NCBI GenBank assembly: GCA_026770705.1
Contig: JANJGN010000011.1
Span: 131,626,001 to 131,690,000, forward strand
Source of the DNA: Isurus oxyrinchus
Taxonomy: Eukaryota
Length of the DNA: 64,000 nt
Direction: 5' to 3'
This document shows positions 1-64,000 of the stretch, in pieces; positions within the stretch are counted from its first letter, which is position 1, and every line of letters begins with the position of its first letter. Made by a program: the position numbers and the translations under genes. The notes beneath the pieces are model-generated. The model was not told the origin of the DNA. It saw only the letters and a list, made by a program, of their open reading frames with translations, and searched no databases.

Positions 1-1340
1 CGAGGCGGCTGCGCTGGTGCTGTAATGCATGAGTGAAAGACCAAACCCTCCCTCCCACTACCATGGGCCAGCATCCCAACACCGCCTCCAGTCCTCCATT
101 CTCAAGGTCATGCCAGCACCCAAATCTCATCATCTCGCCAGCACCCCCCATGGCGATGCCCCTTATTCTGTTGGCCACTCTGACACAAACCCTTGCTCCT
201 ATTTTTTTTATGTTTTGCCTCAATTCCAGTCCATATCCTCCAGTACAGATTGCACTATGGATTTATCCTTGATATGAGTTCAATTCAGTTTAAATGATAA
301 TGAATAAATACTACAATTATTGTATTTTAACATAAATTACTCCAAAATCATTCACAGTAAACTAAACTGAAATTCTGAAAACTGACAACGGTGTGGAAAA
401 ATGTTTTTGTGTGATATTGGAGCATTAGAGATAAAAGAAGCCCCATTAAAAATAATTTAATGTAAAACAGATTGAATTTGCCTTTGTCACCTCCAGACTT
501 ATTTGCCCCAATGGTTTCCCCTCCCTACTTCTATAACCTCCTCAATTCTATATACATTATTTAATATAAGCTAATTCTCAAGTAGATTTTTGATACACTT
601 TTACTGGGCTAAGCTTTGCAAGGCTCTGCTTGCAGCATGGATCCCAGCTGGCATGGGACAACTGTTGTAAAATTGAGCAGTCAGATTAGCAAGGCTGATT
701 CACAGCAGATCACATTTCATGGTGAAGAAATTAACATGTTTTATGGAGGTCATACTGCCAATCAGACCTTATCCTTTGAAATCACTGAAAAGTATCCAAA
801 TTTCACATGTTTTGTGGCATCTCTTCCCCCAGAGCACATTTTCATGGCCACATTACTTCCTACATACATCCAGTTTTTAATATTGGAAGGTTCTCATTTA
901 CCATTCCATTTCATGACTCATTCTTAATTATAGTTGCACATTCACTTCCAGCACAGAGCTTTTGCCAGATGGCAATAAGGGACTAATGCAGCTTCACAGG
1001 CCAGCTGGTTCTTGATCCTCTTCTGCCCTTCCTACTTGCTTCTTCCGACTTCTGCACTCTGCCTGACTCAATGGCATCAATCTCAAAAACAATACCTTCC
1101 AGAATGTGTACGACAATTTTCCTCCTTCCCTCCATTGTCCCTACTGGAGACAGGTTTGCTTGGTCAAAAAGAAAAGTGCTATAAGAATATTAAATCATTT
1201 TTCAAAAATGATCTGCTTTCCTTTATACTTGACAGGCATCTTGACGTTAATACTTGATCATGCACAACTTTTATCATGAAGCAAATTATCATAAAGCAAA
1301 GCATGATTAAACAAAAAATGTCCAAGATTAAGATTATTAG

Positions 1341-2715
1341 GGGCATAATCATCCTGGATTTTCACAAAGTGCTGTAGCAGGTGGGAGAAAAGTTGTTTTA
1401 CCCGCCAGCCGCAATAGCGGGTTTACACGCTGTATCATCCCATTCCCGCCTCATTAATTATGCAGCCACAGGAAACACATTGTGTCACTGGCGGGTGGCT
1501 TCCAATTTGCCCACCATGGCGTTGCCTCACCACTTCCTCACACAGAGCGTCACATTTGAACTGCAGCCATGCGCACACTTCTCAATGCTTGCATGCCAGG
1601 ACTGCTCCGGTGAAGACATGGCCCCAAAAGCCAAGAAGAGTGCAGTCCCCAATTCAGTGACACATCCCTGGGATGCCTTCTGGACACCATGGAGACCAGC
1701 CATGATCTGGTCCTCCGCTTTGGCCACAAGAGACCCATCAGTCTCACCACTCCGACTTGAGATGCAGTGGCAGAAGTGGTCAGTGCCAATGCTACACACA
1801 AGGGGTGAGCCATCCAGTGCACAAAAGAGATGAATGGTTTCATCTGTGCTGCCAGGGTAAGGCAACCATTTTATCACTCTAAACTTATGCACTCGTAATG
1901 TCATCACACATTCACTAGCATCTCACTCACTGCCAGTTCAAGGGACATCACCATTCACTCTCTCACACACACCCTCACATCCCCATCTGGCTTCACCTCT
2001 TCTGGAGATTGCCTCCTCAGCCCTCACCATCTTGAGGCTACTTGCACAGATCAGCTTGTGTCCCCACACACACCCTGGGATACCCCCTTCCCCAGTACAG
2101 CCCTCATCCTGCAGCCTCTTGCATTGCTTGAGGCCACTTGTGCCCCTTCCCTAAGCAAGCCCTAGCCCTGCAGCTATTGAAAAGCCACCCCCTTCTTACA
2201 GCTGGTCTGGTAGGTAGAGATCTGCTCGTGAATCTTCCTAAAAGTGATGTGGTGTTGCCTGTGAAGCCTGACACTGATGATCATGAGTTCTGCCTGAAGC
2301 AAGATAGGCAAACAAGCCTCGAAGTCCCGAGCGAAGTGCAGCTTGCCAGGTGCACGTCACTTATGTGCAATTGTGAAACATGTCTGCATGCAATCGACAA
2401 CGTGTTTGGATGAACCAGCTTGGGGGGATGATTCCAGTGAGCAGGGCTTATAATGAGATGCTAAAGCATTGAAATTAGCTTCCTGATGCATGGCAGTGGG
2501 AAACACAGCCTGCCATTGACGGGTAGAGCGGACGATCACAAACTGGTTTCACGATGACATGATACTGGCTACCAGCCATGCGAAATGCAGGGTTGGCCTT
2601 AATTGGCCCGCCCACAAGAAATGGCAGCAGGCAGCCAATTGCAGGAAGCGATTGGCTCCACGCCCGCCCACGCATGCTTCCGACCGGCCCGACCGACAGG
2701 CAGAAAAATCTCCCC
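1341..2715 (+). mobile_element. Non-autonomous PIF/Harbinger element with decayed Myb/SANT-like gene (exon 1 ~1618-1856)
   Basis: Starts GGGCATAATCATCC, matching the terminus at 63326 in reverse. Frameshifted MAPKAKKSA..FSD..L..W.AVAEVVSANA..QC.K.MN...AR followed by donor GCCAGG|GTAAG, homologous to 62821-63053. Confidence 0.7.
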
Positions 2716-2719
2716 ATCG

Positions 2720-5700
2720 AAACAAAGGACTTAGAAGCAGGAATAGGCCACTTGGTCCTTCAAGCCTGCTCTGCTATACAATAAGATCATGGCTAATCTG
2801 GTTGTGGTCTCAACTCCACTTTCCTGTCTGTCCCCTCATAACCCTTGACACCCTTGTTCATCAAAAATCTGCCTAATTCAGCCTTGAGGAAATTCAATAA
2901 CCCAGCCTCCATCGCTCCCTGGGAAAGAGAATTCCACATACTAATGACCCTCCTCATCTTAGTCTTAAAAGGGAGACCTCTTCTTAAACTGTGTCCCCTA
3001 GTTCTAGTCTTCCCCCATAAGTGGAAATGTCCTCCTGGTATCTACCCTGTCAAATCCCCTCAGGATCATATATGTTTCAATAAGACCACCTCTCATTCAT
3101 CTAAATTCCATGGTTATAGGCTCAGGTTGTTCAACCTTTCTTCATAGGATAAGTCCTTAATCCCAATAATGAGTTGAGTGAACCTCCCCTGTACTGCTTT
3201 TAATGTAATTATCTTTTTTTCAAATAAGGAGATCAAAACTATACGTAGTATTCCAGATGTGGCCTCACCAATGCCCGGTACCGCTGCAGTAAAACTTCCC
3301 TACTATTATATTCCATTCCCCTTGCAAAAAATGACAACATTCCATTTGCCTTTCAAATCACTTGCTGTACCTGCATACTAACTTTTGAGATCCATGTACC
3401 AAGACACCCCAATGCCTGTGTACCACTGAGTTCTGCAATTTCTCTCCATTTAAATAGTATACTGCTTTTTCATTCTTCCTGCCAAGGTGGACAAATTCAC
3501 ATTTTCTTACATTATACTGCATCTGCCAAATTTTTGTTCACTCATTTAACCTGTCTATATCCCTTTGCAGACTCTCTGCCTCCTCTTGATGACTTACTTT
3601 GCTATCTATCTTTGTGTTATTGGCAAATTTAGTTACCATACACTCGGTCCCTCATCCAAATTATTGATGTAGATTGTAAATAGTTGAGGCCCCGGTACTG
3701 ATTCCTGTGACACTCCACTTGTTACAGCTTGCCAACCTGAAAAAGACCCATTTATCCTTACTCTCTGCTTCCTGTTAGCTAACCAATAATTTATCCATGC
3801 TAATATGTTATCCTCTACATCATGTTCCATCACCTTTGGTGTGGCACGTTATCAAATGCCTTTTGGAAATCTAAGTACACCACATCTACAGGTTCCCCTT
3901 TATCCACTTTGCTTGTTACTCCCTCAAAAAATTCTAATAAATTAGTTAAACACCATCTCCCTTTCACAAAGTCATGTTGAATCTACGTTATGATTTACTA
4001 AGTGTCCTGATGTAATCTCCTTAATAATGGATTCTAGTAATCTCCCTATGACATTTGTTAAACTAACTGGTCTTTAGTTTCCTGCTCTCTGTCTCCCACC
4101 TTTCTTGATAGCTATTTTCTAATCCACTGGAACCCTTTCAGAATCTCAGGAATTCTGGTAGATTATAAACAAAGCATCTGCTACCTCTGCTTCCACTTCT
4201 TTTAAGACCCTGTGATACAGGCTATCTGGTCCTGGGCACTTGTCAGCCTTTAGGTCTAATAGCTTTCCCATCACCTTTTCTCTAGTGATTGTGATTGCTT
4301 TAAGTTCCTTGCTCCTGTTCACCTTTTGATTTTCAAGTATCTTTGGGAAGTTTTCTAAGTCCTCTATAGTGAAGACAGGCACAAAATACTTGTTCAATGC
4401 CTCAAAATACTTGTTTTCCATTATCAATTCCCCAGACTCCATTACCTATGGAACCAACACTAGTTATTCATTTCCTATTTAAATACTTGTAGAAACTCTT
4501 ACAATCAGTTTTTATATTACTAGCTAGCCTTCTCTCATACTCAACTTTCTCCCTCTGTATTGTTTTATTTAATTCATTCTTTACGGGTAAAGTCTTTGCT
4601 GAGCGTTATTAAATATCTCCTTAAGCCTGCCACTGCATCTCTACTGTCCTACCTTTTAAACTAGTTTCCCAATTCACTTTAGCTGACTCTACCTTCATAG
4701 CCTAATAATTTCCTTGACTCAAGTTGGGAATCCACACTTCACCGTTTCAAACTGAACATGAAATTCTATCACAGTATGACCGCTGTCACCTAAAGGCTAC
4801 TTGATCGTGAGTTTATTGATTAATCTTATCAATTAATTATTGCTTATTACCTGCTCCCTGGTTGGCTTTAGAATCTACTGCTCTCATAAATGGTCCTGCA
4901 TATACTCCATGAACTCCTAGGCTACTTTTGCCAATCTGATTTGTCCAATATAGATGTAGATTAAAGTCACCCATAATTATTGGTTTCTTACATGCCCCAT
5001 TTATATCTTCCTTTATTTTCTGTCTTACTGTGTAACTACTGTTAGGAGGCCTATAAACTACTCCCACAAAGTGACCTCTTACCTTTCCTATTTCTTATGT
5101 CTACCCAAACTGGCCCATTTGAGCTAAGGTCATCTCTCACTACTGTACTAATGACACCCTTAATTAACAGCACTACCCCATCACCTGCTTCTAGCTTTCT
5201 AACTTTTTGAAGTACCCTTCAACATTCAGGTCACTTTGCAACCATGTCCCTGATGCATATCCGGGCATACATGTTTATTTGTATCTGCGAATAATTCATC
5301 ATTTTTTTTTACGAATGCTGCTTGCATTCAGAGACAGAGCCTTTAACTCTGCTTTTTTCCCATTTTTGCAAACTCTGGCTTTACTTGCTGGTGCACTCTT
5401 AGGTTTGTACTCTCTGTCCCTTCCTGGCACACTCTAGTTATCTTTACCCAAATCGCTATCCTGCTCTATTACATCATTGTTACCCTGTCATTTTCTACAT
5501 CTCCTCTCACATGATCCCTTCCCCCTACGGTTCAGTTTAAAGATCTCTCTGTCACCCAAGTTATATGACTCGCCAGGACACTGGTTCCAAAATGGTCTAG
5601 TTAAAGCTCGTCTCAACGGTACAGCTCCCACTTTCCCCAGTACTGGTGCCAGTGCCCCGTGAATTGAAACCCATTTCTCTCATGCCAGTCTTTGAGCCAC

Positions 5701-5760
5701 ACATTAATCTCTACAATTGTATTTACCCTATGCTAATTTACTCTTAGTTCAGAATATAAA
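2720..5760 (-). mobile_element. Vertebrate CR1 LINE, decayed ORF2 (APE + RT) with 3' tail
   Basis: Minus-strand fragments GVVYRPPNSS..IMGDFN, LKADKCPGPD..RVLKE and WLANRKQRVRINGSFSGWQAVTSGV.Q.SV.GPQLF; many stops. Confidence 0.92.
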
Positions 5761-5764
5761 CCCA

Positions 5765-6223
5765 GGAGGGAGGGAGTGGTGGAGTGGTATTATCACTGGG
5801 CTAGTAATCTAGAGACCCAGGGTAATGCTCTGGGGACTGAGGTTCAGATTCGACTATGGCAGTCTAGAGATGACCATGAAATCATTATCGATTGTTGTTA
5901 AAGCCCACCTGGTTCACTAATGTCCTTTAGGAAAGGAAATCTGCTGTCCTTACCCGGTCTGGCCTACATGTGAATCCAGACCCACATTTATTAACTCTTA
6001 AATGCCCTTTGAAGTGATCTAGCAAGCCACTCAGTTGTTTCAAACCACTACACAGTCTAAAAGGAATAAAACCAGTTGGACCGAGGCATTGACCGAGGCA
6101 GAGCAAATTACAATGGCAAATTCAGCTCTGGCGACTCTGTGAAGTCCTCCTTACTAATGTCTGTGGAATGGTGCCAAAATTTGGGGAGCTGTCCCACAGA
6201 ACTAGTCAAGCAACACCACAACT
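5765..6223 (+). mobile_element. 5' part of SINE-headed Zenon-like CR1 LINE (tRNA-like head running into APE start)
   Basis: Colinear with 34784-35260, including MVPKFGELSHR; truncated against the Gypsy element. Confidence 0.85.
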
Positions 6224-9084
6224 AGATTTGGATAATGCCTCCTGGGAATTTGTCAATTTTAATAGCCACAGATCCTTATACACGATTTGCCTTTCGATGT
6301 CTCCTCCACTTGTGCCATCTTTCAGGGAACAATGGAAAGCTTACTGTAGGGACTGCTCCAGGTTGTAGTCTATTAAGTCGATGTATTGGTGATAGGATTC
6401 ACTGGAAAAGAGCATTTGGCAAACCTAGAAGAAGCTTTAGAACGTTTCTTGCAAGCTGGAGTGCATTTTTAAAAAAAAATAAGTGCATGTTCCAAGCAAG
6501 GGAAGTAATCTATTTGAGTCACCGGGTAGATTCACAAGGGATCCACCTGGTTGAGGAGAAAGTGAGAGCCATAAGTGAGCCAAAAGAGCTCAAATCATTC
6601 CTAGGAATGATCAACTATTATGGGTGGTTCTTACCCAATTTGTCTACAGTGCTGGCCCCCTTGCATTCTCTACTCAAAAAGAACCAATGTTGGTCTTGTG
6701 AGGTGCCCCAGAAAGAAGCTTTCATAAAGGTGAAACAATTGTAGCACTCATCCAATCTATCAGCACATTACAACCAGACAAAAGAATTGGTGCTGACATG
6801 TGACACATCTCCCTACGGAGTGGTGCAGTGCTCTCTCATTGGATGGACAATTGCACAGAACGGCCAATAGGTTACATATCAAGAACACTCACCACAGCGG
6901 CAAAGCAATAATCGCAGATAGAAAAAGAAGGCCTGTCCATCATCTTTGGTGTCAAGAAATTACCCCAGTACGTACACGGCCAACATTTTACATTTCAGAC
7001 CACAAACCATTGCTAGGATTGTTTTGTGAGGACAAGGCTTTACCACTCATACCCTCAGCAAGAATACAACAATGGGTCTTAATTCTGGCAGCATACGAAT
7101 ACACTTTCATACATAGGCCTGACAATCAAATCGCACACATCGATGCCCTTAGTCATTTGCCTTTACAAGAAAATGATGAGCACGTCCCAGTTCCACAGGA
7201 ACTTGTTTAACTGTTAAATTTCTTAGATTCCTTGCCAGTATTTACTCAAGAGATCGAAGATTGGACAAGTTAGGACCCAATCTCATCTCAAGTACAAGAA
7301 CAACTACTACATGGTTGGTCACAGGAGCCTGTACCTGATGAAATGAAACCATACTTCATGAAAGATATGAAGACATGAAATAACCAACCAAAATCACATC
7401 TTATTGTGGGGAGCATGAGTGATAGCTCCGCCAAAGGGAAGGGAGCCACGTATAATTGAACTACACAGTGCCCATCCAGGAATTTCCCGAATGAAGACCG
7501 TGGCACGCAGCTATCTATGGTGGCCTGGGATGGATGGTGAAATAGAGAGTTTAGTAAAGCACTGGAAAAGTTGCCAGTGACAGCTCCAATACATCCATGG
7601 GAGTGGCCAGGTAGACCCTGGGTGTGGTTACACATTGACTACGTTGAACCTTTCCTGGGAACAATGTTTCTGCTCATTGTCGATGCCCATTCAAAATGGT
7701 TGGGCTTATATGAGGTGAAGTTCCCAACATTGGCTGCTACAATTAAGAAACTACCTCTGAGTTTTACCATTAACCGACTAACAGAAGTAGTCATTCCAAT
7801 AACAGCATGGCACTTATAAGTGCTGAGTTTCAACCATTTATCAGCCTCAATGTTATCACTCATGTGAAAACTGTACCGGGATGGGGACATTTGTGGAGCC
7901 TCCTTATTATCGGGTGGCCGAGTTGTGTTATCAATGATAGAGTTGATCTGCAGACTCTTCTTGAGTGGAAACTTTAAGTTTATTTAGAATATACTCAGCA
8001 GCAACTTCATGTGTGATTTCAACTCTAACTCCATCTCTACATTGATTCCTGAAGTAGCATGCGCTACTCTCTACCCTTCCTCAAACAGACTAGCCGAAAG
8101 GATGGTTCAAACATTCAAGGCAGGTATGAAAAAGCTAACTGGCAATTCCTTGGCAACCAAGCTTTCTTTTTTGTTACAGGACTAACCCTTATAAAACAAC
8201 AGGTGTCACATCTGTGGAGTTATTGTTGAAGTGCTGTCTCAGGATGAGTTTGAGTTTAATAATGCCAAATTTAGAGGAGAAAGTGGAAAGCAGTCAGGGA
8301 AGCCAGAAAACTAGACATGACTGGCATAGTCGCGAGAGGAAATTTACTGTGGGAGAGCCGGTATACACGAAGAATTTCAGGGAAGGACCAAAGTGGTTAC
8401 CAGGTGAAATAAGTGCGGTGACTGGACCTCTATCTTATCATGTGGAGGTGGAAGGCTGGATCATCCGTAAACGTGTGGATCATTTAAGGAAGAAAAAGAC
8501 AAGTCATCAAGGTATGGTTCCACCAGTGATCATGACCAGGTCTGCATTTCCTGTTGAGGATATTCAACCCAGGACTGACATGTCTGATGTTCCTGTAAGA
8601 GTTGAGGATACAGAACTGCAAGTGCCCACAGAAACACCTGATGTTCAGGCAACTCCGGAAAAGGAGGTCCCTGACAAAGAGTCTGAAGTTGTGGAGCTGT
8701 GACGTTCTATACATACCAGGAAACCACCTGAAAGACTGAACTTGTAAATTCCTTACCGGTGTAAATATTATGTTGCCTTGAAAAATATGTACTTGTAAAT
8801 ATATGTATAGCCGAGTTAAAGGGAGAGGAATGTAGTAATTATGATTTTATTTAGCATGTAATGTATCTTTAAGTGTAATACTTGTTAGGAAGAGCACATG
8901 ATCTGTAGTAACCATTAAGAGAGTAATGTGGGCTACCTCAGGAGTCAGTGTAGAGATGGAGTTAGAGTTGAAAGCCCATGTGTAGTCGCTGCTGAGTGTA
9001 TTGTAAATAAACTTAAAGCTTCTACCCAAGAAGTGTCTGCAGATCAACTCTAGAATTAATAACACAACTCGGCCACCCTATAAT
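6224..9084 (+). mobile_element. 5'-truncated Gypsy/Ty3 element (RT, RNase H, integrase; 3' LTR ~8831-9084)
   Basis: KELKSFLGMINYY, SDHKPLLGLF, PWEWPGRPW..HIDY, IVDAHSKW; PPT AAAGGGAGAGGA then TGTAGT at 8831. Confidence 0.92.
7878..8072 (-). repeat. Inverted copy of the element's own 3' LTR plus adjacent flank, inserted in integrase
   Basis: Reverse complement aligns with ~8918-9110. Confidence 0.85.
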
Positions 9085-10525
9085 AAGGAAGCTCCACAAA
9101 TGTTTCCATCTTCAATGATGGGGGAGTCCAGCACATCAGTGGAAAAGCTATGTCTGAAGCATTTGCAACAATCTTCAGCCAGAAGTGTTGAGTGGATGAT
9201 CCATCTCGGCCTCCTCTGGAGGTCCCCAGCATCACAGATGCCAGCCTTCAGCCAATTCGATTCACTCTATGTGATGTCAAGAAATGGCTGAGGACACTGG
9301 ATACTACAAAGGCTATGAGCCCTGGCAATATTCCGGCAAGAGTACTGAAGGCTTTTGCTCTAGAACTAGCTGCGCCCCAGCCAAGCTGTTCCAGTACAGC
9401 TACAACACTGGCATCTACCCGGCAATGTGGAAAATTGCCCAGGTATGTCCTGTCCACAAGAAGCAGGACAAATCCAACCCAGTCAATTACTGTTGCATCA
9501 GTCTCCTCTCCATCATCAGTAAAGTGATGGAAAGGGTCATCAACGGGACCTTCCAAACCTGCAACCTCTAACACCAAGGAGGAGAAGGGCAGCAGAAACA
9601 TGGGAACGCCATCACCTGCAAGTTACTCTCCAAGGCACACACCATCCTGACTTGGAAATATATCACCGTTCCTCCACTGTCGCTGCGTCAAAATCCTGGG
9701 TGCAGAATTTTCCGCCCGTTGGGCAGGCGTGTTCCTGACCGTATGAGTGTAAAATGATGTGATGATTTTGGGTGGACATCCTGACATCATCACGCACTCG
9801 CACAGTATTTTGGTCAGCAGGCGTCCGCTGGAGTCGGCAGCACACCCACTGACAATTAACAGGCCTAATACGACCATTAAAGTACTAATTGAATTAAATT
9901 TTTCGCTGCCTGTCCAACCTTACAGTGGCGGGCAGGCAAAAAGGTCAAGTGGCCTTTGGAATTTTTGCAAAACCTCATCCACAGGTGGGATGAGATTTAG
10001 TACAGTGATTAAAGAAAAAAATTCAAACTAATTTCTAATATGTTCCTGCTCAAGAGTCACAAGAGGGGACATATTATCAAGATTTTTAGATTCTTTATTT
10101 TCATTGTTCAAAATCTTCATCTCCCTGAGGCAGCCCTGCTTTAGGGAGCTTCTCCTGCACGCACCCGCATTCATGCACCAAGTTCCCTGCTCGCCCCCCA
10201 CATAGGCAGCGCTAAGTGCTGTAGTGCACATTTCACATTGGATGGGCCTTCATTGTCCCACCAGTATGAAATTGCCATTGGGTCCCGATCGCAGGCAGCA
10301 GTTGGCTTCCAACCACCCCCACTCGCCACCACCGAGCCTGCCCAACGAGGGCAAAATTATGCCCCTGGAATTCACTTTATAACAGCACTGTAGGTGCACC
10401 TACAACACATGGACTGTAGCAGTTCAAGAAGAAAGCTCACCACCACCTTCTGAAGGGCAATTGGAGATGGGAAATAAATGCTGGCCTAGACAATGACACC
10501 CAAATCCCGTGAAAGAATAAAAAAG
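9085..10525 (+). mobile_element. Zenon-like CR1 LINE fragment (internally deleted RT + 3' tail), interrupted by a MITE
   Basis: LDTTKAMSPGNIP, AKLFQYSYNTGIYPAMWKIAQVCPVHKKQDKSNP; tail ...AATAAATGCTGGCC..AAGAATAAAAA. Confidence 0.88.
9699..10364. mobile_element. Harbinger-type MITE
   Basis: TIRs GGTGCAGAATTTT / AAAATTATGCCC; 3-bp TSD CTG/CTG restores the LINE tail. Confidence 0.85.
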
Positions 10526-11974
10526 AACATTGCTTTTGTCAGACTGTTATCAGTCTGTTGTCAGTCTGTTATCCTTTGAGTGAACAGTACACTTCTAATT
10601 TGCTGACCACCTACTCTCCAGCTAAAAACATAGACTGTGCAGCATAATATTGTCTAACGGATATGCTAGGCCATGTATCTTATTAAGAGGGACTGTAGCC
10701 TGACTCAGGTATTACTCAAAATGGCTTTATCTGCACTATGTACAATATATAGAAGTTGGGTTAGTGAGTAGGCACATTTCCTCTGAGTGCTGCAGTACAG
10801 AGTCTCAAGCACACTCCTGCTGGTGTCACAGATATATATCATAGACTACACCACTTGTTTGCATATCTATTTTATTAACCAATTACTCTACACCTCCCCC
10901 CAAGTATACTATCTACTTTCTTTTAAGAACAGTGTTAACTATGTCCAAACTATTTACATCACATTTACTTTAAACTATTTACATTACATTGGCTCTGCCG
11001 CCACCTCCTACCCCAATGTCCTCTGGTTAGAGGCTAAGTCTCTGTGGAGTCTTCACTACTTTTCCAGGCTGCATTGTTGTGACTGCCACACAGGGACAGT
11101 GGTCTGGAAGTGGATCCTGAGGTTGCTCAGCATCTCAAAAGTTACTCAAATTATTCTGGGGGTCTCCATCTCACATTGTATAATAATCAAAGACCTGTAG
11201 TCTCATTAGGTGCCAGTGAAATTAGGGCTCTCTTGTTGTGTTGGAAAGTACCAGATTGTGCCTGGACCAGGTATGATCATGGGTGCTCCTTTCTGGCAGG
11301 GACAACACTTTCTGCCTTACGATTATGGATCCAAACTCTGTGGCCCAGAGTTAAGGGTGTCCCTATGTCTGGAATTGTACCACCGTTGTTACTTCTCGTG
11401 GAATCTTGTCTCCCTATTTTTCACCCTCTTGTGGTCCACAGGGGTAACACTAGGTTGTACGTTCCTTGGCAGTAGGGGAATATGTATCTTTCAACATCGG
11501 CCTGTGAGCAATTCAGCTGGAGAATCAATTAGCTAGAGGCGTGGCTCAATAATGCAATGGGGCTGAATGCCAGTCAGGATTCTTAGACATCAGGGTCTTG
11601 CTAGACCTGACCACTCACTCAGCCTCCCCGTTAGCTTCAGGATGAAGGTGGGAGCTAATGATTTGGTTTGAATTTCCAAAGCGGTCATTAACAAATTGCG
11701 GACTGTTATTTGACATGATTTCATTGAGGAAGCCATGGATATAGAAGATGGTCCGCAGATCCCTGATCATCGAATCCACTGCAGTGATGAGGAGTCTGCA
11801 TGCTTCTATCCACCTAGAGTAGTAATCTACATCAATGAGATATGTCTTGCCTTGATGACCAAAGAAGTCGAGCCCCAATTTCTGCTAAGGTCAGTGTGGA
11901 AAACTGGATGGCACCAGGGGTTCCATGGGTATCTGGTTGTTAATGCGGCAGGTGTGATAGGATAGAATGAAAAT

Positions 11975-13008
11975 ATGAACAGAACAAAAACAGAATTACC
12001 TGGAAAAACTCAGCAGGTCTGGCAGCATCGGCGGAGAAGAAAAGAGTTGACGTTTCGAGTCCTCATGACCCTTCGACAGAACTTGATTTCGAGTCCAAGA
12101 AAGAGTTGAAATATAAGCTGGTTTCAGGTGTGTGTGTGGGGGGCGGAGAGATAGAGAGAGAGGGGGGGGGTGTGGTTGTAGGGACAAACAAGCAGTGATA
12201 GAAGCAGATCATCAAAAGATGTCAGCGACAATGGTACAAAAGAACACATAGGTGTTAAAGTTAAAGTTGGTGATATTATCTAAACGAATGTGCTAATTAA
12301 GAATGGATGGGAGGGCACTCAAGGTACAGCTCTAGTGGGGGTGGAGGGAGCATAAAAAGTTTTTAAAATATTTAAAAATAATGGAAATAGGTGGGAAAAG
12401 AAAAATCTATATAATTTATTGGGGGAAAAAAAAGGGGGGGAAACAGAAAGGGGGTGGGGATGGGGGAGGGGGGGGAGCTCACGACCTAAAGTTGTTGAAT
12501 TCAATATTCAGTCCGGAAGGCTGTAAGGTGCCTAGTCGGAAGATGAGGTGTTGTTCCTCCAGTTTGCGTTGGGCTTCACTGGAACAATGCAGCAAGCCAA
12601 GGACAGACATGTGGGCAAGAGAGCAGGGTGGAGTGTTAAAATGGCAAGCGACAGGGAGGTTTGGGTCATTCTTGCGGACAGACCGCAGGTGTTCTGCAAA
12701 GCGGTCGCCCAGTTTACGTTTGGTCTCTCCAATGTAGAGGAGACCACATTGGGAGCAACGAATGCAGTAGACTAAGTTGGGGGAAATGCAAGTGAAATGT
12801 TGCTTCACTTGAAAGGAGTGTTTGGGCCCTTGGACGGTGAGGAGAGAGGAAGTGAAGGGGCAGGTGTTACATCTTTTGCGTGGGCATGGGGTGGTGCCAT
12901 AGGAGGGGGTTGAGGAGTAGGGGGTGATGGAGGAGAGGACCAGGGTGTCCCGGAGGGAGCGATCCCTACGGAATGCCGATAAGGGGGGTGAAGGGAAGAT
13001 GTGTTTGG
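11975..13008 (-). mobile_element. Young 5'-truncated Penelope-like element (GIY-YIG endonuclease C-terminus + 3' region)
   Basis: ORF 12479-12808 NLVYCIRCSQCGLLYIGETKRKLGDRFAEH..PVACHFN. Confidence 0.92.
12045..12083 (-). ncRNA. Minimal type I hammerhead ribozyme motif (variant core)
   Basis: AGTT-CTGTCGA-A-GGGTC-ATGAG-GACTC-GAAAC-GTC-AACT: stems I and II pair. Confidence 0.75.
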
Positions 13009-13382
13009 CTTGTGTGATGTTTGGCCACTACACAGATTGTTGTGTGAGTGCTCTGCACTTTGCAATGCCTAAGTGGACTCCATGGAGCCTCTGGAGGATC
13101 TCTTCTTATATGGATTGAGGGATGACCCAGTGATGATCAAAAACTAAGAGGCCACCCACAATGGTGAAGTGTCTGCATTGCTCATGGCATTTACAAATGA
13201 GCTGGTCAGCTGGATTATATTTAGACCAACCTTGCAGGCAGAACTCCCATACTTCACGTCCTCTTTTTGTGCCCTTTGACATCATGGTGGAGATGAGCAG
13301 TAAGTTCATCATAGTTGAGGAGATTGAATCCTTATGAGATGTAAAGAAAATGTAATTTTTTTTCAATATTAGTGTGGGATAC

Positions 13383-14268
13383 TGTGAAGCAGGCTTGTGG
13401 GGGCTGTGTGCATGTTGTGTGTGTGTGGCTAATTTAGTTAGACTGAAGGCAGTCAGACTGCAAGGTTTACGTCATCAAAGGGTTAGGTGTAAAGCAGACA
13501 TGTTTGAAGTGGAGATGGGTGAGCTAAGATAGGATACCAATAAATACAAAATGAATAGGAATTTCTATTAGGAGATAAATGAGGAATGATTTTTTGGCTA
13601 TTGAATTTCAAAGAGGAAAAAGGAAGTTTTACAACCGCCAAAGAACATAAAGGAATAAAGTAAAGTGGTGGCCGTAAAGACAACATGAATGATTTTAGAT
13701 TCTGGGAAAGATATTTAAGAAAGATTGAAAGCTGTTTGATTTGTGTGGCCATATGATCTTGAACAGTGTGCTATGTGAACACAGTTCTGTGAAGCAAGCA
13801 GCTTCTAGCCACCCCAGGGGAGTGTCTGGTTGTTCCAGAAAGCAAGGTCTTGTTACAAGCTTTGGATTTCCAGTGTCAAGTGAGAGGGAGAGAGAAGCTT
13901 GTGAAATACCTCCCTTTTCACAACAGTGGGTGTCTTGCAGTAATATTACTGGATATTAGATGGATTAAGAATCTAAAGGGACTGTTGCCTGGGAAAAGGT
14001 GTTTATTTGTGAGTCTAGTTAGTAGAAATATTTTGGGAAATGTTATACGACTAAATTTAATAATGTAACTGTAATCTTGTATGTTTTCTTCTCTTTTGCT
14101 AATAAATGTTTTAATTCATATTTGAAATCTCCAAAAGTGGTAATGGAATCTTTACTTCTGACTTCAGTACACATAACTTCTTGTAATAAATACAAATTGC
14201 TAACCATTGTGAGTGTTTCCCTTTGGGATTTGGTCAGCCCGGCAAATACCACAGCTCATATCATAACA
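13383..14268 (+). mobile_element. Solo LTR nested in the Gypsy element
   Basis: TG...CA termini, AATAAA at 14101, 5-bp TSD GATAC/GAGAC; Gypsy pol resumes on both sides. Confidence 0.75.
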
Positions 14269-15019
14269 GAGACAAGTGTGAAATGCAAGGCAATAGCTTG
14301 GCTTACAGTAGCTCTGGAGAGAGCATAGCTGTGGATTGCGACTTTCCTGGAATATAGATGGCCATGCATTGATAACTCATCAAACAAAGATGAAACCATT
14401 GAATGTGTAGGGGTATTTTAATGATCTGGAATCCAAGAGGGTAATGAGGGATTTGTGGTCTGTCCCTACGTGAGAGGGCAAGCCCATCAGGTAATCCAAG
14501 AATTTCTCAATGGCCCATGTGACAGCCAGTGCTTCCTTCTCAATGGTGGCATAGAGTTGCTCTGTTTCTGTTAACACTCTGGCTTCCTTGAGCTGATTAA
14601 GAACAGCGTGAAGGCCAGTGGAGCAAGTGTCGGTAGCCAGTATGGTGGGAAATGTTGGGTCATAATGTGCCAGCACACCTGAAGAGATGAGCCTGTCTTT
14701 AATACATTGAAAGGCATTCCATTGTTCAATGCCCCAGAACCATTGCTGGCCTTTCCATAGGAGATCCCCTGGAGGTTCCATGATGGTGGCTAAGTTTGGG
14801 ATAAACTTGTCCACCTGGATTTACCATTTCTAGCACTGTTGATTGTCTGTTTTTCACTATGATTGGGGAAAGTCAGTAATGGCCTTTGTTTTGTGATGGT
14901 CCACAATGATCCTCTGTCTTTGGATGATATGTCCTAGAAATGCGGCGGTGGTCTTGGCGAATTCACACTTTTCAGTCAATGTGGGACCTGTTTCCTGGAG
15001 GGCCTTAAGAACTTCTCAA

Positions 15020-15320
15020 ACAGAATCACAGAATCACACAGTGCAGAAGAGGCCCTTTGGCCCATGGAGTCTGCACTGACACGTGAGAAACACCTGACCT
15101 ATCTACCTAATTCTATTTACCAGCACTTGGCCCATAGCCTTGAATGTTATGACGTGCCAAGTGCTCATCCAGGTACTTTTTAAGCGATGTGAGGCAACAT
15201 GCCTGCACCACCCTCCCAGGCAGTGCATTCCAAGTGGAGATAGATTCTCTCCTTCAGAATTTTCTCCAATAGTTTCCCTACCACTGACGTGAGACTCACT
15301 GGCCTGTAGTTCCCTGGCAT
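15020..15320 (-). mobile_element. CR1 3' fragment nested in Gypsy RT
   Basis: CACAGAAT tail repeats and PGNYRPVSLTSVVGKLLEKIL. Confidence 0.8.
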
Positions 15321-17360
15321 GACCCTGTAGTCACGCTCCTCTGTTGTGGAAGCATAGTTAAGGACATCATCCATGTGGCAGATAGCTTCCTGTTTGCCTT
15401 CTAGGATCATAGACTTGGTCTGCTGAAATATCTCCTGGGCTGATGAGATACCGGTTATATACATGCATTCCTGCTGAGTGAAGAGATACTTTCATTATGC
15501 AGAATATGGAGGGTCTCTGTAATCTGTCACCCATTGTGGCACAGAGTGACTATGATCTGACCTTTGACCTGCAGATTAGTTCACCTAGACCTTGAAGTTT
15601 AATATTTGATGGCTGGACAGGAACTGTGTTGAGCTGTGCTAAATTATCAGCCAGTGAGGACACCCCAGTGCCTGTATCAGGCTCAAAGCAGGTTGGAAAC
15701 CTTTTGACTTCTAAAGTGACTGATCAGAAGTCTTGGCAATGGTTTAATACTTCTCCTGGTAAGTCTGAGATGGCATGTGTCTGTTTGTGGTCTATGTTCT
15801 GGATGAGTTGTGTGCTGTAGTTATTCTGTTGTTTTCTCCACTTATTAGAGGTTTTAAGTAAACAGAACTGCTGGAAATGCCCTGTCCTCCCATTTCGGAA
15901 GCACTCTGCGCCCACTTTCAGTTTTGCCATCTGCATTGTCTCTTTGCCCCGCAGGCTAAACACTTCGAGATGCTGGCGGTATAGTTCCCCCTTTTTGGCA
16001 TGCTTCAGAATGGGTGGGGCTATGACATTTGGGCCTAAAACATAGGTGGTCCTTGCTGACGCCTTGGAGGGCAATAAGTAGAATTTGGGCTGGCCTGCCT
16101 AGTGCCATGAAATGGCTGAGTGAGCATGCGTGAGTCTGTCGCAGACTCCTGTTTGCAAGAACTAGATATCGTGCACAAAGTAGAAAGAAGTGATTTGACC
16201 GATTCTCTTGATTTGTGGGGCCTGTGGTTAAGGCATGTTCACCCCAGTAGCGATATCCTGAGGTGAAGTAAAAACATATCAAAGGCTTTTAAAACAGTGT
16301 TGAAGTCTGCAGAGGCTTCTTCAAGCCCCCTGGCTGTGAAGGATGTGCTCAGTGATAGGCCCTACAAAGTAAAGGAATAAACTAGTCTGGAGTTGCTGCT
16401 CTTCGGTAAGAAGATCCAAGGCTGCTTGTTACCTCCTGAAGTTATCGTGCCACATCTTCCAATGTCATCCTCTGTGCAGGCCCTCAAAACTTCCAAACAG
16501 GGGCACTGACTGCATGTGGAGTGCTGCCATCACCAATCTTCTCAGTTAGCCTCTTGCTTAGGCATACTTATGGGATGTCAGTCTGACCAGGACTAATGTC
16601 ACAAGCTGTGGGTGTTGTGTTAATGGCACCAACTCTTGCTTAGCTTGGTGTCCCCACCACTGCTGTTTAATGCACGCCCCAGAAAAAATAAACCGTAAAA
16701 ACTGGGAAATAAGAATTCTGTTCCGAACTGGTCTTGCATGCTTTAAAATGGAACACCAGTAAAACTGGGAAATAAGAGTATTGGTCTGAACTGTTTTTCC
16801 CTTCTGGTGTGCTCAGTCAGGTATCTTATTAAGAGGGACTGTAGCCTTATTCAGGTAGTTACTCAAAACGTGTTTATTTACACAATGTACAAAATATACA
16901 AAGTGGGTTACTGAGTAGGCACATCTCTGAGTGCTGCCCGTTTGCTGTACCAATTTTCTAGCACATGACTGCTGATGGTAATGATGCATCATAGTCTACA
17001 CCACTCAGTAGCATATCTATTCTATTAATCCAGTACACTACAAATACTACCTCTGTAAACCTATCCCTGTGATGGATACATATAAAATTACATAATATAA
17101 TCTTAAACACTGGCAATATTAAACATTACAGGGTGTGCAGAACAGAACAGACAACAGTTTTTATATTAATATTTACAAAATTAGTCATTTGTCACTAGAC
17201 CTATCTCGGTTATTCACGTAAACTGGAGTCAATGATGTATTGATTGCATTTTTTAATAATTTCACAAAATATTTGAAGTGTTATTTTTCTTTGTAACTCT
17301 TTGGAGTCAAACCAAATAAAATAAATTAACAAATCAGGGGACAAATTAAAAGGCAGCCAC

Positions 17361-17405
17361 TTCAGATGAGGGGCATATCAGATATTAAACTGATAAGAAC
17401 AGATA
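17361..17405 (-). pseudogene. RNU2: U2 snRNA fragment (from about nt 37)
   Basis: 17376-17405 reverse complement TATCTGTTCTTATCAGTTTAATATCTGATA matches vertebrate U2 nt ~37-66 as recalled, then decays. Confidence 0.88.
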
Positions 17406-17697
17406 GGCGCACAAGGCAAAAATGCAGGAAAGCAATATAATGTAGGGTGTGACAAATAATCTACCATAACAATTCAAATGAGCAAGAGAATTACTGAATG
17501 AAAATTTTTCATAAGCTGGATTTTGCCATAGAAATAATGGTGAGGCCAACAATGCTCACTGTTATTTACATTGAAATTGGGCATGCACAGTTAAATAGGG
17601 TAACTAGAAAATTGCAGCCTGAGATGCCTTGCTCATCTAAAAGCTGCATGGTATCGATATCTCGCTGAGACCGCCATTCAAATATATTGCACAGCAT

Positions 17698-18040
17698 GGG
17701 CTGGATTTTACAGTGTCCCGCAGTCCCCACCCACACCCCATCCCAGCTAAAAAGTCAGGGGGGCAGCCCACCAATAATCCCAACAATTGCACGCTTCAGT
17801 TCAATGCAGCATTAATTGCTTTAAGGCAAGATTTCTGCACCTTTTTCAGGAAGAAGTCCTGCCTCAATTATATAGCTGGCAGCTCTTCAGCCCCAGCAGC
17901 ACCAGCCAGAAGTGGTGGCCGCTACTGGGACTACAGTCAATCCCACCATGCCAAGGAGCCCAGCTGAATCTGGGGTTGGGGGGCCTTGCGAGAGAGGTGA
18001 GAATGATGGAGGGCTGGGTTCAAAAGGCTGGAGATGAGAG
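17698..18040. mobile_element. Degraded Harbinger-type MITE
   Basis: Starts GGGCTGGATTTT like the other MITE termini; right end not found. Confidence 0.45.
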
Positions 18041-18439
18041 TTAAAGACCTATGACCCTGGCTGTTGCCTTTGATAGACCCAGGAGACCTGCAAAGTGAAC
18101 AGAAATCCTGTTGACATGAATCTGTGGACATTCAGGCAAAGAATACTGGAAGCCCATCTGTCGGTGAATGAAGGTCTTGCGTAGCCATTTGTGACACAGG
18201 ATTAAATGTTTTCTTCAAAGGGTGAAGAATGCTTGGGAGGAAAATCATTGTGGCAACTAAATGCAATATGCAGAGATAAAAGGAGATGCGAAAATGTAAT
18301 GCAGCATTTCAAGATTGAAAAGTCATCAAAATAATTTTTTTAAAAATGCATTTAGCTGTAAGTCTAGAAGAGCTGCAGACAAAAACACTTAGGGGGCAAG
18401 GCATCTGAACCTTACAGTAGAAACTATTTGTTTTGTCCT

Positions 18440-18905
18440 TTCCCAGGATGTTGGTGTTGCTGGCTAGGCCAGAATTTATTGCTCAACCCCAATTGTCCTT
18501 GAGAAGGTGGTGGTGAGCTGCCTTCTTGAACTGCTGCAATCCATGGGGTGTAGGTACACACATAGTGCTGTTGGGGAGGGAGTTCCAGGATTTTAACCCA
18601 GCAACAGTGAAGGAACGGTGATATATTTCCAAGTCAGGATAGTGAGTGACTTGGAGTGGAACTTCCAGGTGGTGTTGTTTCCATGCATTTACTGCCCTTG
18701 TCCTTCTAAGTGGTAGAGGTCATGGGTTTGGAAGGTGTCGAAGGACTCTTGGTGAGTTACTGCAATGCATCTTATAGATGGTACACAATGTTGCCACTGT
18801 GCATTGGTGGTGGAGAACATGAATATTGAAGGTAGTGGCTGGGGTGGCAGACAAGCGGGCTGCTTTGCCCTGAATGTTGTTGAGTTTCTTGAATGTTGTT
18901 GGAGC
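18440..18905 (-). mobile_element. Zenon-like CR1 3' end
   Basis: Reverse complement of the tail at ~37500-37980. Confidence 0.85.
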
Positions 18906-21369
18906 GGAGATTTTCTTTGGAGTTTTGGGAAAGGATCAGCTGACCAGATTCGGAGGCCTCTCAGCTTTTAATCATAGAATAATCAAAATAAACAGCACAG
19001 ACGGAAGCCTTTAGCATATCATACCTATGCCAGCTCTTTGAAATACAGTAGCTATCAAACTAGGCCCAATCCCATAGCCCTCAATGTTTTCCCTTCAATT
19101 TATACAATTTTTTCATATTTAGTGACATATTTTATTTTGCAAGCTATTTCAGCTCGAGCTGCACAATGCTGCAGATGTACAGTGCAGTATTTCAACTTGT
19201 ACATTGGTTTTTCCAGGCATGAAATGTCCAAAGGAACCTAACTCTGGCTTTAACATTGATTCCAATGGGAACCCATGAAGCTGTTTCACTTAAAGTCACG
19301 ATTTTCACGAATGCGACCACAACTTTGAGTGAAGACTTCCTGTGCATGATTTGACCTTGAATCCTAACTGACAATTCCTCATTCAGGCTCTGTGCTGATC
19401 ATTAATGATTCTTCAATCTGATTGGTTAAGTAGATACACAGTTGCGTGTCCTGTTCACACGGATCCCAGCTTCCCAGTAGAGAATACTGTGTTCTTTTTG
19501 GTTGGCTGGCTGACAGGAAATTCCAGTGCAAAAACCCATAGAAATCCCAAGAGCAAGTGCAAATTGTGTCCATTTGCTGCATAGGACAAAATCCAGCCCT
19601 TCATGCTCTTAACGCCTTTGGATTGTGAAAATTAAATATGACACCAAATCAAGTCAGAATTCACAAAACATTAATCCTGAAAATAACTGAATATTTTGAA
19701 TCCCAAATGTGGTGTGTAAATTACATGTCCCCACAATCATTTATATTCTTAGCCATGGCAATAATGTAATTTACAGTAATTAATTATAGGTCAAGGGGTA
19801 AATTCACCCTTCGTGAAAATACATATAATTCTACTTTCCTGTTCAATTAATAGTCTGTTCACAAAATTGCAGGAAGACATGGCTTTGAAGTACATGATTT
19901 TGGAATTGTGATTTACTTTGATGGATTGCTAATCCTGGAGAAATGACAGTCAACCTCCCATGTAGGTAGAAATAACCTCCCTGCCACTACCTCAACCCCA
20001 TGCAAATAGAACACACACAGAAGTGTGTTTTTTTTTAACAAATGTGCAGGACCTGTAAGTATTAATATACCCATTGTGTATGTACTCATTTATAAGCCAC
20101 ATGCACATCTGTTGCCATAAAAATGAAAAGTCATAAAAATGAAAAGCCACAATGAGGACATCTGCTCCTTTGAAACAGTGGGCAGAATTGATCTCAGTTG
20201 CATATTAGACCTAAGGAAATTCTGGCATTTCTGTCTCCACAGTGACAAATGTATTTTAATTAAATGCAAGAGACAAGTGAGCATAGATTACACTGCAAGG
20301 GACCACAAGCACACTTGACCACTCAAAAGCTATAAAGGAAATAGGTTTCAACCACAAATTGCATCTGGCAACAACAACATATCCTTCATATTTCTGAACA
20401 GGCAAATATAATTTAATCAAACACATCAATCTGTCTATTTGGATGGGTTGCAAGCACACCTGCCCATTAAAAACTTCGATCCCACCTGCTTTTAATTGTG
20501 AAAGTGATACATGGGGAGATGACAATTGCAGTTGCATGTATTAACTTTGATAAAATATAAGAGATAAGCTAAAAATATGCTGTCCTTATAATGGGAAGGT
20601 TGGTAGTGCACCTGCCTTCAATTTGTATGAGATGAGAGAGGCCTCAGAAAATGCATTCTCTTTGCAAAGGGAACTCTTTTCCTTAATGATAATTAAAATT
20701 AAGCAAAAGATTTCCACGAAAACAACACAAGGAAATCATCCTGTCTTAATTACGTTAATTCCTGCCCTTTGATCCTAAGCAGCTGGATGCAACAGAAAGG
20801 AACTCTCAGTTTTTTTTTCTTGCTAGCAGTTTTCCTTTTTCAGTCTGATCCAGATTCAAACTTCCCAATCAAGGTTTCATGTGACAAGGCACACAGTAAA
20901 ACGTGTGAGGCATTGGCTTCTAGTGTTAGCAAAAACAATGTTATTTACCTCAGTCATGGTATATGCTTGTATGCCAGTTGGGAAAATCCAACAAAAGGAA
21001 AGGATAAGTAGCTACGCAAAAATAATCCATTTTCATCAGTTGAAATTATTTTCTTTAGTTTCCTTTCTCATATGCAATTAAGTAACAATTCTTTTTGGTC
21101 CTTATTGTCTGCCCTCTAGTCTTTCCAAAATTACTTTATGTCATATTCCTGAGTTCTCTGATATTGTCCCTGTATTTGTATTTCTTTTCTCTATGTCTTT
21201 TATTTTGGTTCATGGTGGATTAAGATAATTAAGAGTTTTACTTGGTTATTCACTAATATCATGACTAAAAAGATTAGAATTCATATAATTACGATTGGAA
21301 AATCCATTACATAATTGTGCTGTGACAAAAATATTGTTTGTAATAGATTATGGATTTAAATTCCTCACA

Positions 21370-21880
21370 TGAATCATAACATTATGCAGCACAAGAGGAG
21401 GTCACTTGTCCCGTTGTGCCTATGCTGACTCTTCAAAAAACTTATCTGATTAGTTCCCCCCCATATGCTCTTTTCTGATAATCCTGGATTTATTTCCTAT
21501 TCAAATATGAATCCAATCCCTTTTTGGAAGTTACTGTTGATTCTGCATTCACCTCCCTTACCGGAAGTACCTTACAGATAATAGCAATTCATTGTTTCAA
21601 AATAAATTCCCTTCAGCTTCCCTCTGGTTCTCTTTCTTACATCAGTCTTCTCTCTTCCAGACCCTCTTGCAAGTTGGAACAATTTCTCCATATTTATGTT
21701 ATCAATATGCTTCATAATTTTGAACACCTGTATTAAATCTCCCCTTAACCTTGAAAGAGAACAATCCCAGCTTCTCTAGTCTTGCCACGTAACTGATTTC
21801 TGGTACCATTTTAGTCAATCTCTTCTGCATTCAAGATTTTAACATTTTTCCTAAAGTGTGGCATCCAGAATTGGACACAA
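21370..21880 (-). mobile_element. Old CR1 3' fragment
   Basis: Similar to the other CR1 3' ends in the window. Confidence 0.65.
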
Positions 21881-22034
21881 TGGGTGGAACTTAGCTGGAG
21901 AGCCGGAAACCCCAGCAAGATTAAATTTCAATCAGACAGTCTGCTGGTTGCAGTTGGGGTTCCCTGCTCCTTCAGGGGGAATTTCCTGTATGAATTTCTC
22001 CTGATGTCCTGCTTCTGAGAACTGGCAGCCAACC

Positions 22035-23125
22035 AGTGTCATGGCTCAGGTGGTAGCACACTTGCCTTTGAATCATATGGTTCCAGTTCAAGTCCTGCTC
22101 CAGGGCTTGAGTACAAAAATCAAGGCTGACAGTCCAGTCCAGCAAAGAGGGGGGCATTGCTGCCTGTGTGGGTGGGAGGAGAGCGAGCATGGAACTTTGT
22201 GCCTGCGCACAGTAAAAGCTTCCTGAGGCACAGAACAGCCTCAGTGAGCTGAACCTTTTTGAACATCAGAAATAAAGAATTTAAAAATGTTAATAACATA
22301 TCCCCTCACATGAGCAGGGATATGTTACATACATACACCCAGGATTAAAAGGTCTGAATTGAAATGAAGAATTTTAATTTTTTTTAAATCACTGTTCAAA
22401 GTCTCATCCTGCCTGTGGGTGAGGTTTCGCAAAAAATCCAAAGGCCACTTGGCCTTTTTGCCTGCCCCCAACTGTAAAGACTGGCAGTGGAAAATTTCAT
22501 TTAATTACAACTTTAATGGCTCTAATGCTAACTCCCGTGCCCGCCCACTGACTGAAATATCACGTGAGTGCGCAATGACGTCGAGATGTTCATCTGACAT
22601 CATTGCGCGTCACTTTACGCTCATTTGGGTTGGGCGCATGCCCGTCCAACGAGCGCAATATTCTGCCTTAAGTCTTTCCCTCTCTTTTACTCAGAGTGCC
22701 ATCAGGAGCGGTGGCTACTGCTGGTACTGCAGGACACCCAAGGATAAAGATTGTTACTGGAGCCCAGAAAACAAGTAAGTGGGCTGGGATAGACAGGTAG
22801 GCCTTGGTTTTGGGGGCACTGCTAGGGGGTGGAGCGTTGCTAAAAGGTCAGGGAGTGTCTTCCGGCAGGCCCCTACCTTGCCATCAGCGGGTACCTCCAT
22901 TGGGTCACAGAGTACCTGAGAAGGTGATACTCCCCCCACCAGGCCGAATACATGCCCACCAAGGTTTACCTAACGGTTTGTCCATTTGGTCTGGCTTCCG
23001 CCCACCGCTGGTTGAATACCAGTGGCAGCGGGACGAGACATTTAAGTGGCCACTTAAAGGCCTCAATTGGCTTCCAGGCAGGAAGGCCATCCTTGGCCCC
23101 TGTTGCCCTGGACTTAACTGGGTAT
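22035..23125. mobile_element. tRNA-SINE head plus nested Harbinger-type MITEs
   Basis: A/B-box-like GGCTCAGGTGG..GTTCAAGTCC; MITE body homologous to 9699-10364, ending AATATTCTGCC near 22667. Confidence 0.6.
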
Positions 23126-23899
23126 AGGCATTAAACCCTGCCTTGCATTTGCAAGGGGATAGTCTGAACCTTTGAAAGGCATTTGCTTCCAATTTAGCAG
23201 CTAGATGTCTGTGGGAAATAGGGTGTGAGAGATTGCACCATGAATTTGGTCCTCTCCATCTTAACATTTTTCTTAAAATCCTCATTGAAAGGGATCAATT
23301 TCTCTCTCACTCTGAATGGGCTGAGGACATGTGTTCCTGAGAGGTCTGCTACAGATGCCTCTAGATTTGTTAAGCACTCTTTCGTAGAACAATATGATTT
23401 GCGGCAGAAGATTCCACATTCTAATTGTGCTCTGTGAAAAAAATTGACTACAGTATTGATAATGCTTCTCACATGAATGTGGTTAGTATATTCATCCACA
23501 TTCCTTCATTCTTTCCCTTCATTCCTCCACTGTCGCAGGGTCAAAACCCTGGAACTCCCTTTCTCACAACACTGTGTGCCTACACCACAGAGACTGCAGA
23601 GGTTCAAGAAGGCAGCTCACCACCACCTTCCCAAGGGCAATTAGTGATGGGCAATAAATGCTGGCCCAGCCAGCGATGCCCACATCCCATGTTGGAAATG
23701 GCCACAAAAGGGCAGATAAGTTCGCAATGCATACCCATCGATGCCTGTCAGAGGCACACATGGAAGTGGGGTGCAGGTGTTATTTGATTAAGATTGGCAT
23801 ACTGCCAGCATTAATCACATTGTAAATTAGCAGCTTATCCTGTGTTTGATTCAGCAACAAACTAAGCATTAAACCAGGATAAAACAAAAGCAATTGTAC

Positions 23900-25470
23900 A
23901 ACAATCAACTCTGCAAAGACCTCCTTACTAACATTTGGGAGAGCTGTCCCACAGATTAGTGAAGTTTGGCATTGTCATGGTCACCAAACTAACATTCCAG
24001 AATCCTACAACACCATCTTTGGGTCTGTATTAACACACCAATAGGGTAAACTCAGCAGAAGCGGGGCCTTTGAGTCTTCAGCCAGCATGAGTTCTCCTTG
24101 GACTTTCAAGGACATTAGAAAGAAACACTTCACAGGGAAGCCTGGGAAATCTCCTGACACACCCACTTAAACTGCTTATAGCCCTGACTGCTCTCCAATT
24201 ATAATTTAAAAATCCACTCCAAATATAGCAGCAGCCTTATAGAGCCAAGCCAAATCTGTTACCTCTCCCCTCTGGGCATGTATATGACTAATGAACTTTG
24301 GGGCTGATAAGTCTGACCCAACCAATTATCACCCTAATAGCCTTCTCCCAAAACATCAATACAATATTAGATGGAGTCATCAACAGTGCAATCAACTTAA
24401 TTACCAGTGACCTGTTCTTGGAGGCTTAGTTTGGGTTCCACCAAGTCTGAAACTGAAGATGGTTGATGAGAAGAAAGCAGCTCCCAAGAAGGGAGGCAAG
24501 AAAGCCTTAAAGAAACCGGCAGCAAAGGGTAGTAAGAAGTGGTGAAGGTCAAGGAAGGAGAGTTACTCCATCTGCATCTATAAAGTGATGAAGCAGTTTC
24601 ACCCCGACACCAGTATCTTCGCCAAGGCCATGAACATCATGAACTCATTCATGAACGATATTTTTGAGCACATCGTGGGTGAGGCTTCCTGCCTGGCCCA
24701 TTACAACAAGCATAGCACCATCAGCTCTCAGGAGATCCAGACCACTATGTGACTGCTGCTGCCCGGGGAACTGGCCAAGTGCGTCGTGTCGGAAGGGACA
24801 AAGACGGTGACTAGGTACACCAGCTCCAAGTAAAACTCCACAATGGGCTGAAAAACACATACCCACTAATTTTTAGATTTATCAGAGTCTCGATACATCC
24901 ATGGACACAAAAGTTGAATACCAAAGGAAACTGGTGACAGAAGCTGCCCTTTGCAGAAAGGCAGGATTTGACTAAATAAGACACCCAAGATCCTTAGCAA
25001 AGCTGAAGTCAATAGGGGTCAAATGGCAAACCCTCTTGTAACTTCAGTCCTACCTAGCACAAAAGGAAGGTGGTTATGATTATCTGAGGCCATTCTTCAC
25101 AACTCCAGGTCACTGGCGCAGATGCTCCTTGAAGAAGAGTTTTCAGCTCAGCCATTTTCTCCTGCTTCTATCCCTCATAAGATTAGGAGTGGATTGTTCG
25201 CTGATGTTCATTTTCATCCAATAATGAAACATCCCATACTAGTTTATGACTGAATCTTAATAACGCTGAGGCCTGGATTAACAAGTGGCAAGTAATGACT
25301 ATCACAAACAATTGAAACCCTCAGCATCTCCCGAAGACCTACAATGGTATAACCATCACCAAAACCCTCATTGTCATTGTCTTCATAGACACTATTGACC
25401 AGAAGTTGAACTGGACCAGCTACATGAACACAGTGGCTACAAAAGAAGCATAAATGCTGGTTATCTGTGA
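23900..25470 (+). mobile_element. Highly decayed Zenon-like CR1 hosting the H2B copy
   Basis: Patchy colinearity with 35170-37430. Confidence 0.7.
24459..24833 (+). pseudogene. H2B: Histone H2B pseudogene (probable retrocopy)
   Basis: [50 protein letters not shown]...LLLPGELAK..VSEGTKTVTRYTSSK*; 125 codons, no frameshift, two premature TGA. Confidence 0.96.
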
Positions 25471-27469
25471 CAAGTGGTTCATCATTATCATCAAAATTGT
25501 CATTGGGACCCAACATGCATATGAAAACAAGGGCTCCACTGGCTTTGGGTGGGCATCTCTGCCATCTGCTCAGTTAAAATTGCTCACGGCGATATTAAAG
25601 TTGGTAAGTCATTTGGGAAACTGCCTATCTGCCTGGTTTCAACTGGGCAGGTTGGGTTAAAATTTCTTCACTCGTATTCACACCATTTGCACTGTGTTTT
25701 CTACTAAGACAGTACCATAAACCAAGAACAATACTCAAATATACTGTTTCCAAGTTTATTAAGTTTGTCAAATTGGTGAAAAAACAAAAAGGTTTAACTT
25801 TCCATCACATACCTGCTCTTTTATTATAAATGCAAAGCCATAGTTAAATGCCTGTTATGATTCACAATTTTGATTTCATGGTGCTCTGTAGAATAAATCT
25901 ACAAAAACTCACTCCTTGTTAGAAGTTCCATTTTCCTGCCGTAACATCTATGTGATACGGTGCATTATTCATATATCAATATAGAAATACAGGTTTAATG
26001 TTCTATTTCCCCTTTGCATCAAGATTGTTTTATATTGTCTGACCTTACTCAGATTTAATTAGGTTGCAAATTCCATAATAATATATTCAAATTAGCCACA
26101 TGGAATTAAACAAACATTCTGTCTATATCACGATACCTTTGAGCAGGAGGCAGACATATTATCACAATACAGACCAGGATGATTTTTTGTCATGCGCCGT
26201 AAGTAACAAATGAAAAAAAAACTAACAGGAATGCAGTAATCAGGAAAAAATACGAAGAGTTTTTAAAAAAAATTCTCATTATCCAAATGTATAATCAATC
26301 ATGTAGGAGCAAGGATATGATCTGAATATTGAAATTAATTGGAGAAGGGCTATAAATTGTTGTGAGTAAAGTGAAGGGACAAGAGGATTGGTGGCAATAA
26401 AATTCCATCCTGTGAAAAACATGTGCTTTGGAGTTGACAATTCTGAATGGTAGGAAAAATATGACAGGGAATCAGTATTCCAGTCACCTATACTCAACTC
26501 CAATAACTAGGAAAAAAAATGCCCAGCACTCACCAATGTGGGGTCAGCAAAAGTCGAAATTTTCAGTTCTATCATTACCACAATAATTCCTTTCCATCTG
26601 CAACCAGGTAGGCCACTTACCCTGACTTGAAACAAAATAAAAACCACAATCTCTTCTTGTATCTGTTCACTTATAATTAAGTACACAGCTGTTGCTTTTT
26701 ATAAAGCTGGATGGCATTCCAATTTTTATATTCATGGACGGCTAAATACCATTTTTGTTCATAGCCCTTAGATCCCAGGAGGACAATAGGTGCTACACAA
26801 CTAAGGTTCATTTTTGGGAGCTACTTTTGTTTCATAAATATCTCTTCACTCCTATGGGCGACAGTAGAATGGAAGAGTATGGTTGAGATAAATTCATGTA
26901 TGAGGATAGTTTTGAGAAAGGGCATTTGAACATTATAGTTAGAAGATAGGCATCAATGGCATTGGGAGATAAGGAATATCAGTCAAAGTGAAAAAGTTAT
27001 GAAGCAAGGCTATAATTTTAATGGTACCTGCTAAGCCAGAAATTATAGTGAACATTAGCAGAAGTATGCTTAATACATATGACATTCCTCTCTCTGTTAT
27101 ATCAACGGATGAGTTAACAGATGTAAAATAAACTAGTGATCTCCAATTCCAGGTCTCACAGATAATTCAGATGTGAATTTTCTGTTTAATATTTAGTATA
27201 ATCTCACTGCAGCCTAAATGCAATATTTTTATTTTAATTCATTCTTGGAGTGTCACTGGCAAGGCAAGTTATTTATTGCCCTTGTTTTGTAGGTACATCC
27301 ACTGTCCTGTTAAGGAGGGAGTTCCAGGATTTTTGCCCAGGAACAGTGATACTGTTTCAGGTCAGGATGGTGTGTGACTTGGAAGGGGATTCACAACTGA
27401 TGGTATTCCCAGAGCGATTTGCGCATTGCTGTGATATGTCAAATTTTAATGGCGTAGTATAACACTGTG

Positions 27470-27820
27470 TTACCCTTGCCTCTGGACTTGTCTCTTTTCT
27501 CTTACACAAGCGGTTCGTGGGTTCAAACCTGGCTTTACAATGTGAGCACATTTTCCAGGCTGATATTTGAGTATGGCAGTGAACGAGCACTGAAGTGGCC
27601 CAGGTGAGATGTTCAACTAGGCATAAAGGATCCCATGGCAATAATTGAAAATATCATCCACTCGCTTGGTGTTCTGGCCAACGTTTTTCCTGTGTCCAAC
27701 ACCACTTGACAGTTATCTACTCATTCATTTATTTGCTGCTTGGGAGATTTTGCTGGGTGTGTTTGTCTTGCTTGTAAAACACTTGGAGAAATCCTGATCA
27801 AATGCTGAATAAAAGCAAAT
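27470..27820 (+). mobile_element. Old DeuSINE-like tRNA-derived SINE
   Basis: B-box GGTTCAAACC, central GATCCCATGGCA..CTGGCCAAC, tail AATAAAAGCAA; family assignment from memory. Confidence 0.6.
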
Positions 27821-27862
27821 TCCTTTTTTTAGACCCACTGGAGGAAGAAAATGTTACATACC

Positions 27863-30800
27863 TGTAGTAATCTGATGTGTAATATACCTTTAAGACAGGT
27901 GTTGTAATGTAAGATTACATAATCTTAATATCCAATAGGAGGGTAGCGCGGGCTATCTCTTTGGGAGAGTCTTGAGTTAGAAGAGTGAAGACAGAGTTTT
28001 GAGTTGTGAATACACTGATGTTCTCTGTTTCTGTACCAACTCGGTCACCCTGAAACAAGTGTGCAATCTAGATCCTTTAGCCCCAACAAACTAAGGGCAT
28101 TGGATACAACAAACTGATGACAAGAGTAAAAGCATGAGAAACCATGGAAAAATCGAGGTTACAAAGCAAGGAAGAGCAAAGAAAATCAGAAGAACCGAAA
28201 TCAGGCCGTACACTGCATGGTAGTTGTAAGTAAAAGACAATTCCCTTCTTGATCGTCAAAGCGATCCCCTCAAAGCATGCCTCAATTTGGAAGAATGGAG
28301 CCTTTCAATCCAACCTCAGACAACTGGTCTCAGTATGTTGAACGCCTTATGTTCTTCTTCCAGGTGACTGACATTGTGGGGGAGGAGAAGAGGCACACGA
28401 TCTTTCTGTCCAAGCGTGGGATTAATTCGAAACTTGTTGGTGCCCAGTGCTCCAGGCTCAAAGTTTTGATGACTTAGTGAACCTCATAAAGAATCATTAC
28501 CAGCTCAAGCCATAAGTGATGTTGCAATGGTTTAAATTTAATTCAAGAAATTGAACTGCGGGGGAGTTGCTTGTTATGTGGCACATCTGAAGCAATTAAC
28601 TGAATATTTGCAAGTTTGGTACATCTATCAATGCTATGCTTAGAGATCATTTGGTGTTCAGTATAAATGAAAATGCGATTCAGTAGAGATTACTAACTGA
28701 AACAAATTTAGATTTTCAGTAGGCATTGGAAATTGCTCTGGCAATGAAAGGTACAGTGCGAGACTCAGAAGCCATATGGGGAGTGCAAAATGGTGCCGTC
28801 GTCCACATTGGGCGGGAAGCCTGAGCCAAAAAGAGCACAGAAGTGCACAGCTTTACTCAGAAGCGGGAAGCAGCCACCGCTGACCGCAGACAAATTAAAA
28901 AAGGATAACTTAGCAGTAAGAACATGGCATAATAGTAACAGAGGTGGAAGCAGACAGCCCTGTAATGAAACACAGTTTAAAAAATAACGAATGTTTCTTC
29001 TGTCACCGGAATGGACATCTCATGAGACATTGTAAAAAAAAATCAGGCAGACTTTCAAACAAAAGCAAAAATCCAAAGAACTAAACAGCATTGAAAAGCA
29101 TGAAGTAATAGATTCTGATAACTATTTGTTATATGATTTAACGGTAGGAGGAACAGAAGCTATCTATATAACCATGAGAGTGAATGAGAAGCCTGTCAGA
29201 ATGGAGGTGGACACTGGAGCAGCCACTACGGTCTTTGTGAGCAAACTTTTAAAAACCTGAATCATGGGGAATGTAAGTTGAATTAAGGAGAAACTGATAG
29301 TGAATTAAAAACTTACACAGCAGAAGATATACAAGTCAAGGGTGTATGTAACGTCCAGTACATTATGGAGCTTAAACATTGAAATTACCCTTGATGTTAG
29401 TAGCAGGTGAGGGACCTAGTCTCCTTGGATGAAACTGACTGAAAGAGCTTAAATTTGAACAGACTGAAATCTTCCAGCTGAGAACTAACAGGCTACCAGA
29501 GCTACTACAAAAATATGCCTCAGTTTTCAAGGAAGAACTTGGAAAAATTGAAGGGCTACAAGCAAAAATTCATGTAGATCCAGAGGCAACACCAAGATTC
29601 ATGAAGGCAAGACCAGTATCTTATGCAATGAGGAGTAAGGTGGATGACAAACTGGACAGATTAGAAAAACTGGGAGTGATACAACCAGTGCAATTTTCAG
29701 AGTGGGCAGCTCCAATTGTACCTGTTCTCAAACCTGACCAAAGCATTTGAAAATGTGGGGACTACAAATTGACAGTCAATAAAGTGGCAAAATTGAATAG
29801 ACACCTCAGACCTAAAATTGAAGATTTATATGCTAAACTGGCTGGTGGAATGGCTTACACAAAGTTAGATATGAGCCATGCCTACCAACAATTGGAATTA
29901 GAGGAGGCATCCTGGAAGTTTGTCACTATAAATACACATATAGGTTTGTACCAATACATCCATTTACCTTTTGGCGTATCTTCAGCTTGCATCATATTCC
30001 AAAGAACCATGGAAAGTTTACTACAGGGACTGCCCCACGTTGTAGTTTATTTGGATGATGTTCTCATGACTGGACTCACTGAAAAGGAACATTTGATGAA
30101 CTTGGAAGAAGTTCTGAAATGTTTTTTACATTTTGGAGTGAGATTGAAAAAGTAAAAGTGCACATTCCAGGCAAAAGAGGTAACTTACCTAGGTCACAAG
30201 GTAGATTCACAAGGCCGATATGCAGCTGAAGAAAAAGTGAAAGCCATTAGAGAAGCACCAGCACCAAGGAATATATCCAAACTGAAATCATTCTTGGAGA
30301 TGATCAATTACTATGGACGCTTCTTGCCTAATTTGTTGACAGAACTGACACCACTGTAATACTTGCTCAAGAGAGACCACAGATGATCCTGGCAAACACC
30401 ACAAGAAGAAGCTTTCACAAAAGTGAAACAGCTGTTACAATCATCTACACTGCTAGTACATTTTGACCCCAAAAAAGAGTTGATATTAACGTGTGATACA
30501 TATCCCTGTGGAGTGGGAGCAGTGCTTTCCCACTGAATGGATGATGGATCTAAACAACCTATTGGTTATGTGCCGAGAACACTCAGTACTGCAGAGAAAA
30601 AGTACTCTCCAATTGAAAAAGAAGGTCTGGCAATCATTTTCAGTGTTAAGAAGTTTCATCAATATGTAAATGGTTGTCATTTTACTATCATAATAGACCA
30701 CAAGCCATTATTGGGATTATTCAGTGAAGGCAAGGCTATACCCCCTACAGCCTCAGCCAGAGTACAAAGATGGGCGTTGATCGTGGCAGCTTATAAGTAT

Positions 30801-32689
30801 ACATTTATTCATAGATCCAGAATTGCAAATGCAGATGGACTCAGTGATTTACCCTTGCAAAGTAAAAGATGAGGATATTCCAATTCCTCAAGAGTTTGAT
30901 TTTTTATTGAACTTCCTGGACACATCACCGATATGTGCAAAAGAAATTAAAGATTGGACAAACTGAGACCCATTCTTATCCAAAGTGAGAAATCAAGTTC
31001 TTCATGGTTGGTCACAAAAACAAGAATCTAGTGAAACAAAACCGTATTTCCAGAGAAGATATGAGATAACCAGCCAAAAAGGTATTTTATTATGGGGAGC
31101 TTGAATGATTGTTCCTCCAAAAGGACGAAAGCCACTGTTACCTGAATTTCAGCACACATCCCAGAATTTCCAAAATTAAGGCAATAGCACGTAGCTACAT
31201 GTGGTGGACCAGGAATGGATGGAGAAATAGAAAACTTAGTGAGAAGTTGTATGCAGTGCTAGCAAGTGCAAAAATTATCTGCAACAGCTCCATTACGCCC
31301 CTGGGAGTGGTCAGGAAGTCCATGGGTATGAGTACACATTGACTATGTGGGACCTTTTTATTGGAGCGATGTTTCTACTTATAGGTGCTCATTCATAATG
31401 GATGAACTTATACAAAGTGATGTCGCTCACATCTTCCGCTACAATAGACAAACTACAACAAAGTTTCGCAATCAATGGACTACCTGAAGTGGTCATATGA
31501 GACAATGGAACAGTATTTACGAGTGTTGAATTTAATTGATTTACAAGCCTCAACGGTATTATTCTTATCAAAACATCACCATACCACCCTTCTTCAAATG
31601 GACTCACCGAGAGAGCAGTTCAGATGTTCAAATATGGTATGAAGACATTACCTGGAGGTTCTATAGCAACTAAATTAGCACATTTTCTTTTCCATTATAG
31701 AACCACTCATCATACGACAACAGGTGTCACACCAGCGGAATTGTTGATGACTCACCATCTCCGATCGAGATTGAGCCTAATTATGCCAAACTTGGTTGGG
31801 GGTGGGGGGGGGGGGGGGGGGGGGCGTTGGGGAAGGTAGAAAGGAGGCAGGGAAGTCAGAAAATTGGATATGACTGTCACAGTCAGGACAGAACGTTTAA
31901 TGTAGGAGAGAAAGTATTTGTGAAAAATTTTAGAGAGGGATCAACATGGTTGTTCAGTGAAATAAGTGCAGTAACTCTTTCCTACCACTTAAAAGTTGAA
32001 GATTGAGTAATAAGGAGACATGTGGATCACGTGAGGAGAAACAAAGTACCCAAAAATGATTCTGCTAGTGTTCGTGACTGAATCAACATCTCCTGTTGAA
32101 AGGTCTCAACCGAGTATAAATGTGTTTGAAGGGCTGACTGTACCTGAAAGAGTCGAAGAAACAGATTTACAATTACCTACTGAAGAACCAGGTACTCAGA
32201 CGACTCCAATAAAGGAGGTTCCAAATCAGAATTCAGAAACTGTAGAGCTGAGACATTCTATATGGGTAAGGAAACCCCCAGAGAGATTGACTTTGTAAAT
32301 TATTGCTCTGTGTAAATAACTTGATATATTGTAAAAAATGTAAAATGTATTTTTCAGTAAAGGGGGAGGATTGTAGTAATCCTATGTGTAATATACCTTT
32401 AGGACAAGTATTGTAATGTATGATCAGATGATCTTAATACCCAATAGCAGAGTAGTGTGGGCTATCTCTGTGGGAGAGTCTTGAGTGAGACACCGAAGAG
32501 TGAAGTCAGAGTTTTGAGTTGTGAGCACAGAAGTGTATCTGCTGAGTTTCGTTTGTAAATAAACAGCATGTGTTTATTCTAATAATGATCTACTGATGCT
32601 CTCTTGTTTCTGTACCAACTTGGTCACTTGAAATAAACGTGCAACCTGGATCCTTTAGCCCCAACAAACCAAGGGCACTGGATCCAACA
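27863..32689 (+). mobile_element. Structurally complete, inactivated Gypsy/Ty3 retrotransposon
   Basis: 5' LTR 27863-28111, 3' LTR 32372-32689 (TG..CA), TSD ATACC/ATACT, PBS-like AACTGATGACAAG, PPT AAGGGGGAGGA. gag WSQYVERL plus CCHC, protease MEVDTGA, RT VVVYLDDV, RNase H, integrase; many stops and frameshifts. Confidence 0.96.
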
Positions 32690-33015
32690 ATACTTCACTA
32701 ATCTTGATAACATGCTGTATAAAAGCAAATTCTTTCTTTCGGACTCATTGGAGAAAGAAAGTGTTACATACCTCACTAATCATGGAATACCACAGATGTG
32801 GTATTTGTAGTACCACCATGCAGATCTCAAAGTTATTATATTTTACCAGTGCCACAAGACACTGGCTTTTGTAGCTCAATAAGAACAGACTGAGAACTAT
32901 GACAACAAGGTATCTTTTACATACACTGCTTATGAACAGGAGCCAGAACACAACCCCAGCCCTCCCAAGTCCTTTTATTGTGTAACGTGAGTTGTCATCA
33001 TTTAATGCAGACATT

Positions 33016-33056
33016 GTAACTCTTTTGAGTCAAAACAAATAAACTAAATTAGCAAA
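33016..33056 (-). mobile_element. 41-bp retroelement 3' terminus with 14-bp TSD
   Basis: TTAATGCAGACATT at 33002-33015 and 33057-33070; insert similar to 17293-17335. Confidence 0.75.
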
Positions 33057-33151
33057 TTAATGCAGACATTATAGGTGCACAGGAGCATACTTAAAATAAC
33101 AAGCAGCATTATGTCAGGCAGTCAGAGGATGGTGGCACTTTTTGGAACCAT

Positions 33152-33598
33152 GGGCAGGATTTTTACCTCGTCGGGCAGGCGTAGCAGGTGGCCCAGGAGC
33201 GGTCACGAACCGGACCGCCGCCCACGTTCGGGCCCTGACATCGATATCATGCTGGCTGGCCAATTAACGGCTAGCCAATGTGAAACGTATGCTACAATGC
33301 TGAGCACTTCCGGGGTGGGGGCGTGAGGTACAAAGCTGCCCCAAGCAGCTGAAGCTTTTTAAAATCAAAAATAAGAAATTTATAAATGTTGGAAACATGA
33401 ATTCAGTTAACACTTTAACGGCCTTAATAGGTCTGTTAATTGTCGGCAGGCGAGCTACTGACTTACACGCGCGCCTGCTGACTGTAATATCGCATGAGTA
33501 CACAATGAATTCGGGATGCTCACCCGACGTCATTGAGTGTCATCTTATGCTCGAGTGGGTAGGGCGTGCATCCAGCTGCTTAGTGAAAAATTCAGCCC
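33152..33598. mobile_element. Harbinger-type MITE
   Basis: GGGCAGGATTTT / AAAATTCAGCCC; TSD CAT/CGT. Confidence 0.85.
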
Positions 33599-34299
33599 CG
33601 TGTGAGGCAGGCCTTCAAGAAAACCTACCAAGGGACAATGCACCCCGCCCCCCCCACCACCACCCCGCATGCTCATTTATGGACATGATCAAATTTGTGC
33701 ATATTTTAGTGTTCTTCACAAAGATTAGTTTGTTGTTGTATCATATCTTCACACTCTACCCATGGAAAATAATGTGAAGTAGTGGAAGGATTCTTATATT
33801 AATAAACAGCTGGACAGGCCACAATATGATGGGTGTAACCATAATTTTATGCCATCCAGTAGATAGTGGTCTGTCCTATACTGCGCAAGGTTTTTACGGG
33901 CTCCCATACATTATGATGAGGAGGAAGTTATCCATTTTTATTGGATGTTTGATCTCAATCCAGCCTCCTGAGTCATTACTCTGATCTCCAGTTACCAGGA
34001 ATGGCGTTGCACTTTCTGACTCAGAGGCTGTAAAGGTACCACTAAGACAGCACTTACTCCACAAAAGTTAGAGGATAAGCATTTGTTGAAAGAAATATTG
34101 AAAGAAATGAGCTTTTGTAAATAAACATGGGAGGCTTTCCAAAATATAGACTTGGAAGATTTGTTGAAAAATGTATAAATCGATTTATATCAGCAGCTAG
34201 TTGGTTAATTAAAATAATAATTTAACAGCTTAATTGTGAGAGCTTAATGATAAATCTTTATTTCCTACAGTTCTATTCCGGTGACTCTACGATGACTCA

Positions 34300-37200
34300 C
34301 TGAAGTTAATGGGAATCAGGATGAAAACGTTGCACTGGAGCTGGAATCATACTTAGCCAAAAGGTAGATGGTTGTGGTTGTTGGAGACCAATCATCTCAT
34401 CCTCAGGATATTGCTGTATAACTTTATCAAGGCAGTGCCTTAGGCCCAAACATCTTCAGCTGCGTCATAAATGACCTACCTCCCATAATAAGGTGAGAAA
34501 TGAGGATGTTCACTTATGGTTGATCAGTTCCATTCGTAACTCTTCAGATAATGAAGCAATCTGTGCCTATGTGCAGCAAGACCTGGTCAATATTTAAGTT
34601 TGGGCTTATAAATGGCAAGTAGCGTTCAGGCCACACGTGTGCCAGGCAATGACAATCTCCAATAAGAGAGAGTCTAACTACCTTCCCATGACATTTGATG
34701 ACATTACCATTGCCCTACCCCATCAGCATTAAAAGATTGGTCACCATTGACCAGAAATTTGGCTGAACTAACCACATAAATTTGGGGAGGTGATGACGTA
34801 GTGGTATTGTTGCTGGACTAGTATTCCAGAGACTCAGGGTAATGCTCTGGGGACCTGGGTTTGAATTCAATAAAAAGTCTGGAATTAAAAGTCTAATTTT
34901 GACCATGAAACCATTGTCGAATTGATGTAAAAACAAATCTGGTTCACTAATGACCTTTAGGGAAGGAAATCGGCCATCCTCGACTGGTCCGGCCTACATG
35001 AGACTCCAGACCCACGGCAATGTGGTTGACTCTTAAATGCCCTCTGAAATGGCCTAGCAAGCCATTCAGTTGTATCAAACCACTTCAAAGACTCAAAAAA
35101 GGAATAAAATCAGGCGGACCACCCGGCATTGACCCAGGCACTGAAAACGACAACAGCAAACTCAGCCCTGTCGACGTTGCAAAGTCCTCCTTACTAACAT
35201 CTGGGGCCAATGCCAAAATTGGGAGAGCTGTCTCACAGACCAGTCAAGAAACAGCCTGATATAGTCATCCTCACGGAATCATACCTTACAGGTAATGTCC
35301 CAGACATCCCTATTCTTGGGTATGTCCAGTCCCACGGGCAAGACATATCTAGCAGAGGTGGTGGCACAGTGGTATACAGTCAGGAAGGAGTTACCCTGGG
35401 AGTCCTCAACATCAACTCTCTTGGCATCAGGTCAAACTTGGGCAAGGAAACATCCTGCTGATTACCATGTATCACCCTCCCTCAGCTGATGAGTCAGTGC
35501 TCCTCCATGTTGAACACCACTTGGGAGAAGCACTGATAGTGGCTAGGGCACAGAATGTACTCTGGGTGGGGGACTTCAATATCCATCACCAAGACTGGCT
35601 TGGTAGCACCACTACTGACTGAGCTGGCTGAGTCCTAAAGGACATAGCTGCTAGACTGGGTCTGTGGCAGGTGGTGAGGGAACCAACAAGAGGGAAAAAC
35701 AAACTTGACCTCATCCTCACCAACCTGCCTACTTCAGATGAATCCGTCCCTGACAGTATCAGAAGGAGTGACCACCACACAGTCGTTACGAAGCTGAAGT
35801 CCCGCCTTCACATTGAGGATACCCTTCATCATGTGTGGCACTACCACCATGCTAAATGGGATAGAATTCGAACAGACCTAGCAATTCAAGTCTGGGCATC
35901 CATGTGGTGCTGTGGACCATTAGCAGTAGCAGAATTGTACTGAAACACAACCCCTAACCTCATAGCCCAGCATATGCCCCACTTTACCATTACCTTCAAG
36001 CAAGGGGATCAACCCTGGTTCAATGAAGAGTGCAGGAGGGCATACCAGGAGCAGCACCAGGCATACCGAAAAATGAGGTGTCAACCTGGTGAATCTATAA
36101 CGCAGGACTACTTGCATGCCAAACAGCATGAGCAGCGAGTGATAGACAGAGCTAAGTGATCCCACAACCAACGCATCAGATCTAAGCTCTGCTGTCCTGC
36201 CATATCCAGTTGTGAATGGTGGTGGACAATTAAACAACTCACTGCAGGAGGAGGCTCCACAAATGTCCCCATCCTCAATGATGGGGGAGCCCAGCACATC
36301 AGTGCAAAATGTAAGGCTGAAGCATTTGCTACAACCTTCAGCCAGAAGTGCTGAGTGGATGATCCATCTCGGCCGCCTTCGAAAGTCGCCACCATCACAG
36401 ATGCCAGTCTTTAGCCAATTCGATTCACTCCACCTGATGTCAAGAAATAGCTAATGGCACTGGACCCTGCAAAGTCTATGGGCCCTGACAATATTCCAGC
36501 AATAAAACTGAAGACTTGTGCTCCAGAACTTACCAAGCCCTTAGCCAAGCTGTTCCAGTACAGCTGCAACACTGGCATCTACCCGGAAATGTGGAAAATT
36601 GCAGAGATATGCCCTGTACACAAAAAGCAGGACAAATCTAACCCAACCAACTACCACCCCATCAGTCTACTCTCGATCAACAGTAAAGTAATGGAAGGGG
36701 TCATCAACAGTGCTATCAAGCAGCACTTACTTAGCAATAACCTCATTGACGCCCAGTTTGGGTTCCGCCAGGGCCACTCAACTCCTGACCTTATTACAGT
36801 CTTGCTTCAAACATGGACAAAAGAGCTGAACTCCCGAGGTGAGGTGAGAGTGACGGCCCTTGACATCAAGGCCGCATTTGACTGAGTGAGATCAGGGAGC
36901 CCTCGCAAAACTGGAGTCAATGGGAATCAGGAGGAAAACACTCCACTGGTTAGAGTCATACCTAGCACAAAGGATATTGTTGTTGGAGGTCAGTCATCTC
37001 AGCTCTAGACATCACTGCAAGAGTTCCTCAGGATAGTGTCTGAGGCAAAACCATCTTCAGCTGCTCCGTCAATGACCTTCCTTCCATCATAAGGGCAGAA
37101 TTGGGGATGTTCTCTGATGATTGCACAATGTTCAGCACCATTTGTGACTCCTCAAAAGCTAAAGCAGCCCTTATGCAAATGCAGCAAGACCTGTACGATA

Positions 37201-38530
37201 TCCAGACTTGGGCTGACAAGTGGCAAGTAACAGTCACACCACACAAGTGCCAGGCAATGACTGTTTCCAACAACAGAGAATCTAACCATCACCTCTTGAT
37301 TTTCAATGGCATTACCATCACTGAATCCCCCACTATCAACATCCTGGGGGTTACCATTGACCAGAAACTGAACTGGGCTAGTCATATAAATACTGTGGCT
37401 ACAGCAGCAGGTCAGAGGCTAGGAATCCTGTGATGAGTAACTCACCTCCTGACTCCCCAAAACCTGCCCAACGTTTACAAGGCTCAAGTCAGGAGTGTGA
37501 TGGAATACGCCCCATTTGCCTGGATGAATGCAGCCCCCACAACACTCAAGCAGCTTGACACCATCCAGGGTAAAGCAGTCCACTTGAATGGCATCACATC
37601 CACAAACATTCATCCCCTCCACCACCGATGCATAGTGGCAGCATCTACAAGATGCACTGCAGGAATTCACCAACGCTCTTTAGGCAGCACCTTCCAAACC
37701 CATGACCACTGCCCTAGAAGGACAAGGGCAGCAGATAGCTGGGAACACCTGGAAGTTCCATCCAAGTCACTTACCATCCTGAATTGGAAATATATCGCCG
37801 TTCCTTCACTGTCACTGGTTAAAATCCTGGAACTCCATTCCTAACAGCAGTGTGGGTGTACCTACACCCAGGGACTGCAGCAGTTCAAGAAAGCTGCTCA
37901 CCACCACCTTCTCAAGGGCAACTAGGATGGGCAATAGATGCTGGCCCAGCCAGCGAAGCCCACATCCCCTGAATGAATAAAAAATATACTGTGGCTGCAA
38001 GATCAAATCAGGGGCTGCATATTTTGCAGTGAGTAACTCACTTCCCAACTACCTAATATAACCTTTCCACCATCTACAAGACACAAGTCTAGACTGTGAT
38101 GGAATACTTTCCACTTACCTGGATGAGTGCAACTCCAACTGTACCCTCTGTTGCCCAGCATCACAGGACAAAGCAGGCTGCTTGATTAGTACCCCATTCA
38201 TCACCTTAACAGTTTACTTCCTCCATCATTGGCACAAAGTGGCAACAGTGTGTACCATCTACAAGAAACACTGCAGCAACTCGCTAATGATTCTTCAACA
38301 ACACCTTCCAAACCCTCAGCCTCTACCACCTAAAACAACAAGAGCTACAGTCCATTGGAATACAACCACCTACAAGTTTCCCTCCCAAGTCACATTCCAT
38401 CCTGACTTGCAAATATATTGACATTCCTCCACCATCGCTGGGTCAAAAACCTGGAACTTCCTCCCAAACAGTACCTCATGGGTTGCAGCGGTTCAAAACG
38501 GCAGCTCACCACCACCTTCTCAAGGGCATT
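34300..38530 (+). mobile_element. Older Zenon-like CR1 3' half (34300-34783 and 37985-38530) split by a younger copy
   Basis: The two halves rejoin at ..CCACATAAAT|ACTGTGGCT.., compared with 37380-37400. Confidence 0.8.
34784..37984 (+). mobile_element. Apparently full-length ~3.2-kb SINE-headed CR1-clade (Zenon-like) LINE with a single decayed APE-RT ORF
   Basis: tRNA-like A box (34794-34804) and B box (34858-34868). APE: PDIVILTESYL, GDFN, PTRGKNKLDLILTN, SDHH. RT: ALDIKAAFD, FSDD. Tail CCCACATCCC..GAATAAAAAA. Confidence 0.92.
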
Positions 38531-40315
38531 TAGTGTGTGTGTGTATGTGTGTGTGTATTTCTCTAGCAAATGCAAATGAAGTAACTGTTAAATGAAAAAT
38601 GATGAGACAAGATTCATTTTCAGAAAATATGGGAGATAATTTAATATTGAATTGTTACCCTGTAGCTTTTAGCACAAGATTGTAAAAACTCAATAAAAAT
38701 GCTATCTGTCGCACAATGTTCCTTTAATCTGGTAATGTATATTTAAGGTGTATTGTCCTCATGAGAAATTGTTTGACAAACTTTTATCATTTATTTATGA
38801 AGACAAAATATGACAACATAAAGTGTAATGAATGCACAACTTCTTCTCATATTGTCAATGACATTGTGATGCATGATACTCTTCTCCCTCTCCTTGAACA
38901 GCTTTTATATTTTTTAGTGTATCAAGTTTTATTAATTCTTTAGGTTGAGACCATTAAATAAAATAATTATTCTGCTGTATAAACGTAGGCTGGTATTCAG
39001 TCCTACAAATATAACATCAGATTCACAAAACGTAGTACAAATGTTTAAATAAATTATTTACATTCCTTTTCAAACAAAAAAAAACAATTGTAATAGATAA
39101 ATTTCCCATTCTGTATGAACTCAGTATCCCCAACATAACTTCACATGTTCCCCCAAGTCTGTGGGAGGGGTATATGTGGTAAAATAAATATGCAGAAGGA
39201 AGCCTTCACTAGTAGCTTAGGATTTCCACATTTTAGCTCTGTAACCAAAGGACCTTCATCATTCTGTCTAGAACTGCTGGTAGAGCTTCACTGTTCTCAG
39301 GGTCTCTCTCCATTCATATCTTTGAGATTTCACTCACCCAGTAAACCATATGAGTAAAACTCATTAAACCTCTGTAGGTAGCTTTCAGTGGAAGCTGAAG
39401 AAAAATGTTTACTGTGTTTTGTCCAGAAATATGGTAGTACCACTGTGTGTCAGCTCTCTCACCTCTAAACCTGTAGATGCGCGCTGAAAAATGTCAATAA
39501 CCTAATGAAGGCACTCACCATATCATATCAGATACTCTTTTGTTTCTTCAACGGGTACAAAACACTGTTCCCTCTCTAAAGTGACTATTCACACTGCAAA
39601 AAGGCTAAAGCCGGGCAGTCGCTTTGTGTCCAACAGTATGTGTCAATATTTCCACTAATGGTAATTACTTGCATGCAGAGATTTCCAAGCTCTTACTCCA
39701 TTTTAACAGGATGATAACATCACATCTTTTACTTCAGCTGTTTCATGCCACCTCATAGACACTCCTCAGCTGTTAACTTGGTTGCAAGAGAAATTATGCA
39801 GAGCTCCTGTGACAGACAGGAAACCAGAAGGAGCCTTTGAGAAATCAAATGACGGGCTTTCTTTGAGGAGCAGGCCATGAAACTGCTAAAGAGACACCTA
39901 CTCCAGTTATTGGAGATTTTGAGATTCTTGGACAAATTGAGATGGCAGGTCACCTTCAAAACTATCATGGCATCCCTGTGAAGCGGTACAAGCTTCCTTT
40001 TCTGCCCCTTAATCTAAAGTTACACATTTTTAATTTTTACCTGATTTCCTGGTTTGGTCTGAAGGTTGGCCTCAGATCTCTCAAAGTATTGGAAGTGTTG
40101 CTTCAGTAAGCCCCTGATGTACTTAATAATGGATCTGGTGCAGGCTTGTGGACCAGTGGTTGTCTTGAATGTAGGTAAGCAGCAAAGGAGTCATAAGTAA
40201 GTCAGCATAATGTAATGCCTCCTTGGTTTCCCAGAAACCAACATTTCATTTGCTGGGTATCCATAAATAATGGTGAATAGTGGACAATCATATAAAATAA
40301 ATCACAGTGACATGT

Positions 40316-41981
40316 TGTTGGATCCTGGTCATCAGTTTGTTGGGACTAATGGATCTGGGTTGCATGCTTATTTTGGGATGGCCGAGTCCGTACAATAGAC
40401 AGAGTAGGTCAGTAGACACTTCTTAAGTGGAACATATTCTGTTTATTTACAAAAGTATTCTGCAGCTACACTTGTGTGCTTACAATTCAAACTCTGTCTC
40501 TACACTACACACTCTTACTATAGACTACTGGCTGTATGATCAATGCAGTTGGTAAAATGGAGTTATTTAAAATTCCCAGAGGGAAACTTTAAACAACTGT
40601 CATAAGCTATAATTTTAAGTGTTATGTTTGAGATGCGACTTTAAATTCAGGAATCAGACCACCAATTCTCGAAGCTTTACATTAAACTAATTGAAACATT
40701 TTATTAATTTACACAGGTTAAAATATATACACATAGCTACAAATTACTACTATCACAACTTCACAAACTAATCTCCATTAAGGCAATAGCAACCCACAGG
40801 GCTGAATCTTCTGGCTGGCGTGCGGGTGGCGGAGTCCGCACACCAGCGCTTAAGATGTCGCGTGCTGACGTCACGTGAGCATCCCGATATCAGCATACGG
40901 CTTCGTGGTATTTCGGTCAGCGGGCGCGCTATGCAGCAGGACGCGCGCCTGCCATTAATTGAAGGCCTTGTTAAGGCCATTAACTCTCCAGTCGACCAGG
41001 ATTTTGAGGGACCCGTGCAAACTTCGGCTCGGCGCATGGGCCCAACGGGCAGGCGAGTAAGTGATTCTTTTAAAAACCTCATCCAGTGGGATGAGGTTTG
41101 ATATCAGATTTAAAAACGTTTAATAAATGCTTTGTGTACTTCATTAACATGTCCCATCTCGTGTGACATTTCACATGAGGGGGACATGTTAATGAATTTT
41201 TTATTGTTCTATTTTTAAAGTTTCACTGCCTTTCAGCGATCTCCCTGAGGCAGCACTTAGTCGGGCGGCATGCTGGGCGGGCCTTAATTATCCCCCCCAC
41301 TTAAAATGGCGGCGGGGCCCATTTCAGCGGCGGTGATTGGTTGCCCGCTTGCCGCCGAGTCGGCCGGGCCCACCCGCCCATCAAAGGCAAAATTCTGTCC
41401 ATAGACTTATCCAAACACCAAACAAAGCATCTTCACCTGACAAATTCAAAATGAGGCTCTTTTCTCTGTGGAGCCAGTTGGAGGCTTACAGCTGCCTTTT
41501 GATCTCACATTGCCTCTGCTCTGCACACCCAAAGACTGCTGAAGTTATCCCTACCACCACTGATTAAATTCAAGTTCTCGTCTCACCAGCCTCTTTGAAC
41601 TTCACCTTTTAACAATGAAACTCCTTTAATAGTACCAATTTTATTAGTAATATAAACATATTGCTTGGTAGCTGCTCGAAAGGCGTCAGTGTTCACCCCC
41701 CTTCTTGAATGCTCCATTCAAAAAATGCAAATGCACACTATCTCTCTTACATATCCAAACACTAGTGCACATCAAAGCACCCAGACTCGCTGACTTTAAT
41801 CCAATTAATACACACCTGTAGGCTAAACCTCTATTTTAAAAGAAAAATATTTTCCAAAATATTATATACATTAATAGCTCCATTGAGGTAGCCCACACTG
41901 CTCCTCTATTGGATACTAAGGTCATGTGATCTTGCATTATCACATTCTTTTTAAAGGTATACTACACATCAGATTACCACA
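40316..41981 (-). mobile_element. Solo LTR of the 27863 Gypsy family (40316-40533 + 41886-41981), split by a second LTR-like repeat (~40534-41885)
   Basis: Ends are reverse complements of GGATCCAACA and TGT(A/G)GTAATCTGATGTGTA. Confidence 0.8.
40799..41400. mobile_element. Harbinger-type MITE
   Basis: GGGCTGAATCTT / AAAATTCTGTCC; TSD ACA/ATA. Confidence 0.85.
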
Positions 41982-42189
41982 CATGTACAAGGATACACAG
42001 AGGATTTCATTATTTTAACCTGCAATTCAAACTATTGTGTGGTAGATATTGGGCAGTAATGTGAAATTCCTGATTATAGAACACCTTTTTCACAGCATTC
42101 AAAAGCACCAAACCTGTGAGAATATGTAGTACAAACTTGACATTTATAACACATGTATTGCTCCCTGGAGAAAGTGACCAGTTAAAGAT

Positions 42190-42590
42190 AGAACTTGCAT
42201 TAACATAGCACCTTCCATAACCTCAGAACACCACAAAGTGCTTCCAAGTTAATGAAGTTCTTTTGATGTATAGTTGCGGTTGTAATGTAGGAAATGTGGC
42301 AGCCAATTTTCTCACAAACAGCAATGACCAGTTAATCTGTTTTTCAGTGACATTGGTAAGCCAGGACAATGGGAAAAACAAGCCTGCTCTTTTTCAAAAT
42401 AATGTCAGGGATCTTTAACCTCCACCAGAGACAGCAGTTGGGACCTCAATTTAATTTGTCACCTGAAATGATGATACCTCTGACATTGCAGTATTCCCTA
42501 AATACTGCACTCAAGCCCCTGGGAATGGGTCTAGAATCCAAGACCTGCTGACTCAGAGGCTAAGGTACTACCACTGAGCCATGGCTGACA
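42190..42590 (-). mobile_element. DeuSINE-like SINE
   Basis: Minus-strand head GGCTCAGTGGTAG..GAGTCAG; homologous to 22035 and 27470. Confidence 0.7.
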
Positions 42591-43059
42591 GCTTTATACA
42601 GTATTGAACTGCTGACTGACTGATATTACCAATGTTGACCACTGGCATTTGCTACTCCTGAGGTAAAGGGTTTCAGGGTGGTTGTCACTTGCAATGGCTG
42701 CAGGTCTTTTTGTAAAACATCATATACTCTGTCATTGCCTCCCTTGTGAATTAAATGCTCCTAAGGGATTATTTCTCTGTGGGGCCCAAATAATTCCGAC
42801 ATTGCTATTAAGTTTGCCTAGAAGAGTAATGGTGAATAGGAATGGTGAATGGTGATTAGTAACGATGAATAATCCTTCCGGTATCCAAACATTCTATTTC
42901 CCACTCTAAGTATCACACATATAATTAGATTTCTGATGGGATACCCATTGTGCCAAAGGGATTTGGGAGTACCAAAGTCCTCAGGTCTTTTTGAATGCTC
43001 CTGTCCACAGTGCAGCCTTACTCTAATCGGAAACCTTAACATTTTAATACTTGATTGAA

Positions 43060-43432
43060 ACCTTTAAGATCCTGAGGGGTTTTGACAGGGTGGATGTAGT
43101 GAGGGTGTTTCCTCTTGTGGGAGAATCTAGAACTAGAGATCACTGTTTAACAAAAAAGGGATCACTCATTTAAGACAGAGATGAGGAGAATGTTTTTTCT
43201 CTCAGAGGGTTGTGAGTCTTTGGAACTCTCTTCCTCAAAAGGTGGTGGAAGCAGAGTCTAAATATTTTTCGGGCAGATTTAGATAGATTCTTGATTAACA
43301 AGGGGGTTGAAAGGTTATTGGGGGTAGGCAGGAATATGGGGTTGAGATTACAATCAGATCAGCCATGAATGGTGGAGCAGGCTCGAGGTGCCAAGTGGCC
43401 TACTCCTGCTCTTAATTCGTATGTTCATATGT
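43060..43432 (+). mobile_element. CR1 3' end
   Basis: RT C-terminus (RVVSLWNSLPQKVVEA) and GGCCTACTCCTGCTC tail. Confidence 0.85.
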
Positions 43433-44194
43433 TTTCTCACTTCACTGCCTGCCTCCTTTAAGTACTGTGTTTAAAACGCAGCATTGTAAATGAGCATGTT
43501 GCCATCATGTGACCTGTGACCAGCTAAACTGAAGAAAATGGATCTAAGCTTGAATGACATTAATTCCAGTTCTTTAAAATTGAGTTGTCATGGTTGCCTG
43601 TTTCAACTGCAGTGTCGCATACCCATGCCTGACTCAGAACTCAAAATGCACTTGACATACAACCAGGGATGAGACCAGTCACAAGAGGTCTCTATTCACT
43701 TTCCTCCATGTTTTATCCCAGTAATGGCATGCACAGGATGTAACCCAGAGATCATTAGTGCTCATGTGCCTAAGATATTGTGATCAAAATTTTCATTTAT
43801 ACTTCATTGAATGAACAACAAAATATAACTCTACAATGTTTAATACCTTGTAACTTTGGTTATTGTTCTTAAAGGATACCTCTACTATGCATAAAATTGT
43901 GTTAAAGATGAAAGTGGAGGAATTAATCAGGTTTTGCTTTCAGCATTAACCTTGACGCTGCACAGTTAATACTTGTCTAATCACAATGGTGGAACTGGGA
44001 GGTAAAATTGGTCAGGGGTCCTTATGACCATGAAATAAGCTTGTTACCTGAGTGAGTCATGCCATTCATTGGCATCTCACCTAGTATCATAGAAAGACAC
44101 AGAGTCGTAGAAATTTACAGCACAGACGGAGACCATTCAGCCCAATGTGTCGCCACGGGCTGACAAGCAGCCATCTAATCTTATCCCATTTTAT

Positions 44195-44776
44195 GGGCAG
44201 GATTTTGCCCTTGGAGGGAGTGCTCAGCGGGGGCGGTTGGGAAGCCGATTGCCGCCCACGATCGGCACCACACCGCGATTTCACGCTGGTGGGCCAATTA
44301 AGGCCCACTCAGTGTGGAATGCAAGTGGCAGCGCTCATTGCTGCCTGTGCGGGGAGGGGGAGGAGGGCGAGCGGGCTTAGCTGCCTCAGGGAGATGATGC
44401 GCGGTTAAAAAAAAAGGAAACAAAATTGCCATAAAATATATCCCCTCATGTGACTCTGTCACATGACCTGGGATACATTTTTAATTCAAAAATAACATTT
44501 TTATTTGTTGTTTATTTGCTTTGGGAAACCTCGTTCCATCCCATTTGGCCTTTTCGCCTGCCTGTCAACCATTAAGTTGGACGGGCAGCATAAATTTGAA
44601 TTTAATTAGCTTCTTAATGGCCTTAATAGGTCTTTTAATTACCGGCATGTGCCCGCTGGATGAAATATCGCGAGACTGCGCGATGACATCAGGATGCTCG
44701 CCCGACATCATCGCGCATCATTTTACACTTGAGCATGTTGGCCGCGTGCCCGCAGGCCGAGTGTAATATTCTGCCC
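44195..44776. mobile_element. Harbinger-type MITE
   Basis: GGGCAGGATTTT / AATATTCTGCCC; TSD TAT/TAT. Confidence 0.88.
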
Positions 44777-45169
44777 TATATATCTTAGCCTGTAACTTTG
44801 TACGTGATAGCATTTCAACTGCATTTCCAAGTAATGTTTAAACATTATGGGTCATAACTCCTGAGCTCTGGGACAGTGTATCTCGGGGGGGGTGGGGGGG
44901 GGCGGGGAGCGGGTGGAGTACCCCAAAGATGCACTGAGGAATACCCCCGACCACCAACCACCCTCCCACCCCTCCCTTGCAGGTCCTGGAAGTTCCCAGG
45001 TAAGAATTGCATGGTAATTACCCAGGAAGTTCAGACTTCTGATGTGTAATTGCCTTGCACTGCACCATTTAAGTCGCAAACTTTGGATGATTCCGGCTGT
45101 CTTATAGAAATAGTTACCTAGAAAAGATAAGAAGAATTAAAACCACTTCTAGCTTCTGAGTAGCTGTAG

Positions 45170-46110
45170 CACTGACCCACCCCATCACCTCCCGCACTCC
45201 CTGACCCCCCACAGACCACCAGACTCTCCCCACTACCCTCTCCACTAGCCCCCCCCACCCTTCGCTCTCCCAGGTACCCTCCTGACTTCCCCCGAGCCCC
45301 CGCAGGACCCACTGACTAAGCCCCCAAAGCCCCGACTGCCCTCTGCACCACCCTGACTACATCCCCAGGCCCCAGCCTGCCTCTCCACTCCCTGACTGCC
45401 CTCCCTAACCACTGACAACGCCCCAATCCTTTGACTGCCTCCCCGCTCTCTGACTGTCCTTCCTACCCATGACTAACCCCCAGCCCCCCGACTGCCTCCT
45501 TGCTCCCTGACTGTCCTTCCTACCCCTGACTAACCCCCAGCCCCCTGACTGCCTCCCCACTCTCCGACTGCTCTCCGCACTTCCTGACTACACCCCCAGC
45601 CTCTCAATTGCCTTCCCTACTACCTGACTATGCCCCCCCAGCCACTTGACCGCCTTTCTCAATCCCCAACTGCCCTCCCCATCCCGACTACATGCGCAGG
45701 CCCCTGACTGCCTCTCTGGTCCCTGACTGCCCTCCCTACCCCCCAGCTACACCCCCAGCCCCCCGACTGCCATCCCCAACCCATTCAAAACTACACCCAT
45801 AGCCCTCCCAACTGTTTGCCCATCCCTCCCCGACTGCCCTCCCCATGCCCCCTAGCTACACCCCCAATTCCCTGACTTCCTTCCCCACTCCCTGACCATA
45901 CCCCAGCCCCCCAATTGCCTCTGCACCCACCTAACCGCCCTCCCAAACTCCTCACTGCCCCCTCACTTCCCTACCTTTCCTCCCCACCCCCCGACTACAC
46001 CCCCACACCCCAACTACAACATCGCCCAAACTGCCCTGCCCCCCCAGACTACACCAAAACCCTTGACTGCCCTCCCCACCACCTGACTGCTGACCCCACT
46101 TCTCCTGCCT
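45170..46110. repeat. C-rich degenerate minisatellite
   Basis: Recurrent CCC(C/T)GACTGCC and CTACACCCCCAGCCCC units, ~19-20 bp. Confidence 0.85.
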
Positions 46111-46114
46111 TGCT

Positions 46115-46890
46115 CACCTTTGTAGATTTCCTCTGTACCCTCTCTAATACAATTACATCTTTCTTATTGTCTGGTGACTGGAACTGCATGAAGTACTCCA
46201 ACTGTGGCCCAACTCGGGTCTTATGCAGTTCCCAGCTCTTATATTCTGTACCTTAGCTCACAAAGGCAAGTATTGTGTATGCCTTCTTAACCACCAGATC
46301 TATCTGTCCAGTCTTCAAGGATCTGTGGGCATGGACTCTAAGGTTTTTCTACATTTCTATCCTATCATTTATTGCATTTTCCTTGCCTCGTTAACTTTCC
46401 ACAAATGCATTACCTTATTCTTCAACAGATTAAACTCCCTTTACCACTGTTCAGCCTACCTGGCTAGTCCTTTGAGATCTTGCAGCAGTCCACAGCTTTC
46501 TTCCTTGTTATCAAATAAATGGCCAATATTTGTATCATCTGCAAACTTCCAAATCATACCCACTACATTCAAGCCCAAGCTACTGATATACAACTCAAAA
46601 CATAAAGGACCTGTCACTGAGCCCAACAGAACCCCACTGTAAAGAACTTTCCAGTCACAAGAACCACAATTAACCATTATCCTGTGCTTCTTGCCTCTGA
46701 GCCAATTTTGGATCCAACTTATGACTTTTCCGTAGATGCCATGGCTTTTTACGTTCATGACCAGGCCCATGTAGGACCTTATCCAGAGCCCTGCTAAAAT
46801 TCATGTGCACTACATCAAATGCACTACCCTCGTCAGCCCTCCTTGTTATCTGCTCCAAAAAATTCCTTCATGTTAGTCAGACATGACCTA
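46115..46890 (-). mobile_element. CR1 RT fragment
   Basis: WIQNWLRGKKHR..SGV..GSV.GP..KFADDT. Confidence 0.88.
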
Positions 46891-46999
46891 CCTAAAAAAG
46901 CAATGTGAATGTTCAGCATTCATGAAGCAATTTTAACGCAACCAGCACTTCTTAAGGGAGAGGTGTTCTTTGGCTGCACACAATTGGAAGGCAACTTCT

Positions 47000-48420
47000 C
47001 AACATGGTAGCTAAAGGTTAAGTTTTAAGAATCCTCCCCACCCAGTCCTCAATTCTTGGATGCAGCATTGGATGTCATGGTGATGGAAGTCAGCAAGAGG
47101 AGAGACACCTTCTTCCTACCCAGCTGGGAGGGAGGTATACCAAAAAGATGCTCAGCAGCTGTTGACACACGTGGCAGGGTGGGTCGGTGCCAAAGGCATC
47201 GCTCCTCAGACCTGGTTGCAACTCAGGTAAAGTTTAATGATCTGGTTTGATTGCTTAGATAAGACCTCTATTCGTCGTTTCATTTTACTCTTTGTATAGT
47301 CTTAGGCCTGAATTTTCTGGTTGTTGGGCACACGCGATCGGCTATCCAGGAGTGGACGGGAAATGGGCCATCGGCCGTGATTGGCCCCCGACCGTGATTT
47401 CACGCTGGCTGGCCAATTAATGCTCAGTGCTGCCGGGATGGGGGTGGGAAGTACCAACATAACCGAGGCTGTGGGTAAGCGCTTTGAGAGAGCTCCCTAA
47501 AGGCAGACAGCTGCCCCAGGGAGCTGCAGACCTCCACAAACTAAAGGACATGACAAAAATACTACAAAATATGTCCATGAAGCACAATCAAGCACCTGAA
47601 AGCATACCTCAATACAAAACCACTCCCCAGGTAGCACTTTTTATTTTATTTGCCCACAGAGATTCCATCCCGCCCTGGATCGAGGTTTGAGCAAAAATAC
47701 GAACGCCTGGGAGAATGGCCCATCCACCAATCGTAAATGTGGACAGGCCATGTAAGATCGCTGTTGATGGTATCATTAATGGGCTTAATTGCCCACTTAA
47801 TTGTCCGGCTGCCATGCGTGCCCATGTGGAATATTACGCAAGTACACAATTACATCAGGACGCTCACCTGATGTCATCTCGTGCTATTTCATGTTTGTTC
47901 AGTCAGGCCACGCCCGCCTGCAGGACGTAAAATTTTGACTCTAGACTAGTTGAAGCACAAGCAAGGAGATGAGGACAGGAAGAGGGAAGCACCCAACCTT
48001 TTATGTCCTAGGTTTTTGTGACAGGTGATCGTGGGACAATTTATATATTGGGGGAAGTGTTTGCTTAAGAGATTCTCTCCTCTAATTTTTTAGCCCGGCA
48101 CTCCTGGGAAGTGGCAGCACTGTTCTTAGTTTTCCTCATCATCCTTTCCTTTCTCATCTCCTTATTTATCTTCCTCCTCCACTTTATTCTATTGTGGGGC
48201 TACATTGTTTGGCGATTCTGAATGGCATAATCTTGCTGCATGCAGCAAATCATGAGAAATGTGGAGACTCACTCAGGGCTCTACTATAGGACTCCAGGTG
48301 CAGGAATCTTTGCTTGAAGATGCTTATAGTTTGCTCAGTGCATACTCCGGATTTTGTGCGGCTCTTATTGTGACATTGACACCTGTCCCGGTGCTCAGCA
48401 GCCAGTGAAATGACAGAATA
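47000..48420. mobile_element. Relic autonomous-type Harbinger: Myb/SANT fragment (+, ~47030-47250) and HARBI1-like transposase C-terminus (-, ~48210-48400)
   Basis: DAALDVMVMEVSKRRD...KFNDL on plus; HNKS....TEQTISIFKQRFLHLE...AL..SP then ICCM on minus. Confidence 0.65.
47305..47941. mobile_element. Harbinger-type MITE
   Basis: GGCCTGAATTTT / AAAATTTTGACTC; body homologous to the other MITEs. Confidence 0.8.
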
Positions 48421-49654
48421 CAGTTGAAGCCAAAACACAGCTCTCCAACAGCTATTTAATATGAAATCATAGAATAGTGTGGTACAGAAGGAGGCCATTC
48501 ATAGAATAGTGTGGTACAGAAGGAGGCCATTCAACTCATCAAGTCAGCAATGGCTCTTTCAAAGAGAAATTGTGTCAGCCCACACCCCTGCTCTTTCCTC
48601 ATATCACTGCTGCAGTATAAAGGTTTGGCATAGAAAAGGTTAACGTGGAACTGGCTACAGTACCGCCCACAGTGTGAAGTAAAGGAGCACATGACCCAAG
48701 ACTAGAGGGCAGTCTGGACGGGACAGAGATGTGTGTAGAGTCAAGCGTGGAGACAGCTCTTAGTTTAGACCTTATGTTGTATACATGTACATAGTTTTGA
48801 ATAATTAATAAGCACTTACTGTTAAACTATTATAGACTCAGAACCTCTTTGTGAGACCTACCAAACCATGTACAACATCTTACAACATGGTGACAGGTAT
48901 TGGAAAAATCTGAGCCTCATAGAAGCTGGAGAAGGGATTTAAAACCTGGAAGATTGAAAAGAGCAGCATTCTGACCTGACTGAAAGCACAGAAGCAACAA
49001 CAGAGAGAGAGATCGCTTGAGAGAATCTCTGAAGCAGGACTGGAAGCAGAAGGCTGAAATAAAGCTCCACACTGCAGCAGGAGATTCCAATGAATCCCTT
49101 GTAAGCCCAGCTTCAATGCCCAAAGAGTGCAGAGTCAGAAAACCTAGCAGGGGTGAGTTAAAAAAAAACTTAAGTTCTTGTCCAGAACAAGTTAAGAAAG
49201 CGTTTAAGTCAGTTTTAAACTGCACCATGAACAGCCTGAGTCCCACGTCAGCATCTGACCACATGACAGCCAAGTTCAGTCCGAGCAGAAAAAAAATGAA
49301 ATCAAATTTAAAAATAATCAGCTTGTTAGACCCCAGCAAAAGCCAGGAACCAACAGTTTCATGACCCGAAAATATTTAAATAATGTGGAGAAGACTCAGA
49401 AAGGTTGATTCGGGGAGCTGCTGCTGAAAACTTTAAAAGACAGAAATCATGATCGACATTGCTACAGGAGCTTGGCAAAATTGACAAGTGCGGGGAACTT
49501 TGTTGAGAAGAATTGTATTGCAGCACCACCCTGGATTTCCTTACATCATTTAAAGCTAAAAGCACTTTTAATTTTAAATAGCCATGGAACAAAAATCTAC
49601 CTTATCAGATCAGCTTTGACTCATCCAAGGCCCAGGTCAATCACAAAATTGGGG

Positions 49655-50605
49655 ACAAAAACAGAAACTGGAAAAACTCAGCAGCTCCTGACAGCATCTG
49701 CGGAGAGAGAAACAGAGTTAACATTTTGAGTCCGTATGACTCTTCTTCAGAGCTACAGCGTAGAAATGTGATGGATTGTATACTGTTTAAGGGGGGGTGG
49801 AGCAGGTGAAGCTGGATAAAAGGTCGGCAATAGGTGGGAGCTCAAGAGAGATTGACAAAGATGTCATGGACACAAGACAAAGAGGGTGTTAATGGTAGGG
49901 CTAAAGAAGGTGCTGATGTGACATAAAGATAAGAAAGCAGAATGTGCAAATAGCAGAACAAGGGTAAGCACTCTGTGAAAGAACAACATGGAACAAGTCA
50001 TAGGTGACCCCTTTGGGGGTGGGGTGGGGTGGGGGGATGTGGCGGTGGTTGGGGAAAAAAGATAGAAAATGGATAAAAAAGGGATAAAAAGGTGTTAAAA
50101 CAATGAATAAAATAAGTAAATAAACAATAAAAATAAATTTTTAAAAAGGAATCAAAAAAGGGGTGAAGATAGAGGAGACAGTTTATGGTCTGAAGTTGTT
50201 GAACTCAATGTTAAGTCCAGAAGGCTGAATCGGAAGAGTGCTGTTCCTCCAGTTTGCATTGAGCTTCACTGGAACAATGCAGCAGGCCAAGGACGGACAT
50301 GTGGGCATGAGAGCAGGGTGGAGTGTTGAAATGGCAAGCGATAGGGAGGTCTGGGTCATGCTTGCAGACAGACCGAAGGTGTTCCACAAAGCAGTCATCC
50401 AGCCTGCATTTGGTCTCCCCAATGTAGAGGAGACCACATTGAGAGCAGCAAAAGCAGTAGACCAAACTGAAAGAGATGCAAGTTAAGTGCTGCTTCGCCT
50501 GAAAGGAGTGTTTGGGGTCTTGGACGGTGAGGAGGGGGGAAGTAAAGGGGCAGCTTTTGCACCTTCTGCAATTGCATAGGAAGGTGCCGCGGGGAAAGGT
50601 GCCAT
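49655..50605 (-). mobile_element. Older Penelope-like element 3' part
   Basis: CNCRRCKSC..LVYCFCCSQCGLLYIGETK..EHL..HFN. Confidence 0.9.
49715..49753 (-). ncRNA. Decayed minimal hammerhead ribozyme
   Basis: CTGAAGA-A-GAGTC-ATACG-GACTC-AAAAT-GTTA; canonical CUGANGA, with GAAAC mutated at CpGs. Confidence 0.65.
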
Positions 50606-52371
50606 GGGCCAAGCGACTCCACAAACATGATCAATGTCTGGCAGTCTCAGCACAGTGCAGCAGGAGACTCCAATGAATCCTGTGTAAGCCCAGCTTCAAT
50701 GCCTGAAGAGTGCAGAGTCAGAAAACCTAGCAGAGGTGAGTTAAAAAAAAACTTAAGTTCTTGGCCAGAACAAGTTAAGAAAGCGTTTTAAGTCAGTTTT
50801 AAACTGCACCATAAACAGCCTGAGTCCCACGCCAGCATCTGACCACATGATAGCCAAGCTCAGTCCAAGCAGAAAAAAAATGAAATCAAATTTAACAATA
50901 ATCAGCAAAGGCCAGGAACCAACAGTTTCATGTCCCGAAAATACTTAAAAATGTGGAGCAGACTCAGGTTGATTCGGGGAGCTGCAACTGCATAGGATAG
51001 TTCAGAAAATTATGCAAAGCTAAACCAACCAAATGATCCATGAGATTTAGGTACCACTCTAAGTGGAAACACAACCATGCTTCTTAGGTGAGGTCAAAGA
51101 TTAGGGATTTTTGTTTTGGAACATAGACATCTCAGCTGATGGTCATCTCACAAACTTTAAATTGGACAGGGGGGCCAGTGTTACAGTTCTCTCAGACAAG
51201 GAACAATGGCTGGTGAGCCAATGGTTGATGCCACCCTCAACACAGCTGTACGGAGTAGGCAGCATCAAACTCCTGGTTAAAAGTACTCTGCAGGCGATGC
51301 TCAGGTACGAAGGCAAAAGAATATGAGAGATCCAATAATGTTACTTTTAAGCCGAAAAGCCTGTGTTGACATTGACCTCCTACAGAAAACTGACGAGGTC
51401 AATCAGCAAAGGCCTGGTTCCAAATTTAAAAACGAGATCCCTAAGCTCCTTACTGGGTGACTGAGGACTGCATACAGGATTACCCTGAGGGAGGATGCTA
51501 AGCCTGTGTGCCTGTTCATGCCACGAGAAATACCCCCTTCACTCATGAAACAAGTGCAGCAACAACTGGACGAGATGATAAAAATGGGTCATCTTCCACG
51601 TCACTCAGCCAACTGAATGGTATTCCAGGATGGTCCCAGTCCCAAAACCGAATGGTCCATCTCTAGCTGGTCAAATTGACACAGTTCAATAAAGCCGTGG
51701 CAAAAGAAGTCCATCCTATGTCCTTGGTGGTCAACAACCTGACCAAACTCTCTAAAAGCACAGTGTTTTCAAATCTTGATGCTAACAGTGGCTGTTGGCA
51801 AGTTCCACTAGAACTGAAGTCCAGAATGCTGAAGACTGTCATTACCCACTTTGGCAGATTCTGCTTCAACCGCTTATTGTTTGGAATTACCTCCGCATTG
51901 GAAATATTTCGATGCATGATGTCAGCCATTTTACAAGGCCTAGAGGATGTCATCTGCCAAATGGACAATGTTTTGGTCCACAGCACGACAGTGGAAGAAC
52001 ACGACAAAGGCTCACGGTGGTCCTAGAACACTCGTAGGAAGTAGGGCTGACACTGAAAAGAAATGTGAATTCTCCAAGACCTCTATTCATTTCATAGGAC
52101 ACATCTTCAGCAACAAGGGCATCGTGGCGGACCCACAGAAAACAAAAGCTATCAGCAAGTTTCCAACCACATCTTCGATTCCGGACCTCCAGAGATTCCT
52201 GCATATGGTGAACCAGCTGGCAAAATTTTTACCCAATCTGGCACAGGTGTATATGACAATTGTATATGACAAACACAGAAGCAATGGTAAGAGCATTAAA
52301 GGAGATGTTCATGAGCCATCTGGATTAGTAATTCAGAGGCCCAGGTTAATACTCTGGGTTAATACTCTTGG

Positions 52372-53237
52372 ACTCTCCTCACCGTCTAAGGGCCCAAACA
52401 CTCCTTTCAAGTGAAGCAGCATTTCACTTGCATTTCCCCCAACTTAGTCTACTGCATTCGTTGCTCCCAATGTGGTCTCCTCTACATTGGAGAGACCAAA
52501 CGTAAACTGGGCGACTGCTTTGCAGAACACCTGCGGTCTGTCCGCAAGAATGACCCAAACCTCCCTGTCGCTTGCCATTTTAACACTCCACCCTGCTCTC
52601 TTGCCCACATGTCTGTCCTTGGCTTGCTGCATTGTTCCAGTGAAGCCCAACGCAAACTGGAGGAACAACACCTCATCTTCCAACTATGCACTTTACAGCC
52701 TTCCGGACTGAATATTGAATTCAACAACGTTAGGTCTTGAGCTCCCTCCTCCATCCCCACCCCCTTTCTGTTTCTCCCTTCCTTTTGTTTTTTTTCCAAT
52801 AAATTATATAGATTTTTCTTTTCCCACCTATTTCCATTATTTTTAAATATTTTTAAATCTTTTATGCTCCCCCCACCCCCACTAGAGCTATACCTTGAGT
52901 GCCCTACCATCCATTCTTAATTAGCACATTCGTTTAGATAATATCACTAACTTTAACACCTATTTGTTCTTTTGTTCTGTTGTTTGTGACATCTTTTGAT
53001 GATCTGCTTCTATCACTGTTTGTTTGTCCCTACAACCACATCAACCCCCACCACTTCTCTCTCTCTCTCTTCCCCCCACCCCCGCAACACACCTTAAACC
53101 AGCTTATATTTCAACTCTTTCTTGGACTCACTCAAGTTCTGTCGAAGGGTCATGAGGACTCGAAACGTCAACTCTTTTCTTCTCCGCCGATGCTGCCAGA
53201 CCTGCTGAGTTTTTCCAAGTAATTCTGTTTTTGTTTT
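52372..53237 (+). mobile_element. Young 5'-truncated Penelope-like element
   Basis: GIY-YIG ORF 52411-52740 differs from 12479-12808 at 4 of 109 aa. Confidence 0.92.
53135..53173 (+). ncRNA. Minimal type I hammerhead ribozyme motif (variant core)
   Basis: Identical to 12045-12083. Confidence 0.75.
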
Positions 53238-53589
53238 TAATACTCTGGGGACTCTGGTTCAACTGCCATCATGATAGTTGGTGGAATTTAACTTCAATTA
53301 ATAAAAAATCTGGAATTGAAAGTTAGTCTCAGTAAAAGTGACCATGAAATTATCATCGATTGCCATAAATACCTATCTGGTTTATTAAGATCCTTTAGGG
53401 AAGCAAATCTGCCATCCTTACTCATCTGGCCTACATGTGACTCCAGATCCACAGCAATGTGGTTGACTCTTAACTGCCCTCTGAAATGGCATAACAAAGC
53501 ACTCAAGGGCAATTAGGAATGGGTAACAAATGTTGACATTGCCAGAAATGCCCATGTCCTATCAAAGAATAAAAAAAAACTTCAGGATT

Positions 53590-54270
53590 TTTAACACCCC
53601 TATCAAATCTCCTGTTAGCCTTCTCTCCTCTAAGGAAAATAATGCTAGCCTCTCCAGTTATCCACATAAATGTAATTCCACATCCCTGGAACCATTCTAG
53701 TAAATCTCTTCTATGCCCTCTCTAAAACCTTATGTCCTTTCTAAAGTCTACTGCATAGCACTGGACACAGTACTCCATTTGGTGCTGAGCTAATGTTTCT
53801 ATAGGTTTAGCATAATCTCCTGGCTTTTGTACTGTATGCCTCAATTTACAAAGTTTAGGATTCAATAGGTTTCATTAACAACTTTGTTATATTCTTCTGC
53901 CACCTTCAAAGATTTGTGCAGAAACACCCCCAAGTCTCTCTGTTCTTATACCTCCTCTAAAATTATGCCATTCATCGTGTATTGCTACACCTCATGCTTT
54001 GTACTTAAATCACACATGCCGCCTCTTCACCTCACACTTCACTGTGTTGAATTTCATCTGTCATTTGCTTGCCTATTCCTCACTGCTTACGATACTTGTG
54101 AGTTTTGGGTAATCTGCAAATTTCAAAGTTGTGCCCTGTACCACACTTCTCCCCACTGGCCCAACTCCCAGCCAAGCTCAAGTCATTAGCCTATATCAAA
54201 AGCAGCAGTGGTCTGAGTACCAAACTGTGGGAAGCTCCACTACATGCGCCTCTGATCTGAAAAAGATCTG
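53590..54270 (-). mobile_element. Old CR1 RT fragment
   Basis: Decayed similarity to ~3050-3730. Confidence 0.65.
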
Positions 54271-55377
54271 TGATGCCCCATTGGCCAAGACATTGAACTT
54301 GAAACCAGTAGAGTTTAAACTGATGGATTTGATCCTTACTTGCAATAGATCTGCTTAACTAAAGAATTGCTCTGAATATCCCCTGAAACCACAAACAACT
54401 ATCCAGAGAGTGATGATAATAGAGGTGGGAATGCCTTTAAAGACCAATGTTTCAGCCTGCTTTCCAAATGTTCACAACAGGGTAGGTGTGAGTTTGAGTG
54501 GATAAAATACTCCCAGGTATTAATTTCCCAAAAGGGTCCCAGTACAAGAACAGGACCCCTATTTAATTATTTTATTGAACACAGCTTTAATTGAACAGGC
54601 AGCCATCATGAATGTCTAAGGAGAGTATAAACCAATATGTTGGTGTATTTTGTGGGTGTGGGATATCCCATCACATATTTGGTATGTGGAACGGTGCTGG
54701 GTGAATTGCAATCAAATTTCTATCTTTCAAAATCCATTGTAGTGAGCATTTATCTAAGTGGAACTGAACCAAATCCCTGGTGTTTGTGACAGCTCATAGA
54801 TCACTGGAGGTTTACGGAAACCAGAAGATTGAAGATGCTATTTTATGTCCAAAAACACACAAATATTTTATAGAGTATTATTTGCTTGACTGTGACTGTT
54901 TCTACACAAATACTAACCTAGCTAAGCAGATCATAACTTCAAGAATGCTTACATAACCTCAGAAAATAACTGATAGATGAAAACATTCTTAAATTTAGAT
55001 TTCCAGAAACATAAAGAAAACAAATTAGGTGAAAAGTGCAGTGGGATATAGGGCTTGCCATAAATAAGCTGCAAATAAAACTCATATTCCATAACTCTTA
55101 TTGCAGAGAGAAAATTAAAACAAGTGCATTAACGTTACAGAATTAGAAATTACTGAAGGGGAAAGTGAGTGCTTAAGGCATGAAACCTATTCTTTAGAAT
55201 TGGAATTTTTGTTGACACTTTGGCCCAAAAATCCCATAAATGTTTTTTCAATTTTCTGCCATTCTTTGGGAGATGGGCAAAATCATTCGAACAACAATTA
55301 TTTTCCAACCCCTGTTCCATTTCTCTGGGAGTTAGATTGATTTCTATAGACATTTTACTGCGTACATTTCTGGTCGC

Positions 55378-55892
55378 CACACTTTAGGAGATTGAAGACA
55401 GTGCAGAAAGGGTTTATGAAAATTGTTCCAGGGATAAGAGACTTCAGTTATGAAGATAGATTGGAGAAGTTGGGACTGTTCTTCTTGGAGTGGAGAAGGC
55501 TAAGAGGAGATTTGATAGAGGTGTTCAAAATCATGAGGGGCTGGACTGAGCAGATAGGGAGAAACTGTTCCTGTTTGTAAAAGGATCGAGAATGAGAGGG
55601 CACAGGTTTAAAGTGATTTGCAAAAGAAGCAAATGCGGTGTGAGAGAAAAAAAAACTTTTTCACACAGCGAGCGGTTCAGGTCTGGAATGCACTGCCTGG
55701 AAGTATGGTGGAGGCAGGTTCAATCGAGGCATTCAAGAGGACATTAGATTATTATTTGAATATAAATAATGTCAAGGGTACAAGGAAAAGGCAGGAGAAT
55801 GGCACTGAGTTATAATGCTCATTCGGAAAGCTGGTACAGACATGATGGGCTGAATGGCCTCATTCTGCACCACAACAATTCTGTGATTCTGT
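55378..55892 (+). mobile_element. CR1 3' end
   Basis: SYEDRLEKLGLFFLEWRRLRGDLIEVFKIM; tail (ATTCTGTG)2. Confidence 0.9.
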
Positions 55893-57364
55893 GTTTCTAG
55901 CAGTTTTTTGCCATTATTTAAGCATTTTGGAATGTACTACAATATCGCCATTTGTGCTAAAATTAATATAGCCTGGAAGGCTCATAGATATTTTAGATAT
56001 GACATAGTGTCCACTTCCTGGAGATCCCAGTGACACAGGACTAGAGAATGTCTAGTGGAGATTCAAAATCTGTAACACTCCTGCTGTTATGGGAAAAGGT
56101 GAGTTATTTTATAAAGCTTATAACCCCCAGATACATCCTGGTAATTTGTGAACTGAAACCTTTTACAACATAGAATCCCAATCAAACCATTCTACATCCA
56201 TAAGCCAAAACTATGAAAGCCCTGTGGTGCAGTGGGTAACGTCCCTGACCCTGAATCAGAAATCCTGGCTTCAAGTCCCACTCCAGAATTTGATGGTTAA
56301 GGGAGGTGTGATCATAATGTGGCTGAATTGGCTGAGCATAAACCTATAAATCATTCCAACAGATGCCAGTGGCATGTAGTAACATTGGGAGAGATTCCTA
56401 CTCAGCCATGTGATGGAAATAAAATTGGAGCTGCTATTCATTGCTCCAGACTGCAATATGCATGTTGCCTCAGCAACTTGGACTCCTGGGGTCTGGCTGG
56501 CTCAGTGGCTGTAGATCAGATTGGTGTCAAAAGCAGGGGCTTCAATCCCTCTTTTTGAGTGGATTCAGGACCTGCCTTGTTGCCCTACCTGTGGTGGAGA
56601 TCATGGTGGGTCGACCTGCCTTTGGGTAGAGAACTGAAGAAGACAACAAAGCTGCTGTCCCTTTTCCTGGCAGCCCAGAGGCAGATAGCAATGACTTGGA
56701 TTTAGGCCAGTTGATTGAACTAGTTTAAATAAACAATATTTATTTTAAATGATTTCAGGTTGGAAGGATAAGGGTGAGTCAACTCATTGAAAGAAAACTT
56801 TAGAATCAAATTTTGATAAAGAGTCACAAAGAAAGCTTAAGCTACCTTATCCTCATTTAAATTCTCATCAGCCTGCTGTGCGTTCTTCTGATTCTAAAGC
56901 CTTAAAAAATAAATTACTGTTGGTGATGATGCTGGATGAAAACTTAATACATTCATAATATTTTTCTCTATGCTACTTTAACATTGATATTCACCCATTT
57001 AAAGTGAACTGGTTAGCACCTTCAGTTAAATAATAGACAGAGCCCATGTCATCTGAATACTTCAGTCGTTTGTTACTAATTGTAACTTTATGCCCATTTA
57101 AGTATTGTATTTTGTTGCGCACACTAAAAACAAATCAATTGCCTTTAGTATGGGATTGTAACCAATTATACTATTATTCATTATTTAATATAACTCTCAG
57201 ATTTCCTCATAGACATTAACTACGCTGGTATGGATGGTATGGGTTCTCTTTGAACTTGGTGCAGGATGATCAGTACATAAATAAACTGAAAATATCTTTC
57301 AATGTTACAGAATATAGACACAGACTGTAACTCACCTATTAACAAGTCAACTATCCTTTTCTGT

Positions 57365-58620
57365 CATTCATTCATGGGATGTGGGTGTCGCTGGCTAGGC
57401 CAGCATTTATTGACCATCACTTGAGAAGGTGATGGTGAACCGACATCATGAACTGCTGCAGTCCATGTGGTGTAGGCACACCCACAGTGCTGTTAGGAGG
57501 GAAGTTCCAGGATTTTGACCCAAAGACAGTAAAGGAATGATGATATATTTCCAAGTCAGGATGTTGTAACACTTGGAGGGGAACTTGCAGGTGGTGGTGT
57601 CCACATACATCTGCTGTCCATGTTCTTCTAGGTGTTAGAGGTTGCAGGTTAGAAAGGTGGTGTCGAAGGAGCTTTGGTGAGTTGTTGCAGTGCATCTTGC
57701 AGATTGTACACACTGCTGCCATTGTGCGTCAGTATTGGAGGGAGTGAATGTTTAAGGGGGAGGATGGGATGCCAGTCAAGTGGGTTGCTTTGTCCTGGAT
57801 GCTGTCTAGCCTTTTGAGTGCTGTTGAAGCTGCACCCATCCAGGCAAGTGGGGAGTATTCCATCATGCTTATGATTTACAAACATACAAATTAGAAGCGA
57901 GAGTAGGCCACGCAGCTCCTCGAACCTGCTCTGTCATTCAGTAAGATCATGACTGAACTGATCGTGGCCTCAACTCTACTTTCCTTCCTACCCCCTGTAT
58001 CCTTTGACTCCCTTATCAATCAAGAATCTATCTAACTTTGCCCTAAAAATATTCAATAACCCTTCCTCCACCGCTCTCTGGGGAAGAGAGTTCCACAGGT
58101 CATGGCCCTCTGAGAGAAAGAAGTCTTAAATGTGAGACTTCTTATTTTTAAACTGTGTCCCCTAGTTCCAATTTTTCCTCCAAGGGGACATATTTTCAAC
58201 ATCTGCCCTGTCATGTCCTCTCAGGATCTTATATGTTCCAATAAGATTGCCTCATTCTTCTAAACTCCAATAGATACAGGCCCAACCTGTCCAACCTTTC
58301 CTCTTGGGATAATTCCCTCATTCCAGGAATCAGTTGAGTGAAGCTTCTCTGAATGACTTCTAATGCAATTATATCCCTTCTTAAATAAGGAGACCAAAAC
58401 TCTACACAGTACTCTAGATGTGGTCTCACCAATACCCTAAACAGCTTTAGCAAAACTTCCCTACTTTTATATTCCATTCCTCTGGCAAAAAATGACAACA
58501 GTCCATTTGTGTTCCTAATCACTTGTGCCTTGTGGATGATGAACAGGCTTTGGGGAGTCAGGAGGTGAGTTACCCATCACAGAATTTCCATCCTCCGACC
58601 TGCTTTTGTAGCTACAGTAT
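57365..58620 (-). mobile_element. Zenon-like CR1 3' end with nested vertebrate CR1 3' end (~57872-58524)
   Basis: Reverse complement of the Zenon-like tail; nested LVRPHLEYCVEFWSP. Confidence 0.85.
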
Positions 58621-59487
58621 CTGCATGACGTCACAGAACTAATTGGTTGTAAAGTCCTCAAATAGGCATCTCAATTTATTTTTCTAGATCATGTAATACT
58701 CTGACACAATTTCATATTTTATTTGTAACCTTGATAATTCCACAAGTACAATGACAGGAATGTTCAAATAAAGTCAGTTAGTAAGTGCACTCATTCAAAG
58801 AATATCCTCCTTATTTCAAAAATCAAGGTAAGTAACTTGAAGAAAGTAAAGTTTCACCTAAGTAGCATGGTATGACTTGGAGAGTTTCTTTGAGGAAATG
58901 AAATAAAGTTTTGAAAAGTTGCAATTAGAAACTTATCATATTCAACTTTGAGGAGGACAAAGGTTAAATCACTGCACCTGTAACTTCAACTCTCCAAAAC
59001 CATTAGCTCGTGTAAAGAAAACTTTCTGTTTCATGTTCATGTGAAACTAAGAATGGCGAGTAGCCTCTCAGGAATAGATTGAGACAAGCTTTAACCTGGA
59101 CCAGCCCTTGAAGCAATCTGCTTGATTCTACCAGCTTCAATTTCATCCTTGACAGGCTCTGAATAGTTGATATTGACAATCTCCAATCTCAGGGAGTAAG
59201 TTGATTTTTCTTATGAAATGTTAACAAGCTGACTTGTGAATTAAAATGCTGAACGTCTGTTTAAAATCTTGCCGTTGGCACATCTGCTACTAATTCTGTT
59301 ATTGTTGGGTCATCTTGGAAGATGTGTGTTTTGATCTTAGCAAGAGAACTGGCTGCTTGGAAAGATCCTTTTTCAAAGTAACTTTTATTTACATACTCAA
59401 ATATGTACAGGATTACAAAGCACTAGGACAGAGCCACTGCTCATCTCAGATTCTCCTTGTTTTCTTCTATGTGACATTAATATTACA

Positions 59488-60945
59488 TACTGCAAAAGCT
59501 ATGGGCCTTGACAATATTCTGGCAATAGTACTGAAGACTTGTGGTCCAGAACTTGCCACACCCCTAGCCAAGCTTTTCCAGTCCAGCAACAACACTGGCA
59601 TCTACTTGGCAATATACCTGGAAAATTGCCCAGGTATATCCTGTACACAAAAAGCAGGACAAATCCAACCCGGCCAATTACTGCCCCATCAGTCTACTCT
59701 CAATCATCAGTAAAGTGATGGAAGGAGCCATCAAGCGACACTTGCTTAGCAATAACCTGCTCAGTTTGAGTTCTGTCAGGGTTGCTCAGCTCCTGATCAC
59801 ATTATAGCCTTGGTTCAGACATGGGCAAAAGAGTTGAACTTCAGAGGTGAGGTGGGAGTGACTGCCTTTGACACCAAGGGGTCCTAGCAAAATTAGAGTC
59901 AATGGGAATCAGAGGGAAAACTCTCCACTAGTTGGAGCCATTCCTAGCACAAAGGAAGATAGTTTTGGCAGTTGGAGGTCAATAATGTCAGTTCCAGGAT
60001 ATCATTGCAGGAGTTCCTCAGGGTAATGTCCTGCTCCAACTATCTTCAGCTGCTTCATCAATGACCTTCTTTCCATCACAAGGTCAGAAGTGGGGATGTT
60101 CACTGATGATTGCACAATGTTCAGTATCATTTGCGACACCTCAGATACTGAAGCAGTCCATGTCCAAATGCAGCTTGGGCTGACAAGTGGCAAGTAACAT
60201 TTGCACCATACAAGTGTCAGGCAATGATCAGCTACAACATGAGAGAATCTAACCATCCTCCCTTGACATTCAATACCAGTACTATTGGCGGATCACCCAC
60301 TAGCAACACCCTATGAGTTATTATTGACCAGAAACTGAACTGGACTAGTCATATAAATATTGTGGCTACAAGAGCAGGTCAGAGGCTAGGAATCCTGTGG
60401 TGAGTAACTCATTTCCTGACTCCCCAAAACCTGTCCACCATCTACAAAGCACAAGTCAGGAGTGTGATGGAACACTGCCCACTTGCCTGGCTGAGTGCAG
60501 CTCCAACAACACTCAAGCTGCTTGACACCACCCAGGACAAAGCAGCCCAGTTGATTGGCACCCCATCCACAAACATTTACTCCCTTCACTACTAACACGC
60601 AGTAGCAGCAGTCTATTCTATCTACAAGATTCACTGCAGGAATTCACCAAAGCTCCTTAGACAGCACCTTTCAAAACCACAATTGTTAACATCTAAAAGA
60701 ACAAGGGCAACAGGCATATGGGAACACGGCCGCCTGGAGTTCACCTCCAAGCTACTCGCTGTCCAGACTTAGATATATATCACTGTCACTGGGTCAAAAT
60801 CCTGGATCAATCCCTACAGCACTGTGGATGTACCTGTACCACATGGACTGCAGCGGTTCAAGAAGGCAGTGCACCACCACCTTCTGAAAAGCAAATAATG
60901 ATGGGCAATAAATGCTGGCCTAGCCACATCCCATGAATGAATAAA
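59488..60945 (+). mobile_element. Zenon-like CR1, 5'-truncated RT + tail
   Basis: TAKAMGLDNILAIVLKTCGPELATPLAKLFQ; colinear with 36465-37980. Confidence 0.9.
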
Positions 60946-61179
60946 CTAAAGCTCCTTATACACATGCTCAGTAACAATTGTTAGCTGTATTAGAGTTAAC
61001 CATTTTCTCCTCACCTCCCCCATGCTTTTATCTCTACATGCTTTAAACACATCCTCATACACCTACCCCCCCTAAAGTGTAAGTTTTCACCAATCTCTCT
61101 GAACATGTACAGAGCTTATTTCAAGGTTGTTGAGAATCTGTTCACCCCAAACTCATTCTCAGAGGGTCATAATTTCTTA

Positions 61180-64000
61180 TTTCTATTGTTATTGGTTCTG
61201 TAGTTGTAGTTTCCTCCTGAGGATCGGGTTATGCAGTTCATCCAGCTAATGACTTCTTGTTCATCAAAATCAAGGCACTCCTATTTCTTTAGATGTTACC
61301 GGTTTCTGCCTGGACAAGATATGATCTTGGTTGTTACAACCTCTCCATTATGGTACCTTATCATTGCTGGCCCCTAATCCACACCATCTCCCTTCCCTTT
61401 TTCATGTTGGCAGGTTGTGAGCCCTATGTCATTGGTTGAAAGTGTGGGCTTGGCCTGCTCTATAACCTTCTTCCTTCTGTTGGGCATGGTTGTGATCCTC
61501 TACTGTGATTCTTGGTGTTAACATGTGAGGAAGGGAATGAAGTTAGATTCTTTGCCTGCAGCCCATCAAGAGCTCGCACGGGGCAAAACCGGTTTGCAAT
61601 AGTTCAGAGGAGTAGCTGAACAGGGCTAACTCAACATCTTTGTTTTTTTCTGAGGCTAAACGTACATACCCCTCTATCAGTCTCTCCATTGACCTGAGAG
61701 TGCCTCAGCCAACTTGTGACTTAAACAACTCCGTACAATGCTGCAAAGGATTGGAGACACTCGTTGGTGAATTGTGGCCCATTGTCAGAGATGACAATGT
61801 CAAGAATGTTGTGTGTGAAAAATATTCTCTTCAGAAAGACTATAGCAGCTTCAGATTTTGCACCTCAATTCAGCAGGAATAATAATCCATAATAAAGAAA
61901 AACACATTCCCTTTGAATTCAAATAGGTCCATACCATGGCCTGGATGGAAAAAAGGAGGGCAGAAGTGGTTCTTTCTGCTCCTATTAGTGATTAGCACAG
62001 GTGACGCAGTTGAAGAGGCTTGTCATCTGACTAAGACTCAGCAAATTTCTGGCCTCCAGCAGTCCTCCGAGTGCTGGACACCTGAAACGTCCATACTGCC
62101 GCCTGCTGTGGATCAGACAGTGCGATGTGCTCACCAGATTGTGATCCTGGGGCTACTCTAAAGCTAGGTTCCACCGAGGTGTGTGTCTCTGAGCTGGTGG
62201 AGGGTATAGGTGAGCACTGTGACGGGACTTCAAGGACGGTGCATTCAAACTCCACTTCAGAGGTTTCTTCCGGAGTTGATTGGAGGCCCTGGGTCATTGA
62301 CTCCATCAGCTGTTTGGCAGATGTGCTTGTGAAAGCAAGGGAGAGACAATTAGTGCATGGCAGTGGCCTGTGAAACAGGACACATCACTCACAGCATGGT
62401 TATCTGATGGATGTTGCACTGCTGGATCCTCACTTGGTAGGGCACTGCTGACCTCACCGTCAGCACTGGACTGATCCAGATCCTCACCGGCCAGCTGGAT
62501 GGCTCTGTTTTCAAAGTCCGTGACGACCTTGATTTCAGGCATTCCTCCACCGGTCTGCGACCCCTCCCTCTTGTTGTGTGCCAGCTTTCCTGCATCAGTA
62601 GAGATGGAGAGAGTGTAAGCAGGATGCCTGCCAGGCTGGATGATAAGTATGCCTGGTATGTGTGGGTGGTGAGTGGTCTCATGGACAGGATGAGGACAAT
62701 GAAGGTGCGTGTGAGAGAGTGAAAGGTGATGTCTCTTGAACTAGCACTGAGTGAGGGCCCTGTGGATGTGGGATGGGTTTGTGAGTGTGTGAGTTGAGAG
62801 TGATAAGAAGAGTGACTTACCCTGGCAAAACAGAGGAGATCATTCATCCTCTTGCGGCACTGGGCGGCTATCCTCTTTTGCAAGGTGTTGGCACTGACCC
62901 CCGCTGCCACCCCTTTCCAAGCTGGATTAGTGAGGTTGCTGCGGCCAGAGCAGGGGTAGAGAACGTCACGGCAAACTTCCACTGTGCCCAAAAGGCTTTG
63001 AGGGGCATGTCATTGAACTTGGAGGCAGCAGTCTTTTTGCCTTTCAGAGCTATGATTTCTTTGCAGCAGTGGCTGGAAGCAGTGAGAGGCATGCACGTAG
63101 CTGGACTTTAAATATGGTGCCCGGCAAGATGAAGCGGCGAAGTGATGGTGTGGCGTGTGAATGAGAGTCTGTCCACCATGGAAACAGCGTGTTTCCCAGG
63201 AATGTGTAACTACTGCGGTGTGTTTGGAACGATACGGCATGAAAAGCCACCATTACGGCCGACAGATAAAATGTCGTTTTCCTTGCCCACTACCACACTT
63301 AATGCAAATCTGGGATGATTCTGCCCATAGTGTTTCGGAGATTTTTCTGTCTTTGTACCTTACCCTTGCATCAAGCTGACCTTTAACTTTTAGCTTGATT
63401 TTTTCTGGACCTTCACGTTTGATTAATGAAGGTTGCATGGTCACTTACCTTAATTAGACGAAATTGAGACTCCAGCTCCTATATCTAATTTAAATTCAGT
63501 GTTTGATTTTGTTCACTTTGATTTCACCAAGAAAAGTTTTTTTGTGTCTGTCTTCCAGTGCTTCTTGTATAGAGCTTCCTTTGCAAACATAGGCTTTTTT
63601 GAATAACACAGTGTGTTAAAATTACTGACTTTGCTGCATCCATGACATTCTGTGGTTCAGACAGGACATCTTTAACGCCTGTGGACCTTCTTTGTCCCAC
63701 CCCAGTTGGGACATTGTAAAATGGCTGTTGGCACTCATTCATGCGCTTTCAGTTTCGCACCCAATAAACTGAATGGCTTCAAATGGTTTTTCCCACGGAA
63801 TTTCTTGCTCACCCCTTACAAACAGTCAGCTTTGCTTTGCCTAGCCAGTTGTGCTGCTTTGCTCAATGTCAGGTCTTCTCTAGATTGTAGAAAGTCTGAT
63901 AGGGTTCCTTCCAAAACACACAATTATTCTGTCTCTCATCAAATCATCTTTTAACATTCCATACTCACAATTATCAGCCAAACAATACAAATTAATTATA
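61180..64000 (-). mobile_element. Decayed Gypsy: gag/protease (63327-64000) and integrase (~61180-62030); RT not present
   Basis: Minus strand LYCLADNCEYGMLKDDLMRDRII, DLTLSKAAQLARQ, CCHC relic, FKLDIGAGVS; integrase PSRPW and IVISDNG-like motifs. Confidence 0.8.
62030..63326 (-). mobile_element. Harbinger element fragment with three-exon Myb/SANT-like pseudogene
   Basis: TIR GGGCAGAATCATCCC at 63326. Exons ~63053-62821, 62589-62434 and 62325 onward with GT-AG ends; AWKGVAAGVSAN..QCRKRMNDL, KLAHNKRE..TGGG. Confidence 0.8.

What the first reader, a model, noticed from the sequence alone, without database searches (positions are those of the whole stretch)
34784..37984. Autonomous-type LINE with a tRNA-SINE head (possible Pol III-driven, ORF1-less LINE)
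Seen: about 400 bp of SINE sequence with A/B-box-like motifs runs into the APE-RT frame, with no room for an ORF1. The same head-to-ORF junction recurs independently at 5765-6223, so it was propagated as a unit and is not a chance nested insertion. Established: CR1-clade LINEs normally use Pol II-type 5' UTRs and usually encode ORF1, and SINEs borrow LINE tails rather than the reverse. Inference: this family captured a SINE as promoter/5' UTR. This raises the questions of how a 3-kb, possibly uncapped transcript is translated and whether internal T-runs are depleted.
Basis: partly seen in the sequence, partly recalled or inferred. Interest (0 to 1): 0.8.

Follow-up and report, generated by a model that had tools for sequence, protein, structure and literature searches.

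The report
Shark LINE carrying a SINE head
A decayed 3.2-kb jumping gene in a shark-like genome starts with the same promoter-like head and body as a small parasitic SINE and runs straight into its own enzyme gene, and this head-plus-gene unit was copied as one piece many times.

Summary
Window 34784-37984 is one insertion. An older related LINE is split by it and resumes within 2 nt on the far side.

The unit has four parts in order:
- a SINE-type head and body (34784-35068)
- a 118-nt linker
- a decayed single APE-RT frame
- a tail shared with the SINE

There is no room for an ORF1.

The same body-to-linker-to-APE order recurs in three other places:
- at 5783-6215 in the window, at 76% identity
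- in 4 whale-shark gene models, with 4 more that start in the linker
- in one contig of a public run

The scan has also noted this layout on other DNA of this genome, in at least four unchecked first-reader notes.

- ATG 35210 is not the ancestral start. The first endonuclease motif lies upstream of it, inside the supposed UTR.
- Lack of ORF1 is ordinary for L2-type LINEs.
- T-runs are no rarer than base composition predicts.
- ARAGORN and Rfam find no tRNA in the decayed heads.

So a propagated LINE family with a SINE head is well supported. Pol III transcription and the direction of capture remain untested. I found no published description, and Repbase and Dfam could not be checked.

The parts
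34299..34781 (+). 5' part of an older, related, 5'-truncated LINE copy (the host) that the element split
   Evidence: Matches element 2127-2608 at 69.5%. Its last letters align to the element's own 37349-37391.
34784..34870 (+). SINE-type head with an A-box-like motif (34794-34804) and a B-box-like motif (34858-34868). Compared with the plain SINE, this copy lacks about 33 nt just behind the B-box-like motif.
   Evidence: nhmmer finds the head again at 5775-5851 and 52319-52359. Motif mismatches are 1 (A box) and 2 (B box). There is no tRNA call by ARAGORN or Rfam. In run X17, 35 contigs lose likeness exactly before 34784 (table 7).
34871..35068 (+). SINE body. It is shared with the plain SINE.
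   Evidence: nhmmer gives 53303-53503 (E 1.7e-30) and 5860-6032 (E 4.5e-28); alignment A1.
35069..35186 (+). Linker between the SINE body and the first APE motif. It is absent from the plain SINE and present in LINE 5' copies. In the APE frame it reads as a basic-rich stretch, with two TGA stops where whale-shark model P0004 has Arg.
   Evidence: nhmmer gives 6034-6166 (E 2.1e-19) and a partial match at 23889-23939. Frames are shown. P0004 residues 1-58 match 35049-35207.
35187..37844 (+). Single APE-RT reading frame, decayed by several stops and frame changes. The first APE motif, LLTNIWG, starts at 35187 in the frame of 35022.
   Evidence: ORF pieces. Pfam APE on 35467-35622 and RVT_1 on 36454-36885 and 37101-37433. 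Copy 2 has the motif and the following residues in one frame. The Pfam profile start aligns at the Asn of LLTNIW in P0002 (E 0.091, weak).
37845..37984 (+). 3' untranslated tail ending in TGAATGAATAAAAAA. Its last 74 nt (37911-37984) are shared with the plain SINE.
   Evidence: The tail is found at 7 other places in the window; alignment A2. 53502-53576 matches element 3128-3201. 1410 contigs (X1) and 1438 contigs (X7) lose likeness right behind 37984.
37986..38528 (+). 3' part of the split host LINE
   Evidence: Matches element 2607-3137 at 67.4%. It resumes within 2 nt of where the left part stopped.
5765..6219 (+). Second copy of head, body, linker and first APE motif, broken off after about 17 codons. 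LTR-retrotransposon pol sequence follows.
   Evidence: 5783-6215 matches element 17-470 at 76.0%; alignment A1. LLTNVCGMVPKFGELSHR reads in one frame.
53239..53576 (+). Plain SINE, equal to the element's head and body joined to the element's last 74 nt. Its first part lies at 52300-52359, ahead of an insertion of about 880 nt. Both breakpoints follow the letters TCA (CTCA in the SINE, in copy 2 and on the LINE's 3' side).
23889..25441 (+). Older, more diverged LINE copy (68-71% identity). It begins inside the linker and has no head or body upstream.
   Evidence: nhmmer matches linker positions 87-137 at 23889-23939 and the ORF start at 23933-24104. BLAST pieces are and the sequence.

Best explanation
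The stretch is a dead, full-length copy of an ORF1-less LINE family of the CR1/L2 group (probably L2). The 5' end of this family is the head and body of the abundant tRNA-type SINE of the same genome.

Shown:
- The head, body, 118-nt linker, single APE-RT frame and tail were reverse-transcribed and inserted as one 3.2-kb unit.
- The same order is present in several independent, diverged copies, so it was inherited from master copies and not made anew each time.
- The local SINE equals the two ends of this unit, joined at a 3-4-nt microhomology.
- The coding frame begins in or right behind the SINE body, not at ATG 35210.

Inferred:
- The head and body act as the family's internal promoter and leader. 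That is why full-length copies begin at the nucleotide where SINE copies begin, 10-12 nt ahead of the A-box-like motif.
- The single protein then recognises the shared tail, as in other stringent L2-type LINEs. The SINE rides on the same tail.

Which polymerase reads the unit is open. My odds are Pol II-type use of the SINE-derived leader about 0.5, Pol III from the A/B boxes about 0.3, and read-through with 5' processing about 0.2. The direction of descent (LINE captured the SINE front, or the SINE is a deletion derivative of the LINE) is about even.
For: One unit: the host LINE matches element 2127-2608 up to 34781 and element 2607-3137 from 37986. The two host halves abut within 2 nt. No SINE tail or A-run lies between the body and the linker.

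Family:
- Copy 2 (5783-6215) is collinear with element 17-470 at 76%.
- I compared 16 short protein models found with the N-terminal piece with the element by tblastn. Eight reach upstream of 35204, and all 8 match the linker.
- Four of those 8 (P0002, P0004, P0022, P0025) also match the SINE body (34947-34988, 35049-35207 twice, 34960-35085) ahead of the APE part.
- None of the 16 joins an intact APE start to any other upstream sequence.
- Seven of the 16 were looked up by source: six of the 8 (P0002, P0004, P0006, P0015, P0022, P0023) are whale-shark (Rhincodon typus) EukProt models, and P0001 is an unnamed ENA sequence. P0024 and P0025 are listed only as EukProt.
- X19 record 16 lies on 35017-35291 and bridges body, linker and APE start (table 8).

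Abundance and shared ends: 398,182 and 324,181 contigs of two DNA runs lay on the stretch at 80% likeness. Contigs lose likeness together at 34784 and at 37984.

SINE equals the two ends.

Frame: LLTNIWG lies upstream of ATG 35210, in one frame with the next residues in copy 2. Pfam profile position 4 aligns at that Asn in P0002, whereas P0001, which starts at the Met, begins at profile position 24.
Against: - Only one copy (this one) has both its ends and the whole ORF in view.
- Gene models are chosen for open frames, which biases which copies are seen.
- No intact full-length protein with this N-terminus was found among 1.84 billion representatives: 21 hits, all either fragments or distant.
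- The head is not recognised as a tRNA by ARAGORN or Rfam. This copy's head lacks about 33 nt behind the B-box-like motif.
- An older copy at 23889 begins inside the linker without a head. This fits 5' truncation, but it also fits a headless ancestor.
- No in-frame ATG lies between the TAG at 35055 and the APE motif in either window copy, so the start of translation is unknown.
- Read laying listed 32 pieces out of about 684,000, so no genome-wide count of the junction was possible.
Confidence: 0.8

Rival explanations
1. Pol III-driven autonomous LINE. The A and B boxes of the head recruit TFIIIC and Pol III. A 3.2-kb uncapped transcript runs to the first T-run behind the element, is translated inefficiently, and is copied in cis.
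For: - The unit's 5' end (34782-34784) lies 10-12 nt ahead of the A-box-like motif at 34794. That is the usual Pol III start distance, which I recall and did not test.
- The sense strand has 2 T4+ runs in 3.2 kb against 21 A4+ runs. Comparison with the other copies shows that one of the two, at 34897, is private to this copy.
- Across 10 other family pieces there are 13 T4+ runs in 7.2 kb, against 5.7 per kb in the whole window.
- The unit has a single ORF and a small size.
- In the L1 system, Pol III transcripts retrotranspose without ORF1p, while a Pol II-driven Alu transcript needs it (PMC2666806, abstract read).
Against: - The shortage of T-runs is what the T-poor composition predicts: 2 observed against 3.6 +/- 1.7 expected.
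- The box motifs carry 1 to 3 mismatches, and no tRNA fold is detected.
- The tail carries AATAAA, which suits Pol II 3' processing at least as well.
- There are no RNA ends. All runs were kept as contigs, and 'RNA' is only a guess for X17 and X19.
- From general knowledge, long protein-coding Pol III transcripts have no natural precedent.
Confidence: 0.3
2. LINE-first origin. The body and linker are the native 5' region of an old L2-type LINE, and the SINE is its two-ended (bipartite) deletion derivative. The tRNA-type head either was part of that LINE or passed between SINE and LINE by template switching inside the shared body.
For: - The plain SINE equals the LINE's front and its last 74 nt, joined at a TCA/CTCA microhomology. 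One deletion or one template jump explains both borders.
- If instead the LINE had captured the SINE front, the join would have had to fall at the very point where the SINE's tail begins.
- Kojima 2018 proposes this route for SINE bodies but found it only for RTE and Vingi (PMC5786205, abstract and Discussion read).
- The distance from head to APE motif here is about 316 nt, and the vertebrate Deu-domain is given as 330 bp (PMC4824008, passage read).
Against: - SINEs with the same head, Deu body and tail are reported from sharks, a chimaera and the coelacanth (PMC5499810, section 7 read). The head-bearing LINE would therefore have to be equally old, or the SINE would have to have been remade repeatedly.
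- Here the LINE is seen only in shark data.
- Deu bodies also occur behind 5S heads and with other tails (PMC4824008, passage read).
- I had no reference Deu sequence to test how far the domain reaches.
Confidence: 0.4
3. Repeated or one-off chimeras. The reverse transcriptase reached the 5' end of a LINE RNA and jumped onto a SINE RNA, as in U6-L1 chimeric pseudogenes, so the head was never part of a replicating master.
For: Template-switch chimeras with a small RNA at the 5' side of a LINE piece are well known (PMC4476161, search listing and start of abstract only; PMC5786205, Discussion read). A single event of this kind is a likely origin of the first head-bearing copy.
Against: - The junction is at the same nucleotides in the two window copies, which are 24% apart.
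- The same order occurs in 4 short EukProt gene models, three of them confirmed as whale-shark.
- The LINE side always starts at its full 5' end, not at varying truncation points.
- The SINE side always lacks its tail.
Confidence: 0.06
4. Two separate insertions. Either a SINE landed at the 5' edge of a truncated LINE, or a LINE homed into a SINE copy.
For: SINEs and LINEs are dense here, with at least 12 family pieces in 64 kb. Another note on this genome describes a Tx1 LINE behind a tRNA-type head (s1-871382, unchecked).
Against: - There is no SINE tail or A-run between body and linker.
- There is no second tail behind 37984.
- The host LINE closes around the whole unit within 2 nt.
- The arrangement recurs.
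Confidence: 0.03

Closest known systems
SacSINE1-type Deu-SINEs and their partner LINE L2-2_CM (Nishihara 2006, recalled and not held; Luchetti 2017, PMC5499810, abstract and sections 6-7 read)
   Same: Both have a tRNA-type head with A and B boxes, a conserved body, and a tail shared with an L2-type LINE. Both are reported in sharks including the whale shark, with very high copy number.
   Different: The paper shows only tail homology between SINE and LINE. Here the LINE also carries the SINE's head and body at its 5' end. I could not align to the SacSINE1 or L2-2_CM consensus, because Repbase is not on hand and supplements are closed.
Bipartite non-autonomous LINEs and SINEs with LINE 5' parts in their bodies (Kojima 2018, PMC5786205; the examples Bov-tA, WALLSI, RIME/ingi and NARTc/L1Tc are partly recalled)
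   Same: The short element shares both the 5' and the 3' end with the autonomous LINE, as expected from an internal deletion.
   Different: The paper reports this only for RTE and Vingi (with Ingi and R2 for bipartite LINEs). There the small-RNA head sits on the SINE alone. Here the autonomous element itself has the head, and the clade is CR1/L2.
ORF1-less L2 LINEs: ZfL2-2 and UnaL2 (PMC3880073, passages read)
   Same: Both have a single APE-RT ORF, a small size, and stringent recognition of their own 3' tail, which a partner SINE shares.
   Different: No SINE-type head is described for them, and in assays they are driven by Pol II promoters.
5' end switching of LINEs (SolRTE in Nicotiana, bioRxiv 10.1101/2022.11.04.512097, abstract and passages read; the mammalian L1 5' UTR turnover is recalled)
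   Same: A conserved LINE body and tail take on a new 5' region that brings a promoter.
   Different: The donors described are other LINEs, host mRNAs or flanking promoters, not a Pol III-type SINE head.
Cassandra, Helenus and Ajax: LTR elements with 5S or tRNA-like sequences (Kojima 2024, PMC10886601, passages read)
   Same: A small-RNA or SINE-derived promoter module is built into another class of retroelement, probably by SINE insertion.
   Different: Those are non-autonomous LTR elements a few hundred bases long. Here the carrier encodes its own endonuclease and reverse transcriptase.

Membership tests
LINE (APE-type non-LTR retrotransposon) | Reverse transcriptase domain | tested here: met
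   RVT_1 scores 42.8 bits (cut-off 29.6) on 36454-36885, with a second piece at 26.1 bits on 37101-37433.
LINE (APE-type non-LTR retrotransposon) | N-terminal apurinic-type endonuclease domain | tested here: inconclusive
   Exo_endo_phos_2 scores 24.1 bits and Exo_endo_phos 17.7 bits, both below their cut-offs, on a 51-residue piece. P0001 scores 18.9 bits and P0002 13 bits. The motif order (N..L..K..EL, then DIVILTES) fits an APE. The copy is too decayed to reach a curated score.
LINE (APE-type non-LTR retrotransposon) | Insertion without LTRs, many 5'-truncated copies, a common 3' end | tested here: met
   Seven other tails in the window sit on variably truncated copies. Likeness is lost in common behind 37984 in 1410 and 1438 contigs.
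L2 clade (as opposed to CR1) | Placement of the RT in a tree with reference L2 and CR1 sequences; an L2-type tail | not testable with these tools
No labelled reference sequences were on hand. The link to L2 rests on PMC5499810 (SacSINE1 tail = L2-2_CM tail) and on my recall that L2/MIR ends resemble TGAATGAA.
tRNA-derived SINE (SINE2), SacSINE1 type | Head derived from a tRNA, with A and B boxes | tested here: inconclusive
   The A box has 1 mismatch and the B box 2-3 mismatches, with a spacing of 64. ARAGORN finds 0 tRNAs and Rfam gives no tRNA hit. Folds are not tRNA-like, with z-scores of -1.99 and +0.52.
tRNA-derived SINE (SINE2), SacSINE1 type | Non-coding and short | tested here: not met
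   The unit is 3.2 kb and carries APE-RT. It is therefore not a SINE, although its two ends equal one.
DeuSINE superfamily | Body homologous to the Deu-domain consensus | not tested
Pol III transcription unit | No T4+ terminator between the start and the 3' end | tested here: inconclusive
   This decayed copy has 2 T4+ runs against 3.6 +/- 1.7 expected. Other copies carry 13 in 7.2 kb. The ancestral state is unknown.
Pol III transcription unit | Transcripts that start at the head and are made by Pol III | not testable with these tools
   All runs were kept as contigs, which cannot show starts, ends or strand.

The most novel reading that the evidence does not exclude
The head and the conserved (Deu-type) body are the working 5' end of a long-lived L2-type LINE lineage, an 'autonomous SINE'. 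Its RNA starts at the Pol III start site of the head, and its only ORF opens inside or right behind the conserved body. The hugely abundant SacSINE1-type SINEs would then be its internal-deletion derivatives. That would give the first LINE source for one of the deeply conserved SINE body domains, whose origin is unexplained, and the first protein-coding retroelement that relies on a type-2 Pol III promoter.
Probability: 0.2. Interest if true: 0.85.

Novelty: new variant of a known kind. Interest (0 to 1): 0.6.

Why it matters
SINEs are defined as non-coding riders that borrow only the tail of a LINE, and LINEs as Pol II-type units with their own 5' UTR. A LINE family that carries the SINE's head and conserved body at its own 5' end blurs that division.

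It matters for three reasons:
- It offers a concrete test of Kojima's idea that SINE bodies come from LINE 5' regions, here for a CR1/L2-group element and possibly for the Deu-domain.
- It raises the question of how a unit with a Pol III-type front is transcribed and how its ORF is started. No in-frame ATG is seen behind the body in the copies at hand.
- The family is very abundant in two related organisms, with hundreds of thousands of contigs laid. It is also present in whale-shark gene models, so material for such tests exists.

If the structure is already in Repbase or Dfam, the novelty falls away but the biology remains of interest.

Tried and rejected
- Chance nesting is rejected. The host LINE closes around the unit, and there is no tail between body and linker.
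- The one-off chimera reading is rejected as the explanation for the copies seen, because the junction is identical in diverged copies.
- tRNA detection gave nothing: ARAGORN on the whole window, Rfam on both heads and single-strand folds.
- T-run depletion was not significant.
- A conserved tail hairpin was looked for with RNAalifold on 7 tails. Only 5 weak pairs at -2.28 kcal/mol came out, so I make no claim.
- I asked whether copy 2 (5765-6219) and the co-oriented LINE pieces at 9086-10524 are one rearranged copy. The flanks match no split repeat, so this is undecided.
A metagenome pattern scan found 0. A protein search with the 79-codon frame 35020-35256 found nothing.
- Read laying at 80% likeness laid so many contigs that only 32 pieces of about 684,000 were listed. 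No count of junction-bearing copies came out. The summed word depths, which the tool itself calls unfit for ranking, were 0.50 million in the linker bin, 2.25 million in the body bin and 0.72 million in the first ORF bin of X1.
- An intact full-length protein was not found. There were 21 hits, all fragments or distant.
- For prior description I ran searches and read the papers named in the report. None describes a LINE with a tRNA-type or Deu-type front. Nishihara 2006 is not held. Supplementary alignments of PMC5499810 (figs S1, S2: SacSINE1 against L2-2_CM) could bear on this and were not seen. Repbase and Dfam are not on hand.

Full report
WHAT IS THERE

Window 34784-37984 (+) is a 3.2-kb element. 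A self-comparison of the window shows that it sits inside an older, related LINE copy. 34299-34781 matches the element's own positions 2127-2608 at 69.5%. 37986-38528 matches positions 2607-3137 at 67.4%. Local alignment of the two flanks to the element's internal sequence shows that the host stops at 34781 and resumes within 2 nt behind 37985. Any target duplication is therefore 2 nt at most. The whole stretch, from the first base of the SINE-like head to the last A of the tail, is one insertion.

ANATOMY

- Head, 34784-34870. The A-box-like motif at 34794 has 1 mismatch, and the B-box-like motif at 34858 has 2 mismatches (the consensus motifs are recalled).
- SINE body, 34871-35068.
- Linker, 35069-35186.
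- Decayed single frame, 35187 to about 37844. It gives Pfam endonuclease and reverse-transcriptase matches: RVT_1 at 42.8 bits is above the cut-off, and the endonuclease scores are below theirs.
- Tail of 140 nt, ending in TGAATGAATAAAAAA.

The plain SINE of the window equals the two ends of this unit. 53293-53505 matches element 78-285, and 53502-53576 matches element 3128-3201. Both breakpoints follow TCA/CTCA. Its head lies at 52300-52359, ahead of an insertion of about 880 nt.

ARAGORN and Rfam do not recognise a tRNA in either decayed head, and the folds are not tRNA-like. The 'tRNA' origin therefore rests on the box-like motifs and on what the literature says of this type of SINE.

IS THE JUNCTION A FAMILY FEATURE?

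Yes, on four lines of evidence.

(a) Window 5783-6215 aligns to element 17-470 at 76.0% over 458 columns. The alignment runs through the point where the plain SINE departs and through the start of the coding region. This copy breaks off at about 6219, so it shows the junction but not a whole LINE.

(b) I searched 1.84 billion protein representatives with the N-terminal piece and got 21 hits, all short fragments or distant. Two word-index searches added five more models. I compared 16 of these models with the first 917 nt of the element by tblastn, with this outcome:
- Eight reach upstream of 35204, and all 8 match the linker.
- Four of those 8 (P0002, P0004, P0022, P0025) also match the SINE body ahead of their endonuclease part.
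- Two start at about 35210.
- Six are cut further downstream behind unrelated sequence, as expected of 5'-truncated copies.
- None joins an intact endonuclease start to a different upstream sequence.

Of the seven models looked up by source, six are EukProt models of the whale shark, Rhincodon typus, and P0001 is an unnamed ENA sequence. P0024 and P0025 are listed only as EukProt. P0024 runs from the linker through the endonuclease start into the reverse transcriptase.

(c) In a public run, a 586-nt contig (X19 record 16) lies on 35017-35291 with 50 other letters and 5 gaps. It therefore bridges body, linker and coding start.

(d) The scan's first readers noted the same layout at four other places of this genome (s1-900707, s1-897413, s1-897452, s1-897358). 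These notes are unchecked and I count them as leads only.

The family is very abundant. 398,182 and 324,181 contigs of two DNA runs of two coded organisms lay on the stretch at 80% likeness. Likeness is lost in common right before 34784 and right behind 37984.

1. ATG 35210 is not the ancestral start. The first endonuclease motif, LLTNIWG, starts at 35187 in another frame of this copy, and a 1-nt length difference separates it from the following residues. In copy 2 the motif and the next residues are in one frame. Most other copies have Val where this copy has Met. Pfam aligns profile position 4 to the Asn of that motif in P0002 (weak, E 0.091), while P0001, which starts at the Met, begins at profile position 24.

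2. The frame of the motif can be followed up through the linker as a basic-rich stretch. The two TGA stops of this copy stand where P0004 has Arg. Between the TAG at 35055 and the motif there is no in-frame ATG in either window copy. The start of translation is therefore unknown, and the 'UTR' is short or absent.

3. Lack of ORF1 is ordinary if the element is of the L2 type. L2 elements may encode one ORF, and ZfL2-2 lacks ORF1p (PMC3880073, passages read). The tail of the SacSINE1-type SINE is that of L2-2_CM (PMC5499810, abstract and sections 6-7 read). I could not test clade membership.

4. T-runs are not depleted beyond composition. The sense strand has 2 T4+ runs against 3.6 +/- 1.7 in dinucleotide shuffles, and 21 A4+ runs against 16.8 +/- 3.2. 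Other family pieces carry 13 T4+ runs in 7.2 kb. The strand is T-poor, as LINE sense strands usually are.

HOW IT MOST LIKELY WORKS

Shown: the unit is copied whole and from the same first base as the SINE, and its tail is the SINE's tail.

Inferred: the head and body serve as the internal promoter and leader of the LINE. The single protein binds the shared tail and copies its own RNA, and the SINE uses the same tail.

The polymerase is open. The position of the 5' end, 10-12 nt ahead of the A-box-like motif, fits a Pol III start, but an internal Pol II promoter would keep the same end. The AATAAA in the tail, the lack of any natural precedent for a long coding Pol III transcript, and the known habit of LINEs to swap 5' regions (bioRxiv 10.1101/2022.11.04.512097, abstract and passages read) make Pol II-type use somewhat more likely. 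My odds are 0.5 for Pol II, 0.3 for Pol III and 0.2 for read-through with 5' processing.

DIRECTION OF DESCENT

The SINE is the LINE minus its middle, with a microhomology at the join. One deletion or template jump on a head-bearing LINE explains both borders. Capture of the SINE front by a headless LINE would need the join to fall exactly where the SINE's tail begins.

Against LINE-first, SINEs with this head, body and tail are reported from sharks, a chimaera and the coelacanth (PMC5499810, section 7 read). The LINE would then have to be equally old. An older copy at 23889 starts inside the linker without a head, which is uninformative because truncation explains it.

The head-to-motif distance of about 316 nt is close to the 330 bp given for the vertebrate Deu-domain (PMC4824008, passage read). 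The whole linker may therefore belong to that domain. I had no reference sequence to test this.

COMPARISON WITH WHAT IS KNOWN

- Kojima 2018 (PMC5786205, abstract and Discussion read) found LINE 5' parts in SINE bodies only for RTE and Vingi. That paper states that SINEs cannot encode a protein, and it notes that no LINE match to the conserved SINE bodies had been found.
- Small-RNA-type promoters inside other retroelements are known for non-autonomous LTR elements (PMC10886601, passages read).
- Small-RNA-to-LINE chimeras made by template switching are known (PMC4476161, listing only).
- My searches found no description of a LINE whose own 5' end is a tRNA-type SINE head plus conserved body.
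- Repbase, Dfam, Nishihara 2006 (not held) and the supplements of PMC5499810 could not be consulted, so prior cataloguing is not excluded.

VERDICT

The reading 'a LINE family with a SINE head, no ORF1, propagated as a unit' is well supported (0.8). 'Pol III-driven' and 'captured from a SINE' are open. I class it as a new variant of a known kind, with interest 0.6. The scan has met the same layout elsewhere in this genome, in notes that have not been followed up.

LIMITS

- Only one complete copy was in view.
- Read laying listed too few pieces for a count.
- All runs were contigs, so nothing can be said about RNA starts, strand or level.

Noticed in passing
window 6235-8700 and 7880-9110: LTR-retrotransposon pol fragments (RT, RNase H and integrase-like ORFs) follow the broken head copy. 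An inverted repeat of 193 nt at 86% (7880-8072 / 8918-9110) runs with its right arm into the LINE piece that starts at 9086.
   Followed up: partly
window 9086-9544, 9548-9699, 10364-10524: Three LINE pieces (element 1466-1925, 2906-3047 and 3043-3201) are co-oriented and collinear with the head copy at 5765-6219. They could be one rearranged full-length head-bearing copy, but the flanks gave no proof.
   Followed up: partly
window 52300-52359 and 53239-53576: The plain SINE is itself split by an insertion of about 880 nt in its head. Other first readers report a Penelope element with a hammerhead at 53135-53173 (s1-901509). I did not check this.
   Followed up: no
window 35020-35259: A frame that opens at ATG 35020 inside the SINE body stays open for 79 codons, across body, linker and the start of the endonuclease. 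The main frame of this copy, by contrast, is full of stops. The open frame is not kept in copy 2, and a protein search with it found nothing.
   Followed up: partly
window 23889-25441: An older LINE of the same kind (68-71% to the element) begins inside the linker, directly behind unrelated DNA and about 190 nt after the tail of another copy (23522-23697).
   Followed up: partly
window 34827-34914: Rfam's only match on the head region was far below threshold: the conserved region of the lncRNA family CLRN1-AS1 (13.3 bits, E 0.75). It is probably chance. I mention it because some conserved lncRNA segments derive from old SINEs.
   Followed up: no
window 38535-38560: A (TG)n microsatellite directly follows the 3' end of the split host LINE.
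   Followed up: no
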